Position numbers and translations under genes: made by a program | The notes under the pieces: model-generated | Database searches by the model: none | Seen by the model: the letters and a program-made list of their open reading frames with translations, nothing else | What the model was told of the DNA's origin: nothing | Shown: positions 1 to 64,000 of the stretch, piece by piece | Layout of the letters: each line of letters opens with the position of its first letter | Position numbering within the stretch: the stretch's first letter is position 1 | IMG/VR virus record: IMGVR_UViG_3300029286_001003 | Length of the DNA: 64,000 nucleotides | Origin: an uncultured virus (IMG/VR IMGVR_UViG_3300029286_001003) | Lineage: Duplodnaviria > Heunggongvirae > Uroviricota > Caudoviricetes | Direction: 5' to 3' (one strand)

Positions 1-790
1 GTTCACCAGTAGAATTTTGAAAAGCGGGATCATTCAAATTCGGTGTGGTTAATGTTCTTAATCTTTTCATATCGTGTATATAAGCTTTGTAATATACTTT
101 TTTCATATTTTCGAATTCAATATTTTCACCACAATCCAATTTATCAGTATCGACCTTCCAAGATGGATAATAACATCTTACAGTCAATGGAATTTTAATA
201 ATTTTATCCCTAGAACCTTCCACTGGAATATCCCTAGGTAATTCGAATGTTTTATCATCCGGTTTTTGTAAAACCAAATCTATTTTTAAACCATAATAAT
301 CCATACTGAAGAAATAGTAGTTATATAACATATCTAATATTTTTTGATAACAAATATAACTTTCACCTTCAGATGCCAAATGTATTTCCACATTATAAGT
401 TAATTGAATGGGTATCGCTTTCACTTTGGTTACGATTCTCTTCAATTCCTTATTTATCTTAACAGTTTTAGGTATATACATATTTGGGTTCGCGTATTCA
501 TCACTAACTGGTGACCAGTTTTCTAATGTTATAACACCACGTTGTTTTTGATCTGTATTAAGTTCAACCCTTTGATCGGTAACATCATCAACAAATGAAT
601 CTAATAAAAAACGTTGTTCACCAACCATACTTGAGTAGAAAGGTAATGAAACACATTTTTTTCCGGTTTCGAATCTATAAACCCATCTAATATTTCTGTT
701 TAATGTTTTAGCCAAGGCGACTAAAATCATTCTAAAATAATTATTATCATAATTATATTCGTGTCCAATTTTACTCAAGTCAGAACTCAT
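1..790 (-). CDS. Putative tail completion/sheath stabiliser protein (T4 gp15-like), runs off window edge
   Basis: Not in ORF track. Manually translated open frame from ATG at 790 (MSSDLSKIGHEYNYDNNYFRMILVALAKTLN...SLPFY...AIPIQLTYNVEIHL...YQKILDMLY) resembles the gp15 pattern; TTAATATATA motif upstream. Confidence 0.55.
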   Translation of the reverse strand, partial: MSSDLSKIGHEYNYDNNYFRMILVALAKTLNRNIRWVYRFETGKKCVSLPFYSSMVGEQRFLLDSFVDDVTDQRVELNTDQKQRGVITLENWSPVSDEYANPNMYIPKTVKINKELKRIVTKVKAIPIQLTYNVEIHLASEGESYICYQKILDMLYNYYFFSMDYYGLKIDLVLQKPDDKTFELPRDIPVEGSRDKIIKIPLTVRCYYPSWKVDTDKLDCGENIEFENMKKVYYKAYIHDMKRLRTLTTPNLNDPAFQNSTGE

Positions 791-830
791 CGATGTGTGT
801 TTTCTTTTTATATATTAAATATCCTAAAAC

Positions 831-862
831 AAAAAAGGGTTCATATAGATGAACCCCCTTTT
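831..862 (-). terminator. Intrinsic terminator hairpin
   Basis: GGGTTCAT-atag-ATGAACCC stem flanked by A/T runs, just past the stop of 881..1687. Confidence 0.75.
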
Positions 863-880
863 GAAAGAATTTAATATTAA

Positions 881-1687
881 TTACACATATAACTTTTTTA
901 TTGGAATTTTCGACCATTCTTTTAATTTTGAATACCACGAATTAACATTTGGTTGATGTGACATTCTACCTCTTTTTGCCGAATTAATTAAGTTTCTCTT
1001 ATATTTGTCCCATTGGGGATCTTCCATGTATTTTTCAACAAGACGTGCCAATGGTGTTGCAAATTCAAATTTTCCAGCGTAATGAAAATATTTCCATATT
1101 TCGACATTTAAATCTATACATTCATTTGTAAATTTGGGATCACCCTGTTTTAACTTATTACCATATTTTCTAATAGAATTGGTTGTTACTTCCGGATTAC
1201 CTGTAAGAAATTTGATTATGTGTGTATTGGTCAATTTGGTGTTTTTAACCAATTGATCCATTTTTGTGTAAAAGGGGTTTTCTTCTTTGACAAAACTATC
1301 GATATTATCTTTTGCCCCCCATTTCTTTGAATTGTTATTTACGATTTCTGTAATATATTCCCTGATTTGAAATTTCAGTTCATCATCAGATAATATATTT
1401 TCATTTTCAAATACATGGAAAGTAAAATATACATCTTGATCCAATTCCACACTCACCTCAAAACGATGTTGACCATCTAAAATATACCATTGTCCAATTT
1501 TACCATACAATCCTCTCATATCAATCCATAAAATCATGGGAATTGAAGGATCAAATCCTATTTTTTTCATAGATTTTCGAATCAATTTTTTGTTCGATTC
1601 ATAAATTACCCTATTGATCGGGATGTAATGTAATTTAGAAAAATCATGGGTACTGAAAATGTAAAATTTCTTTTTTGTCTTTTTCAT
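881..1687 (-). CDS. ParB/Srx-like N-terminal domain protein
   Basis: ILDGQHR motif, preceded by INR and a GF..P.I segment. Confidence 0.65.
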   Translation of the reverse strand: MKKTKKKFYIFSTHDFSKLHYIPINRVIYESNKKLIRKSMKKIGFDPSIPMILWIDMRGLYGKIGQWYILDGQHRFEVSVELDQDVYFTFHVFENENILSDDELKFQIREYITEIVNNNSKKWGAKDNIDSFVKEENPFYTKMDQLVKNTKLTNTHIIKFLTGNPEVTTNSIRKYGNKLKQGDPKFTNECIDLNVEIWKYFHYAGKFEFATPLARLVEKYMEDPQWDKYKRNLINSAKRGRMSHQPNVNSWYSKLKEWSKIPIKKLYV

Positions 1688-1738
1688 AATAATAATTTTT
1701 AGGTTTTAGGTTTTTGGTTTATGTTTAAATTTGAATTA

Positions 1739-1770
1739 CAAAATTACGACTTATTTTTTAATAAAAAAAA
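1739..1770 (-). promoter_or_regulatory. Host-type (Bacteroidetes sigma-A) early promoter
   Basis: TTTTTTTATT-N13-TAATTTTG on the minus strand; same motif recurs many times. Confidence 0.7.
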
Positions 1771-1775
1771 TTATT

Positions 1776-2063
1776 TTAACGATTTTCCTTATAAACAATT
1801 ATATAGTCCGGATTAAATCTACTACAACATTTACCACATGATGTTTTTCCTTTTGGTCTTTTATATTTATAACTAACATGTCCATTTGGACAAACCCCGA
1901 TATAAGGGGCGTTATTTTGTGCGAATTCATTTTTTTCACCAATAAAACTATCAACCTTATAAACACGTTCACCATTCCCACCCAATTCAATATGTTTTGA
2001 TTTCCAAATGTAATTATGACCATTTCTTGGTCCAACTACAGCGTGTGCTATTTCGTGTGTAAT
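1776..2063 (-). pseudogene. SprT-like zinc metalloprotease, N-terminus missing
   Basis: Frame upstream of the ORF-track start reads ITHEIAHAVVGPRNGHNYIWK (HExxH...H), then a CPNGH...CGKC zinc ribbon; no upstream start codon. Confidence 0.7.
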
Positions 2064-2219
2064 GTAATTAAAACTGGTGGAAAAATAATCATTGTGGTGA
2101 ATGGGAGTAAAGACATAACAAGATTTATAGAATCTTTAAATCATGGTAAATTCAAAGAAGTTAATCATGAAAGGTCAGATAATAGTAAATTACATTATAT
2201 AACAGCAATTAAACAATAA
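2064..2219 (+). pseudogene. C-terminal fragment, possibly of a SAM methyltransferase
   Basis: VIKTGGKIII resembles the LKPGG motif; abuts the SprT fragment head-to-head. Confidence 0.3.
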
Positions 2220-2224
2220 TTATT

Positions 2225-2461
2225 ATGAAAAAGACAAAAACAACACAAAAAGAAGAAATCATTAAAATGTTAGATGGTATGAATGCTCATGCTTTGGCCA
2301 TCACACAGGAAAAGGTTAGTCAGGTTTATGATTTTTACAAATCATGGTTGGATACCAAAACATCAGATTCCGAAGTTATTATGAATGGTAAGGTTATATT
2401 TGGTAATAAACACAATTTTACCATCCTTATATCATCCAGACCCCGTAATAGGAAAAAATAA
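2225..2461 (+). CDS. Hypothetical protein
   Basis: ORF with plausible composition. Confidence 0.5.
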   Translation: MKKTKTTQKEEIIKMLDGMNAHALAITQEKVSQVYDFYKSWLDTKTSDSEVIMNGKVIFGNKHNFTILISSRPRNRKK

Positions 2462-2485
2462 CGTTTTTGGGAGAATTTCTGATAA

Positions 2486-2896
2486 TTATTTCTTGATTTT
2501 ATCAGAAATTCTCTTAAAGATATTAAGTAATTTAAAATCTGAATTATTTTCCGGGTCTATTTGTACACCATACATATAGTAAATGGAATTTACAACTTCA
2601 TGTACTTCATCATCGTTGTGTAATATATCAAACAGGTCTATTTTATCATCCAAATCATAATTTCTAATATCGGTAGATAAAATTCTCTTAAAGAAATTAT
2701 CAGCAATTTGATAATATTTCAATATTTCTTGTTTTTTGGATTCTTTTTCTTCTTTCTTATATGGATTTTTCAAGAAATCGATTTCATCCGGGGTTAAATT
2801 TTCTATTCCTTTATCCAATAGATCATCCATTTCAATTTCCAAATCCGTTTTTAAAGATTCGTTTAATTCTTTATATGTTTTCAAATATTTCATCAA
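2486..2896 (-). CDS. Hypothetical protein with capsid-targeting-like N-terminus
   Basis: Starts MKYLKTYKELNE. Confidence 0.6.
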   Translation of the reverse strand: MMKYLKTYKELNESLKTDLEIEMDDLLDKGIENLTPDEIDFLKNPYKKEEKESKKQEILKYYQIADNFFKRILSTDIRNYDLDDKIDLFDILHNDDEVHEVVNSIYYMYGVQIDPENNSDFKLLNIFKRISDKIKK

Positions 2897-4206
2897 TTAA
2901 ATAATTCTTTTTTAAATAAACTATATTTCTTCAGATATTCTCTCAATAATTTTGGTTTTACTGGTTCTTTTTGTTCATCAATATTTTTATTCAATTTTGT
3001 TTTAAAATCATTGAAATCATCAAATTCAAATTTAAAAAATATTTCGTTGTCAATCGGATAATATTCTATTGAATAATTTTTTTTCACTTTATCATAAATA
3101 ATTCTTAAATATTTACCATCGATAGAATAATAATGTATTTCATTTTTATCATATATAACATTTTCTGGTTTTATATAATTAAAGATGTTATTTAATAAAG
3201 ACATAAAATCATTATCATCATAATCTTCTATCTTTTTATTTTTATCTGAATCTTTAAAACAATTATAATAATTACGATCAATACTATCAAGAACAGATTG
3301 ACGATTTTCACCAAATGAGTTAAATTTTAATTTTTTTGTTTTTAACAAATCGTTTTGAATATAGTAAATTAAAATAACATTATTAGATAAATCCACTTCT
3401 ATATTAATATAAGCATCTTCTTTTTTGGTTTTAATAATGTAGATTGTATTACTATTTTTTGTTTTATATTCCCCGGTGAAACTATCTGTTTCTAATATAG
3501 TTTTTAATTCATCAAAAAATACTTGGTAGATATTCTTTTGTATTTTATTTTCACCATGTTCCAGAATTTTAATGGATTTTGGATTGAATACTATTAATTG
3601 TTGTGGTTCATTGTCGTTCACAACACCTTTATTATCTACAATTCCATCATATCCTAATTTATTGAAAAATCTATTCCAAGTGATATGTGGTAAATATTTA
3701 TAACTATTTATATTAATTGTATTAGAACCTGATGTTAATACATTTCTTTTTGATGGTTCAACATTTAACATATCAAGAACATCCCATAATTTTTTATCAT
3801 ATCTTTGATTACTTTTTCCGAAGTCACCAAAGTTTATTTTGTTAAAGACATCAGATAACCCGGTTTTAATAAAAAATTGTTCAATATCATTAAGATTAAC
3901 ACTATTTATTTTTAGAAAATTTTTGGTGTTTATTTGACAAATATAATAATATTTCATCGAATATCCATATTGCATCGAACTACTATCTTCCCCAGATATA
4001 AAATTAGATGGATAAAAATAAATTCCATATGGATCATGGTGTTTTTTTTGTGGATTGATACCTAATTTATTTAAATCAGTAAAATGAACATATATATTTT
4101 TTTGATTCGAATATTTCTTTAAATTAAGAAAAGCAGTATAAGATTCTTCCTGATTGATCAAATTTTCTAATATAATAGATTCAAATATTTTAAAATTAGT
4201 TATCAT
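2893..4206 (-). CDS. Putative ADP-ribosyltransferase-fold protein with capsid-targeting-like tag
   Basis: Likely start MITNFKIFE at 4206; YVHFT...GIYFYP...GYDGI...EPQQLIVFNPKSIK resembles ART-PolyVal-type domains. Confidence 0.55.
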   Translation of the reverse strand: MITNFKIFESIILENLINQEESYTAFLNLKKYSNQKNIYVHFTDLNKLGINPQKKHHDPYGIYFYPSNFISGEDSSSMQYGYSMKYYYICQINTKNFLKINSVNLNDIEQFFIKTGLSDVFNKINFGDFGKSNQRYDKKLWDVLDMLNVEPSKRNVLTSGSNTININSYKYLPHITWNRFFNKLGYDGIVDNKGVVNDNEPQQLIVFNPKSIKILEHGENKIQKNIYQVFFDELKTILETDSFTGEYKTKNSNTIYIIKTKKEDAYINIEVDLSNNVILIYYIQNDLLKTKKLKFNSFGENRQSVLDSIDRNYYNCFKDSDKNKKIEDYDDNDFMSLLNNIFNYIKPENVIYDKNEIHYYSIDGKYLRIIYDKVKKNYSIEYYPIDNEIFFKFEFDDFNDFKTKLNKNIDEQKEPVKPKLLREYLKKYSLFKKELFN

Positions 4207-5194
4207 TTCCGTATTCATTTTTTAATATTTCCATCATTTCAAGATGATTATGAACTGTTTTTATTTGATAATTGTGTTCCAAACCATATTTAGTTACTAT
4301 TTCGTCAATATCCTTTTTTTCTAATCCTCTGGTTCCATAATTATGTATCGGTAATGGATCACCACCCGTTGTTTTAAAATACAAAATACTATTTCTTGGA
4401 ACTTTAAATGATTTACTATTAACCGACCATTCACCTTCATACTCGTAAACTTTTGATATATATTCAAAAGATCTTAAAAGTATTTTTTTTAATTCGTTAA
4501 ATGTTAATTTTTCAATTATATAATCTTCAACAGGTTTCCAATTTGACCAAGGATACTCACTCGTTTTTGGATATTTAGATGCTAAATCTTTAACTATTTC
4601 TAATGTAATTTTGGTAAAATCATCAAGGGTATTTATATGAAGTTGTCCTGCGTGATATAAATGATTTAATTTTTCCGTCAGTTCATATTGTGATTCATCA
4701 ATATATTTAATAACACCATTCTTATCATAGAAATATTTAAAATCCAACCCACCTTTTTTATTATGTTTAACATTATAATGTAAGTCTTGAAATATTGATC
4801 TTATTGCAGAAGAAAAAGATATATCTGTATTTTTATATATTGTAAAATTTGGTTCATTCATTGTTAATCTCCTCCAAAATTTAAAATTGTTTTTACACAA
4901 CGAATCGGTGTTAAAATATTCTATTGGTTCAATATCATTTAATTTCACAACATCAGACCCTTTCATTATAAGTAACAAATCCCTAATATCAAAAAAACTT
5001 TTACTTATTCTATAATGATCCGAAATTCCTTTTAACTGAATAAATTCCATTCTCATCAATGAATCTAATGTAGAATTTCTTTTATCTCGTTCTTGTTCGA
5101 AATGACCACTTGGTAATCTCAACACAAGATAGAACCATTTAGGAACTTCTTTTTTTACCCATTTTTTTTCAAATATTTGGAAATCTGTTATCAT
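4196..5194 (-). CDS. Hypothetical protein with capsid-targeting-like tag
   Basis: Starts MITDFQIFE; late promoter at 5203-5212; possible E-x-E motif (EYEGEW). Confidence 0.6.
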   Translation of the reverse strand: MITDFQIFEKKWVKKEVPKWFYLVLRLPSGHFEQERDKRNSTLDSLMRMEFIQLKGISDHYRISKSFFDIRDLLLIMKGSDVVKLNDIEPIEYFNTDSLCKNNFKFWRRLTMNEPNFTIYKNTDISFSSAIRSIFQDLHYNVKHNKKGGLDFKYFYDKNGVIKYIDESQYELTEKLNHLYHAGQLHINTLDDFTKITLEIVKDLASKYPKTSEYPWSNWKPVEDYIIEKLTFNELKKILLRSFEYISKVYEYEGEWSVNSKSFKVPRNSILYFKTTGGDPLPIHNYGTRGLEKKDIDEIVTKYGLEHNYQIKTVHNHLEMMEILKNEYGNDN

Positions 5195-5214
5195 AATTAC
5201 AGTATATATTAAAT

Positions 5215-5248
5215 AAAAAACCGTAAAGATTGTTCCTATCTTTACGGT
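5215..5248 (-). terminator. Intrinsic terminator of the putative ncRNA
   Basis: 11-bp perfect stem ACCGTAAAGAT/ATCTTTACGGT followed by a T-run on the minus strand. Confidence 0.8.
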
Positions 5249-5460
5249 GCCGAAATCGTAATTTCTACGACTTCTTTACTCCTTCAACACTGTTTCAATT
5301 AAATGGTTGATGAGATAAATTTATATAATGAATACTATCCCAGAAACATAAGGGATATTGACGTTTCCCAGACAAGGTGCTTCTTAGGTTTCTTATTAGA
5401 AACGTTCGTCCACAGAGCCGGCCTCCACGTCCAAAAACCGATATTCCATCGGCCTTTTGT
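5215..5460 (-). ncRNA. Unknown structured ncRNA (~240 nt)
   Basis: GC-enriched intergenic island with at least five hairpins, TTAATATATA promoter at 5463-5472 and a terminator; no credible ORF. Confidence 0.65.
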
Positions 5461-5523
5461 ATTATATATTAAATCTTTTAAGTCTGAATGAAGTTTTTTG
5501 GAATAAAAAATAATATATAGTTT

Positions 5524-6108
5524 ATGATGAATTTTTTAAAAACATTTGAAAGTTTAACTGATTATAAAGTGGAAGTTCTAACCACCACAAAAATTAGAAA
5601 AATTTATAATAAATTATATTCGAATAATATAAACTTTGATTTAAAAGATAAAATTAATTATTTTGATTATCAAGATATGAGAGGTTCGTGGGGTGGTGGA
5701 AATGATATTTATGATAAAACATTAAGATTAATAACTGCTTATAATGATAAAGACATATTGGGTATATGTAAAATTGCTTATTGGACAATGACTAAACATT
5801 TTGCTGTTAGTTATTTATCTACAAATAAAGACTATTTCCATATGGGAGTTTCAAAGAAAATATTAGAAGTGTTATTTCAATATTTTTCCGAAACATATCC
5901 CGGTGAAATATTAGGATGGTCTGGATATTCTATTGACGGTTGGAAATACCTTCATCCTAAAATTTTAGAATTATCTAAAAAATATAATGTAAAACTGGAA
6001 GAAAAAGGTATTGAATATGTTACTGGTGATTGGACCGATGAAAAAAGGGAATTATATAATAAAAGTAGGGAAGAAATTAAAAATATTTATGGTTATTATC
6101 CTTATTGA
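5524..6108 (+). CDS. GNAT-family acetyltransferase with capsid-targeting-like tag
   Basis: Starts MNFLKTFES; LGICKI...VSYLSTNKDYFHMGVSKKIL resembles GNAT motif A. Confidence 0.6.
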   Translation: MMNFLKTFESLTDYKVEVLTTTKIRKIYNKLYSNNINFDLKDKINYFDYQDMRGSWGGGNDIYDKTLRLITAYNDKDILGICKIAYWTMTKHFAVSYLSTNKDYFHMGVSKKILEVLFQYFSETYPGEILGWSGYSIDGWKYLHPKILELSKKYNVKLEEKGIEYVTGDWTDEKRELYNKSREEIKNIYGYYPY

Positions 6109-6166
6109 TTTTTAAATATGACCAACAACCATAGGATTTTCATTTATCACCACATCAACACCTTTA

Positions 6167-6352
6167 TTAAAATAAAAGTTTAAATAAAACAACAATACAT
6201 AAAATTATAATGAATAAAACAAAAGGTATCCATAATGGTGAGAATACCCACCACCAACTCCAAGATATAACACCTACTAATTTAAGAATTAAAAATACAA
6301 TAAATAAAGTACCACCTAATCCGATACCACTTGATGTTTGTTGATTTGTCAT
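6167..6352 (-). CDS. Small membrane protein
   Basis: Two hydrophobic helices, WSWWWVFSPLWI motif common in phages. Confidence 0.7.
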   Translation of the reverse strand: MTNQQTSSGIGLGGTLFIVFLILKLVGVISWSWWWVFSPLWIPFVLFIIILCIVVLFKLLF

Positions 6353-6405
6353 AATAATTTTAATTTGTTTTTATTTATAGTTAAAAAATAAATTAAAGTT
6401 TTAAA

Positions 6406-7380
6406 TTAGCCATATAATTCATCAATGATTCTAACAGCCTTCTCGTAGCGGATTGCCCAATCAGATCCGTTCACAATTTGAACGTTACAACCCTGTGAAA
6501 TAAGAAAATCATAATGATAATCCCTCAATTCATTTCTTCTTTCTTCATTCAATCTGGTTCCATCATCGATGTAAGGTGCATCATTTTCTAGAAAAATATG
6601 TAGATCAAATTTATTAGCTTCTTCTATCCATTCTTCGAAAATTGGTATTTTGTTGAATAAGAAATAAGAATACATTTTAGTTGTATTCAAATCTGTATCA
6701 GCAAATAAAATTTTATTTGATGTTACAATTTTCCCCTGAATGTCTTTAGCATGGGATTTTCCAATTTCCATTATCATATCAAATGTACATTCATCAGTAT
6801 TTGGACAAATCACCCTACCCCATTCCTGAACAAAATTAGTATGATACCTTTTAGCTAATTTTTCAGTCATTGTACTTTTACCAGTGGATTCTGTACCACA
6901 AATACATATTTTTTTAACAAAATATGGTTTAACAACATCCGGGATATAATCCCAGTAAACGAACGGGCTATTCCGAATCTTAGTCCCTGATACAAAGAAC
7001 TCCACGCGATCATTATCAAACATAATATGTTCAATACCCATAAATTCCGCTGTGAAATCACCATAACGTTCCGATGAGAACAAATAGTTCACGTCAGGAA
7101 ATTCTTTTTTTAACCAGTCGCCCCACATTCTAGAAATCAATTTAGACGAATATGGCACGATTGGTAACTGAATGTCAGTAATCCTCACTTCAATGTTTAA
7201 ATCGTTTTTAAACGTATCTAATAACCATCCTAGACGTTTTTTTCCGGGTATCGGATCATCATTGCCAACACAAAGTAAAACATAAAGATAATCACACTGA
7301 GATTGTGCGAATTTAATTAAAGATTCGTGCCCGATGTGATAAGGGGTGAATTTTCCAAAGACTAATCCTATTTTTTTCAT
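6406..7380 (-). CDS. nadR: NadR-type NMN adenylyltransferase / ribosylnicotinamide kinase (no HTH)
   Basis: GKFTPYHIGH (HIGH motif), SGTKIR, P-loop GTESTGKST, DDGTR. Confidence 0.92.
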   Translation of the reverse strand: MKKIGLVFGKFTPYHIGHESLIKFAQSQCDYLYVLLCVGNDDPIPGKKRLGWLLDTFKNDLNIEVRITDIQLPIVPYSSKLISRMWGDWLKKEFPDVNYLFSSERYGDFTAEFMGIEHIMFDNDRVEFFVSGTKIRNSPFVYWDYIPDVVKPYFVKKICICGTESTGKSTMTEKLAKRYHTNFVQEWGRVICPNTDECTFDMIMEIGKSHAKDIQGKIVTSNKILFADTDLNTTKMYSYFLFNKIPIFEEWIEEANKFDLHIFLENDAPYIDDGTRLNEERRNELRDYHYDFLISQGCNVQIVNGSDWAIRYEKAVRIIDELYG

Positions 7381-8237
7381 TTTGAATTATTTATATTAAA
7401 AATTTTATCAATATTTTTAAAATTATTATCCATAATTATATTATAATTATATAATTCTTTAGCCGATTTTTCTTTTAATAAATTTGTTTTTAAATGTTTA
7501 TTCCAATAATATGTTGATTTAATTTCAAAAACAACTTTTGTGTCTTTTATTTTAAAATCAATAAAATAATTATGCCTTTTTCCATCTTCTATATAACTTA
7601 TTCTTGGTCCTTTCTCGATTAATTGAAATTTATTTATAGATTCTAAATATTTTAAAAATTTAAGTTCATATGTTCCATAATAATCAATACCATTATATTG
7701 TTTGATATTTTTAATTACCCAACCACTATTGAGTTTTCTTTTACCATTTTTAAACGATTCAATCGCCGATAAACTCATTTTATCTTTAGTTTCTTGACTT
7801 CTTTTTTGTCCAATAACCTTTAATAATCTTTTTCTTGTTGATTCTTTTTCTTTTTCTTTTATTTTTTCTTTACTACTTTCCCAAGTAAACGGATTTCCAT
7901 TTTCTTCCATCCATTTTTTATGTGCTAATTTCTGATTTTCAGATGGACTAATTCCAAAATTTCCATTTCTTTCTCCCCTACATTGACATTTTTTACAATA
8001 ATGAATATTAATTTCTAAATTTAAATTTCTTATTCTACGTTCAAATATTTTTTTACAATCATTACATTTTACTTTTATAAATTTTTTTCGATAAAAACTT
8101 TTCGTTATTAATTTTGACCAATGAACTAAATAAATTTTATTAAGTTCTGGTTTAAATCCCAAAGTTTTTAACCATCTACTTGGTTGTGAATAATGAGTTA
8201 ATATTACTTCTACATTTTCAAATTTTTTTAAATACAT
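7377..8237 (-). CDS. Free-standing homing endonuclease (NUMOD3 + PD-(D/E)XK/TnsA-like)
   Basis: CxxC pairs, RSQETKDKMS NUMOD3 repeat, YE..F...YFIDF...FEIKS. Confidence 0.7.
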   Translation of the reverse strand: MYLKKFENVEVILTHYSQPSRWLKTLGFKPELNKIYLVHWSKLITKSFYRKKFIKVKCNDCKKIFERRIRNLNLEINIHYCKKCQCRGERNGNFGISPSENQKLAHKKWMEENGNPFTWESSKEKIKEKEKESTRKRLLKVIGQKRSQETKDKMSLSAIESFKNGKRKLNSGWVIKNIKQYNGIDYYGTYELKFLKYLESINKFQLIEKGPRISYIEDGKRHNYFIDFKIKDTKVVFEIKSTYYWNKHLKTNLLKEKSAKELYNYNIIMDNNFKNIDKIFNINNSK

Positions 8238-8328
8238 AAGATATTTTTATCTTATATATTAAATTTAAAAATCTAATTTTTACCATTCCATATTGGACAT
8301 CAGACTAAAAGAAATAAACACCAAGATT

Positions 8329-8359
8329 CAAATTTAATATTTTTTTTAAAATAAAAAAA
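8329..8359 (-). promoter_or_regulatory. Host-type early promoter for endonuclease-nadR
   Basis: TTTTTTTATT-N13-TAAATTTG. Confidence 0.6.
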
Positions 8360-8375
8360 TTTTAATATATATTAT

Positions 8376-8927
8376 ATGAAAAAAACTATATTATTTATAA
8401 TTTTATTTTTATTTAGTTTCATTTCTTTTGGTTTTGATCAAAAATATCCAGAACACTTTATTAATATTATGAAATCTGTTTTATTGTTTGAAGGTGGATT
8501 TTCTGATATATTAGATGATCCGGGAGGTGCAACAAATTTCGGTGTGACTCAACAAACATATGATTTTTATAGATTAAATAAAAATCTTTCACAACAAACT
8601 GTAAAAAATATAACAATAGATGAAGTTTATGATTGTTATTATAGATTTTATTATTTGTCTTCCGGTTGTGATACCCTTTCACCAGCTTTAGCATTTGTAC
8701 ATTTTGATTGTAGTGTGAATTTTGGTGTTTCCAAATCGAAAAAACTTTTTTTACAATCCATTAACAAATTAGATACTTTAGATAAAAAATTAGCATTCAA
8801 CTATATAGAAGTTAGAAAAAATGAAAGATATGAAATAGTCAAAAGAAATGAGAAAAAAAGAAAATTTTTAAAAGGTTGGCTCGCTAGGGATGAAAAAATT
8901 AGATTAATCATCGAACAATATTATTGA
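8376..8927 (+). CDS. Secreted lysozyme, glycoside hydrolase family 108
   Basis: Signal peptide; EGGF...DPGGATNFGVT; C-terminal FLKGWLAR. Confidence 0.85.
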   Translation: MKKTILFIILFLFSFISFGFDQKYPEHFINIMKSVLLFEGGFSDILDDPGGATNFGVTQQTYDFYRLNKNLSQQTVKNITIDEVYDCYYRFYYLSSGCDTLSPALAFVHFDCSVNFGVSKSKKLFLQSINKLDTLDKKLAFNYIEVRKNERYEIVKRNEKKRKFLKGWLARDEKIRLIIEQYY

Positions 8928-9525
8928 GATATTTTATTTTCAACCAATTAAACAATCCATAGATTGCCATACCTGTAAATATGATATATTCTATTCCAAC
9001 CACAAATATTCCAGAATAAAAGAATAATCCAACACAAAATATATCAGTAACTATCCAAACATACCAAGATTCAATATATTTCTTCGATAATAAATTAATT
9101 CCAACAACACTCATAATCAAAACAGTAACATCTAAAAATGGGTTTTCTGATTTCACTGGAAATATTTTATCTATATTATCCAATAATAACCACCCAAGAA
9201 TTATAGATATTATTATACTTATAAATGTTATTATTCTTTGTTTGTTCGTCATAAAAATTAATCCCTTATCTTCATCTTTATCTGTTTTCTTCCATATAAA
9301 AATTGATATTAAACATATATAGGTGAAATATATTTGTAATAACATATTAGCATATAATCCTGTGTACCAAAACAAAAAGAAGAAACAAATTTGGGCAACA
9401 ATACTTGTCACCCAGTTCCACAGGTTTGCTTTTGTTGCTAAAATAACGGATATAAAATTAAAAATAGAACCTATCAGTTCTAAATAAGTTAAATTATATC
9501 CAAATATAGTTAATACGGTTCCCAT
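8908..9525 (-). CDS. pnuC: PnuC nicotinamide riboside transporter
   Basis: About 7 TM helices; NW, LQ.YF, KYIESWYVW motifs. Confidence 0.9.
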   Translation of the reverse strand: MGTVLTIFGYNLTYLELIGSIFNFISVILATKANLWNWVTSIVAQICFFFLFWYTGLYANMLLQIYFTYICLISIFIWKKTDKDEDKGLIFMTNKQRIITFISIIISIILGWLLLDNIDKIFPVKSENPFLDVTVLIMSVVGINLLSKKYIESWYVWIVTDIFCVGLFFYSGIFVVGIEYIIFTGMAIYGLFNWLKIKYLNNIVR

Positions 9526-9574
9526 ATTTGGTAAGTTACGAAAAATAAACGGGATAAAAAAATGTAAGGGAAGA

Positions 9575-9623
9575 TTTCGTCTTTTTAGACGAAAATTAAG
9601 GAAATTCGTCTTTTTAGACGAAT
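9575..9623. repeat. Two tandem 20-bp palindromes (TTCGTCT-TTTT-AGACGAA core)
   Basis: 9575-9594 and 9604-9623. Confidence 0.85.
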
Positions 9624-9901
9624 ATTACAAGATTGTTTGATTTAGATATTTTTCTTAATTCATCATAAAATTTTCCAATATCATCATAATTTTTAAACCA
9701 AAATGTTGGATTATCAAATATGACAAATACATCATTAAATTTTTTTAATGTATCAAATAATTTAACAGTATCATTTTCTTTAAATATAATTACAAAATGT
9801 TTTTCTTTGTTTCTTCTATATTCAACAAACATTGTATCTACAATAACAACATTATCATCATAGTAATGGTCTATAAAAGACTGAATTTTTTCACTGTACA
9901 T
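9614..9901 (-). CDS. Hypothetical protein
   Basis: ORF coupled behind the TonB receptor. Confidence 0.55.
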   Translation of the reverse strand: MYSEKIQSFIDHYYDDNVVIVDTMFVEYRRNKEKHFVIIFKENDTVKLFDTLKKFNDVFVIFDNPTFWFKNYDDIGKFYDELRKISKSNNLVIFV

Positions 9902-9905
9902 AATT

Positions 9906-11909
9906 TTATAATTTAAATTTTAAACCAGTGAAGAAACAAAATTGTTCATTTACAAAATACAAAGGACTACCATCACCACCAATCATACCATTAGATAAAT
10001 ATTTCTGGTTAGTGAAATTGTTTAAATAAATATCCCATTCTCCCCAATTCCATTTTAATCCAATCGTTGCGTTTAAGATGTAATAACTTGGAATAGTATA
10101 ATCATTCTTTTGATCTATATATGACCAACTTTGATACCTACCACCCAACCCAACGACAAACCATTTATAATTATAAGTCAGTTCCGTATTGGATAACCAT
10201 TCTGGTGTCATCACTGGTGTTGATTCTGTATTATTCCAAGTGATTTTACTTTTATTGTATGAAATATTTTGTGTTAAGGTTAATCCGAAATTCCATTTAT
10301 ACTTGAAATCAAATTCCAATCCTGTTCTATAACTTTCATCAACATTAATATGAAGTGGTAATCCAGTTGGACCATATTCACCTGTTAATACTAATTCATT
10401 ATTAAACATCATATAAAATAGGTTGATATTCAAATTCATATTTTTTATAATATAACGGTATCCAAATTCTTGGTCTAAAACAGATTCTGGTTTTAAATCA
10501 TAATAGACAGCGTTACCAAGTGAATCAGATAATAGATTATCATATCCACCAAACATATCATTTCTAATTGGTTCACGATGAGTTTTACCAATAGAATAAT
10601 AAAGGATATTATGTTTTATTTTGTATTCGACACCAGCACTATAATTGAAAAAATTCCATATAAAAGGTTTCAAATAAACATCACCATTATAAACAAATGT
10701 TGTATAACGATATTGTAAATCCCCGTAGAAATTAAAATTACCAGCGTTAAAAATACCTTTTACGAAACCACTTAAATCATCCCTATATCCAGTATTTTTA
10801 TATGTATCAACATCATTTGTTGTCCCACTATGTTTCCTACTATATTTATAACCATTAATACCAGTGTAAAGATCTAAATTTCCAAGTTTAATATAATAAT
10901 TAATATTTCCACCTAAAAAATTAGAATTGAAATGGTATCCATATAAATCGGATGGTATTCCGATATGTGTTCCATCATAGGTATAAAAACCATTCAAATA
11001 ATTATAATAAATAGTATAATTAAATCTTGATTTAGTATTTATGTTATAAGTGTGGTGGAATTGAATATGATATTGATTGAAATGATCAATTTCTCTTTCA
11101 GTATTAGCGTTATATTTACGATTGATGTTTATACTATCCATTGGTACACCCATCCAAGCCAATTGATTCATTTGTTCACCAGCAAAACCAACGATTTTAA
11201 ATATATTTTTTCCAGCTTTATAATTTCCAACTATAAAAAAACTTCTGGAATGATTACCCGAATGATCTTTATATCCTTCACTTGAAATATCAGATATTGA
11301 AACATACAATCCACCTTTATTCCAATTTTTTTCAACATTGGCTGAAAGTTTAAAGGTGTTGTCACCACCCCAACCAAAATTAAATCCAACCTTTGAATCT
11401 GTTGGCTTATATGATTCAAAATTCATAGAACCAGCAAAACTAGCCGTTCCATTTTTTGTCATTCCAGTACCCCTTTGGATTTGTAACATTTCAACGGATT
11501 GAAGAAAATCCGGATAGTTGGAAAAATAACACCCCTGATCCTCAGGCTCATTCATTGGAACACCATTAAGTGTGACATTTATTCGTGTTTGATCAATACC
11601 TCTTATTCTTATATATGAATACCCCCAATCACCACCAGATTCTGAATAACTAGTAATTGATGGGGATGTACTAAGAATTATCGATGGTTCTTGACCATAA
11701 TTCACTAATCCAAAATCAGATTTGTATAAATTTTTAAAAGTGATTGGCATCAAACTTGTTGCTTGATATGGAAGAAATGCGTTGATTACAACTTCATTCA
11801 ACTTCAATGTATCTTTTGTCAATCGGTATCCGGAATCCGGGTCGGATTTTTGAGAATAAACACTAATCACTACAAACAATAGTAAAATAAGAATTGAGAT
11901 TTTTTTCAT
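9906..11909 (-). CDS. TonB-dependent outer-membrane receptor (Bacteroidetes vitamin-uptake type)
   Basis: Signal peptide ending VYSQ; LNEVVI TonB-box-like; plug IRIRG...RINVTLNGVP; beta-barrel; C-terminal GLKFKL. Confidence 0.9.
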   Translation of the reverse strand: MKKISILILLLFVVISVYSQKSDPDSGYRLTKDTLKLNEVVINAFLPYQATSLMPITFKNLYKSDFGLVNYGQEPSIILSTSPSITSYSESGGDWGYSYIRIRGIDQTRINVTLNGVPMNEPEDQGCYFSNYPDFLQSVEMLQIQRGTGMTKNGTASFAGSMNFESYKPTDSKVGFNFGWGGDNTFKLSANVEKNWNKGGLYVSISDISSEGYKDHSGNHSRSFFIVGNYKAGKNIFKIVGFAGEQMNQLAWMGVPMDSININRKYNANTEREIDHFNQYHIQFHHTYNINTKSRFNYTIYYNYLNGFYTYDGTHIGIPSDLYGYHFNSNFLGGNINYYIKLGNLDLYTGINGYKYSRKHSGTTNDVDTYKNTGYRDDLSGFVKGIFNAGNFNFYGDLQYRYTTFVYNGDVYLKPFIWNFFNYSAGVEYKIKHNILYYSIGKTHREPIRNDMFGGYDNLLSDSLGNAVYYDLKPESVLDQEFGYRYIIKNMNLNINLFYMMFNNELVLTGEYGPTGLPLHINVDESYRTGLEFDFKYKWNFGLTLTQNISYNKSKITWNNTESTPVMTPEWLSNTELTYNYKWFVVGLGGRYQSWSYIDQKNDYTIPSYYILNATIGLKWNWGEWDIYLNNFTNQKYLSNGMIGGDGSPLYFVNEQFCFFTGLKFKL

Positions 11910-12088
11910 AAAATTGTTTTAAGAAAATAAGATTAATAAAATTAGTAAAATTAGACCTATTAATGCTAGTTTAATTTGTTCCTTTAAATTTTTTGGTTGT
12001 TTAAATATTGGTTGAAATCCCAACCCGATGGATAACCCCAAAGATATACCAACTAATAAAGATAAAATAATTATCATAATATTAAATA

Positions 12089-12557
12089 TTAACGGTAATT
12101 GTCTGGAAGTTTCAATAACTTCTTTAATTCTTGTCTATCATAACTATCAATGTCAACCAATCCATTCATTTGGCTTCTGTGAAATAATGCCACCAAATGG
12201 TCGTACATTTGTTTTACTTCAATAGCATTAAATGAACAACTACCTCTAACACCAGTTATATTTGTCTGTAAGTTTTGTTCTTCATTCTTGTCCATAATTG
12301 TTTATATGTATTTAATTATTTTCTTTCTTCATTGTTTCAAACCATTCATCGGTATATTCATCATCATCAATAATTCTAAAATAAACATCTATACCATTTT
12401 GAATAATTTTATCTGATTCTTTTTCTTCTTGAATAGCCTTTTCAATTTTAACCAATGTACCGTGATTTCTTGAAGAATTACTCCAATCAATAACTGGTAA
12501 TGATTTAACATCGGATTTAATCGATGGTCTGTTTGGTTTTCTTCGATGTGTTGCCAT
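12089..12557 (-). CDS. Two small hypothetical proteins (12089..12295, 12312..12557)
   Basis: Co-oriented short ORFs downstream of the early promoter at 12964-12995. Confidence 0.5.
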
Positions 12558-13120
12558 TTTTATTTAATTATAATACCATTTTGAGGTTCCAATATACTTC
12601 CTTTAAATTGTACATCAGATACAATAAAATCAACATATCGCAATTTAGCAAAAACCCACCATTAGTAACATCATCGATAAATTTGCAAATACAAATATAA
12701 ATAGGAAATGTCCTAATTTTGTTTCGAAAATCCAATTAAATAACTTCATAATATTTTTTATTTTATAAAATTCTTAATGATTGATATCTTGGGAATAATT
12801 TATTATTTTTCCACATATTTAAAAATTCTTCTTCGGTGTAAACACTTCCTTGTCTTATCGATTCCGAAATAAAAACTTCATCGGAACATTGATCCATACT
12901 CATATGTATTAAACCAATGTTAATTATATAATACTTTTTTTCTATATTATTTTAATTACTCTACAAAATTACAACTATTTGTTGAAATAAAAAAATAACT
13001 TGTATAATCTTCTTCTTATTTCATGATATTACAATATTACGAAACTTTCATCTAATAAAAAAATTATTTGGAAAAATAACTGTTTTTGAAAATTTATATA
13101 TAATCACAAAAACAGTCATA

Positions 13121-14461
13121 ATGAAAAAATCTAATTTAAATGATACAATTAATAAATTCAATATTATACATAATAATAAATATAATTATTCACTATTTAC
13201 TAAATATATTAACATAAGGCAAAGAATAGAAATTATATGTCCAAAACATGGTATTTTTTCCCAAAAAATTGGTATGCACAAAATTGGTCAAGGTTGTCCA
13301 GATTGTAAAGCTGAAAAAATTGGTAATTTAACAAGATTTACCATCGATGAAATATTAATGAAATTTAAAAAAACACATCAAGATAAATATGATTATTCAT
13401 TATTCACCGAATATTTTAATGTAGATCAACATGCAAATATTATTTGTAAAAAACACGGTTTATTTAAACAAACAGTTCGGAATCATTACAATGGTCAGGG
13501 TTGTATGAAATGTTATAATGAAATAAGACATACATATTTATGTGATACGAAAGATAATTTTATTAAAAAAGCAAATATTGTTCACAATAATATTTATGCC
13601 TACCCATTTGAAACATATAAAAACAGTAAAACAAAAATAGAAATAGAATGTTCTATTCATGGAATTTTTATGAAAAATCCAAATTCGCATCTCAATGGTG
13701 AAGGATGTCCCCACTGTTTTTCTTCTAATGGTGAAAAAAAGATTTATTTTATTTTAAAAGGAAATAAAATTAGATTTATTACTCAAAAGATTTTTAAAGA
13801 TTGTAAATACATAAATGGTTTGCGTTTTGATTTTTATTTACTAGAATATAATTTATGTATAGAATTTAATGGTCAACAACATTATGAAATCGTTAAACAT
13901 TGGGGTAATGAATCCGATTTATTAAAAACAATAGAAAAAGATAAAATAAAAAATGATTATTGTGAAATGAAAGGCATCAAATTATTAAAAATACCATATT
14001 CAGAATTTGATAACATTTATGAAATATTGAAAAAAAATTTAAATGAAAAAATTAAAGATTTTGAAATTGAAGGTGATGTTAATTTAACTTATATCGAATC
14101 AAAGAAGATAGTTAAAGAATTGAATATAAAAACTCAAACTGAATATAATAAAAGATATAAAGAATATTTAGGATTACCATCGAGTCCAAATGGACTATAT
14201 AAAAAAGATTGGATCGGTTGGCGTGAATTTTTGGGAACCATAAATACTCAACTAGACAAAAATTACTTATCTTATAATGAATCTAAATGGTGGATTAAAA
14301 ATAATTTATCAAATATCAAATCTGAAAAATTTTGGAAATTATCAGTAATGAAAAATAAAATTCCAATTTTTATACCAAATAATCCAAAACAATTTTATCA
14401 AAAAAAGAATAGGGGTTGGTTAGGTTGGATGGATTTTTTGAATAAATTAAACACTTTTTAA
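13121..14461 (+). CDS. Free-standing homing endonuclease (CxxH-H-CxxC repeats + PD-(D/E)XK/Vsr-like domain)
   Basis: Three YDYS...ICPKHG...H..G.GCP.C repeats; LRFDFYL...IEFNGQQH; C-terminal W.GW..FL repeats. Confidence 0.8.
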   Translation: MKKSNLNDTINKFNIIHNNKYNYSLFTKYINIRQRIEIICPKHGIFSQKIGMHKIGQGCPDCKAEKIGNLTRFTIDEILMKFKKTHQDKYDYSLFTEYFNVDQHANIICKKHGLFKQTVRNHYNGQGCMKCYNEIRHTYLCDTKDNFIKKANIVHNNIYAYPFETYKNSKTKIEIECSIHGIFMKNPNSHLNGEGCPHCFSSNGEKKIYFILKGNKIRFITQKIFKDCKYINGLRFDFYLLEYNLCIEFNGQQHYEIVKHWGNESDLLKTIEKDKIKNDYCEMKGIKLLKIPYSEFDNIYEILKKNLNEKIKDFEIEGDVNLTYIESKKIVKELNIKTQTEYNKRYKEYLGLPSSPNGLYKKDWIGWREFLGTINTQLDKNYLSYNESKWWIKNNLSNIKSEKFWKLSVMKNKIPIFIPNNPKQFYQKKNRGWLGWMDFLNKLNTF

Positions 14462-15090
14462 TAAAATATTATCAATCAATCCGTATTCTTTAGCTTCATA
14501 TGAAGTCATCCAAAAATCTCTATCTGAATCTTTTTCAACCTTTTTATATGGTTGTCCGGAATGAATAGAAATAATTTCATAAAGTTCCTTTTTTAAAATA
14601 TTAATTTGTTTAGCGGTAATTTCAATGTCTGATGCCTGTCCATCTGCAAAACCAAGTGGTTGATGAATCATAATCCTAGAATGTTTCAATGCTGCTCGTT
14701 TACCTTTTGTTCCAGCACACAAAATGACTGATGACATTGATGCTGCTATACCACTACAAATGGTTACAATATCTGGTTGAATATATTGCATTGTATCATA
14801 TATGCTTAAACCGGAGTAATATAGATTTGAATATCCTTTTTTGAATCAACTGATTCCAAAAATAAAAGTTGTGCCTGAATAACATTTGCAACATAATCAT
14901 CTATTGGTGCATTTAAAAAAATTATTCTATCAAGCATTAAGCGACTAAATACATCAAGAGTTGTTATATTTAATTGTCGTTCTTCAACTATCATTGGAGA
15001 AATATAATTATTTGATATTGATTTATATTTATCTAATGTTAAACTATTAATACCCATATGTCGGGTAGCATATTTTGTAAATTCGTTCAT
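14447..15090 (-). pseudogene. clpP: ClpP protease split by a ~22-nt deletion/frameshift
   Basis: DVFSRLMLDRIIFL...DIQIYI, then SGLSIYDTMQ in another frame; NSPGGSV missing; AASM, IHQP, DRD catalytic motifs intact. Confidence 0.9.
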
Positions 15091-15093
15091 ATT

Positions 15094-16953
15094 TTATTTT
15101 TGTTTTTTGTAAAGATCTTCTAATATATCAATAACTTTATCTATTTCGTCATATTTTTTGTCCATTTCATCCATTTTATCAGAAACCAATTTGGTTATTT
15201 CTTTTACTTTTTTATCTATTTCTTCTTCGTTTTCTCCACTAAAATATCCTTTACCTCTTACAATATCATCCCATTCAGATTGAATTGATTTATTTCTTAA
15301 ATCAATTATATTTTTTAACCAATCTGGACTACCTTTATTAATTTTTTTAATACTTTTGTAACCACGATAATCCAAAAATACACCACAACCCTGTTTTCCA
15401 ACTATACCCAAATCTTTTTCAGTCTTTTCCATCTTTTACTTTTTCACCATTTTTGAAATCAATAGTCATTCCGAAACAAACATTAAATCCTGTTGATGTT
15501 TTATTTGTTTGAAAATCGATTTTACTTATTTTGTGACAAATAAAATGAGTATCACCACTTGATAATACCAAATCTCTTTTTCTTAATTTGAATATTTTAT
15601 CTGATGTTATTTTTTCAATTGGTTTTTCCCATGAACATTTAATTGTTTTGTGAGTTCTCCAATCAATGACACCAGTACTCTTTATAATATCAATTTTGGG
15701 ATAAGTTTTAGTTCCTATTTTTATTTCACTCAATTCGGTAAATCCTTTTTTCATTATATCGGATTCTTCATCTTTTTTCTTTATCAGAAATTGTTCTTGA
15801 AATTCTTTTAAATTTTTTTCAAAATGTTCCAATGATTCGTTAATTTCATCAGAAAAAACAGCACAAACTGGTGTTCCGTTGAATTCCTTATTTCTTAAAT
15901 TGATTTCTATTTTACCGTTTGGATGTTTATCAAAGGTGAGATAACCATCACCAAACTTCATGTTTAGAATAACTTTTGTGGCATATTTCTTTTTAAGTTC
16001 AAATATTTTGAACATTTTATCAAAAATATAATCATATTGTTCTAAAAATTCTTCTATATCAAACATTTTAAGGTTTTTTAGAAGATATCAAAAAATCAAA
16101 TTCTGGATTATTACTTGGAATTTCATATCCGTAGTGACATTCTGACCAATCTTCTCCACACGGTTGTAAATCTTCTAAATTACACCCACATTCTGAATCT
16201 GGTTGATACAATCCTGTATATCCATTCTTTACCATAAAGGATTTTAATCCTTCAATTGTTTTTCTATTATTTGCTTTCACAATCCATTATATTTCTTAAT
16301 ATCAACAAACTCATTATATTTTACAGTGCCATCTTTTTTATAAATAGCAACCGGACGATTCAATAATGGTTTATCTTCATTATCAAATCTACCATCCTGT
16401 TCATATATAACATAAATATCAACATTTTCATTAACAGCGATTGTTTGAAGTTTAGCTTTTGATAAAGATAAATCAATATCACCATACCAAACTTTTTCAC
16501 CGTTTATGACAATATTTGAGTTAAAAACTGGTAAATTTTTTGGTTTCATTTTATGAAATCCGGTTTTGGATCCACTAATCATCATGGAAATCATTCCTAT
16601 TTCTTTTATAAGAATATCAGTATAATTATTATGTATCATTTTTCTATTTTGAAATTATTTTTAAACTCATCTTCTGTAAACCAATCGGTAATTGTTAAAC
16701 TAGTATTTGTCATTTTATATTGAATAATATAATTATTTGGTGGAACAATATTTTGATAATCACCATCTGTACAAAAATAAACAAGTTGTTTACTTTTAAC
16801 ACTTGTAAATTTTTTATTAATAAGTTTTTCTTCTGTCCACATTGTATACGAAAAATCAGAAAAATTTTCTTCTATAAATTTGGCTGATTTTTCACTACCA
16901 TCATAAAAACAAGTTTTTATTGTTTTATCGTATCTACATTTTTCTACATTCAT
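15094..16953 (-). CDS. Five overlapping hypothetical genes (15094..15432, 15419..16066, 16068..16280, 16277..16639, 16636..16953)
   Basis: Tightly coupled ORFs between pncA and clpP. Confidence 0.6.
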
Positions 16954-17639
16954 ATTGTTTCAATATTTTTGTAAGATTCAACAACTAAAATGTTATATTT
17001 TTCTTTCAACACTTCAACGAATTTTTCTTGTCCTTCGATTGATCCAATTCCACGAACAGCTCCAAGATTAAGGATAACCTGAAAACCAGCATCAGATAGA
17101 TCCATGACTGTATGACCCACACAAAGAGGATTTTCTTCAACATTAAGAGCCAATCCACCAACAATTACAGTTGCAATTTTGTGTTGATTTAACCATTCGA
17201 TAAGTCCGGTAGAGATTGTTTTCGTCATATTATGATAACATGCAGAATATGGATGTAGATCAGCTTCAAATCCTTTACCAACAAAAAAATCATATTCTGT
17301 CATTTTTGGTAATCCATCGAGAAGTTCCATCCCCAATGTTCCTGATTCACAATGTCTGTTCCATCTAATATCAACATTAGGCAATCCAACAACAGATAAT
17401 TGTGGATTTTTTTCGGTTGCAATCCAAAGTGCATTTTTTGGATGAACATCTTTTGATACAATTTTATATTTGGATATTAAATTTTGACCATTAAGTTCAT
17501 CAACAATTTTATCACCATCTGGAACAGGGAGTTCATCTGGACAAATAGGTGTAAATCCCCTTTGTGGATCGACATTTAACGATGCTGTACTTTCTTTTAC
17601 AATTAATACTTTATCGATTTCTGAAAATTCTAAGTTCAT
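16950..17639 (-). CDS. pncA: Nicotinamidase (isochorismatase family)
   Basis: VDPQRGF, KDVH, W..HC..GT.G, KG...PYS, VGGLA...CV. Confidence 0.9.
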   Translation of the reverse strand: MNLEFSEIDKVLIVKESTASLNVDPQRGFTPICPDELPVPDGDKIVDELNGQNLISKYKIVSKDVHPKNALWIATEKNPQLSVVGLPNVDIRWNRHCESGTLGMELLDGLPKMTEYDFFVGKGFEADLHPYSACYHNMTKTISTGLIEWLNQHKIATVIVGGLALNVEENPLCVGHTVMDLSDAGFQVILNLGAVRGIGSIEGQEKFVEVLKEKYNILVVESYKNIETI

Positions 17640-17687
17640 ATTTATATATTTTAGTTTTTAATTTTAGTTAAAAAATTGGATTTTGTT

Positions 17688-18536
17688 TTATTTTCTTATA
17701 AATCCCGGTGGTGATAATCTTTTATGTTGTCCCGAAACAATCATATTTTCAATTTTTTGAACGAGTGAATATTCAAATGAAACACCACTTAATTTTGCAA
17801 AATTTAATATAATTTCACTTAAATTTTCATAAATGTTATTAATTGATGTTGATTTTACACAATTTTCTCTAAAAATAAGATAATTATCGATGTCTTTATA
17901 TAAATATCCGATTTCATTTTCATCTGTTTGATCATCGAAAAGTCCAGCCGATGGAATTCTATTTATAATTTTTTCTGGAATTTTTTTACCATTAATTTCA
18001 ATTTCTTTCGCCATTTGAAAAATTTCAAATTTAAAAAAATCAATTATAGGTTCAACATCAACACCACTACCACCATCTCCACACTTTGTAAAATATGATA
18101 AATATTCTTCTGTTTTATTTGTTGTTCCCAAAACTAAATAGTGATTTGATTCTGCAACAGATCTCAATGTTGTCATTCGAAGTCTAGCTTTAATATTTGA
18201 AGAAACCAAATTGCTTTTTAATTTATTCGTATTTTTAATTGTTTGGTCTAAAATACAATGAAGTGCATTATCTAAATTAATTTGTATTGTTTTTACACCA
18301 AAAGTATCAGCAAGTAATTGTGCATCTTCAATATCTTCGGTTCTTAATCTTTCTCCAAATTTAGTACAAGGAAGAATAATACCTAAAACTTTATCAGTAC
18401 CCATTGATTTAACAGCCAAAGACATAGACACAGCCGAATCAATCCCACCAGATAATCCGATTACATAACCATCAAAACCAGTTTTATCACAATATTCCTT
18501 TAACCATTTTGATGTGTTTTTAATATTTTCTTTCAT
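17688..18536 (-). CDS. nadE: NH3-dependent NAD synthetase
   Basis: GLSGGIDS, NIKARLRM, GTTNKTE, YFTK.GDG, PSAGL...QTDE, HKR. Confidence 0.95.
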   Translation of the reverse strand: MKENIKNTSKWLKEYCDKTGFDGYVIGLSGGIDSAVSMSLAVKSMGTDKVLGIILPCTKFGERLRTEDIEDAQLLADTFGVKTIQINLDNALHCILDQTIKNTNKLKSNLVSSNIKARLRMTTLRSVAESNHYLVLGTTNKTEEYLSYFTKCGDGGSGVDVEPIIDFFKFEIFQMAKEIEINGKKIPEKIINRIPSAGLFDDQTDENEIGYLYKDIDNYLIFRENCVKSTSINNIYENLSEIILNFAKLSGVSFEYSLVQKIENMIVSGQHKRLSPPGFIRK

Positions 18537-18566
18537 TTTTGTTATAATTTATTTTATTTATTTCAA

Positions 18567-18598
18567 CAAAGATATAAAATATTTATCGATTAAAAAAA
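18567..18598 (-). promoter_or_regulatory. Host-type early promoter for the nadE-pncA...clpP operon
   Basis: TTTTTTTAAT-N14-TATCTTTG. Confidence 0.7.
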
Positions 18599-18628
18599 TA
18601 ATATATACAATAAAATATTAATTGTTGG

Positions 18629-19462
18629 ATGAAATATCTTAAAAATTGGATTAAATTCTTCGAATTAGCAGATTCACCAGATCTTATTGGTAAATTTACA
18701 CCCCAAGAATTAAAAAGTATGTCAAACGCAGAAGTATATGGCAAATCACCTTATAAAAAATTTCAATATGGTTTATATTCTGGTCAGGCTTCGTGTGATT
18801 TAAACTCTTTTATAAGTGATGCTAAACAAAAAGGTCACGGATCTATGTATGGTATTTCGGAATATTTCTTACACGAATTAAGAAAAGCAATTCCAGATTT
18901 TAAAGATTTTAAACAAGGTGCGTATGATAGAGATATGTATAGTAATTTTTATGAGGGTAAATCTGGTTTACATTTGGAAAAAAAAGTAAAACTTGAAGGT
19001 ACACGTTTTAGTGCGGAATCAGAAATTTGGATATATTACCATACAAAAGGTAATAATATATTGGATTATAAAAAAGGTAAAATTTATATTTTGTTTGTGT
19101 GTGGATTAAGACCAACTGAGAAAAGTTTCGACTTAATGGGTGGGTCTAAAAAAGAAACTACACCGGAAGATGATAATGTGAAAAAATCATTTGTTGATAT
19201 GATTCAAACCAAACCAGCATCGTGTCCTGATTGTGATGATGAAGTGGAAATTGATGATAAGGGTTTTGAAAAATTTTATAGTTCATTAAGTGATATATTA
19301 TATGGTCATCCAGATAATGAAGATGAAGTATTATATGAAAAATTAAAAATATATTATAAAAATTTATCTATTCCTACATTTTTGAAAACTTTACCGAAAA
19401 TCAAAAATAATTTGGATTACTTTAAGAAGTATTTATACAATAAATACAAATTAAAATTCTAA
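18629..19462 (+). CDS. Hypothetical protein with capsid-targeting-like tag
   Basis: Starts MKYLKNWIKFFE; TAATATATA upstream. Confidence 0.6.
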   Translation: MKYLKNWIKFFELADSPDLIGKFTPQELKSMSNAEVYGKSPYKKFQYGLYSGQASCDLNSFISDAKQKGHGSMYGISEYFLHELRKAIPDFKDFKQGAYDRDMYSNFYEGKSGLHLEKKVKLEGTRFSAESEIWIYYHTKGNNILDYKKGKIYILFVCGLRPTEKSFDLMGGSKKETTPEDDNVKKSFVDMIQTKPASCPDCDDEVEIDDKGFEKFYSSLSDILYGHPDNEDEVLYEKLKIYYKNLSIPTFLKTLPKIKNNLDYFKKYLYNKYKLKF

Positions 19463-20305
19463 TTATTTGATTTGAAATGATTGTGTTCCTATAATAGTAT
19501 TTCCATCAAAAATATTTATTGTATATTTACCCACAAGTAATGGTTTTTCAAATACAAAATCTTTATTTAAAGAAACAGATTCACCTATGTAATTAACTTC
19601 AAATACATGTTTTATAAGTTCCCTATTTGAATGTAGAATTCTTAATATAATAGTTTTATCACATTGTAATAATTTATTTTCACCCAAATCAAATTTAATT
19701 GATAGTTTATTAACATTGTGTTCTGTTATTTTTTCCTTACCGGATGTTTTCAATTTACTTGTTTGAATAGAAATGTTGTATGCTTTAATATAGGATGATA
19801 TTTCTATTTTTTCGGTCAATTCTACTTGTTTTTTAAATAATATATTGTTTCTATTGTTAACAACCTTTATAGTTTGTGTCATTGAATCATTTTCGGATTT
19901 CAATATTCTATTTTCAGTATATAGAGAATCAATTAATCTGACATAACCTTGTGTTATTTTTTGGAGTCTCATTAATTTTTTAATAACTATACCGTATTGG
20001 TATTTAGTTTCCAATAGTTGTTTAATTTCAATGGCATTTGATTGGATAATACTATCTTTCAATTTAAGTATTTCTATGATTGAACGGGTATGATAAATAT
20101 TACCATCCTTGTTATATGATTGCATATTTAGTTCTTTAAGGATATTATTATGTTCGATCATTAAAGAATCCAAATTATTTTTTATTTCTGTTTTTTCTGT
20201 TTCTTTTTGTTTTTTTAGTTTATTGATTTGATAAGAAAAAATAGAAAGAAATACAATAACAACCAAAAAAGAAATAACAGTAATAATTCGATATTTTATT
20301 TTCAT
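19463..20305 (-). CDS. Membrane-anchored coiled-coil protein with C-terminal beta domain
   Basis: N-terminal TM helix, heptads, G.Y.I.IF..N.IG terminus. Confidence 0.6.
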   Translation of the reverse strand: MKIKYRIITVISFLVVIVFLSIFSYQINKLKKQKETEKTEIKNNLDSLMIEHNNILKELNMQSYNKDGNIYHTRSIIEILKLKDSIIQSNAIEIKQLLETKYQYGIVIKKLMRLQKITQGYVRLIDSLYTENRILKSENDSMTQTIKVVNNRNNILFKKQVELTEKIEISSYIKAYNISIQTSKLKTSGKEKITEHNVNKLSIKFDLGENKLLQCDKTIILRILHSNRELIKHVFEVNYIGESVSLNKDFVFEKPLLVGKYTINIFDGNTIIGTQSFQIK

Positions 20306-20311
20306 ATTTTA

Positions 20312-20800
20312 TTATAAAAAATCATTAAACCAAGATTCATCTTGATTTTCAATAGTATTACATAATAATTCTAAAACTCTACAAGCGGAATTCAATCCAG
20401 CACGATCATCAAGTAAGATACTATAAAATATTTTTGAACTATCCGATTTAAAAAACACCGGATTTTCATTTATCCTATCGAATGGAATATCGTTTTCGTT
20501 CAAATATTCTTTGATGAAATCGTATCTACTTTTCGCGGAACCTGTCCAAATAACAATTTCCATCCCAATTTTTTTCAATCTTTGAAGAAGATTTATTACT
20601 ATATCATAGGAATGACCTTCTTTATGATAATCAAATAAAGTATTATCAAAATCGACAGCGATAATTAATTTACCGTGTTGTTTAAATTCTTTCAATAATC
20701 TATTGTAAACATTGACATCATCCAAATAAAAATCAAAATTTAATTTTCTTTCTATAATTTCATTTGCTTTATGAAGTTCTTCCTGTGTAATTTTTTCCAT
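20312..20800 (-). CDS. HAD-superfamily hydrolase
   Basis: IAVDFDNTL, IWT, LLDDRAG. Confidence 0.8.
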   Translation of the reverse strand: MEKITQEELHKANEIIERKLNFDFYLDDVNVYNRLLKEFKQHGKLIIAVDFDNTLFDYHKEGHSYDIVINLLQRLKKIGMEIVIWTGSAKSRYDFIKEYLNENDIPFDRINENPVFFKSDSSKIFYSILLDDRAGLNSACRVLELLCNTIENQDESWFNDFL

Positions 20801-20815
20801 ATTATTTATTTTTAT

Positions 20816-21385
20816 TTATCTACAAAAAGATGCAAAATCACAGTATTCTTTATATAATTTTCTATCCGTTGATGCTTTATTTTTAGCTTCTTCCATATTT
20901 TGACACAAACTTGAAATTTTAATAAATCCATTAAGACGAACATAATATTTCAATGTTTCTAAATCTTTCGGTAAAAAACCGGGATATTCAACATCAATAT
21001 ATTTCAATTCATCTTCTCTTGCTTCAAATTCCTTTTCTTCTTCATATCTAACCCTAACCATTCTATTAAATTTCATTACATGGGTTGGTTTTACAATTAT
21101 TTCTTTAACATAAAATAATTTTTGTCCGATTTTATATGGTAATGTTGAAATAATTTCTTCCTTCATTTTTTCAAAAAGAAGTCTATCATTAGTATCTTCT
21201 TCTTGTCTGGATTTAATTAATGATGGTCTTTTGTGACATTTTTTCATATGTTGTCGAAACCCCTTTTCTGTTTTCCATTTCGGAACAGGATAACCAGTGA
21301 CACCACAATGATATGGACATTTATAAACACCATTTTTAGGTTTTACAATAATGCCTTCGAAATCAATATTTGGTAAATCATCCAT
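20816..21385 (-). CDS. Hypothetical protein with N-terminal zinc finger
   Basis: CPYHC...HMKKC. Confidence 0.55.
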   Translation of the reverse strand: MDDLPNIDFEGIIVKPKNGVYKCPYHCGVTGYPVPKWKTEKGFRQHMKKCHKRPSLIKSRQEEDTNDRLLFEKMKEEIISTLPYKIGQKLFYVKEIIVKPTHVMKFNRMVRVRYEEEKEFEAREDELKYIDVEYPGFLPKDLETLKYYVRLNGFIKISSLCQNMEEAKNKASTDRKLYKEYCDFASFCR

Positions 21386-21935
21386 TTTTATTTAAACTTA
21401 TTTTAAGAAACCAATAGAAATCATTCTGTTCTTTATCACCAGTACTATTATCACAATAATAAAAATATTTATATAAATTTATATCTGTTATTTTATTCAA
21501 TAGTTTTAACAAATCCTTTTCCCCTTTTTCCCATTCATTTCTTTTATAAGATCTTTTCCAAATATTATATGCATCATCGTGATATTTTATCACATTAAGT
21601 ATATCAACATCTGTAATATATTTTTCTGCAAATTTAAATGCCAATTTTGAATGATGATTGTCACCAATTCTTGGTAAGTCATAGTTTACTTGAAATTTAC
21701 AAATATCGTGAAAAAAAGCAATTAATCTTAATTTCGTTCTTTGTTGTGATGTAACATATTCACATTCATCAATATTTTTAAAAACATCTCGAATATGAAA
21801 TATTATTTTTCCTTCCGGATGTCCCGGTCTTTCTTTTCCGTACAACAAACCATCAATAAAAATTGGATCAGACAAGATTAATTTTTCTAATTCTGTCTCT
21901 GGTTTTAATAACTCAAATATTTCTTCTATTGTCAT
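21378..21935 (-). CDS. HD-domain phosphohydrolase
   Basis: HPEG...H...FHDICK...H...YHD...CD. Confidence 0.8.
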   Translation of the reverse strand: MTIEEIFELLKPETELEKLILSDPIFIDGLLYGKERPGHPEGKIIFHIRDVFKNIDECEYVTSQQRTKLRLIAFFHDICKFQVNYDLPRIGDNHHSKLAFKFAEKYITDVDILNVIKYHDDAYNIWKRSYKRNEWEKGEKDLLKLLNKITDINLYKYFYYCDNSTGDKEQNDFYWFLKISLNKNG

Positions 21936-21981
21936 ATTATCAAATATAATAAAAAAATTTTTATATACATAAAAATTAAAG

Positions 21982-22389
21982 TTACGTTTTACATCTAGAT
22001 GAAATATTTCTTTGGGTAATTGGATTTTCCCACATGTTTGTGTTCATTGCAGGACAACAAATTCTCACTTTATCCGGCAAAGCTAAAATTGTGGATAGAA
22101 GAAAATTATCACCGATTCCATTTACTATTTTTGCTATGGTGTTTGCTGTTGCAGGAATAAGAATAAAAACATCACACCATTTTGATTCTTTGATGTGTGT
22201 TGTTTGATCTGGTGTTTCTGTTTTAAGATTTTCCTTACTTATTACATTAACAGCGTTTGGTGTTACGAAATTCTTAGCATTATCTGTCATAATAACATGA
22301 ACTTCATGTCCTTTCTTCTGAAGAATAGAAATAACATCTAATGTTTTATAGGCTGCTATTCCACCTGTAATTCCGATTAATATTTTCAT
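21982..22389 (-). pseudogene. Flavoprotein (CoaC/HFCD-like), C-terminally truncated
   Basis: GITGGIAAYK, PATANTIAK, PAMNTNMW; ends just after QRNI, before the usual LACG catalytic loop. Confidence 0.8.
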
Positions 22390-23213
22390 TCCCATCCTTG
22401 TTTTAAATCTTCCATTATCAATCTGATTACATCATTAACATCATCTATTTCACTTTCTTTATCATCATAATAATACTCCATTTTTCCAGTCGGGTATGTT
22501 AATGCATATTCAAATTTTGTTTTTTGATCACCCCAATTGGTTGTATTTAATCTATAATGGGGGGAATGAATTTCAAACCCCAAATTTAAAACCGTTTTAA
22601 TACTTAAAAAATTTTCATCCATGATTATTTATATTTGAAATTACAAAATAATTCTTTTTCAGTCCATAAATCTTTTTTACCCAATGATTTAATATCACAC
22701 ATTTCTTTAGTACATAAATGTTCCCATATACAACATCTTCCAATTATTCCAGTAAATTCTGATATATGTAATTCATATGAATCTCTTTTCATTCCAGAAT
22801 TACTATTACCGGGATAAATTTGAGTTTTTGATACACCATCAACAAATTCGTTTAATTTTTGAAATGATGCACATTCATAACAATTTTCAGGTTGTTGAAA
22901 AACTTCTACTATTTCCTTCATATCAAAACAAATTAATTTTTCCTTTATAATCGGGATATTTATTATTGAAGAAATCAAACATCATTCTACTAGAATGACT
23001 TTCTGAAAAAGTTCCAACAGTTATTCTATCTAACCATTTTACAACATCAGTTATTTCGTTTGTTGGAAATTCTTTACCACGAACAGTTTTAAGATAAATA
23101 AAACCTTGTGAATGATATTTCTTCATAATAGAATTTCGTAATTTTTTTGGAAACCATAAAAAATTCTTTTCATCTATAATATAAATATCTGTCATTTCTG
23201 TTTTATTTTCCAT
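22386..23213 (-). CDS. Three hypothetical genes (22386..22622, 22625..22978, 22923..23213)
   Basis: Coupled ORFs. Confidence 0.5.
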
Positions 23214-23215
23214 TT

Positions 23216-24019
23216 TTACAGTTCATTAAAATTAATACCACATTTAGAAAGAAATACAATTTCATTTATATAAAATTTATCAAAGGAAATGTTTTTCCGA
23301 TAAGATGATTTATTTGGTCCAACAATAAAAGAAACAAAATACAAATAATTGATATCATTCCATTTACTTTCAATTTTAACATTTTCGATATTTGAAACAT
23401 TCCATCTCAAAACATTTTCATAGATGTAACGACTTTCATTTTCCATTCTCAATTTTAACAAATCAATTAATTGATCATCAGTTAAATCAGTAAATTTTGA
23501 TACTTTTACTTTTTCATGGTAATCTTCGTTTGTTTTAAAACTCCAATTTGGATCTGGTTTATAATCGGAATAATAAAAATAGTTATAAATTGGAAACCAA
23601 TCAGTATCCGGATTAAAACCGGCTTTATCTTCGAAATAGGAGTTGAAATATGGCTTTGTATCATAACAACCAAAACTCCCTTTTGCGTCTGAAATTTCCG
23701 GATTTTCATTTGAATATTTAAAATAAATACCATCTTTTTCAAATTGTTCCATATATCTTTTAATTTCATCTGGATAAGATGAAGTAAAAAGAAACATAAT
23801 CATGTCTGGACGATTTCTTGTAAGAAATTGAAGTGTTTCTTTAGCGTAAGGGTAATAATTTATTTTGAATTCTTGTCCCACCTTTTCGGTTTTTCTGTAA
23901 TCTGGTTTAGATATAACACCATGTACATCAAAAGCGTGATATGTTTCATACCATTGTTTTTGTTTTGCGTGTTCAAACATTTCTTCCAACCAAATAAGTA
24001 ATGATGGTTTGTAGTTCAT
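23216..24019 (-). CDS. HAD-like protein
   Basis: AFDVHGVI, FTSS, NENP, KPY, FEDKAG; resembles 20312..20800. Confidence 0.6.
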   Translation of the reverse strand: MNYKPSLLIWLEEMFEHAKQKQWYETYHAFDVHGVISKPDYRKTEKVGQEFKINYYPYAKETLQFLTRNRPDMIMFLFTSSYPDEIKRYMEQFEKDGIYFKYSNENPEISDAKGSFGCYDTKPYFNSYFEDKAGFNPDTDWFPIYNYFYYSDYKPDPNWSFKTNEDYHEKVKVSKFTDLTDDQLIDLLKLRMENESRYIYENVLRWNVSNIENVKIESKWNDINYLYFVSFIVGPNKSSYRKNISFDKFYINEIVFLSKCGINFNEL

Positions 24020-25209
24020 ATTAATTTTTTTCCTATTTTAATCATTGGTATAATAGTTGATCTTTGTCCACCCGGACCATCAACCAAAAATTTTCTAATT
24101 CCTTTTATTTCGACAATACGATAAATTCTTTTACCATTATCTTCAAAAAAATGTTTGTACCAAATATGTTCGTTAATCCAATATAATAATTTTATCATAA
24201 AACTTTTTTTAAGCAAATCTAATCATTCCGTCTGGATAAGTTTTCCAGAATTCTTCAAGTTGTTGTTTATAATCTTTATTTTGAACTTTATTGAAATAAT
24301 ATGAATGAATTTTATCTTTATTTTTTTCAATAAAATCTAATGTTTCTGTTAAAGAAAATAATTTATCTTCTGGATAATTTCCAATTCTAAATAAATCATG
24401 TTGCATATCATTTTTTGTTGTATAAAATCCCTTTCCATTAATATAATCAGTAAGATTATCTTCATGTCGATATCTTCTACAAACAGCTTCTTTACAAAGA
24501 TTTTTTCTTATTATAGATAGTTTTCTTTCGATAATTGGTTTATTTTTCAATCCATATTCAATTGTAAATTCCGGATATACTTCAAGTAAATCTTTATCCA
24601 AAGATTCATTAATCATTTTATCTAATAAAGATATTTCTTCCTCATAATGAACTATAACTTTAGCTTTTACTTCTTCGTAGTTTACATCTACTTTTTTATA
24701 GAACCATGTATGACAACCCATAAAACTTAATTTTTAAATTTATATATTCGATAATTCCTTACGAAGTTCCGATATTTTTTCATACATTTCTCTTTGTTCA
24801 TCAATTGTTGGATGTATGTTGTCTAAACCATATTTCGAATTTGCTTGATATAACAACAATGATATTTGTGTTTGTATTGAAGAACGTTTATCAACGATTT
24901 TATTCACTTTTTTCATTTTGTTTCTATTTGACATAATTTTTATTCTTTCTTCCCATTTTTCAATTTTTCAATTTCTTCTATTGATAAATCTTTCATTCGG
25001 GTATCGTTCCAGTTAGATAGTATGACTATTAATGCCTGACCCATATCAAAATTTCCCCATTCACCAAATCCAAAAATTCGTTTAAATTTTTCATCATACA
25101 CATTCACATAATCACAAGTACGACTAGATTCTATATACAACCAATGTTTTTCTGTTGAACCATAATTTCCTTCAGATTCATATTCTATTTTTTTATAATT
25201 CTGACCCAT
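24016..25209 (-). CDS. Four hypothetical genes (24016..24216, 24209..24721, 24740..24934, 24940..25209)
   Basis: Coupled ORFs. Confidence 0.55.
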
Positions 25210-25666
25210 CTTTTATATCTTTTTCATAAAATGAACTAGGTAATATTTTTATTCCCATACTTAATAAAGTTTTTTCCACCACGATAAGTAATATAGTACT
25301 TACAAATGGTAATGGAATTAATTGTAATGGAAGAACAACACCAACCCCCTTAAGAATATCTATCATTTGTTCCTTAAAAAGTTTCTTTTCTTCATCTGTT
25401 AATTCTTCTTTTTTTACATATTTTTGAAGAATGAAATATGCTTCTTTCGATTCTTTACACTCACCTTTAAACCCGTTAGCATATCTTTTCAATTCTTCCT
25501 TAACATGTGGTAAAGAAAAAATGTGTCTGATTTCTTTTACTAATTTACTACTAACAATATCATCAAATTCATCTTTAATTATGTCTAGGATTTTTTCTTC
25601 CAGTTCCATAATTTCCAACCAACTTGATTGACCTGAAATCAATTTAATCAATTTTTCTTTATTCAT
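25193..25666 (-). CDS. LETM1-like small protein
   Basis: EQM.DILK...hydrophobic Pro-rich segment...ILPSSF. Confidence 0.5.
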   Translation of the reverse strand: MNKEKLIKLISGQSSWLEIMELEEKILDIIKDEFDDIVSSKLVKEIRHIFSLPHVKEELKRYANGFKGECKESKEAYFILQKYVKKEELTDEEKKLFKEQMIDILKGVGVVLPLQLIPLPFVSTILLIVVEKTLLSMGIKILPSSFYEKDIKDGSEL

Positions 25667-25904
25667 CTATTTGTTTAATGTTATATTTACAAGGTTCACA
25701 ATGAGTTGTACACCCACCGAAAAAATCTTCCCAATCTTGAGGTATTGTTCCATTGATAAGAAATTCCCTTTCACAAGGTGGTAATTCAGGACAAATATTT
25801 TGAACATGTTTATCAGTATACAAAAAATCATTGAATTGATCCTTTGTAAGTGGAATATCCATTGTTCTAGCGTATCCGAATGGTGTTTGTCTTGTTATGT
25901 TCAT
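25659..25904 (-). CDS. Conserved phage hypothetical protein
   Basis: VQN.CP.L...EREFLI.G..P..W. Confidence 0.6.
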   Translation of the reverse strand: MNITRQTPFGYARTMDIPLTKDQFNDFLYTDKHVQNICPELPPCEREFLINGTIPQDWEDFFGGCTTHCEPCKYNIKQIDE

Positions 25905-26053
25905 ATCAATTTATCTTTTTTGATCAAATATTCAATATATTCAGACTTACTCAATTTTTTAATTTTTAAAAATTCATCCAATTTTTCATTGAGTTCTTCA
26001 TTAATAGTAACTGATATGGATACTTTCTTATCTTTTAATTTTGGTCTTCCCAT
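25901..26053 (-). CDS. Ribbon-helix-helix DNA-binding protein
   Basis: True start MGRPK at 26053; VSISVTI-helix-SKSEYIEYLI; early promoter at 26076-26106. Confidence 0.7.
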   Translation of the reverse strand: MGRPKLKDKKVSISVTINEELNEKLDEFLKIKKLSKSEYIEYLIKKDKLI

Positions 26054-26164
26054 GATATAATTTTCTTTTAAGTTACAAATATAAGATATTTTATTGAATA
26101 AAAAAATCAAAATTGAAAAATATGACCTTTTTATTTTTATATATACTATTAAAAAACTATTAAT

Positions 26165-26332
26165 ATGAAAAAGATAAAAACAAGAGTTAAAATTTCGATT
26201 ACATTGGATGAAAAAATTAAAACATATCTGGAAGAAAAATTTCAAAATAAATCCAAATATATTGAACACTTAATATATACTGATTTAATCAAGAATGAAG
26301 TTATAGATGAAAAAAAATTTTACATAGTATGA
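26165..26332 (+). CDS. Ribbon-helix-helix DNA-binding protein (55 aa, not in ORF track)
   Basis: MKKIKTRVKISITLDEKIKTYLEEKFQNKSKYIEHLI...; ATGA overlap with the endonuclease. Confidence 0.7.
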   Translation: MKKIKTRVKISITLDEKIKTYLEEKFQNKSKYIEHLIYTDLIKNEVIDEKKFYIV

Positions 26333-27594
26333 GTAAAAAATTAACAACAGATGAATTTATCGAAAAGGCTAAAAAGATTCACGGTGATAAGTATGATTAT
26401 TCTTTAGTAGAATATATTAATTGTAGAATAAAGGTAGAAATTATATGTCCTAAACATGGTGTATTTAAACAAAATCCACACAGTCATTTACAAAATCACG
26501 GTTGTCCATATTGTGGTGAATCTAAAAAATTAACAACGGAAGAATTTATTGAAAAATCTAAAAAAGTACACGGTGATAAATATGATTATTCATTAGTTAA
26601 ATATAAAACCAATCACAATAAAGTAAAAATTATATGTCCGAAACATGGTGAATTTAATCAATCACCAAATAGTCATTTGAGAAAATCTGATTGTCCAAAA
26701 TGCTCTGGTAATATTAAATTATCACCAGAAAAATTTGTTGAAAAAGCTAAAAAGATTCACGGTGATAAGTATGATTATTCATTGGTTAAATATAAAAATA
26801 CTCACAATAAAATAAAAATTATATGTCATATTCACGGAATATTTGAACAAAATTTATATAATCATTATAAAGGGGGTAATTGTCCTAAATGTGTAGGAAA
26901 GATACTTTTTACAAAAGAAATATTTATTGAAAAATCTAAAAATGTTCATGGTGATAAATATAATTATAGTAAGGTATTTTATAAAAATAATAATACAAAA
27001 GTAAAAATAATATGTCAAATTCATGGTGAATTTGAACAAACACCTGTTAGTCATTATGGTGGTTCTGGTTGTCCAAAATGTAGTGGGAAAAATAAAACCA
27101 CAAAAGATATAATTGATGAATTTAAAAAAGTACACGGATGTGAATATGATTATTCACTTACTGAATATATAAATAGTAAAACTAAAATAAAAATAATATG
27201 TCCGAAACATGGTATATTTCTTCAATTATCAGATAATCATAAACATGGAAATGGTTGTCCTATTTGTTTGAAAAGTAGGGGTGAAATGAAAATATCAAGA
27301 ATTCTTGAAAGACACAAAATAGAATTTATTAGAGAATATAAATTTAATGATTGTAAATATAAACAAAAATTACCTTTTGATTTTTATTTACCGGAATATA
27401 ATACATGTATTGAATTTGATGGTGAACAACATTTTAAATCCATGAAATTTTTTGGTGGTGAAAAATCTTTTGAAAAAAATAAAATTAGAGATCAGATTAA
27501 AAATGAATATTGTAAAAACAATAATATCAAATTAATTAGAATAAAATTCGATGATGATATAAATGATAAATTGATTGATTTATTTAAAACTTAA
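26329..27594 (+). CDS. Free-standing homing endonuclease (five zinc-binding repeats + PD-(D/E)XK domain)
   Basis: Five HGxxYDYS...IC..HG.F.Q....H....CP.C repeats; LPFDFYLP...IEFDGEQH. Confidence 0.85.
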   Translation: MSKKLTTDEFIEKAKKIHGDKYDYSLVEYINCRIKVEIICPKHGVFKQNPHSHLQNHGCPYCGESKKLTTEEFIEKSKKVHGDKYDYSLVKYKTNHNKVKIICPKHGEFNQSPNSHLRKSDCPKCSGNIKLSPEKFVEKAKKIHGDKYDYSLVKYKNTHNKIKIICHIHGIFEQNLYNHYKGGNCPKCVGKILFTKEIFIEKSKNVHGDKYNYSKVFYKNNNTKVKIICQIHGEFEQTPVSHYGGSGCPKCSGKNKTTKDIIDEFKKVHGCEYDYSLTEYINSKTKIKIICPKHGIFLQLSDNHKHGNGCPICLKSRGEMKISRILERHKIEFIREYKFNDCKYKQKLPFDFYLPEYNTCIEFDGEQHFKSMKFFGGEKSFEKNKIRDQIKNEYCKNNNIKLIRIKFDDDINDKLIDLFKT

Positions 27595-28752
27595 AACCTT
27601 TTTGGCTAGTTCAATCATTTCTTTATTTCCGGTATATTTACCTTCATCATCCGATAATTTTATTGCTGGAATCCATTTATCATCAACCAAAACATCAGAT
27701 ATTTTGATAACCATATTTAACGGTTTAACCCCCGGTACATCATTTGACAACCACGTTCCAATACCGTAAGATGTCCTAATCTTCCCCCTGAATTCATTTT
27801 CGATATCTAATATTTTTTTAATAGAATTAATATTATCGGAGAAAACAAGTGTTTTTGATTTGATGATAAAATCGTCCAGATTTAACTTCTTATAATGGTT
27901 TAATATCTTATAACCAATATCAATTGGAGATCCACTATCCAATCTACATCCATCAAAAAGTTTTGCGTAATAAGTATTAAAGTCTTTTAGAAATACATCA
28001 GTTCCCATTAAGTCTGGGAGACAAATTCCTAAATCTCCGTGATATATACCAATCCATGAATTTAATGTTTTTTTGGTAGAATCACTAAATCCATATAATA
28101 CATTGTGTACCATCCCCATTTCGTGCGCCATCGTGCCAATCGGTTTAATACCATATTTCTTCGCGAAATACACATTACTTGTTCCCACCATGTTACTACC
28201 AGCAGATTTCAAAAGATCATTTATAACATAATCTTGATTATCAAATGAAAATCTTCTTCTGGTTCCAAAATCAACGAACTTAATATCATTTTGATGGAGT
28301 TCCCACCCCTTGACCATATTTATTTTAGTGAGAACATTTCTTTTCGGTAAAGTAATACCCATCATTTCATAATACAATTCTGAAATCATAGATAAAATAC
28401 GACATTCCCACAATATAGTGGTTCTCCAAAATCCTTCAATCTCCAATTCATCGATATTTTGACTAATCTTCACTTCGGATGGATCAAATCGATAATTTGA
28501 AATATACCAAATAAAAAATGGATTAAAATATCTAATATTACTCAAATACTCAATTTCATCTGGTGTGGGAATTGCTTCTCTTGAAAGTTTTACAATTCTT
28601 TCTTTCAATTTATCAGCCATTCCATCAGGCCAAACCGTTTTCCCCCGGTTAACAAATTTATACTTAACCCTTACATTTGGGAAAAGTTGGATAACCAAAT
28701 TAAGCATTGAAAATTTGTACAAATCGTCATCTAAAAAGCTATATTTTTCCAT
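27580..28752 (-). CDS. pncB: Nicotinate phosphoribosyltransferase
   Basis: DLYKFSM, DFGTRRR, GTSN, GTMAHE, RLDSG, VFSD, GIGT, IKLSD..GK. Confidence 0.93.
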   Translation of the reverse strand: MEKYSFLDDDLYKFSMLNLVIQLFPNVRVKYKFVNRGKTVWPDGMADKLKERIVKLSREAIPTPDEIEYLSNIRYFNPFFIWYISNYRFDPSEVKISQNIDELEIEGFWRTTILWECRILSMISELYYEMMGITLPKRNVLTKINMVKGWELHQNDIKFVDFGTRRRFSFDNQDYVINDLLKSAGSNMVGTSNVYFAKKYGIKPIGTMAHEMGMVHNVLYGFSDSTKKTLNSWIGIYHGDLGICLPDLMGTDVFLKDFNTYYAKLFDGCRLDSGSPIDIGYKILNHYKKLNLDDFIIKSKTLVFSDNINSIKKILDIENEFRGKIRTSYGIGTWLSNDVPGVKPLNMVIKISDVLVDDKWIPAIKLSDDEGKYTGNKEMIELAKKVLSFK

Positions 28753-28755
28753 AAT

Positions 28756-29559
28756 TTATAATTTATTAACATTTTCAAAATATTCTTTATCTAATGGTAT
28801 ATGATTAACATTTTTTTGTTTGAATGAAAATATTGAATGACTAACTACAATTACTTGCCATAATTTAGTTAAATTATTAATATAATCCCAATATAATTTC
28901 TGATTATCCAAATCCAAATGGTTATCCAATTCATCAATCAATAGAGTTGGTTTTCCGTCTTTTGGAAAAATTTTAATCCATGATTGAAATATATTATTAG
29001 CCTTTAACCACATATCATTAACATTCTTTAAATCTTGATCATATTCGGTATGAAGATTGTATAACTTATTTAAAAGATGAATACAATTTTCACCCTTTGA
29101 TATTTTATTATTATTGTAAAGGGAATCAATAGCTTCAATTCCAGAAAATAATTCTTTACCTTGTGGAAAAGGACTATCAATTCTTGTCCAAATATCATGC
29201 GGATTGAAAAATTCTGGAGTTAAATAATGAACCATCGAACCATCCCAATCTAATTTTGATTTTGGAAATTCTAATTTTTTTAGATTATCTGAAATCACAT
29301 CTGGTATTGTTTTCCAATTATCATCAAACCATCCATGTAATGTAAATGGTTCAAACATTCTTGGATATGAACTATCTTCACCTATTGCACAATGAGTTTT
29401 GATAATTTTCAATAAAACACTTTTTCCAGAACCGTTTCTTCCGGTAATAACATTAACACCATCAGTAAAAGTAAAAATAACATCCTTTTTACTGTGATGA
29501 TAGAGTTTATCGGTAAATAGTAATTTTTGTCCTTTATTTAAAGTTAATAATTTTATCAT
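28756..29559 (-). CDS. ABC-type/AAA ATPase
   Basis: Walker A GRNGSGKS, SKGE signature, LLIDE, VVSH. Confidence 0.8.
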   Translation of the reverse strand: MIKLLTLNKGQKLLFTDKLYHHSKKDVIFTFTDGVNVITGRNGSGKSVLLKIIKTHCAIGEDSSYPRMFEPFTLHGWFDDNWKTIPDVISDNLKKLEFPKSKLDWDGSMVHYLTPEFFNPHDIWTRIDSPFPQGKELFSGIEAIDSLYNNNKISKGENCIHLLNKLYNLHTEYDQDLKNVNDMWLKANNIFQSWIKIFPKDGKPTLLIDELDNHLDLDNQKLYWDYINNLTKLWQVIVVSHSIFSFKQKNVNHIPLDKEYFENVNKL

Positions 29560-32403
29560 TCTTTTACCCTTATTTTATTCATATTTTTGATTTCATCCGA
29601 AATAGATAAATTGATATCATTTCTTTTTTCAATATTAATTAATTTCTTCAACAATTTTTCTGATATAAATCCTTCACCTTTAAGACTTTGAATACCTTTT
29701 AAAAATTGACCATCGTATGAATTAACTTTATCAATATTAGTTTTACAAGAACCGATTATTGTATAAAAATCGTTATAATTTATTTTGAAATAAACATAAA
29801 TTTTACAAAGTGATTTATCCCTTAACGATTTGTTATAACAATTAGCTATTTCAACTTTTGAAACCTGTTCATTTTCAATCCATTTAAACAGATTTTCTTT
29901 TTTGATTATGAATGATTTTCTATACATAATAGATTAGATTAAATTATTCTACCCAAACAATTTCTTTTGTGAAACTATCACAATTCAATGCTTTGGTTAA
30001 TTCGTCTTTAAATTCCTGTTCTGTTACATCCCTATATTTTTGACATTCATTATCAAAATCCATTACCATTTTAAAGTAATTAAGGATGGACTTATTTATT
30101 TTTACAACTTGAATATTCTTTTCCATTTTCCATTCTTGACGATCATCATAAAACCCTTTGATGATACTATCATATCCCAAAAGAATAAGTTTACCATTTT
30201 CTAATTTCGCGTATACTGGTGCTAATGTATCACCACTATATCTTTTCCCCTTATCAAACATATATTCCACAAATATTCTTTTCACTTTGGATTCACCTTC
30301 TTCCCACCCCGACCAATAATGACCGGCATATTTCATAAGAAGTCCTATGTAAACTTCTTTATGTGGTGATGGATAATCTACTTCTTTTGTTTTCATATTA
30401 ATAATTATTTATTACCGTATTTATTTACCGTACCACAACCAAACTGGTTTAAAAGCACCAATCGAATAATGATCAATTGCGTATTCTGCATATTTAATAC
30501 ATCCCCAATCTTCGGTATACAATCTCCATCCCTTATCATTATCACCATCGTGATCAACATTACTTTCCCAATGTTCAAATTCAACAATTTTCGCTTCCTC
30601 TGAATCGAGCCATTTCCAAAGTAAATCAACAAGTTCATCTTCATTGATTGCACAAGGTTTTCCCATTCTATCAGTAAATGGTGTAACTTTTTCTTTTTCG
30701 TTTTCGTCTAAATACCAAGTTAATACTAATCCCTTCTGTTTACTGAAATACCACCCCTTTACTATTATGTTTTTACCATATTCATCTAACAACAAACATT
30801 TAACAGCTAATGTTAACTGATCTTTGGTTTTACCGTTTATATTAAAAAGTCGATTATCCATTTTACTTGATTTTGATTCGTTCGATTATTGTTGTATTGT
30901 TTGAATTGGTTATTTTGATGAATTCTTTATTCCAATTAATAGGTTTATATTTCATATTTTTATCGTAATAAATATTTCCCGTCATTGGTTCACTTTTTAT
31001 TACGGAATCTAATTCTTCTTGTGTTTTTAATATCTTTTCCACTTTACTTGATTTTAATTTTCATTTGTTTAAATTTCTTATTTTTGTGACCATTTTTGAA
31101 CCGGATGAAAAACTTGAAATACAAAAAATCACCATCAAAATTCCAAGACATAAGATAATTACGAACTGGATTTTCCAATGATTTAAATTTTCCATTAAAA
31201 ATGTGCATTTCTTTCGGTTGAATTGTGTATCCACTTTTGTTTGAAAATGGTCCCAGTTTATATGAGTTAATCAATCTTTTTGATACTTCCAAAATATCAG
31301 GTCTTTCAAACAATTGATCGAAATGAACCAAATTGTCACCAACTTTTGTTTTCTTCAAAGACAAAGGAAATTCATGTTCACTTTTATAATTATATTTTTC
31401 TGAACCGATGATACGTTTTTCAACGAAAGATTTCATTGATTTCTCAAAACTATTAAAGGAAATTCTTAGATTTTTCATAATTTGTTATTTAGAACAATAA
31501 TTTTTTAATCCCATTATATTTTCATACTCAATATCTGAAAATTCATACTCAATATCATATGAACCTGATAATTTTGCTGATACAACTTCAAAAAATATAT
31601 CAAATACTTCATCTGTGAGTTCAACACCATAATGTTTTATACCACCAAAAGCACCAGTTAATAAACTATTATCTATATTTAATAGATATTCTAATTTATG
31701 TAACGGAATTTCTAAACGACTTTCGTAATATTTTCTTATTTGTTGTGGTTTCATTTTTTTACCATATAATTTTGGGTGATCCTTCCATCATCCAACTTTT
31801 CATTAACTATTCTATTGAATTCTTTAATTATTTTAACTCTAAATATTTTATAATTTTCTGGAAAATTTTTATTTGGGTCTGGATTGATATTTAAACTTTT
31901 AATAAGGTTTTCAACTTCTTTACCGTGTAATTTCGGATAGACATTCCAACCACGAATAGATGGTGAACCTTCCGACCTATACATTTTATTTCTACTGTAA
32001 TCAACCAATTTTAAACAAACATAACTACAAAAATCAGAAAAGAAAAATTTATCTTCCATATTTATTTTTTGAAAGTGACTTTTTTTATTTTTTTATCATC
32101 AAGTGTTAATGTTATTGAATAGAGATTCAATTTAAAAGCTAACCTTCTATATTTAGAAAAAATAAGATTAGCGTTTTCAAAACCTTCCAATGGTATCCAA
32201 TCAACTTTTTTTGGTTTGTTATCACCGGGATATGTGTTATATATAACACACAATTCAAAGTTTATCCCTTTCATAAGACGTTCATTTTGATCCTGAACTC
32301 TTTTTTTATTTAATTCTAAAATTGTTTCATTTTTAAGATTCATCATTTTCTTTAATGTATCGATATATCCCAATTCTATTAAAGTATTTTCGATGATTCC
32401 CAT
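29556..32403 (-). CDS. Run of about eight hypothetical genes (29556..29927, 29944..30396, 30421..30861, 31044..31478, 31485..31754, 31751..32059, 32062..32403 and a short ORF)
   Basis: Co-oriented ORFs behind the early promoter at 32421-32452. Confidence 0.55.
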
Positions 32404-32481
32404 AGTTTTATTTTGAACTACAAAATTACAAATTATATTTGAAATAAAAAAATTAATATATAGAAAGAAAAACTTTTTATT

Positions 32482-32757
32482 ATGCCATCAAAAAGTCAAA
32501 GTCAAAGGGGGTTAATATTTGGTAGAAGAAACAAATATGGATCAAAGAAAAATACACCAAAAAAATGGAAATTTATTTGGGATGAGGGGTGGGAGAATAA
32601 AGGTAAATTACCAGAATCTTCAATTTTTCCTAAATTTTCAGAATTCATAAATGAAAAAGTTATCGAAAACCCAATCAAAGAAGATTGGAAATTTTCTGGA
32701 TTGGTTGAAGTTGATGTTAATGGTGAAAAGAAATATGTTCCTGTTTACGATAAATAA
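32482..32757 (+). CDS. Small late protein with internal FSEFINE tag-like motif
   Basis: MPSKSQSQR start; TTAATATATA at 32453. Confidence 0.55.
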   Translation: MPSKSQSQRGLIFGRRNKYGSKKNTPKKWKFIWDEGWENKGKLPESSIFPKFSEFINEKVIENPIKEDWKFSGLVEVDVNGEKKYVPVYDK

Positions 32758-33392
32758 CTTTTTTCGACATATTCAATTAACTTATTAAGATTATTAACAT
32801 TTCCCATGTGTTCTGGAATACTCAATTTTAAAAATTTTAATCGTCTTTCTTTATATTCACTACCAGTGAATTCATATTCTTTATGAATCTGTTCTTCCCA
32901 TTTCAATAATTCTGGTAAACTTCTATCCAATATAGAACAATCAATTTTGTTAAAACTATAAATTAATTCGTGAATTTTATCATGTGTTTTTGTTGCTAAA
33001 ATAATCTTTTTAGCATTTTCCTTTATTTCATAATATTCTGATTCATCTAATATTGATGTTGAAAAATCTAAAAATTCAATACTTTTTTCTTCGTTGTCTC
33101 TTCTTTGTGGATCGTAAACAATATCATGGAAAATAGCAGCAATTAACATAGATACATAATTATCTGATGAACGTTGTGATCTTTTATTATCTGATAAAAG
33201 TTGTGATCTTTTTAAAACCAATTGTTTCAAAACATCATTTAAATGTTCAACAGTATGAAAATGTCGATGTGGTTCCGAATATCTTCTAATAACTTCATCG
33301 TAGGTAATATCGATTCCATATTGACCAATTAAATCAAGAGTGTAGGAAATAAAATCTAAAAAACAATGTCCATTACCAATTTTATTTTTCAT
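32745..33392 (-). CDS. HD-superfamily metal-dependent phosphohydrolase
   Basis: YSEPHRHFH..H, FHDIVYDP..NEEKS, ATK.H, D.SIL. Confidence 0.85.
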   Translation of the reverse strand: MKNKIGNGHCFLDFISYTLDLIGQYGIDITYDEVIRRYSEPHRHFHTVEHLNDVLKQLVLKRSQLLSDNKRSQRSSDNYVSMLIAAIFHDIVYDPQRRDNEEKSIEFLDFSTSILDESEYYEIKENAKKIILATKTHDKIHELIYSFNKIDCSILDRSLPELLKWEEQIHKEYEFTGSEYKERRLKFLKLSIPEHMGNVNNLNKLIEYVEKSYLS

Positions 33393-34400
33393 TTTATAAA
33401 TCTATTAAATAATTTTTCATTTTTTCCACAATGGAATACAAATTCTAAAAATGTATAATATTTATGTGGGTCTGGATCTACTACACCAAGTCCAGTTTTT
33501 ACACACCAACCATTTTGATATAATTCAGATTCATGAACATTTGAAACTGTCGCTTTTGGTAATTTCAAATATTCTTGATAACCACTTTTTAACCTTTCTT
33601 CGAATTCATTGAACAAATAATCAATATGAATTTTCATGAAATCATTCATTTCCAAATTTGAATATTCATCCTTAAAAACTCTAAGAGTAATTATATTATC
33701 ACTAATTGATTCAAACCAACCAGATATTTTTTTACCATCAACTTGAAAATCTAATGGTTCATCCACACTAAATGGTAGTTTGTTTAAATATAGTTTGTAA
33801 TTTGTATTTATATTTGTATTTATCATAATTTTATTTTTATTGTTTTTATTTTATTGTGATTTTTCCAATATTTTATTATATTTCGTATTTTTTGAAATCA
33901 AAATCCCAATTAAATGTGTTTTTTTCAACATTAAATTCACTTATCAGTTTATTTAAAATTTTAAATTCATAAAATTTTTCCCAACCATTTTCAGCTTCAT
34001 CATCCATGATATAAATATTGGATATAGTTTTTGTTTTGGTATAATACCTAAAAGCAAATTTTAACCAATTATTTAATTGAAAAAAATGTTCAATATACTT
34101 TTTATCAGAATCTTTATCGTAATCCATTTCATCATCATAATCTACACCTATATATGATGATGAATCGATATCTTTTAAGTATTCATCTGTGAATTTAACT
34201 GGTAATTTTTCGTATTCGTATGTTTCCATAATTTCCTATTTGTTTTCTAAATGAAATTCAAAACACCCACAATTTATACAACTAAGTATTTCCATTTCAA
34301 TTTCTTTTTCGGATACAGATTGTGTAAAATTTGGAAAATTACACTCATTACATACCCATACTTTTTTATCTACTTTTTTAACTTTTTTATCTTCTTCCAT
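33389..34400 (-). CDS. Three hypothetical genes, the last a small CxxC-CxxC zinc ribbon
   Basis: 33389..33826, 33876..34229, ~34236..34400. Confidence 0.5.
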
Positions 34401-34401
34401 A

Positions 34402-34851
34402 TCAATAATTTTTTTTAATATCCCTATCAGAATCCCTTTTTTTAATAGTTTCGCGTTTATCATATTGTTTCTTCCCCCTTGCCAAACCAACATTTATTTT
34501 GATCTTACCTTTTTCATTATACTGGATAGCAAGTGGAACTATCGTTACCCCCTTAATTTCAAATTCCTTTTGAAATTTAGATAGTTGTTTTTTAGTCATT
34601 AAAAGTTTCTTATCCCTTTTCGGATCGTGATTTTGAAACCCACCTTCATATTCAGAAATATGAAGATTTCTTATCCACAATTCATTACCTATAAAAAGAC
34701 AATAGGAATCCGTAAAATTTACTTTCCCACCCTTGATAGACTTTACTTCTGAACCCAAAAGACATATACCCGCAAGCTCGGAACTAAGTATTTCGTAGTT
34801 GAAATAAGCTTTTTTATTCTTTAATATCAATTTGTCTTTATCACTCTTCAT
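34402..34851 (-). CDS. smpB: SsrA-binding protein SmpB
   Basis: NKKAYFNY, AGI.L.GSEVKS, RDKKLL, GKKQYDKRE. Confidence 0.95.
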   Translation of the reverse strand: MKSDKDKLILKNKKAYFNYEILSSELAGICLLGSEVKSIKGGKVNFTDSYCLFIGNELWIRNLHISEYEGGFQNHDPKRDKKLLMTKKQLSKFQKEFEIKGVTIVPLAIQYNEKGKIKINVGLARGKKQYDKRETIKKRDSDRDIKKNY

Positions 34852-34999
34852 TTTGATGTTCTTCGTTCCATCTTTCTTGATCTTCTACCCATTGTTGATA
34901 ATAACCATCCCTACCATATTCGACATCACCATAACACATTGAACAACATGTTCCTTGTCCGTCCGGAATTTCACTACCACATGATGTACAATAATTCAT
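34841..34999 (-). CDS. Small zinc-ribbon protein (not in ORF track)
   Basis: MNYCTSCGSEIPDGQGTCCSMCYG... Confidence 0.55.
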   Translation of the reverse strand: MNYCTSCGSEIPDGQGTCCSMCYGDVEYGRDGYYQQWVEDQERWNEEHQNEE

Positions 35000-35352
35000 T
35001 TTAAAATTTCATTTATGTTGTTTTCTTCTTTTTCTTCCATCTTTGGATATAATTCAATAATAGAATTAATTAAATTTCTTATATCCTTTGGGTTCCTGAA
35101 ATATTGATGTGAGTCAAAAATCAATGTGTTATTTACTGATTTATTATGAACATCAATTTCAATATCCTTGTGTCTGAAATGATCATAGATATAAATATTT
35201 ATACCACATTCATCATCATCAAACTTCAATATATATTTATGATGAAAATGTTCAATTGTTTTATGAAAAAATGTAATTTTATCAATGTGTGATAAAATTC
35301 TTTCATTTATCATTTTAACCAGTTTTCTTTTTTGTTCTTCGTTAAATCTCAT
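34996..35352 (-). CDS. Hypothetical protein
   Basis: ORF. Confidence 0.5.
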   Translation of the reverse strand: MRFNEEQKRKLVKMINERILSHIDKITFFHKTIEHFHHKYILKFDDDECGINIYIYDHFRHKDIEIDVHNKSVNNTLIFDSHQYFRNPKDIRNLINSIIELYPKMEEKEENNINEILK

Positions 35353-35532
35353 ATATTTGATTTTTAATATTTTAATTATAATCGTAAAGCATTATGATAT
35401 ATACTATAATATATAATAATTATATGTTCCTAAAAAAATAAACATATCATTCCTATTATTAAAATTATCAATAACACAATGGTTATATTTTCAGCGGTAT
35501 TACTTCTTAACCAGTTTCTAAATTTTTTCATG

Positions 35533-36411
35533 CTATTTTTCCATTGATGAAACATCATAATTACCAAGTATTAAAAATCTATCTGATGTGCCATTTGCAT
35601 CTGATGGAACATTTTTACAATTACTATTTAAGAATCTAACTACAGCATCTGAACCAGCGTTATGAGCCATCGCTAACAATCCACTTATGGTAAGGTGATA
35701 ACCTCTTATAATTTTATTATCATATTTTTTCAAATGTGGTTTCATAAATTCATAATTATGTTTAAGATATAATACAACAGCAGCGTCTTGAATTTCTGGT
35801 GTATTTAAAAACTTTTCATAACTAATACTACCAAAACCAACTGTTCTTCGAGCACCATCACCCATTTGCCATCTACCTAAATATTGGGAACCAATTCTTC
35901 TGGATTTATAATTATTTCCAGATTCTATTTGTCCCAATCTTTCCAAAAACTTCTTTAATGTTTTTGTACTATCAACTGTATAAACCGTAATAAACTCAAA
36001 ATTTTGAATTATTTCAGTTTGATTTAATCCGGTTTTTTGAGAAAATGTTTTTATATAATCTTTCATCGTAATAGTATCCGGAACATAAACTGATTGTGGT
36101 AAAATATTTTGTTTTTGTGGACTTTTAAACCACCCAAATTTTGTATTTAAATAATCAGTTACCATATTAACCCCCAATTTTCCACCCAAATAAATTGAAC
36201 CAATTAAAAATAATCCAATTGTAATTCTTTTTAATGTTGTTATTTTTTTGTATTCTAGAAAATAAAGAAATTTATCTTTTATTATTGGAAATGATTGTAA
36301 TCTCAAAACATTAAGGATATATACATATGTATCCCAACGTTGTTTTAGATCATCATCTTTATGATAACCTTCTTTATCTTTGAGTAAATAATGTATTAAT
36401 CTTAATTTCAT
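35533..36411 (-). CDS. Membrane-anchored lytic transglycosylase/lysozyme-like protein
   Basis: TM helix then IESGNNY...YLGRWQM...AHNAG; start MKLRL lies downstream of the early promoter 36436-36466. Confidence 0.7.
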   Translation of the reverse strand: MKLRLIHYLLKDKEGYHKDDDLKQRWDTYVYILNVLRLQSFPIIKDKFLYFLEYKKITTLKRITIGLFLIGSIYLGGKLGVNMVTDYLNTKFGWFKSPQKQNILPQSVYVPDTITMKDYIKTFSQKTGLNQTEIIQNFEFITVYTVDSTKTLKKFLERLGQIESGNNYKSRRIGSQYLGRWQMGDGARRTVGFGSISYEKFLNTPEIQDAAVVLYLKHNYEFMKPHLKKYDNKIIRGYHLTISGLLAMAHNAGSDAVVRFLNSNCKNVPSDANGTSDRFLILGNYDVSSMEK

Positions 36412-36512
36412 TTTTTTATTTTTGGAATTCGAATACAAAGATAATGAAAAGTTTGAAATAAAAAAATATAAAACTTAAATTCTATTATTATATAAAAACA
36501 ATAAAAAAAATT

Positions 36513-36989
36513 ATGGAGTTAAAAGAACTTTTACAACAATCACATCAATCTTATAAAGACAGTGGATTTTGGTCTGATTATGATACTATTAAAAATATAA
36601 TGAAAAATAATCCTGAACTTTTCACGAAACATCAGATAGAACAAGTTAAATATGCTTTTATTAGTCAGAAATTATCGATTATACAAAAAGAAATTAGTGA
36701 TTCATTGAGTTCTTTACGAATAGGAAAAAATTATAAGGGTGGAAAAGAAAATCTAGATAAAATAATAGAATTATCTAAAATCATTTCCGAAGAACAAACA
36801 GATCCCCAAATATTTTTTAAAGGTTCTTACATAACTCATGTTAAAGATACATTTGAAGATGAAATGGCAACAGCATTTATCAAATTGTGTGATTTATGTG
36901 AAAAAATAGATTTAGATATTGAAAAATTCATTTTAATGAAATTAGCATTTAATAAGACGAGAACCGAAAAACATAACAAACTATTTTAA
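36513..36989 (+). CDS. MazG-like nucleotide pyrophosphohydrolase fold (degenerate)
   Basis: KL..I..EISD.L..LR...EDEMAT..I.LCDL....IDL...I..K..FN..R..KH.K. Confidence 0.6.
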   Translation: MELKELLQQSHQSYKDSGFWSDYDTIKNIMKNNPELFTKHQIEQVKYAFISQKLSIIQKEISDSLSSLRIGKNYKGGKENLDKIIELSKIISEEQTDPQIFFKGSYITHVKDTFEDEMATAFIKLCDLCEKIDLDIEKFILMKLAFNKTRTEKHNKLF

Positions 36990-37063
36990 ATATTTCTACT
37001 ATAAAAAGAAACTAAATTTAATAACTATGGAAGATAATATAAATATTACAAATTCAACAATCG

Positions 37064-37732
37064 ATGATGTTAGATATGAAAAATGAAAAAACTGAAAAAA
37101 AATTAGAAATTTCATTTGAACAATTTGAATATGAATATGAACATACTACTTTTGGATTCGAAAAATGGAATGAAAAAGGAAGAGAAGGTTGGGAAATGGT
37201 TCAAAGAGTTTGGACATCATCTAGTGATATTAATATAATATGGAAAAGAAAGTTGAATCATAAAAATATAGAAGTGTCAGATGAATCACAAGAAATATCA
37301 GATATTGAAGCTTTCAAAAATCTAGCAGAAATATCTAATGTATTCGGTGGATTGGATTATCATCAAGATATGAAAAATGAAAAAACTGAAAAAAAATTAG
37401 AAATTTCATTTGAACAATTTGAATATGAATATGAACATACTACTTTTGGATTCGAAAAATGGAATGAAAAAGGAAGAGAAGGTTGGGAAATGGTTCAAAG
37501 AGTTTGGACATCATCTAGTGATATTAATATAATATGGAAAAGAAAGTTGAATCATAAAAATATAGAAGTGTCAGATGAATCACAAGAAATATCAGATATT
37601 GAAGCTTTCAAAAATCTAGCAGATTGGTTAATAACAAATAAAAGATCTGTTTTTTTAGAATCAGATATTTCATTAGAAGATAAGAAAAAAATATGTTATA
37701 CACTTAATATCAGTACAACAATACTTGAATGA
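37064..37732 (+). CDS. Hypothetical protein containing an exact internal duplication
   Basis: 86-aa block with a G.EGWE.V motif present twice. Confidence 0.5.
   Translation: MMLDMKNEKTEKKLEISFEQFEYEYEHTTFGFEKWNEKGREGWEMVQRVWTSSSDINIIWKRKLNHKNIEVSDESQEISDIEAFKNLAEISNVFGGLDYHQDMKNEKTEKKLEISFEQFEYEYEHTTFGFEKWNEKGREGWEMVQRVWTSSSDINIIWKRKLNHKNIEVSDESQEISDIEAFKNLADWLITNKRSVFLESDISLEDKKKICYTLNISTTILE
37072..37623 (+). repeat. 258-bp exact direct repeat (37072-37329, 37366-37623)
   Basis: Identical copies 294 bp apart with a 36-bp spacer. Confidence 0.9.
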
Positions 37733-38006
37733 AATGACCAGAGAAGAAAAATTAAAAACAATTGTAAAATTATTTGCTAAGAATATGTTTTATGGTGATT
37801 GGAATTGGGAAACCCCAAATGAAAGAGTTATTACAATGTTAATGCAAGATGTTGGTTTATATCCATTTAAAGATGAAGATGAAATGATTTTGAATACTAA
37901 GATAAATGAAGATCTTTATATTAGGGCAAGAAATGAAATATCAAAAAGAAAAACTGATAATGAATCGGAAATTAAAAAGGAACGTTCACCTAATAAAAAT
38001 AAATAA
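37728..38006 (+). CDS. Hypothetical protein
   Basis: ORF. Confidence 0.55.
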   Translation, partial: NEMTREEKLKTIVKLFAKNMFYGDWNWETPNERVITMLMQDVGLYPFKDEDEMILNTKINEDLYIRARNEISKRKTDNESEIKKERSPNKNK

Positions 38007-38013
38007 AATAAAT

Positions 38014-38295
38014 ATGAATAGAGAATTTTTAAATATAACCGAAGAAGAAATTGAAGATTACACCAATGAAAATTATACTTGGAAAATTCAAGGTAACAAA
38101 TATAAATATATTGACAAATTCCGAGTAGATGGTGATGGTGAATGATATGGTGTAATTGTTCAACGACAATCAGACAAGAAATATTTTCAGTTTAATTGGG
38201 GGATCGGTTGGAGTCAAGGGTATCATTACGATTCAAAATGGAGAGAAGTAAAACCTAAAGTAGTAACTAAAACAACATATGATTGGGACAAATGA
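38014..38295 (+). pseudogene. 93-codon gene with an in-frame TGA at 38143-38145
   Basis: DGDGE*YGVIVQRQSDKKYFQFNW continues in frame to a stop overlapping the next ATG. Confidence 0.65.
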
Positions 38296-38753
38296 AAAGA
38301 TTAATTTTTTTAATACCATTTTTATTTATACCTTTATTATTCTCACAGAATTCTGTCATAACTTTTAATTATATTGATTTGACAAAACGTGAAATAATGA
38401 AAGATTTGAATTATACCAAATTTTACGTTTCGGAAAGATTGTGGGTGATAGTTGATTCAAATAGTCAATGGAAATTATCAGATGAATACTATTCATATTT
38501 GTTTGATTTTCAAAATGGTGAAAGATTATCAACTACCTATAATTCCAAAACCACAAAATGTATAAGTTATGTATGGGATTATACTTCATATAATAACTAC
38601 TACGGGTACATTGATTTTTTTAACAAATATCTACACCCAACAGGTAAAGTGTTAACGTGGGTGGATAAAAACGATAATGGTGATATAATTTTCATATTAT
38701 ATCCAAATGGAAATAAGAAAGGCGGATTTACTTTATATGTTTATGAAAAATGA
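38292..38753 (+). CDS. Secreted/periplasmic hypothetical protein
   Basis: Signal peptide MKRLIFLIPFLFIPLLFS|Q. Confidence 0.6.
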   Translation: MKRLIFLIPFLFIPLLFSQNSVITFNYIDLTKREIMKDLNYTKFYVSERLWVIVDSNSQWKLSDEYYSYLFDFQNGERLSTTYNSKTTKCISYVWDYTSYNNYYGYIDFFNKYLHPTGKVLTWVDKNDNGDIIFILYPNGNKKGGFTLYVYEK

Positions 38754-39058
38754 AAAAAATAATAAGAATAATTAAGAAAGAATATTTCTTTTATCGATTA
38801 AAACAAGTCCAAAATTTGGATAAAGATAAAGAAATAAAGAAGTGGGTTGGAAAAATAATTCAAACTTGATAATATGGAAAAAATTTATTTAGTTGTTAAA
38901 AATGAACATTACCTTTGTTCTGATGGTTTATATAATCATATTTCAACGAATATTCAATCATATATTGATCGAAATATCGCGATTGGTTTTGTTAAAAATA
39001 TGAACACTTGTGAAAATTGTGAATATAGTGTTGAAGAAATTACACTATATAGATAATC

Positions 39059-39553
39059 TCAATTCCAACAAATATTATCTAGATTTGTTAATTCATTATT
39101 ATCCTTCTTTTCTTCATAAAAAATATTAAAATCAAAAGGAACATAAGGTTCCAATTCCACATCATAATATTCTTTGAAAAAATCTACAGCAAATTGATCT
39201 GGAATGTAAATTTCTTCGTTGTTATCATCCATTATATAATAATCAATATGTTCATCTTCAATTAAAGTATTAACATCGTGTTCAATTGATAGATAATTTA
39301 TAATTTCTTCGAAATCTTCAACAGTAATTCTTTCATTACCAGTTCTTCTTAATTTGTAATCTGATAATGGTAATAATTCATCTAGAAATCTTGTTATTGG
39401 AATATCTTTATCTTCGAAAAAATCACGAATAGAACCACCTGTTTCCACCATTGTATTAATCATCCACTTACTATATTCTAGTGTTTTTAAATTGTATTTT
39501 TCACTGTTTTTAGATAAATAAATATTCATTTGTTCAATCATCGATAGAGACAT
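39059..39553 (-). CDS. Acidic hypothetical protein
   Basis: ORF. Confidence 0.55.
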   Translation of the reverse strand: MSLSMIEQMNIYLSKNSEKYNLKTLEYSKWMINTMVETGGSIRDFFEDKDIPITRFLDELLPLSDYKLRRTGNERITVEDFEEIINYLSIEHDVNTLIEDEHIDYYIMDDNNEEIYIPDQFAVDFFKEYYDVELEPYVPFDFNIFYEEKKDNNELTNLDNICWN

Positions 39554-39564
39554 TTATATGGAGA

Positions 39565-40371
39565 TTACTTTTCTTTTATATATTTATTTTTCTTACCAAA
39601 TAATTTTTCCATAATACCGGAATCGTGGAAATATTCAACTATAAATCTCAAGTATTCATCTTTGTTTTCTGAGAATTTAAAGTTACCGGGAGCGTCCTTA
39701 AATGGTTCAAATATTTCTAAAGATTTTTTAAATAATTCTGAATTTTCTTTGTAGAAATAATCTTTTGGATTTAATTTATAATCAAAAAACATATTAGCAT
39801 TAAAACTGGGGCTGTTCATTAAAAAATCCACTTCATTTTCAAATGTAAAAAAACCTTTTTGAAATTGTCTGAAATTCAATCCTAGAAATTCTACAATTTC
39901 ATCAATTTTAGTTGATAATAAAAAATTACCCCTATCCTTATATTTCAATCCATTACTTTCAAAACGTAATCCAAATCTTTCAAATAATACATTCATCAGT
40001 ATAGGTAAAATATCCCAACTATAATACCAAAATGTAATAGGTATGTCTGTTTCCTGTGTCAGTATGAATACGATCCTGAAATCCTTATACATCACATCAA
40101 CAAATTCTTTTGTTGACTTATATTCATCTGATTGAATAATTTCACATAATTGTTGTGGTGTAATGTAATTCGGAACAATGACTTTTAGATGATCGAAATC
40201 TTTCTTATCCCTATAAACAAAAGGTATTTCAAAATTAATATCATTGGAACGTAATCTATAATCAATATGAATCAATATGTCCTTCAAGAAATCAGGAACT
40301 TCTTTTGGTTTCTGGGTATTTCTTTTAGAATTATATGTATCAATTATATATTGAACAAAAGATTTTTTCAT
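39565..40371 (-). CDS. Degenerate nucleotidyltransferase (Pol beta-like) fold protein
   Basis: IP..YRDKKDFDHLKVIV replaces GDxD; downstream GL.F...GL, I.EFLGL pattern. Confidence 0.45.
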   Translation of the reverse strand: MKKSFVQYIIDTYNSKRNTQKPKEVPDFLKDILIHIDYRLRSNDINFEIPFVYRDKKDFDHLKVIVPNYITPQQLCEIIQSDEYKSTKEFVDVMYKDFRIVFILTQETDIPITFWYYSWDILPILMNVLFERFGLRFESNGLKYKDRGNFLLSTKIDEIVEFLGLNFRQFQKGFFTFENEVDFLMNSPSFNANMFFDYKLNPKDYFYKENSELFKKSLEIFEPFKDAPGNFKFSENKDEYLRFIVEYFHDSGIMEKLFGKKNKYIKEK

Positions 40372-40769
40372 TTATTTGTGTTTTCTTTTGGTACTAATAC
40401 AGTGTGATTCATATTTGTTGCAACCACCCAAAAAGTATAAGTTTTTTTGGTGTCAAACATTGGTGGTTCAGCGTCATCCCAATCTGGTGCAGACGAACCA
40501 TGTCCCGGCCAATAAATACCTTCTTTTTTCATAGTTTGTCCTATAACTATTCCACTTCCATTTAATTCACCAAATATTAATTTCCTATATCCAGCGGGAT
40601 ATTTCACCTTTTCATGCCATAACCCATCTATTTGTTTAGATTTTACTAGGGTAAATTTACCTTCATATAATTTAACATTATATAATTCTGCATTTTTGGG
40701 TGTAATATATATTACATCCGAAAAAACTTCATCAAATACAATTGTATCACCAAATTTTATTTTTTTCAT
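40368..40769 (-). CDS. Hypothetical protein
   Basis: ORF. Confidence 0.55.
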   Translation of the reverse strand: MKKIKFGDTIVFDEVFSDVIYITPKNAELYNVKLYEGKFTLVKSKQIDGLWHEKVKYPAGYRKLIFGELNGSGIVIGQTMKKEGIYWPGHGSSAPDWDDAEPPMFDTKKTYTFWVVATNMNHTVLVPKENTNK

Positions 40770-40897
40770 AATTATTTATTTTTAAATTCTAATATATCTA
40801 TTTATTTTTTAATATAATGTTTTAAATATTTTGGGTTTTTATCATTTTATAGAACATAATTTTAATATATACTAATATAAAAACAAAAATAAAAATT

Positions 40898-41706
40898 ATG
40901 AAAATAGAACTTTTTAATTATTTCACAACGAATAATATAGATGGTAAAAAATCGAAATCTAAATGGCTTGAAAAAAATAATAATCAATTATATATAGAAA
41001 TTATAAATTGGTGTAATAATTATGAAAATTTGAAAAATATAGAATTTAAAAGAAAAGTATATCATTATATTAATGAAGATATAATGATACCAAATTGTCC
41101 CACCTGTGGTAATTCATTAACTTTTATTAGAGTTAAAAACGGATATAATTCATATTGTAGTGATAAGTGTGTTAAAAACTCTACTGAATATAAAATTAAA
41201 TGGTTAGAAACTTGGAAAAAAAGCAATTCAAATAACGAATTTATTTCAAAAAGAATAAAAACGTGTATTGAAAAATATGGTAGTATTGAAGAATTCAAAA
41301 AAGAAAAACTTAAAAAGGTTGTTAAAAATACTAATGAAAAATATGGTGTAGATTATTATATTTTAACTGATGAATTTAAAAAAAATAGAAAAAATAAATT
41401 GAAAGTTAAATATTAAAATTAGAAAGAGGTGTAAAATTATATCATATAGATCATAAATTTTCTATAAAACAAGGATTTATTAATAATTTACCAATAGAAA
41501 TAATAAGTCATCCTTGTAATTTATTTATGATTTGGTATATGGATAATTTAAAAAAACAAGATAAGTGTGATATATCATTAAAACAATTATTAGAAAATAT
41601 AAAAAAATATAATAATAAAAATATAATTAAACACACAAGTTTAAATGAATTATATCAAAAAGAAAATATGTTAAAATTAATAGAAAAATTGAAAATTATA
41701 GATTGA
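40898..41706 (+). pseudogene. HNH homing endonuclease, frameshifted near 41410
   Basis: N-part CPTC...YCS..C and EKYG repeats; another frame continues YHIDHKFSI..GF.NN....I.HPCNL......N..K to TGA at 41706. Confidence 0.75.
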
Positions 41707-41713
41707 TAATATA

Positions 41714-42055
41714 TTATCTTTTACTTTCGGAATAAAAATCTACAATTTCATCAATTGAATAAAAAACTTTAATATTATTTTTTAATGCGTGTTCAACTTC
41801 AATATCCGCACCTTTACTTTTTCCCGGTAATCTTAATACACAATCACAACATTCTAACCAAGCTAAATCCAAATCCATTACTTCATCATATGTCAAAGGA
41901 CATATCATATGAACAAAATGATATAATTCTGGAATATATGGGAAGAATCCCAATTTCATTAGTTTGTGTCCAGTTAAAATTTGATTTCTAACATTCATTC
42001 CTGTATCACCAAAAGTATATGGTGATGCTATATAAATTCTTTTTTTATTTTCCAT
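41714..42055 (-). CDS. Nucleoside 2-deoxyribosyltransferase-like (DUF4406/DUF1937-type) protein
   Basis: IYIASPY, DL..L..CD, S.GA..E. Confidence 0.75.
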   Translation of the reverse strand: MENKKRIYIASPYTFGDTGMNVRNQILTGHKLMKLGFFPYIPELYHFVHMICPLTYDEVMDLDLAWLECCDCVLRLPGKSKGADIEVEHALKNNIKVFYSIDEIVDFYSESKR

Positions 42056-42380
42056 TTAAAATTTTATTTAATTTTTCAAATCTATCATAATTTATTAAAT
42101 TTTCTTCCGTATATTCAATTAATTCATCATAATCATTTCCAATAAATTTATAATTCCAACCCATACAATCATGATGTGCAGATACAATCCAAAAATTTAA
42201 TCCATCATTAACTTTATTTGTTAAATTATGAATTTTGTGACCTGAATCTTGAAGATATATTTGTTTACTATTTTTCCAAGATTCAGTACTTTCATTTTTT
42301 AAAATTTCATCATTTGTATTTAAAAGTGAATTAAATTCATCTTTGGTAAACATTGTTTTAAATAAATCCACATTATTCAT
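42045..42380 (-). CDS. Hypothetical protein
   Basis: ORF. Confidence 0.5.
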   Translation of the reverse strand: MNNVDLFKTMFTKDEFNSLLNTNDEILKNESTESWKNSKQIYLQDSGHKIHNLTNKVNDGLNFWIVSAHHDCMGWNYKFIGNDYDELIEYTEENLINYDRFEKLNKILNGK

Positions 42381-42951
42381 TTTCTAACATTTTTTTATAA
42401 CATTTTCTACAAAGAGATCTATAACTTTCATTTCCACCGATTTGAATTTGTTTACCATGAGTTACAATATTTCCATCTACAAATCTAATATTAAGTATTG
42501 CTTTTTTATCACATTCATAACATAAGGTTCTAAGTTCTTCCACATGATCAGCCAGAATTAACATATAAGTAGATCCTTCAAACGGTTCAAGTTTAAAATC
42601 AGAACGGATTCCATAGGCAATAACTGGAATATTTAGTTTATCTGTAATATCGGTTAGCTGATGAATATGGTGTTTTTTAAAAAACTGCACTTCATCAACC
42701 AAAACACAATCTGGTCTAACAATTGATTTTTCAATATGATTGTACATATCAAATTCATCATTTACACCAATTGCCTCTTTTTCTAAACCAGTTCTAGATT
42801 TAACAATATTTACACCATAACGATTATCTTTCAAAGATGTAAAAATAACAACATGTTTACCTCTTTCTTCGTAATTATAACAAGTTTTTAATAGATCTAA
42901 TGTTTTTCCAGCCCCCATTGAACTGTATCTGAAAAATAATTTAGCCATCAT
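42373..42951 (-). CDS. tdk: Thymidine kinase
   Basis: SMGAGKT, VDEVQF, YG.RSDF, FEGS, IQIGGNESY..CRKC. Confidence 0.95.
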   Translation of the reverse strand: MMAKLFFRYSSMGAGKTLDLLKTCYNYEERGKHVVIFTSLKDNRYGVNIVKSRTGLEKEAIGVNDEFDMYNHIEKSIVRPDCVLVDEVQFFKKHHIHQLTDITDKLNIPVIAYGIRSDFKLEPFEGSTYMLILADHVEELRTLCYECDKKAILNIRFVDGNIVTHGKQIQIGGNESYRSLCRKCYKKMLENE

Positions 42952-43477
42952 TTTCTGGATTCATTTTTAGACAATCTGGGGTAAACTCATCTATTAATAA
43001 TTCTTCAAATTTTGTTTTTATTTTCATAAGTGCATCACTTGAAAATATAATATTTTCAAACAATCCAATGTCAACTTCAATATCAAAATCGTCATTACCA
43101 TTTTCGATTTTACTCACACTATAAACGTTTTCAATTTTTTTCATAATAAAATTATTTTTTCACATTCTATCGATTTCTCTTAGAACGGCATCAATTTTTT
43201 TACCAAGATCCATAGGTAACATTTGTCTCCTACATTCTTTAAGTAATGTAGCCATCCTTTGTGATAATTCAACGATGTATTTAACATCACTTTCAAATGT
43301 TTTACTTATTGGCTGTTGTGTTTGTTGTGGTTGATTTTGTTGTGGTGAGAAATTATTCATCACACTTTGATTTTTCCTTAATAATTCAACTTCTTTTCTC
43401 ATTGAATTTAATTCCATTTCAATTTTTAGAGTTTTATTTTCTTCCTCTAAAAATTTCTTTTTATAATCAGTTGGCAT
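42941..43477 (-). CDS. Two hypothetical genes (42941..43144; ~43160..43477 coiled-coil)
   Basis: ORFs behind an AAAC-N18-TATA motif. Confidence 0.5.
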
Positions 43478-43553
43478 AACAATGATATTTTTCCTAATAT
43501 ACAGAAAAAACAAGTAAATGTTTTAAAATAAATTTCTAATTTTAAAATGTAGT

Positions 43554-45287
43554 TTATAATCTATTTTCAATTTCGTCTGACAAATCTAATTTATCAATGG
43601 TTCCATTCCAACCATAGTAAGGTGTATCAACATCTATTAATTTATCACCATCTTCATAATATTCCAATACATCATTTATTAAACCTAATACAGTAGTTTC
43701 ACCATCACTTTCTGGTAATTGACTTAAATCTGATATTAAACCCAAATCCACTTTAATTAACATACCATTATGTTCTTTATCCCATACAACGTGATTTTCA
43801 TTATCAGTTAAAGCGTATCCTATTGTACTTTCGATTGCCTTAACAATCGATGTGTATGCTTCACCCCTATCAGCGGATTCCTGAACAGACGTAATAGACC
43901 AACCTAAACTATCTCTTATGTCATCCAATTCACCACTTTCTATTTCATAATCATTAGATCCATCATCTAATATGTCACCCAATGATATTTCATCCTCACC
44001 AAATTTTATTTTTATATCTTTTTCAGATATAATGGTATTATTTTCATCGAATACAAAATCTTCATCATCTATATTTATTGTTAATCCTATTACTTTTTCT
44101 TTAATAGCTTTATATGCACCCTGTGATAAAGAGCCCCAATAATACGAATAATCAAACTCTTGTTTATCATAATTACCCCACCAATCATCATCACCAGATA
44201 AAATATCTGTTTGCCAACCATCTTTTTTATCTCTATCCTTTTTATAAGATGTTATATTACTCCAAGATCCCAATACAAAATAAATTTCACCATCTTTAAA
44301 TATTAAATCCTTATATGGATTATTTTCTATTAATTTTTCTTTTGTAATTAATTTTTCTCTATATAAGAAATATTTCAACCCAAAATTATTATTGAATATT
44401 TCTGGATTTTTACTATAAATATATTTTATTTCATCTTTATCCAAATCATTCATATTAAAATCATCATCAGGATTGTATTCGAAATTGAAACCTTTAATAT
44501 GATAATTATTATTTCCAATTGCTGTTGGATTATTTATTATTTTCACATTTGGATTAACGTTTGGATAACATAATAATTCAATTATATATTTGTGGAATTT
44601 ATTAACTGGTTTTGTGTTATTTTTCCCTTTCGCCTGTAAGATATATCCTTGATAATTATATGCTATGGTGATGTGTGGTTCTTGATTTTTTCTCAATGAT
44701 AATAAAGTATCACCATTGGTAGATCCACAATGACCCATTGCGTTTCCTTCATCTCTACAATTATTTGTTTCTAAATCTATCCAATAATAACCATCATCAA
44801 AATTCATAAAAACAACACCATCTTCATTTGCTATTGCACCAGATGCTGATAAACTATCGTGCCATTTTACTGACTTTTTATATGCTTCATCTAAACTTAA
44901 TTTATATAAATCTTCATTTTCAGTTCTCAATGGTGATCTAAACCAATCTAAAATTGTGTTATATTTGTTCAAATATTCTCTTCCTTGTGTGTATATCCTT
45001 ACACTATTTTTTATTGCAGAATACGAATTTGGTTTTGGATTTTCACCTTTTAAAAATTTATGAAGAGTTTCTTCTGGTTTGGTGTTATCTGACATTACTG
45101 GCAAATTTTTATATTCTTCTATTAACAAATCCTTTACAATATTAGCAAACCAAACAGAAAATTTCGGTGAAAAATTTATAGCCCAATTATAAATTTCAGG
45201 AACATTTGCAAATTTTTTAATTTTCTTAATTTGATTATCCTCGAATTTTTCGAGAAGTAATAAATACTGTTTGAATTTTGTTATCAT
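43554..45287 (-). CDS. PcfJ-like domain protein with capsid-targeting-like tag
   Basis: Starts MITKFKQYLLLLE; EGNAMGHCG...LLSLR...PHITI...Q.KG.NN..P. Confidence 0.6.
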   Translation of the reverse strand: MITKFKQYLLLLEKFEDNQIKKIKKFANVPEIYNWAINFSPKFSVWFANIVKDLLIEEYKNLPVMSDNTKPEETLHKFLKGENPKPNSYSAIKNSVRIYTQGREYLNKYNTILDWFRSPLRTENEDLYKLSLDEAYKKSVKWHDSLSASGAIANEDGVVFMNFDDGYYWIDLETNNCRDEGNAMGHCGSTNGDTLLSLRKNQEPHITIAYNYQGYILQAKGKNNTKPVNKFHKYIIELLCYPNVNPNVKIINNPTAIGNNNYHIKGFNFEYNPDDDFNMNDLDKDEIKYIYSKNPEIFNNNFGLKYFLYREKLITKEKLIENNPYKDLIFKDGEIYFVLGSWSNITSYKKDRDKKDGWQTDILSGDDDWWGNYDKQEFDYSYYWGSLSQGAYKAIKEKVIGLTINIDDEDFVFDENNTIISEKDIKIKFGEDEISLGDILDDGSNDYEIESGELDDIRDSLGWSITSVQESADRGEAYTSIVKAIESTIGYALTDNENHVVWDKEHNGMLIKVDLGLISDLSQLPESDGETTVLGLINDVLEYYEDGDKLIDVDTPYYGWNGTIDKLDLSDEIENRL

Positions 45288-45853
45288 ATATTTGTTTCAT
45301 ATTTGAATTTAAGTATCATATATTCAGTTGCTAAATCATAACATTTGATTTCATCCAAATCACCCAAACTCACTTTAATAGTTTTTTGTAAATCTGGATT
45401 TTTCAATGTTGTTTGTTTATAATCGTTATATGATAGATTAAGTAAACAGAAATGATATTGTCCGGAGTTTGTTTCGTGTTTAAAAACGATTTTATCAACT
45501 TCGATACTCGCGTTTACACTTAATACTAAACCAGTTGATTCATATATTATTCGTCTTACATTTTGAACATCATTATCATCTTCATTTATTTTTCCTTTGA
45601 TACATGATATAAAAAACTGTTCATTTTTATAAGTTGAATTATCTTTATATCTATAACTGAAAGCTGGTGCTTTTTGATAATTCATTAAGATAAATCCATC
45701 GTCTTTTAAGTATGGTAAGATAACCATAGTATCTTTACTTGAAATTATATCATTTTCATTATATGTTAATACCGAAAATTCATCATTTGCATATTTAGAT
45801 GGGTCTTTCTTTTCTGGTGCTTTTTCTTTTTCTATTTTTGAGAATTTATCCAT
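45284..45853 (-). CDS. Degenerate Nudix-fold protein
   Basis: VILPY; G-x5-D-x7-RIIYESTGL lacks most Nudix-box glutamates. Confidence 0.5.
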   Translation of the reverse strand: MDKFSKIEKEKAPEKKDPSKYANDEFSVLTYNENDIISSKDTMVILPYLKDDGFILMNYQKAPAFSYRYKDNSTYKNEQFFISCIKGKINEDDNDVQNVRRIIYESTGLVLSVNASIEVDKIVFKHETNSGQYHFCLLNLSYNDYKQTTLKNPDLQKTIKVSLGDLDEIKCYDLATEYMILKFKYETNI

Positions 45854-45915
45854 TTTATTCCAAGTATTTTTCTTTATATATTAATTTTTAATGTTAAAAA
45901 AGAATATATAGAAAC

Positions 45916-46779
45916 ATGAAATGGTATCATGGAAGTCGTAAAGAATTTGATAGTTTTAAAATTAAAAAAGGAACATTTTTGGATTCCAATTATGAAAATC
46001 CAATATTTTTATCTAGTGATTATAATTTTGCTAAAAATTATTATTATTCAAATATTGTTTACACAGTAGAAGTATTGACAGATAAAATATTTGATTTTAG
46101 AAAATTACCAACAGATTTAGAATTATATATTTACGAAACAAAAGGAAAAATGAAAAATGAATTGGATGATTATGATTTGGGATTAAAATTGAGAAATGAT
46201 ATGGAAGATATACCAGAATTAAATGATACTGATATATCAGGGGAATATAATTATATAGTTGGTGGTGATTATTCAAATATCGAACATGTGTGGTTTTACG
46301 AATGGTTAAAACAAAATAATTTTGATGGCGGGTATGTAATGGAAACAAGGGTATTGAATTTATTTATATTTGATCCGAAACATTTAAAAATTGTTGATAA
46401 GAATTCAAAAAATGAAAAAAAAGAAATAATATATAGAAATATGAAACACATAAAAACATTTGAAAATTTTCAAAAATTCATTACCGGACATGATTCTGCT
46501 GGTGACAAAGAAAAAGCTATATCAAAAATAGAAAATGATATTAATTCGGCTATTATTAAAATGAAAGAAAAACCGAAAGAATTTGCTAAAATAGACACTG
46601 ATGAACTTAGAAGTAAATTACTTCAAAAGGCGAAAGAAAATAATTGGAAAGGTGATATTAAAATTATCCCCGCACCAAATAATAACCTAAATTACATTAT
46701 TTATGTTGATGGATTAACAGATTTACAAGATGTTGGTTCTTCATTGGCAACCGGAACTAGATTATTGGGTAATTTCTAA
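45916..46779 (+). CDS. ART-PolyVal-like ADP-ribosyltransferase fold, in frame with a second tagged protein starting at 46441
   Basis: WYHGS...F.SF...IFLS....AKNY...FDG...IFDP..LKI; internal TAATATATA then MKHIKTFENF. Confidence 0.6.
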   Translation: MKWYHGSRKEFDSFKIKKGTFLDSNYENPIFLSSDYNFAKNYYYSNIVYTVEVLTDKIFDFRKLPTDLELYIYETKGKMKNELDDYDLGLKLRNDMEDIPELNDTDISGEYNYIVGGDYSNIEHVWFYEWLKQNNFDGGYVMETRVLNLFIFDPKHLKIVDKNSKNEKKEIIYRNMKHIKTFENFQKFITGHDSAGDKEKAISKIENDINSAIIKMKEKPKEFAKIDTDELRSKLLQKAKENNWKGDIKIIPAPNNNLNYIIYVDGLTDLQDVGSSLATGTRLLGNF

Positions 46780-47808
46780 CAAAGAATAATCAATAATAAT
46801 ATTTACTTTAAATAATAAATTTCCTCTTTTTAAAGAATCATCTATTATTAAACCTTTATCATCAATTTTCAACATATCACCATCTTTGGTTTTTTCTGGT
46901 ATTTTTATTTTATATTTCTTACCATCTAAATGTTCATAATCGAAATCAAAACCATCAATTGCGTGTTGATAATGTATATCAATTTTATAAATTAAATCTT
47001 TATTAACGATTTGATAATTATTATCATGATTATAAACTATTTCAATTGTCAAATTCCCTATTTTATTCCTATAATGTTTGGATTGATGTCCAAAACTTTT
47101 TAAATATTTATTAAAACTACCATTGATACTATGAGAATTCGATAAAAAAAACTCCTCTTCTTTTCTAATAACTTTATTACCATTACATTTAGAACAAGTT
47201 CCGGTATGAATAATTCCAGTTCCTCTACAATATTCACACGTTCTACCTTTATAATGTCCTTTTCCATCACAAGTTTCACATTCAAAAGATGTACCGTGTA
47301 AATCGAAACCAGTCCAATCACACTCATCACATTTAATATTTCTATTAAATTTTATTTTAAGTTGTTCATTATTATAAACATCCCTTAAAGAAACATTCAA
47401 AAGGTATCCAAGATCAAGATTTTCATGAAATTCTTCTCTATGAAAAAAATTACCATTTATGTTACTTATAAAGTCACCCCAAGTACCAGATTGTTGTTGA
47501 AATTGTATTCCACCAAATGGACCTCCCGGTGCAAATGGACCGAAACCACCAAGAAAAGAAAACGGATCAGACATGGGGTTGAAACTATTACCAAATTTAC
47601 TTTGTGTATCATATTGTTTTCTAGAAACATCTGTTCCTAAAACTTCATATGCCTCATTTATCGATTTGAATACTGTATCATCCTTATTTTCTTTTTTGTC
47701 TGGATGGTGGGTTTTTGCTAAATTGCGATATGTTGATTTTATTGTATCTGATGTACAATTTTTATCTGATATTCCTAATATTTTATAATAATCTTTATTT
47801 AAATCCAT
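46762..47808 (-). CDS. dnaJ: DnaJ chaperone
   Basis: DYYKILG, HPD, G/F-rich region, four CxxCxGxG-type motifs, C-terminal domain. Confidence 0.92.
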   Translation of the reverse strand: MDLNKDYYKILGISDKNCTSDTIKSTYRNLAKTHHPDKKENKDDTVFKSINEAYEVLGTDVSRKQYDTQSKFGNSFNPMSDPFSFLGGFGPFAPGGPFGGIQFQQQSGTWGDFISNINGNFFHREEFHENLDLGYLLNVSLRDVYNNEQLKIKFNRNIKCDECDWTGFDLHGTSFECETCDGKGHYKGRTCEYCRGTGIIHTGTCSKCNGNKVIRKEEEFFLSNSHSINGSFNKYLKSFGHQSKHYRNKIGNLTIEIVYNHDNNYQIVNKDLIYKIDIHYQHAIDGFDFDYEHLDGKKYKIKIPEKTKDGDMLKIDDKGLIIDDSLKRGNLLFKVNIIIDYSLLEITQ

Positions 47809-47922
47809 TTAATTATTGATGTTTTTTAATATATAAGAAATATGAAAACCACATTTCTTTTCATATGGTATATTTGTTTATTCTTAACCTTTATTGTTTT
47901 ATATTCTATTTTCTATATATTT

Positions 47923-48186
47923 CTATTGATTGGTTACATCATTCATTATTTTAGAAAAAGATGTTTTATATATTACAAGAAAACGAAGAAATAGATATTT
48001 ATTTTTTTCAAATAAATAAATTGAGAACCAAATAAAAGGGAAAAATAAAAGTCTAAATAATACCAATAAAATATTATTTAATAAATTTGGAATCCACCAA
48101 AGAATTTTACCTATTGGTTTAAATTCATCTAGTGATAAATCCCAATCTTTTATAATATAGATTAAAGTATATAATGTATATTTCAT
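47923..48186 (-). CDS. Small membrane protein
   Basis: Hydrophobic ORF. Confidence 0.5.
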   Translation of the reverse strand: MKYTLYTLIYIIKDWDLSLDEFKPIGKILWWIPNLLNNILLVLFRLLFFPFIWFSIYLFEKNKYLFLRFLVIYKTSFSKIMNDVTNQ

Positions 48187-48232
48187 ATTTTTTTTATATA
48201 TTATAAAAGAATATGGATTAAAAGTTTAAGAA

Positions 48233-48703
48233 TTATGAGCCCAAAAGCTGTTGTAAATATCTATATTTATTGTTATCATAGTTTTCTTTCGTTAAAAAAA
48301 GTATGTATAGTACATTGGTATTTAAATTAACTAATAACCATCTATATACAAAAGTATTACCTTTTGATTCTTTCCAAATTATTTCTGTATTTTTTTCAAA
48401 AACTTTTAAATATTTATCACTATAATTTTGAACATAAAGATTAAACAATTCAGGATCATATTTTTGTGTCACGATATAAAAAAAACAAATATCATCACTG
48501 GTAAAACTATACCAATTGGTACTTTCTTTAAAAATGACTTTTACCGAATAACCAATATCACTTATTTTTTCTGGTTTACCAATTTCAATAGCATCTTTTT
48601 TAAATTGTTTAAACATTTCTTTTTTCTTTTCACCAATAAAAGATTGACTGAAACTCACAATACATAATAAAATACCAACCCACGACAATAATAATTTTTT
48701 CAT
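48233..48703 (-). CDS. Secreted/periplasmic hypothetical protein
   Basis: Signal peptide ...CIVSFS|Q. Confidence 0.6.
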   Translation of the reverse strand: MKKLLLSWVGILLCIVSFSQSFIGEKKKEMFKQFKKDAIEIGKPEKISDIGYSVKVIFKESTNWYSFTSDDICFFYIVTQKYDPELFNLYVQNYSDKYLKVFEKNTEIIWKESKGNTFVYRWLLVNLNTNVLYILFLTKENYDNNKYRYLQQLLGS

Positions 48704-48795
48704 GTTTTTATTTTTAGTGTTTATAAAGATAAAAATATTTTTTGATTAAAAAAAATTAAATATATAAGGAAATAGGTAAATATATAAATACTTTC

Positions 48796-49140
48796 ATGGA
48801 AAGATCAATATACAAAGAAATCGAATTTGTTTGTCATAATTCAGATAGTAATACATCAAGTGATATTATATCACAAAGAAATTTATATGATGATTTAAAA
48901 AAACTTCAAATTGAAAGTGAATATAAAATACATCCATATATACAGGATTTTTCGGATGGTAAACATAAAGAATTATCATTATCTGTTATTATTTTAGATA
49001 AACAGAATGAAAAATATTGGGAAAGAAGAATAATTGATTTGTCTAAAAAACATAATATAAAATTCGACTTATATAATGATAGAACAGAATATGTTGTCAA
49101 TTCTATAATCAGGGGTGAATATTATGATAATTTTATTTAA
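48796..49140 (+). CDS. Hypothetical late protein
   Basis: ORF with AATATATA upstream. Confidence 0.55.
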   Translation: MERSIYKEIEFVCHNSDSNTSSDIISQRNLYDDLKKLQIESEYKIHPYIQDFSDGKHKELSLSVIILDKQNEKYWERRIIDLSKKHNIKFDLYNDRTEYVVNSIIRGEYYDNFI

Positions 49141-49143
49141 CCA

Positions 49144-49175
49144 TTTTTTTATTTCGCTGAAACTTCATATCTTTG
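49144..49175 (+). promoter_or_regulatory. Host-type early promoter
   Basis: TTTTTTTATT-N14-TATCTTTG before a 59-aa ORF (~49195..49372). Confidence 0.7.
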
Positions 49176-49373
49176 TATTCTAATTGAAACCAGATGGAAT
49201 TTGAAATCGGACAAAAAGTAAAATGGTATATTGGTAAAATATATCTTTGTGGACTTTATTTAGACAAAATAGATGAATTATATTCCGAAATTAAATGTTA
49301 TGAAAGAAGTGGTGAAAGATATGTTCAAACTGTTAATGTGTTAACTGAATTACTTGAACTTATTCCGGAATAA

Positions 49374-49703
49374 TTAAAAATCATCTTCATCTTCAACAAA
49401 AACTGGTGTTTGTGGTCCAACATAAGCATCTACAATATTAAAATCGAAATATTCTCTAGCTTTTCCATAAGAGGTCATACCATCTGGTTCTGGATCATCT
49501 TCCATTGATCTTTCTAGAATTTCTAATATTTTTTTAACCGAATATACAACCCTTTCGGTTGATTTTAGTTTATCATTATCTTGTGGTTTATACCAACGAT
49601 TATCGTCTACACCTAATATCGCCTCATCAAATTCAACTTCCTCTAAAAATAGAAGGTTACTATCTGGATATTTATATTGAACATTTTTCCTTGTCATACA
49701 CAT
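49374..49703 (-). CDS. Conserved phage hypothetical protein
   Basis: FDEAILG...VVYS...A.EYFDFNI..AY.G..TP.F. Confidence 0.65.
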   Translation of the reverse strand: MCMTRKNVQYKYPDSNLLFLEEVEFDEAILGVDDNRWYKPQDNDKLKSTERVVYSVKKILEILERSMEDDPEPDGMTSYGKAREYFDFNIVDAYVGPQTPVFVEDEDDF

Positions 49704-49747
49704 ATGATTATTTTTACTGAATATAGAAATAAAGAGTTAAAAAGTTT

Positions 49748-50170
49748 TTAATCTGTTGACATTTCCCCCCTTTCGGTTGGATTATCTTCTTTTTTTCCAT
49801 AATTAACAGCAATTTCTTTTTTACCCCTATCTATTATCTTTTTAGCTTTTTGATTGTCGGATAATTTTGGATCATCTACAATTTCTTTGATTTTAACCTT
49901 TTTTTTATTTCCTATACTATTACCAGCTAAATGATAATCAGATATTTGTTCAGCATCAGATGTGTTTATTTCTTTATCTGGATTTTTTTTTTGAATATCT
50001 TTTTGTATTTGAGATTGCATTTTCCCTTGAATATTTTGAAATTGTATGTCCTTTTTTAGATCATTAATATCTTTTCTATCAACCTGTGATACATCAATAG
50101 ATTTCGTTATTATTGATCTATCATTATTAGTATAATCTGCAAATTCTAAAAGGTATTTAAATTTTTTCAT
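49748..50170 (-). CDS. Hypothetical late protein with tag-like N-terminus
   Basis: MKKFKYLLE; TTTATATATA upstream. Confidence 0.55.
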   Translation of the reverse strand: MKKFKYLLEFADYTNNDRSIITKSIDVSQVDRKDINDLKKDIQFQNIQGKMQSQIQKDIQKKNPDKEINTSDAEQISDYHLAGNSIGNKKKVKIKEIVDDPKLSDNQKAKKIIDRGKKEIAVNYGKKEDNPTERGEMSTD

Positions 50171-50274
50171 TGAAAATGTGTTTTTTTTGTATATATAAAT
50201 TTTTTTACATCAACTATTTGTTGTAATTTTGTAATCTAATTTTAATATATAAGGGAAAATAATTTCCTTATTAT

Positions 50275-50703
50275 ATGTATATTAAAAATTTCACCCAATA
50301 TAACGAAAGTATGGATATTGATGATGATGAATTAACCGAATATCAGATTAATGATATAAGAAACAAAAGATTGAAAAAAATCATTAATTTGAAATGGTGT
50401 AAGAAACAAATCAATAAAATTCTTTATGAGATAAGTAAGAAGAAATACGATTCAATTCCATTGGATGATATTTTTGATGCAGTTAAAAAATATGGATTGG
50501 TTCCTCTTCAAGAAGATGATACGAGATGGGGTGGAATTCTTTGTGGTGAAAATGAACAAATTTTTATTACTGTTGGATGGAAATCGTCTGAAACCGAAAA
50601 AAATGGTTGTAAATTTTATGAACCAATTAAAACAACTGTTTTAAATATTAGTTGGTATAAATTTACAACAGGTAAATATGAAATTACCACTTACTTGAGT
50701 TGA
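50275..50703 (+). CDS. Hypothetical late protein with tag-like N-terminus
   Basis: MYIKNFTQYNE; TTAATATATA at 50242. Confidence 0.6.
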   Translation: MYIKNFTQYNESMDIDDDELTEYQINDIRNKRLKKIINLKWCKKQINKILYEISKKKYDSIPLDDIFDAVKKYGLVPLQEDDTRWGGILCGENEQIFITVGWKSSETEKNGCKFYEPIKTTVLNISWYKFTTGKYEITTYLS

Positions 50704-50712
50704 AAAAAACTT

Positions 50713-51646
50713 TTAGATGTTATCTAAAAGTTTATTTTTCCCTTTATTGAAAATTTTTGGCTGATATTTCCTCAAACCATCTCTATATACTGATGTAAAG
50801 AAAGAACATAAATTTTCTTTCAACCAATCATTAAATTTCATTTTATTTATTATGTTTATTTTATCATGAAGTAAAAGAGTCATGAAATAATGATAATTTG
50901 TTGTATTATTATTTAGTGATTTTATTTTAATAAAAAAATCATCAACGATTGAATTTATTTTAGAAATTATCATTTTATTTTCCATATGGATTTTAGTTAT
51001 TTCATCCATAATGTTTAATCCGGATTTATATTTTTTAAATCTGGGATCAAACCCACTAGTTGATTTCTTTTTACCCGACATAATCAAATTTTATAATCAT
51101 TCAATCTATTTAGGATTTCCATTTTTTTATCTGGAAATATTTTAATAAAAACCTCCACTGGTGAAAATCTATTGTGTCCTCTTAAATTCGAATCTTTTTT
51201 CAATTTAGATATATCAGTTCCGGTTTTAATAATTTCATCTGATGTTATGATACATGGAACACATCTTAAATCCAATTTTACAACTCTTTTTGTGTATCCA
51301 ATCGAAACTAAATCATCATAAATGTTTGAATTTTCGTTTAATTTTTCTTTTGATTCTTTACTACTGTAATAATATAACCACTGTATTTCAATATCAATTA
51401 ATTTGTTTAATTCTTCTAATGTCATTCTTTTAAATTTTCTATAATTTCTTTTAGTTTTTTTGTATCATCAGATTTTGTAAATCTATAAATTAATTTGGCA
51501 TATTGTAATGGTGAAGTAAGATAAAAAATACTTCTTTCATCTGTTATTTCGTATTTTTTATATTCTTCGGTTGTTTGTAACCACATACATATGGAAACCA
51601 AACATGACTTTTCATTTATATCCATGATTTTATTTTTTATCTTCAA
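50713..51646 (-). CDS. Three hypothetical genes (50713..51087, 51084..51425, 51422..51646)
   Basis: Coupled ORFs downstream of the Nudix gene. Confidence 0.5.
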
Positions 51647-52220
51647 ATATAATTTTCTTTATTTTCCTTTTAATAACTTCCCACATGTTTATAGTTCGTA
51701 AAAGATTGATTTTTGGTAATGTAACTAACAAACCCACCAATGTTTTTCCATCTTCAATACCAAGATTTTTTATTTGTTTTTTACTAACTTTTATAATTTC
51801 AATATCTTCATTTTCAATTTCTAAACCACCACCTTTGGATATTTGTTCTGAAACAATAACACAAAACAAATGCATTTTTTCATTCGTCTTTCCCGGTGTT
51901 GTATAAAATGGGTTACAAATTTCTACAATAGAATCAACCTTATAACCAATTTCTTCTTCAACTTCCTTGATCATTGTTTCTTTGGGTGTGAACCCACTAT
52001 CGATCAATCCAGCAACCAGTTCAATGACATCCTTTTGTGGTCCGGGTCGAAATTGTTTAACGAAAACATAAAGATGTTTTTTACGATCATATACAACACC
52101 AGCTACAGCGTCTTTTGATTGTAACCAATCCCTAGTATATTCGTTACCTTTGTTTTTAAGGTAAAGACGGTTAACTTCGAAATAACCTTTGTATAAATTC
52201 TTAGTACTTACTATTTCCAT
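51630..52220 (-). CDS. Nudix hydrolase, ADP-ribose pyrophosphatase-like (NudF/NudK type)
   Basis: KQFRP, ELVAGLIDSGFTPKETMIKEVEEEIG Nudix box, TPG, GGGL..E.EDI, DGKT. Confidence 0.85.
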   Translation of the reverse strand: MEIVSTKNLYKGYFEVNRLYLKNKGNEYTRDWLQSKDAVAGVVYDRKKHLYVFVKQFRPGPQKDVIELVAGLIDSGFTPKETMIKEVEEEIGYKVDSIVEICNPFYTTPGKTNEKMHLFCVIVSEQISKGGGLEIENEDIEIIKVSKKQIKNLGIEDGKTLVGLLVTLPKINLLRTINMWEVIKRKIKKIIFEDKK

Positions 52221-52268
52221 TTTATTTCAATTTACACAAATATAACGTATTATTTGGAAATAAAAAAA

Positions 52269-52697
52269 TCATTTAATAAGTATTGTAATATCTTCATTCA
52301 TTAATTCTTCATCTATTATCTTTTTAATAATATTCCAATCACCACCAGCCAATCCAGCTCCGATTTTTGGCATTCCAAATTTTTTTCCGGAAAATTGTTT
52401 TTTAATCATTTTCATACAACTTCTTATGGCATTATAATCAACATTATGTTTCCCCTTCCATTGAAACTGTGTATATGCATTTATTATAATTGGTTTGGTG
52501 TTTGTGGTATAAGTTATTTTCCCTAATTTTTCTTCTGGTGACAATTTTGAATTCCTATCTACCATAAAAGCCAATGGATATTTTTCTTTAATAATTTTAG
52601 CAACACCGGCACCCATTGTGGAAAAACAATTACAACCATGAACAATAACATCAAATTGTTCTGGTTTTTCAAATAAATCACCCAATATTTCTTTCAT
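52269..52697 (-). CDS. Macrodomain (ADP-ribose hydrolase/binding) protein
   Basis: GDLF, IVHGCNC...MGAGVA, NAYTQ, PKIGAGLAGGDW. Confidence 0.9.
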   Translation of the reverse strand: MKEILGDLFEKPEQFDVIVHGCNCFSTMGAGVAKIIKEKYPLAFMVDRNSKLSPEEKLGKITYTTNTKPIIINAYTQFQWKGKHNVDYNAIRSCMKMIKKQFSGKKFGMPKIGAGLAGGDWNIIKKIIDEELMNEDITILIK

Positions 52698-52735
52698 TTT
52701 ATTTATATAACTTTTAATTCTTTTAGTTTATCTTT

Positions 52736-53067
52736 TTACCAATCAGAATCAGTATTAAATTTCTTTCTTCTCACCCAATGAAATTTAATATTAGGGTATC
52801 TATTTTTTAACCATTCCATATCACCCTTTACATATTCTGAACTTATGTGAACTTTGGTAATGTATTATCTTGATCCCCCATGTATTCTATATCCCATAAG
52901 TTCGGATTCCAAGTGAATGATATATTTTCATATCCTCGACCATAATTAGTTTTCACACCAGACCTCAAAGCATCATCTGATAATATATCACTCAAAGAAT
53001 CTAAACTTTCTGTGAAATGGTAAATAATTTTACCTTTGGTAAATTCCTCAAATAACTTTAATCTCAT
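52736..53067 (-). pseudogene. DarT-like ART paralog with internal deletion
   Basis: MRLKLFEEF...IYHFT...ISFTW, then in another frame YITKVHI...W* matching the paralog C-termini; the E-x-EE segment is absent. Confidence 0.6.
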
Positions 53068-53115
53068 ATTCAAGGATTCTAAATGTTTCATATTTAAATA
53101 TTGTTTTTTGGTAAT

Positions 53116-54048
53116 TTATGAAGATAATCTGTCGAATTCCATTCTGGCCTTTTTAACATTCCAAAATAGTTCTTTAACTTCTTTATTTCTGGGTTCTTTT
53201 AATTTTATATGTATGTAATTTTTAATTCCATTGTGAGTAAATAATGTTTCTCCTATTTTATCCACATTAGCAGATTCTATATATTCCTTTAATTTTTTAG
53301 AGAATTTTGAATATATATCTTTTAACAATTTACAATTTCTATCATTCATAAAAATAAATGTATTAAATTCATCAACCAATGGTATGATTTGTTTACCAAT
53401 ATATTCTTTTTTAATGAAAGAATCATCTCTTTCAGCTAAAATATAATTAGTCCACAATTCACTTAATTTGGATAAGAAATTAATTAATTCCTGTCCTTTA
53501 GGTGATATTTTCCCATTATCTACTGTTTTTTTCTTAAATTCATCGAAATTACCATTATGCTCAATAAACGACAATGCAGGTATTTCATAATCTTCTTCAC
53601 CAACATTTGAACCACGAATATTTATATTTAAGTTCGGATCACCACCATAATCCAAATACTTTTTTATTGCTTCAAATTGTTCCTTAAATTCACCTTTTAA
53701 ATCCCATACATAATGATTTCCCCAAGTACATATTGATACATATTTTTCCCTTGGTACTTTATATTTATCATAAAAAACATCATATAAAACTTCATAACCT
53801 ATTCTGTGTTCATCGTTCATGTTTATTGGTATTATATGATTAGAATCAAGTGATATTAAAACATATCTAATTCCCAATGCACTTTCTTTGTATTGATCAT
53901 ATAAAACAAATGGTTGAAAATATTTAGTTGATTTCCAATTTTTTGTATTGGACATGTCACCATCAATTATATAATATTTCCTGATTTGTTCAGGAATTTC
54001 AAATTTCTGGATTTGTGTTTGTTCAAATAATTTTAAAGTTTTTATCAT
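53116..54048 (-). CDS. Hypothetical protein with capsid-targeting-like tag
   Basis: MIKTLKLFE. Confidence 0.6.
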   Translation of the reverse strand: MIKTLKLFEQTQIQKFEIPEQIRKYYIIDGDMSNTKNWKSTKYFQPFVLYDQYKESALGIRYVLISLDSNHIIPINMNDEHRIGYEVLYDVFYDKYKVPREKYVSICTWGNHYVWDLKGEFKEQFEAIKKYLDYGGDPNLNINIRGSNVGEEDYEIPALSFIEHNGNFDEFKKKTVDNGKISPKGQELINFLSKLSELWTNYILAERDDSFIKKEYIGKQIIPLVDEFNTFIFMNDRNCKLLKDIYSKFSKKLKEYIESANVDKIGETLFTHNGIKNYIHIKLKEPRNKEVKELFWNVKKARMEFDRLSS

Positions 54049-54524
54049 TTTATTACATTGAAATTTGTTAATTTTTTAAAGATACCAAAATATGGATCTT
54101 TATCGGATTTTTGTATTGTGGCACCTAGAATAACTTTTGTACCTTTTGGTAAAATATTATCAAGTTCCTTTTTTAAAAAAGTAACGAATGAATATGAATT
54201 ATCTGGTGAAATTGGATTTGTTTTTAAGAACTCTTTTTTGAAATAATCCATCTTCCAATGATTAAATTCACTAGTCACATCTTTTGAAAATTTCCCCCAT
54301 AATTTCCAACCATCCTTATGTTGTAAAAGCATTTTCATTTCATAATTTGTTATTGTTACAGAAGAATATCTTGATATAGATCCTTCATAAGAATCCATTT
54401 TCACTGAAAGAATTTCAAATTCATCTTCAACTTTCCCTAATCTAGTGTAATTTTCTGGTTTTATATTTAAACCAATAAAATTGAAATTTTCATTGATAAT
54501 AAATTCTTGGAGGGTAGTTATCAT
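54045..54524 (-). CDS. Hypothetical protein with capsid-targeting-like tag
   Basis: True start MITTLQEFIINE at 54524, after a TTTATATATA motif. Confidence 0.6.
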   Translation of the reverse strand: MITTLQEFIINENFNFIGLNIKPENYTRLGKVEDEFEILSVKMDSYEGSISRYSSVTITNYEMKMLLQHKDGWKLWGKFSKDVTSEFNHWKMDYFKKEFLKTNPISPDNSYSFVTFLKKELDNILPKGTKVILGATIQKSDKDPYFGIFKKLTNFNVIK

Positions 54525-54607
54525 AGTGTTATTTTTTATTGTTATATATAAATTTGAAAAAACAAAGTTACGATGTTTTTGGTTATAAAAAAAATCATAA
54601 TCCGGTT

Positions 54608-55099
54608 TCAATCCAATGTTCCAATTTCTATTTTTATATTTGGTATTAATTTATTTAGTTTTTCAAATTTTTTAAATATATATTCATTCAATTCAATAAT
54701 TTCTTGTGGTGTATATTCACCCACACGAAACCCACCCATCTCCCATTTCAATTTATCATAATTCGCAACCTTAATGTCAATTATATATTTTTTTATTCCA
54801 CTTATCTTATCATCTTTTCTAATCGTTAAAATTCTTTCTTCAGCTTCACGTTTATAAAACAAATTTCCACTATAAAGATAAGATTCAAACTTAAATTTAT
54901 TACTCATTTTATCACCATCGAATATAATTAAAATTGGTCTATCAGCATAATTTAATCTTTTATTTCTGGAAAATGAAATATATCCTGTCCCTGACCACAT
55001 AGTATCTTCTTTTAAAATATCTTCTAAAGAACTAAAATGAGTCCAATGATACAAAATACCAACTTGTTTAGCTTCAAATATTTTATAACGTGTTATCAT
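54608..55099 (-). CDS. DarT-like ADP-ribosyltransferase-fold protein, tagged
   Basis: MITRYKIFE; LYHWT..SL..IL; ISFSR; EAEERI; KKYIIDI. Confidence 0.6.
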   Translation of the reverse strand: MITRYKIFEAKQVGILYHWTHFSSLEDILKEDTMWSGTGYISFSRNKRLNYADRPILIIFDGDKMSNKFKFESYLYSGNLFYKREAEERILTIRKDDKISGIKKYIIDIKVANYDKLKWEMGGFRVGEYTPQEIIELNEYIFKKFEKLNKLIPNIKIEIGTLD

Positions 55100-55688
55100 A
55101 GTCTATTCCATCGATAATTTTTTCATATAAATTTTCCGTAAATTTATTAAAATTGATATTTCCAAATCTATATGATTCCGGAATTTCTTCGTTTAAATAT
55201 TCACACAAACTTTCAAATTTATATTTATATTCATCCTCACCCATTTCATTTTTTACTTCCAATCTAAAATTTTTCAATGTTGGAATTTCCACTTTTAATA
55301 TGTATTTGGATATTTCCTTTAATTCGTTTTTAACAACAACACATTCTTCAGCTTCTTCATTAATATAATCAAAATAATTAACCGGATATATTTTATAATG
55401 ATGTGATAATTTATTTCCATCTATTGTTATTCTACAAGATACCGGATGATCCATAAATGTGGTTGCATTTATATGAAAATTTTTGTTTCTAGTAAAAGAA
55501 ATATACATCCAGTTTGATTTATCTTGTAAATTATATGAATTCATAAGATTATCATAAGATTCAACTTCTCTATTTGTTATTAGAACATCATCTTGTAATA
55601 TAGAATATAAACTAACTAAATTAGTAAAATGATACAAAATACCAACTTGTTTAGCTTCAAATAATTTAAATTCAGTTAACATCATCAA
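55083..55688 (-). CDS. DarT-like ADP-ribosyltransferase-fold protein, tagged
   Basis: MLTEFKLFE; LYHFTNL.SL.SIL; ISFTR; EAEECV; SKYILKV. Confidence 0.6.
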   Translation of the reverse strand: MMMLTEFKLFEAKQVGILYHFTNLVSLYSILQDDVLITNREVESYDNLMNSYNLQDKSNWMYISFTRNKNFHINATTFMDHPVSCRITIDGNKLSHHYKIYPVNYFDYINEEAEECVVVKNELKEISKYILKVEIPTLKNFRLEVKNEMGEDEYKYKFESLCEYLNEEIPESYRFGNINFNKFTENLYEKIIDGIDYDNTL

Positions 55689-56299
55689 GCGTAAAATATT
55701 TTATTTTTTATATCTGATATATCTATTTTTTCACCATTAAATTCTATTGATTTTATATTTAATTGTGTATTTTTAAATAAACGAATTTCTTTTTCTTCTG
55801 AATAATATGGGTGTATATTCATATAAATGGTAATACCCCAATCTATATATTTTTCATTAATTTCAGATTCAATAGTCACTTCGTTTTTTTTATCTAACCC
55901 CCAATATGTATCAGTACTTTCAATATCCCAACTCCAATATATACCTAACCTTTTACCTTGTGTTTTAAGATGATTTAACCAGTTATCATCAACTGTCATT
56001 TTTCTGTATATTTTTATTTTGTTATTATTTATTAAATCTGTAATATTATTATAAAAATCATCAAAATTATTTTCTAATTCGTTTTTAATCCTTTCTTTAA
56101 ATTCTTCACTATTTTCAATTTCAGATTTATTATTATCATCCAATTTGTTTTCTTCAATGAAATATTCCAACACTCGATCATACCAATCATCTTTTTTAAT
56201 TTTTTTTAAAAACTCATCATTTAAAATATCATCAATTGATAAATCAAAAAAGGATGATTCATTTAAAGTGGATTCAAATAATTCGAATTTAGTTAGCAT
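55685..56299 (-). CDS. Putative R-S-E type ADP-ribosyltransferase-fold protein, tagged
   Basis: MLTKFELFE; IYRKM...IYWSWD...EEKEIRL. Confidence 0.5.
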   Translation of the reverse strand: MLTKFELFESTLNESSFFDLSIDDILNDEFLKKIKKDDWYDRVLEYFIEENKLDDNNKSEIENSEEFKERIKNELENNFDDFYNNITDLINNNKIKIYRKMTVDDNWLNHLKTQGKRLGIYWSWDIESTDTYWGLDKKNEVTIESEINEKYIDWGITIYMNIHPYYSEEKEIRLFKNTQLNIKSIEFNGEKIDISDIKNKIFYA

Positions 56300-57968
56300 A
56301 TTCCGGTTCTTTTTTCTTTACTTGTTCACCAATATTTATAAGATACTTTTTATATTCACCCTTATCATCCTTTAATGGTATTAAATTATTTTCATCAAAA
56401 AATTTCAGAGTTTTTTCTTCACCTAATAATTTTTCTGTAACAGACCATATAAATCTTATTTTTACTTCATTATCTTCTGCTAATTTTCTAACCTTTGGAT
56501 AAATTTGTTTGAATTTTTCTTCTGATATATTATTTTGAATAAATAAAACCCAATTACCATTATCCACATACATCCAACAACTTCTATGTCCAATATCATC
56601 ACCAATATAATCTTTTTCTGTTATTTCTTTGTAAATCAATTTATTTCTTAAATCTACAAATTTATATTCATTGTCATTAATTGATTTAATTAATTCTATT
56701 GCTTTATCTTCATTGTACAAATTAAAAATAGTGTTAATTACATCTTTAATAGTTACTCCGTAACCATTTCCATTTTGATATGCTGAATCATAAATTTTAT
56801 TTCTAACATCTTCTTTTAAATGTGTCCATTTTAAAAAATATATTTGTTTTGAATTACAATCTAATAAAACATATCTATCATAATTTTTGTAAACAAATCC
56901 AAAAATTTTAGAATAATTTACTAATTTTGTATTTGTTTTTTTAGATACACCTCTTTTCATATCAATTAAATCTTTAACATTTGTTACTTTATATTTAATC
57001 ATTTCATCAGAAAGAAGTTTCAAAATTTCATAATTTATTTCTGATTTACTACTTGATTTACCAAGTCCATGTACATCCGAATTTGTGACATGAAGGAATT
57101 CTCTATCTTCCCATTCATCTTTTTGTTGAATACTCCATATTAATGATTTTATTTCATCTTCTGTCACATTTTTTAATTTTTCAGCTCCCAATTTTATAAA
57201 TTTGTCATAATATTTTTGAATTTCTTTCCTTAAATATTCTTTATCATTTATATTTTTATCACCCATTAATAAAATAGTTATGACTTTATTTAATAAACGA
57301 AAATCTAATTGACCAAAATATTTATCACTCACACCCCAATCTTCATCTGGTTCATAAGATGGATTATAATTATAAATTGATACCCATTTTTTACCAATGT
57401 TAAAATCTTTTATTGATTCAAATATTCTAATCTTTTTAAGTAACGGTGTGTTGAATTTTTTTATTTCGACAATATATTGTTTTAAAGAATTGATCCAAGT
57501 GGTTGAGTAAAATGGACCATCTTTTTCTATAATTGGTACTAATATATCAATCCATTTAATATATTTATTTAAATTTGTCATATATGGTTCATTACTAAAA
57601 ATTCTATCTTCATATTCATCTGAATCGGATCTTCTTTTAGCGGAATGTCCCGGACCTAATTCATCTTTACTTAAATCCCACTGCCAATAATCTATTGATT
57701 TTCCTTTATATTTTGTTTTTAATTGTTTACCATCAAATTCAATAGTAACATTAGAATTTTTTAAATATCCTAATTTAAGATTCTTGGTTCTACTTAATGA
57801 TAAGAAATATGGTTTTTTACTATAAACATCAGCACCAGTTCCCATTGATGTACTTAATAATATTTTTTCAGTTTTAATAATATTTAACAAGGAACTAATA
57901 TATGTTCTATGAAATACAACATCTGTTATATTGCCTTCATTCAAAAAATTTTCAAATTTTATTATCAT
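56289..57968 (-). CDS. Tagged protein with N-terminal DarT-like ART domain and long C-terminal extension
   Basis: MIIKFENFLNE; VFHRT..SLL.II; LSLSR; FDGK.L; EYEDRI; NKYIKWI. Confidence 0.6.
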   Translation of the reverse strand: MIIKFENFLNEGNITDVVFHRTYISSLLNIIKTEKILLSTSMGTGADVYSKKPYFLSLSRTKNLKLGYLKNSNVTIEFDGKQLKTKYKGKSIDYWQWDLSKDELGPGHSAKRRSDSDEYEDRIFSNEPYMTNLNKYIKWIDILVPIIEKDGPFYSTTWINSLKQYIVEIKKFNTPLLKKIRIFESIKDFNIGKKWVSIYNYNPSYEPDEDWGVSDKYFGQLDFRLLNKVITILLMGDKNINDKEYLRKEIQKYYDKFIKLGAEKLKNVTEDEIKSLIWSIQQKDEWEDREFLHVTNSDVHGLGKSSSKSEINYEILKLLSDEMIKYKVTNVKDLIDMKRGVSKKTNTKLVNYSKIFGFVYKNYDRYVLLDCNSKQIYFLKWTHLKEDVRNKIYDSAYQNGNGYGVTIKDVINTIFNLYNEDKAIELIKSINDNEYKFVDLRNKLIYKEITEKDYIGDDIGHRSCWMYVDNGNWVLFIQNNISEEKFKQIYPKVRKLAEDNEVKIRFIWSVTEKLLGEEKTLKFFDENNLIPLKDDKGEYKKYLINIGEQVKKKEPEYAN

Positions 57969-57972
57969 AAAT

Positions 57973-58569
57973 TTATATATTTTTAGGTTTACCTATAAGT
58001 ATTTTCGCTTTAGGTTTACCACCCAACATTCTTACATACCAAGAATCACCAAATGCATTTTCATCATATGGGTTTTTCCCTTTCCAATCTACTTTTCTTC
58101 CTAATACCTTTTCTACATCTTCCTGATTATCAACAATAGGGCAATGATATTTTCGAATTAAAATATCTGCTAGTTTTTCAGATACTTCAGCATAATAACC
58201 CAATGTTTTTAATTTATCACTTTGTTCATCAATATAAGTTTTTTTAGCATCCATAGTACCATCGTGACCCACACCCGAAAATTTTATACCATAATGAGTT
58301 TTTTTACCAAATATAATAATATCAAAATCTTGTGTGTTATGAATATCAATACCCTCCCAGAATTTCCAATCTGGATCTGAAAATATATCTTTTGGTTCTC
58401 TTATTTTAGAATGACCACCAATTTCGTGATATGCGGTAGATATTAATCCAAAAAATTCATTTGATAATTCAGGATATTTTTTCATATCAAAAACAACCGG
58501 AACACCCCTTTCTGGTTTAAAGACATCACCAGAAATTTCATTTAAAAAATTCTCAAATTTCGTTATCAT
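57973..58569 (-). CDS. Hypothetical protein with capsid-targeting-like tag
   Basis: MITKFENFLNE; TTAATATATA at ~58576-58585 heads the array. Confidence 0.65.
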   Translation of the reverse strand: MITKFENFLNEISGDVFKPERGVPVVFDMKKYPELSNEFFGLISTAYHEIGGHSKIREPKDIFSDPDWKFWEGIDIHNTQDFDIIIFGKKTHYGIKFSGVGHDGTMDAKKTYIDEQSDKLKTLGYYAEVSEKLADILIRKYHCPIVDNQEDVEKVLGRKVDWKGKNPYDENAFGDSWYVRMLGGKPKAKILIGKPKNI

Positions 58570-58669
58570 AAAGTTTATATATTAATTTTTTATCTAACAT
58601 TTTTTATTTAAACAAATCTGGTTTATCAATATATAAGTGTTATAAATCTTAAAAAATAATTGCCTATGA

Positions 58670-61600
58670 ATGATAAAAACAGTTGTTAATGCTGGTGATA
58701 TTCACATACCAAAAAAATTAGAAAGACACTCAGAATACAGACAAGTATTTGAAAATTTTTATAAAAAATCAAAAGAACAAAAACCAGATAGAATAGTCCT
58801 AACAGGTGATATATATAATGATTTTATAGATTTAGAAAATGAATCATTAATTCTAGTTGGTGAATTTTTAACTACATTATCAACTATTTCTAAAGTTATA
58901 ATCATTAAAGGAAATCATGATGTTCGTAAAAAGAATAAAAATCGTATTGATACTATTGAAACAGCGGTTACTCTTTTAAATAATCAAAATATTACTTATT
59001 ATAAACAATCCGGTTTCTATCCAGATGAAAATGTTGTTTGGGTGGTATGGGATTATCTTGATAAAATTAACCCTTGGAAAAATTATCCAACAAAAAAAGA
59101 TCCGAATTTAACATATATAGATCTTTACCACAATCCAGTTTTGGATGTTAAATTGTGTAATGGATATAATTATCAAAAAAAGAATGTCCCTGATATTAAG
59201 GATTTAAAAGGTGATATTAGTATGTTATCTGATATTCACTTACATCAAAGTTTTGTTAAAGGTACAAAAGCTTACACATCTTCAATGATACAACAAAATT
59301 TTGGTGAATCACCATCATCAAAAGAACATGGTTATTTACTTTGGGATATACCAAATAAATCATTTGAATTTATACACTTATCAAATGATTTCGCTTTGGT
59401 GAATTTTGAACTTAGTTCACCATCTGATTATGATACTTTAAATTTATCCAGCCCTTATGTTGTTAATAAAAATAAATTCAGAGTTATTTGGACTGATTTC
59501 GCATCAAATATCAATCGTGAAAATGAATTAAAAGTAAAAAGGTATTTAAAGGATAAATATGGTGTTGATGATATTCGGTTTCAAAAATATCCATATCACA
59601 CAAAAATTGAAGATTCAAAATTGATATCAGAAGTAATAAATATAAATGATAAACAAGTTCAACAAGATGTTATTAGGGAATATTTAACGATTAATCAATA
59701 TGATGATGAATTTATAGAACAAATAATTAAAATTGACGATATTATTGATGGTAGATTAGAAATTTCCGAAGTTACAAATACAGTTTGGGATATTGATAAA
59801 ATTTGGTTTAATAATTTCAAATCTTATGGTGATGATAACGTTCTGGATCTAAAAATGGATGGAATCATTCAGATAAACGGAATTAATCAATATGGTAAAA
59901 CAACTATACTGGATGCTATTTGTTATATCTTATATGGAAAAACAATTGCAACTAAAGGAAAGCCACCAAAGTTTGGTGATAGTCGTTATATAAATAATAA
60001 AAGAGATCTGAATTTTTGTGATGGTGGTGTTATTTTGGATATTAACGGGGAAAAATATTTGGTTTATAGAAGAACAGATAGAAAATTAAATGCAAATGGT
60101 GAAATCACAAGTTGTCCCACAATAGTTGATTATTATACTGGTGAAGAAATGGTTGAAGAAAATAAATTAACTGGTGAAACTGGTAGAAAGACAACTAAAA
60201 TGATAAGTGATGTATTAGGTGATTTTGATGATTTTATTCGTTTAGCTTTAACTAATGGTGATAATTTAAATCAATTATTATCAATGATCAGATCTGAATT
60301 TATTGATAGTGTAGTTAAAGACGCTGGTTATGAAATCTTCGATAAAAAATTAGAAGAATTTAAAGTCTATAAAAAAGAACAAAACTTTGAAAAAATTGTA
60401 CTTAATCCACTTTCAGTTGAAGAATCTATTAAAGAAAATGAAAATAAAGTAGATGAATTAATTGATCAAGAATCAAATATAAATGATAGTATTACTGGAA
60501 TTGATGATAAAATTACAAAAGGTTTATCTATTCAGGAAAAACTGACATTGAAAATTCATAAAATTGATGATGACATTATAAATTTAAATGTTGATAGGGT
60601 GAATTATGATATTGAAACCGATAAGAAAAAATTATCCGAAAATGGTGAAATTATTAATGAATATAAAACAATAATCGATAATTTACCAAATGAATTTGAT
60701 TATAGAAGATTTAATGAAGAAATGGATAATAAATCAAAATTCGAAAAAGATTCTTACAAGAAAGAAATAGAAATCGTTGAATGGGAAAGAAAAATGGACG
60801 AAAACAATTTCAAGATTGATAACGTTGATATTGAAATTGATATGGTAAAGAAAAAAGCTATAAATGATAAGAAAAATCAAATTGATGAATTAACAAATTT
60901 CATAAATAACGATGAAAATAAAATCAGTAGGATCACCAATGAAAAAGAAAGGGATATTGATAAAACTATAACAAAGTTATATAATGAAATTGGTAAATTG
61001 GATAATGAACTCAACCAACTTAAACAAAATGGTATAAAATTCACAACCGAATTAAAATCGTATCAATCAGTGAATGATGGTGAAAAATCAAATTGTCCTA
61101 CATGTGGTCAATCATTATCAAATTGTGATGAAGATCATTTGGGTAAATTGATTCTTGAAAAACAACAAGAATTGAAAACTGTAACTGATGAAGCTAAACC
61201 CAGATTAACCAGAAAAAAGGAAATTCAATCAGAAATAGAATCTTTGGATGAATCAAAAAAATTCATCAATGAATCGATTGAAGTTAAATTGATATTGGAA
61301 AATATTAAAAATGTAAATGAACAAATAAAGAAAATTGAAGTAGAAATATCAAATTTTGATTTATCGGAAATAAAAGACGATGTTGATATTATCACTAAAA
61401 ATAAAAATAAAGCGGAATCAGAAAATAAAGAATTACAAAATAAAATTGAAAACAATACTATATTAGTAAAAAAATTAAAATCAGACATCGATAAACTAGA
61501 AAAGACAATAACTGAAAAAAATATTATCAAAAAGGGTTTAGAAAAAAGAAAAGATTATATTATTAAGATGAATAATCTTTCATCAACAAATAATGATTTG

Positions 61601-62317
61601 GAAAAAGTAATTCAAAAAAATGAAGGTTTAATAAAAGAATATAATAAAAATCTAAAAAGGATTGAAGAAAATAAAGATACTAATAATAAAATTGAACAAT
61701 CAAAAGTTATTATAAAACAATTGAACGATAACAAAAACGAATTTATAAACCAAAAAATTGTTATAAATAATTCAATAACATTATATAAGAAAACTATTGG
61801 TGATTTAAAAGAAAGAATTAAAAAATATGAAGAACAACTTCGTAGAGAAGAAATATGGAACACTTATATTTCTATTATGAGTAGAACGGGGATTCCGACA
61901 TTTCTTTTAAGAAAAAATACTGATTTTTTAAATGGTGAACTTTCAACTTTATTATCAAATACAAATTTCAATATGTTCTTTGATGATGATTTAAATTATA
62001 AATTGGAACATAATGGATTACCTGGGATACAGAATGCAATCGAATCATCTGGTATGGAAAGAACATTTGCCGCCATCGTTTTGAAAACAGTTTTAAGAAC
62101 AATTAATTTTAAATCAAAACCAAATTTCATATTTTTGGATGAAGTTATCAATCGTTTGATTGGTGATAGTGTTGATAAATTCATAGAATTGTTGAATAGT
62201 ATTAAAGAAAAAATAAACAAAATAGTTATTATTGAACATAATAATGAAATAATGGCTGATATGATAATTGATGTCAAAAAAGATGTTACTGGTGTATCAT
62301 CATTTGAAATAATTTAG
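58670..62317 (+). CDS. Fused Mre11-Rad50 (SbcD-SbcC; T4 gp47-gp46-like) nuclease-ATPase
   Basis: GDIH, GD, GNHD, SDIH phosphoesterase motifs; Walker A GINQYGKT; coiled coil with CPTC hook; SSGME, FLDE, IEH. Confidence 0.92.
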   Translation: MIKTVVNAGDIHIPKKLERHSEYRQVFENFYKKSKEQKPDRIVLTGDIYNDFIDLENESLILVGEFLTTLSTISKVIIIKGNHDVRKKNKNRIDTIETAVTLLNNQNITYYKQSGFYPDENVVWVVWDYLDKINPWKNYPTKKDPNLTYIDLYHNPVLDVKLCNGYNYQKKNVPDIKDLKGDISMLSDIHLHQSFVKGTKAYTSSMIQQNFGESPSSKEHGYLLWDIPNKSFEFIHLSNDFALVNFELSSPSDYDTLNLSSPYVVNKNKFRVIWTDFASNINRENELKVKRYLKDKYGVDDIRFQKYPYHTKIEDSKLISEVININDKQVQQDVIREYLTINQYDDEFIEQIIKIDDIIDGRLEISEVTNTVWDIDKIWFNNFKSYGDDNVLDLKMDGIIQINGINQYGKTTILDAICYILYGKTIATKGKPPKFGDSRYINNKRDLNFCDGGVILDINGEKYLVYRRTDRKLNANGEITSCPTIVDYYTGEEMVEENKLTGETGRKTTKMISDVLGDFDDFIRLALTNGDNLNQLLSMIRSEFIDSVVKDAGYEIFDKKLEEFKVYKKEQNFEKIVLNPLSVEESIKENENKVDELIDQESNINDSITGIDDKITKGLSIQEKLTLKIHKIDDDIINLNVDRVNYDIETDKKKLSENGEIINEYKTIIDNLPNEFDYRRFNEEMDNKSKFEKDSYKKEIEIVEWERKMDENNFKIDNVDIEIDMVKKKAINDKKNQIDELTNFINNDENKISRITNEKERDIDKTITKLYNEIGKLDNELNQLKQNGIKFTTELKSYQSVNDGEKSNCPTCGQSLSNCDEDHLGKLILEKQQELKTVTDEAKPRLTRKKEIQSEIESLDESKKFINESIEVKLILENIKNVNEQIKKIEVEISNFDLSEIKDDVDIITKNKNKAESENKELQNKIENNTILVKKLKSDIDKLEKTITEKNIIKKGLEKRKDYIIKMNNLSSTNNDLEKVIQKNEGLIKEYNKNLKRIEENKDTNNKIEQSKVIIKQLNDNKNEFINQKIVINNSITLYKKTIGDLKERIKKYEEQLRREEIWNTYISIMSRTGIPTFLLRKNTDFLNGELSTLLSNTNFNMFFDDDLNYKLEHNGLPGIQNAIESSGMERTFAAIVLKTVLRTINFKSKPNFIFLDEVINRLIGDSVDKFIELLNSIKEKINKIVIIEHNNEIMADMIIDVKKDVTGVSSFEII

Positions 62318-62365
62318 TAATGATATTTTAATATATAGTAGTGCTGAAAATTATAGAAATGGATA

Positions 62366-62842
62366 ATGAAATTAACAAATAAAGAAGATATTGAAAATAC
62401 TATTTATTCAACAATTAAAATAGATAATGATTTTTTATCAATGTCAGATGAATTGAGAACGATAGAAGAATTGTTTTATAAAGTATTTGAATTAAATCCA
62501 TGCCCAATGTCAATAAATTCTTTAAATGATGGTTATATTATTGATGTTAATCAATCATTTTTAGATATAATCGATGTTAAAAATAAAAAGGATATTTTAG
62601 GTAAAATAACAACAGAAGAAGGTTTAAATATTATTAAACATAAAGATAAAAAATATGTTATTGATTACATCAAAAAAAATGGTTTAATTAAAAATTATTT
62701 AACAACTTTTAAAACTTTAAAAGGTAAAAAAATTAAGGGTTTATTTTCAGCTTCTATTATAACCTTAAATAAAAAAGAATGTTTATTAACAATTTGTCAA
62801 ATAGTTAATAGGATATGTTTAACTGATATATTGTTTAGATAA
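62366..62842 (+). CDS. Stand-alone PAS-domain protein
   Basis: F.KVFELNP.PMSI...DG.IIDVN.SF......K.DILGK; C-terminal PAC-like strands. Confidence 0.75.
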   Translation: MKLTNKEDIENTIYSTIKIDNDFLSMSDELRTIEELFYKVFELNPCPMSINSLNDGYIIDVNQSFLDIIDVKNKKDILGKITTEEGLNIIKHKDKKYVIDYIKKNGLIKNYLTTFKTLKGKKIKGLFSASIITLNKKECLLTICQIVNRICLTDILFR

Positions 62843-62844
62843 TT

Positions 62845-63346
62845 ATGGAAATACATGATTCAAGAAAAGGTGTTAAAATGGAACAACCATTAGTTAAAAA
62901 TGTTGGGTTTAGACAACCACAATTAAAAATACATGACGCTAGAAACAAATTCAATAAACCATCTTTCAAATTTATTTTATTTTATCAAAATAATAGAAAG
63001 AAAATTAAATGGATTATTCTTTTTATTGTTGTAGTGTTTATTATTTTCTTTCCTGTGGTGTCAGGAACGATTATAGGGGATTGGATTAAGGATTTCTTCG
63101 GTACCATTATAAGTATCGTTAAAACGATTTAAAATGATTATGCCTAATAAAGGTGAAAGAAATAGATTAACAAAATTAAAATTTAAAAGAAGATTAAAAA
63201 GAATGGGACTTTTGGGTCCGGGTGGTATAATAAATCCAAATTTATATTGTTATAAAAATCAAGGAAAACCATGTAGTTGTATATTTTGTTCCAAAGGTAA
63301 ATATAACAGAAAAATAAAACACAAAAAGAAAAATGACACAGAATAA
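62845..63346 (+). CDS. Membrane protein (62845..63132) and small basic Cys-containing protein (63134..63346)
   Basis: TM helix; CSCIFC. Confidence 0.5.
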
Positions 63347-63632
63347 AATTTTAGATAGGGAACATTATATAGATATTATTGGTGTAATGGAATGGTTGTA
63401 TGATGAAAACAAATATCAAAAAATTCGTTTTGATAGAGATAAATGTTTTAAATATAAATTCAATAATAAATTACATAGGTCTGATGGACCAGCTATTGAA
63501 TATTATAATGGTGGGGGTGAATATTATTTAGATGATGAAAAAGTAACGGAAGAATATCACATTAATAATAAAAGATATGAAACATTGGATAAAATATTGA
63601 ATCCTATACCAAAGAATTTGGGTGATCCTTAA
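63333..63632 (+). CDS. LHRxDGPA-repeat protein
   Basis: LHRSDGPAIE motif. Confidence 0.6.
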   Translation: MTQNKILDREHYIDIIGVMEWLYDENKYQKIRFDRDKCFKYKFNNKLHRSDGPAIEYYNGGGEYYLDDEKVTEEYHINNKRYETLDKILNPIPKNLGDP

Positions 63633-63716
63633 TCCATTGAAATATATTTATCACACCATTACCACCCTCACACCAATATTTCTTGTGAATCACTCATTTT
63701 ATTAATATTTTATTAT

Positions 63717-63965
63717 TTATAATCCACTTAAATCTGCTTTACCATCTTCTTTCTTATGACGACCGTTATTTACCCATTTTTGAATGAGTGATGCTTTTTC
63801 AGAAAATTTCTGAATAACATATTTGTGATACTTTTCATTATCAGGAACCATTTTATCTACCAGAAACAAAATATAACTTGTAACTTCATCGTCATTTGAA
63901 TGAGATTTATCATCAGTTTTATCAACTGGTGATAGTAATCTCAAAAAATCAATGATGTTTGTCAT
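63717..63965 (-). CDS. Hypothetical protein
   Basis: ORF. Confidence 0.45.
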   Translation of the reverse strand: MTNIIDFLRLLSPVDKTDDKSHSNDDEVTSYILFLVDKMVPDNEKYHKYVIQKFSEKASLIQKWVNNGRHKKEDGKADLSGL

Positions 63966-64000
63966 TTGTTCTTTATTTTTTCCCTGTAATTGGATTGAAC

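Follow-up and report, generated by a model that had tools for sequence, protein, structure and literature searches.

A solitary omegaRNA-type gene in a lake phage genome and its predicted guide resembling a tnpB promoter

How does a compact RNA unit, richer in GC than its surroundings and furnished with what appear to be its own promoter and terminator, come to stand alone between two protein genes of a phage, and what might it do there? The unit lies in a stretch of 64,000 nucleotides of an uncultured virus (IMG/VR IMGVR_UViG_3300029286_001003), hereafter the window, which is part of a large AT-rich phage-like genome present in lake and sediment runs. A first-pass annotation of this DNA had described a discrete structured non-coding RNA of a novel class and had proposed that it could be a packaged, decoy or antitoxin RNA. 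Its physical description stands: at the level of the sequence, a discrete structured non-coding unit with promoter motif and terminator is supported (Table 1). The five hairpins lie where they had been placed (5454-5436, 5403-5388, 5357-5336, 5310-5284 and 5274-5252), as do the long-range pairs (GACGU 5431-5427 with ACGUC 5364-5360, and UGGAC 5412-5408 with GUCUG 5373-5369) and the 11-pair terminator-like stem (5248-5220); two terminator-like sites were found against a mean of 0.2 in shuffles. The GC content does exceed that of the surroundings, being 36% over 5215-5472 and 46% in the scaffold defined below against 25% in the window, and a value of 36% is reached by 6 of 1275 overlapping 258-nt windows. 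The promoter motif said to precede the RNA is a copy of TTAATATATA at 5472-5463, a motif that occurs 13 times in the window where 3.0 copies are expected. The minus-strand fold of the unit has z = -3.5, with none of 200 shuffles equally good; because the plus-strand fold is also strong (z = -3.0), the strand is not fixed by energy alone, and it is homology that fixes it.

Table 1. Coordinates of the RNA unit, its parts and the two flanking genes within the window
Feature	Positions	Strand	Remark or basis
RNA unit	5215..5472	minus	structured; ~240 nt in the earlier reading
Promoter motif GACTT-N6-TTTAATATATA	5463..5484	minus	predicted; type seen inside the IS left end driving tnpB
TnpB omegaRNA scaffold, 127 nt	5328..5454	minus	relic of tnpB 3' end plus IS right end
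Stem 1; loop GGAAU (5447-5443) = 5' strand of predicted pseudoknot	5436..5454	minus	role by analogy to ISDra2
Stem 2 (GACGU/ACGUC) around stem 3 (5412-5408/5373-5369) and stem 3b hairpin (5403-5388)	5360..5431	minus	covariation
Single 3' hairpin, stem 4 equivalent	5336..5357	minus	folding only
Right-end motif TTCAT; 3' strand of predicted pseudoknot; scaffold/guide boundary	5328..5332	minus	alignment
Predicted guide TATATAAATTTATCTCATCA	5308..5327	minus	starts right after the right-end motif
Tail hairpin, pairs guide positions 9-20	5275..5319	minus	fold and unpaired probabilities; occupies the place of the tnpB leader hairpin in full elements
Second tail hairpin	5252..5274	minus	fold
Intrinsic terminator-like stem, 11 pairs plus U tail	5215..5248	minus	predicted
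Downstream 332-aa gene, outside the RNA	4196..5213	minus	own TTTAATATATA motif at 5213-5203; no Pfam or PHROG family
Divergent 194-aa gene beside the promoter	5524..6108	plus	no Pfam or PHROG family

No Rfam family accounts for the unit. At the Rfam gathering score no family was found for it, by E-value there were 8 chance-level matches (best E 0.9), and ARAGORN gave no tRNA or tmRNA, in agreement with what had been claimed. Readings as tmRNA, tRNA-like RNA, RNase P or SRP, which had been weighed from motifs, were dropped once homology to an insertion sequence (IS) emerged; these and other Rfam families gave no covariance-model or ARAGORN match, and IS homology was found instead. Among GenBank phages, blastn returned 5 records, all short AT-rich chance matches; a 15-nt core pattern was met at 118 loci in viral_contigs with no blast match over about 29 nt; and a search of genome_contigs gave 9 matches, none with omegaRNA or tnpB context. 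A 62-aa open reading frame on the plus strand (5303-5491) and a 66-aa minus-strand frame were rejected as genes, as the minus strand holds the relic of a tnpB tail.

The neighbouring genes, which the first-pass annotation had taken as a clue, have no bearing on the origin of the RNA, and those elsewhere in the window are recorded here for their own sake. Genes of NAD salvage and uptake lie at 6406-11909, 16950-18536 and 27580-28752, with products that include a nicotinamide-nucleotide adenylyltransferase, an NMN transporter, a TonB-dependent receptor and a phosphoribosyltransferase, and the window also has open reading frames that are, by their motifs, presumably NadE- and PncA-like. The gene at 34402-34851 (minus) belongs to PHROG 6791 (function unknown) and its product is presumably SmpB-like; ARAGORN found no tmRNA in the window. 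A presumably ClpP-like gene at 14447-15090 (minus) falls into two open reading frames (94 and 114 aa), which points to a frameshift or a split. At 37064-37732 (plus) a 222-aa open reading frame contains an exact tandem repeat of about 83 residues, either a recent duplication or an assembly artefact.

What, then, is the RNA? It is almost certainly the omegaRNA and right end of a lake-phage IS200/IS605 family of the tnpB-only kind. The first clue came from contigs of four runs: deep ones match 5361-5454 alone, their differences are concentrated in a single hairpin loop, and their 5' flank reads as what is presumably a TnpB C-terminal motif. A covariance model (R1) built from 19 relatives, with the window copy left out, matches the scaffold from 5454 onward at 107.3 bits and an E-value of 5.5e-24, E-values of this model being rough, and full-length copies of the family score 148-178 bits. 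The scaffold is 84-87% identical to IS right ends over about 100-115 nt, and tblastn places within it a C-terminal TnpB relic of 21 codons with a stop. The scaffold core pattern occurs at 12 viral and 21 metagenome loci; at L125, L130, L148, L152, L158, L167 and L168 the RNA and the 3' end of a long tnpB frame overlap, some of the tnpB frames in relatives ending at a contig edge. The protein of L125 has the Pfam domains OrfB_IS605, Cas12f1-like_TNB and HTH_OrfB_IS605, and a TnpB of the resident lineage (P0002) matches the solved TnpB entries 8bf8/8h1j (E 2e-62). Scaffold-like contigs reach depths of 39-182, and the window variant is found at 2-3 (runs X4 and X5) or is absent (X3). Records G003-G006, which match 20 kb of the window only over short stretches or at 72% identity, were treated as relatives, and no omegaRNA was found in a related 211-kb record (G008). 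The proposal of a novel RNA class is thus rejected, since 5454-5328 corresponds to a TnpB omegaRNA scaffold ending at the right-end motif TTCAT, and nothing was found in support of a packaged or antitoxin RNA.

The fold of the scaffold agrees with this identity. Twenty distinct rows were fitted to an ISDra2-like model (stems 1, 2, 3 and 3b and a GAA/UUC pseudoknot) after PMC10097598; 98.6% of 558 cells are paired and 10 of the 28 pairs have double changes, a level matched by none of 500 shuffles, and slid controls pair at 30-45%. The covariation check suggested with the first-pass annotation thus came out positive for stems 1, 2, 3 and 3b. Stem 1 is paired in 99.3% of its cells, with double changes in 3 of 7 pairs. 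Within columns 4-100 of the alignment the window copy has six private changes: two convert the outer pair of stem 2, A-U in 19 of 20 rows, into a G-C found only here, three fall in the tip of stem 3b, and one in stem 3 breaks a terminal G-U pair. An unsampled subfamily could have been the source of the G-C pair. The TTCA of the right-end motif is invariant in 20/20 rows and its last base is T in 18 and A in 2. The strands of the predicted pseudoknot, GAA in the loop of stem 1 and UUC at the 3' side, are likewise present and invariant in 20/20 rows, and because pairs that never vary give no covariation signal, the pseudoknot, assigned by analogy, is compatible with the alignment and not proven by it. 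In alignment A3 most relatives have two hairpins at the 3' end and the window copy has one. By homology, fold and boundary the RNA is a member of the TnpB omegaRNA class.

Compared with its family, the window copy has been stripped of its mobile parts. It lacks tnpB, the left-end hairpin and the terminal right-end hairpin, and it keeps the promoter motif, the core fold, the TTCAT boundary and the terminator. It is not an intact IS1341/IS605 element, there being no tnpB open reading frame in cis beyond the relic, nor a mobile mini-element of the PATE kind, with no left-end hairpin upstream and no terminal right-end hairpin. No IS left-end hairpin was found in the sequence between the 194-aa gene and the RNA (the upstream sequence of L161), and L002, a 57% relative of the 332-aa gene, has no omegaRNA upstream. 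The promoter offers a hint of descent: a GAC(T/C)T box stands ahead of 1 of the 22 TAATATATA sites in the window, that of the RNA itself, against 5 of 5 IS promoters compared. On this count the promoter motif of the RNA, 8 nt ahead of stem 1, probably derives from an IS left end. Beyond the guide, the tail showed no significant similarity to tnpB leaders (126-983 of 1000 shuffles as good), nor, in a second test, to tnpB leaders or the 5' domains of mini-elements (80-482 of 500 shuffles). One contig of run X5, at depth 2.3 and possibly in error, differs at 5259 and keeps a G-U pair.

Members of the family itself range from full elements through mini-elements that have both ends (L150, L163) to decayed copies (L153, L165, L155, L179, L218), and TTTAA precedes 7/7 distinct left ends. 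In the minis L150, L153, L163, L165, L179 and L218 a structured 5' region of about 150-200 nt replaces tnpB between promoter and scaffold; it has a long hairpin, and blocks of its sequence are common to these minis. TTTAA is retained in the promoter of full elements and of intact minis; ATTAA, GTTAA or CTTAA replaces it in the decayed minis L153, L165, L179, L149 and G010:406, which would fit an escape from promoter-directed guides. At L123/L159 a tnpB 3' fragment with a whole omegaRNA lies directly behind the stop of a gene that is presumably ribonucleotide-reductase-like.

Next to the scaffold comes the predicted guide, whose start was set at 5327 because the flanks of the family diverge right after TTCA(T/A). 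The regular occurrence of TTTAA before the left ends makes it the likely TAM. When TTTAA plus the guide was compared with sequences at hand, the best match was the family's own internal tnpB promoter, at 17/20 with 14 of the first 15 nt matched. Among 29 distinct TTTAA-TATATA sites from the window and the phage loci, the top 7 are all IS-internal promoters, with 17, 16, 15, 15, 14, 14 and 13 of 20, and 21 non-IS sites score 8-12 (counts that treat L163 as IS); in the promoter of a further full element, L139, the seed extends over 9 nt, yet the ungapped score is just 10/20. The comparison of IS with other sites gave p = 5e-4, in a test of 7 IS sites against 22 others with the mini-element L163 among the 22, and it overstates independence as the IS promoters are mutually related. 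The 17/20 is also near the chance ceiling, since another of 19 guides reached 16/20 among 1852 TTTAA sites. Of the top 7 sites, 6 have a mismatch at guide position 7, and the predicted fold of the full transcript leaves most of positions 9-20 base-paired. A search of 2.9 million viral contigs returned no exact match to TTTAA plus 17 nt of guide, and what is known of the phage genome contains no intact target promoter; when omegaRNA ends with this guide behind them were sought, 8 matches came up, namely the window's own record and 7 without scaffold. TTTAA and the first six guide bases together make the phage promoter motif TTTAATATATA, which has 9 sites in the window where a 6-nt seed fit could be harmful, and the RNA's own promoter matches its guide with TTTAA and a 7-nt seed. 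A blast match of the guide region at 50192-50219 was dropped for want of TTTAA in front. Separately, at 52056-52071 (plus) TTTAA is followed by an 11-nt perfect seed to the guide of the mini-element L153 in the same record; 2 of 3000 shuffled guides reached >=11, a count uncorrected for the 19 guides examined. This site lies inside a gene (51630-52220) that is presumably NUDIX-like, judging by a motif.

Any such RNA would need a TnpB, and a candidate partner is close by. A full-length tnpB of 387 codons (G001:C1:10597-11760 (+), equal to L172:1501-2664) is found in the same record at a distance of about 5.5 kb from the RNA, immediately left of where the window begins. Its product, in which the RuvC residues D/E/D are retained and 4 residues are deleted after RuvC-I, shares 62-63% identity with the L125 family, which carries the scaffold type of the window; P0002, P0123 and P0126 are close relatives without the deletion, and we infer that the 417-aa P0123 is a second, undeleted TnpB of the same genome. 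Judged from its sequence, the gene looks immobilised; it has no left end and no target of the guide in its promoter. Its omegaRNA is shortened (89 nt, 24 bits) to a form that still has stem 1, stem 2 and both pseudoknot strands, and it has the 3' end GTATTCAT in common with the window RNA. A mini-element of the same record, G001, has ATTAA instead of TTTAA at its promoter.

From these observations we propose that the window holds a solitary, immobilised omegaRNA gene whose product would restrain, in trans, the IS family that it comes from, a reading that we rate somewhat short of an even chance. IS200/IS605 elements are described as inserting 3' of their TAM (10.1101/2023.03.14.532601). The likeliest origin of the guide is a nested insertion, in which one IS copy would have entered at the TTTAA inside the promoter of another copy and thereby acquired the guide; such an insertion leaves a right end followed by a tnpB leader, which is the order found here. 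Later deletions may have removed the coding parts and the ends and fused the promoter to the scaffold. A transcript of the gene would then be processed down to scaffold and guide and taken up by a TnpB produced elsewhere, either resident or from a co-infecting relative; protein-free omegaRNAs are reported to act in trans and to need TnpB in trans (PMC10691335). The complex would bind without cutting, because the match consists of a 6-9 nt seed with later mismatches, and would block transcription of tnpB and of mini-elements, perhaps also of the RNA's own promoter through the 7-nt seed. For TldR, the TAM and about 6 nt are reported as needed for binding, and promoters are repressed (10.1101/2023.11.30.569447), and the TnpB of ISDge10 with a 10-nt guide is described as binding without cutting (PMC13507860), from which it follows that a partly matched guide should block, and not cut, a tnpB promoter. 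Besides the limits of the guide match given above, it counts against a brake that the RNA is seen in one lineage only, that a G-U pair of stem 3 is broken, and that the nearby TnpB has no more than 62-63% identity to the family carrying this type of scaffold. In a variant that we consider doubtful, the phage would have domesticated the transposon guide into an 'anti-OMEGA' RNA that turns a captured TnpB onto the tnpB promoter. It is equally speculative that this TnpB, captured from a resident or co-infecting IS, would silence or cut the element and so protect the phage from TnpB-driven homing.

The proposal has to be weighed against an RNA without any function, which is a serious possibility and would make the locus ordinary IS debris. 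Nested insertion of IS into IS, followed by deletions, would have left a promoter, a scaffold and the first bases of a second leader, and the guide would match the tnpB promoter merely as its landing site, with no selection on the RNA. Truncated and mini copies are indeed abundant in these phages, the window copy scores lower than full-length ones (107 bits), the guide start is followed by a hairpin, which is true of tnpB leaders too, and there is neither a second lineage with this guide nor an intact target in the known part of its own genome. Decay of this kind is harder to reconcile with deletions that all spare the core, leaving in place stem 1, both strands of the pseudoknot, stems 2 to 4 and the boundary exactly at TTCAT, with the close spacing of promoter and stem 1 and a terminator that closes the unit, and with the compensatory pair that 2 of the 6 private changes form.

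The remaining explanations grant the RNA a different role. It is improbable, although an intact scaffold with its own predicted promoter and terminator would suit it, that the RNA serves as a decoy, made in excess to soak up the TnpB of a resident or co-infecting IS and so to spare the empty alleles of the phage, with an incidental guide. The guide is partly occluded and has no perfect target, and the depths of the scaffold-like contigs are consistent with abundant family copies in the same habitats; a decoy leaves unexplained why the best matches of the guide are all IS promoters. The decoy of the first-pass annotation survives solely as a TnpB-binding RNA. It is slightly less probable still that the guide cleaves; with TnpB in trans, its targets for cutting would be either IS copies at their promoter, amounting to anti-IS activity or homing of IS into IS, or, in the manner of ordinary omegaRNAs, empty alleles in sibling phages. 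Cutting of vacant sites is described as the established role of TnpB guides (10.1101/2023.03.14.532601), the best target is matched over most of its length, and an unsampled subfamily may match perfectly; against cleavage stand the want of an exact target in the viral contigs searched, the seed mismatch at position 7 and the report that single mismatches sharply lower cleavage by ISDge10 TnpB (PMC13507860). The earlier reading, in which a new and unrelated class of RNA is packaged or serves as an antitoxin, could appeal to the missing Rfam match and to a promoter motif common to neighbouring genes, yet its view of the origin is largely refuted by the identity to IS right ends and the model match, and no toxin family was found among the 4 nearest flanking open reading frames scanned, so that we regard it as very improbable indeed.

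If the RNA does brake its family by repressing tnpB, an OMEGA element would be under RNA-guided control by a guide that the host has kept, and a selfish guide would have turned into a regulator by a simple path. In the 'anti-OMEGA' reading, self-silencing guides could arise quite generally in one step, through nested insertion at the TTTAA of the promoter itself. With scaffold, predicted TAM, guide, candidate target and candidate proteins all in hand, a specific and cheap test is available. PMC10691335 describes standalone omegaRNAs as having no known role, and a natural omegaRNA aimed at a tnpB promoter was not found in the literature searched, that is titles and abstract openings, without supplements and with few subscription papers.

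Among known systems, the ISDra2-type omegaRNA, or reRNA, as described in PMC10097598, is the nearest in form: its size is similar (116 nt against 127 in the window), it has four stems, a GAA strand and 3' UUC able to pair, and a guide directly 3' of the right end, and the TnpB of the window's family is homologous to solved TnpB. The window RNA differs in having no tnpB in cis, a predicted promoter and terminator of its own and no right-end hairpin; the TAM given for ISDra2 is TTGAT against the predicted TTTAA, and guides of that type are described as pointing at the vacant site, that of the window at the promoter of the element. Standalone omegaRNAs and PATEs (PMC10691335; 10.1101/2023.03.14.532601) are likewise protein-free and in need of TnpB in trans, and the family does have true minis with both ends (L150, L163); those sources describe mobilised units with transposon ends, whereas the window copy is without both end hairpins and has a guide that resembles the tnpB promoter of its family. 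In TldR systems (10.1101/2023.11.30.569447) guide and TAM also overlap a promoter, the TAM plus about 6 nt suffice, and the system is phage-borne, but the protein is described as nuclease-dead, encoded beside its guide and directed at host genes. The window locus has no adjacent protein, the nearby TnpB retains D, E and D, the candidate proteins are encoded elsewhere and keep RuvC D/E/D, and the candidate target is tnpB. Phage Cracr or crRNA-like RNAs, in which a solitary phage guide is reported to reprogram an RNA-guided nuclease to silence its own promoter (10.1101/2024.10.29.618823), use CRISPR-Cas effectors and repeats where the window RNA has a TnpB scaffold; it is not a member of that class, would work in a similar way if functional, and in the 'anti-OMEGA' reading, if true, would be the TnpB counterpart of these RNAs. 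Finally, the Arc repressor of IS605 elements (10.64898/2026.09.24.754181) is reported to brake the element by repressing the tnpB promoter; there the brake is a protein that the element itself encodes, whereas the candidate brake of the window is an RNA outside the element.
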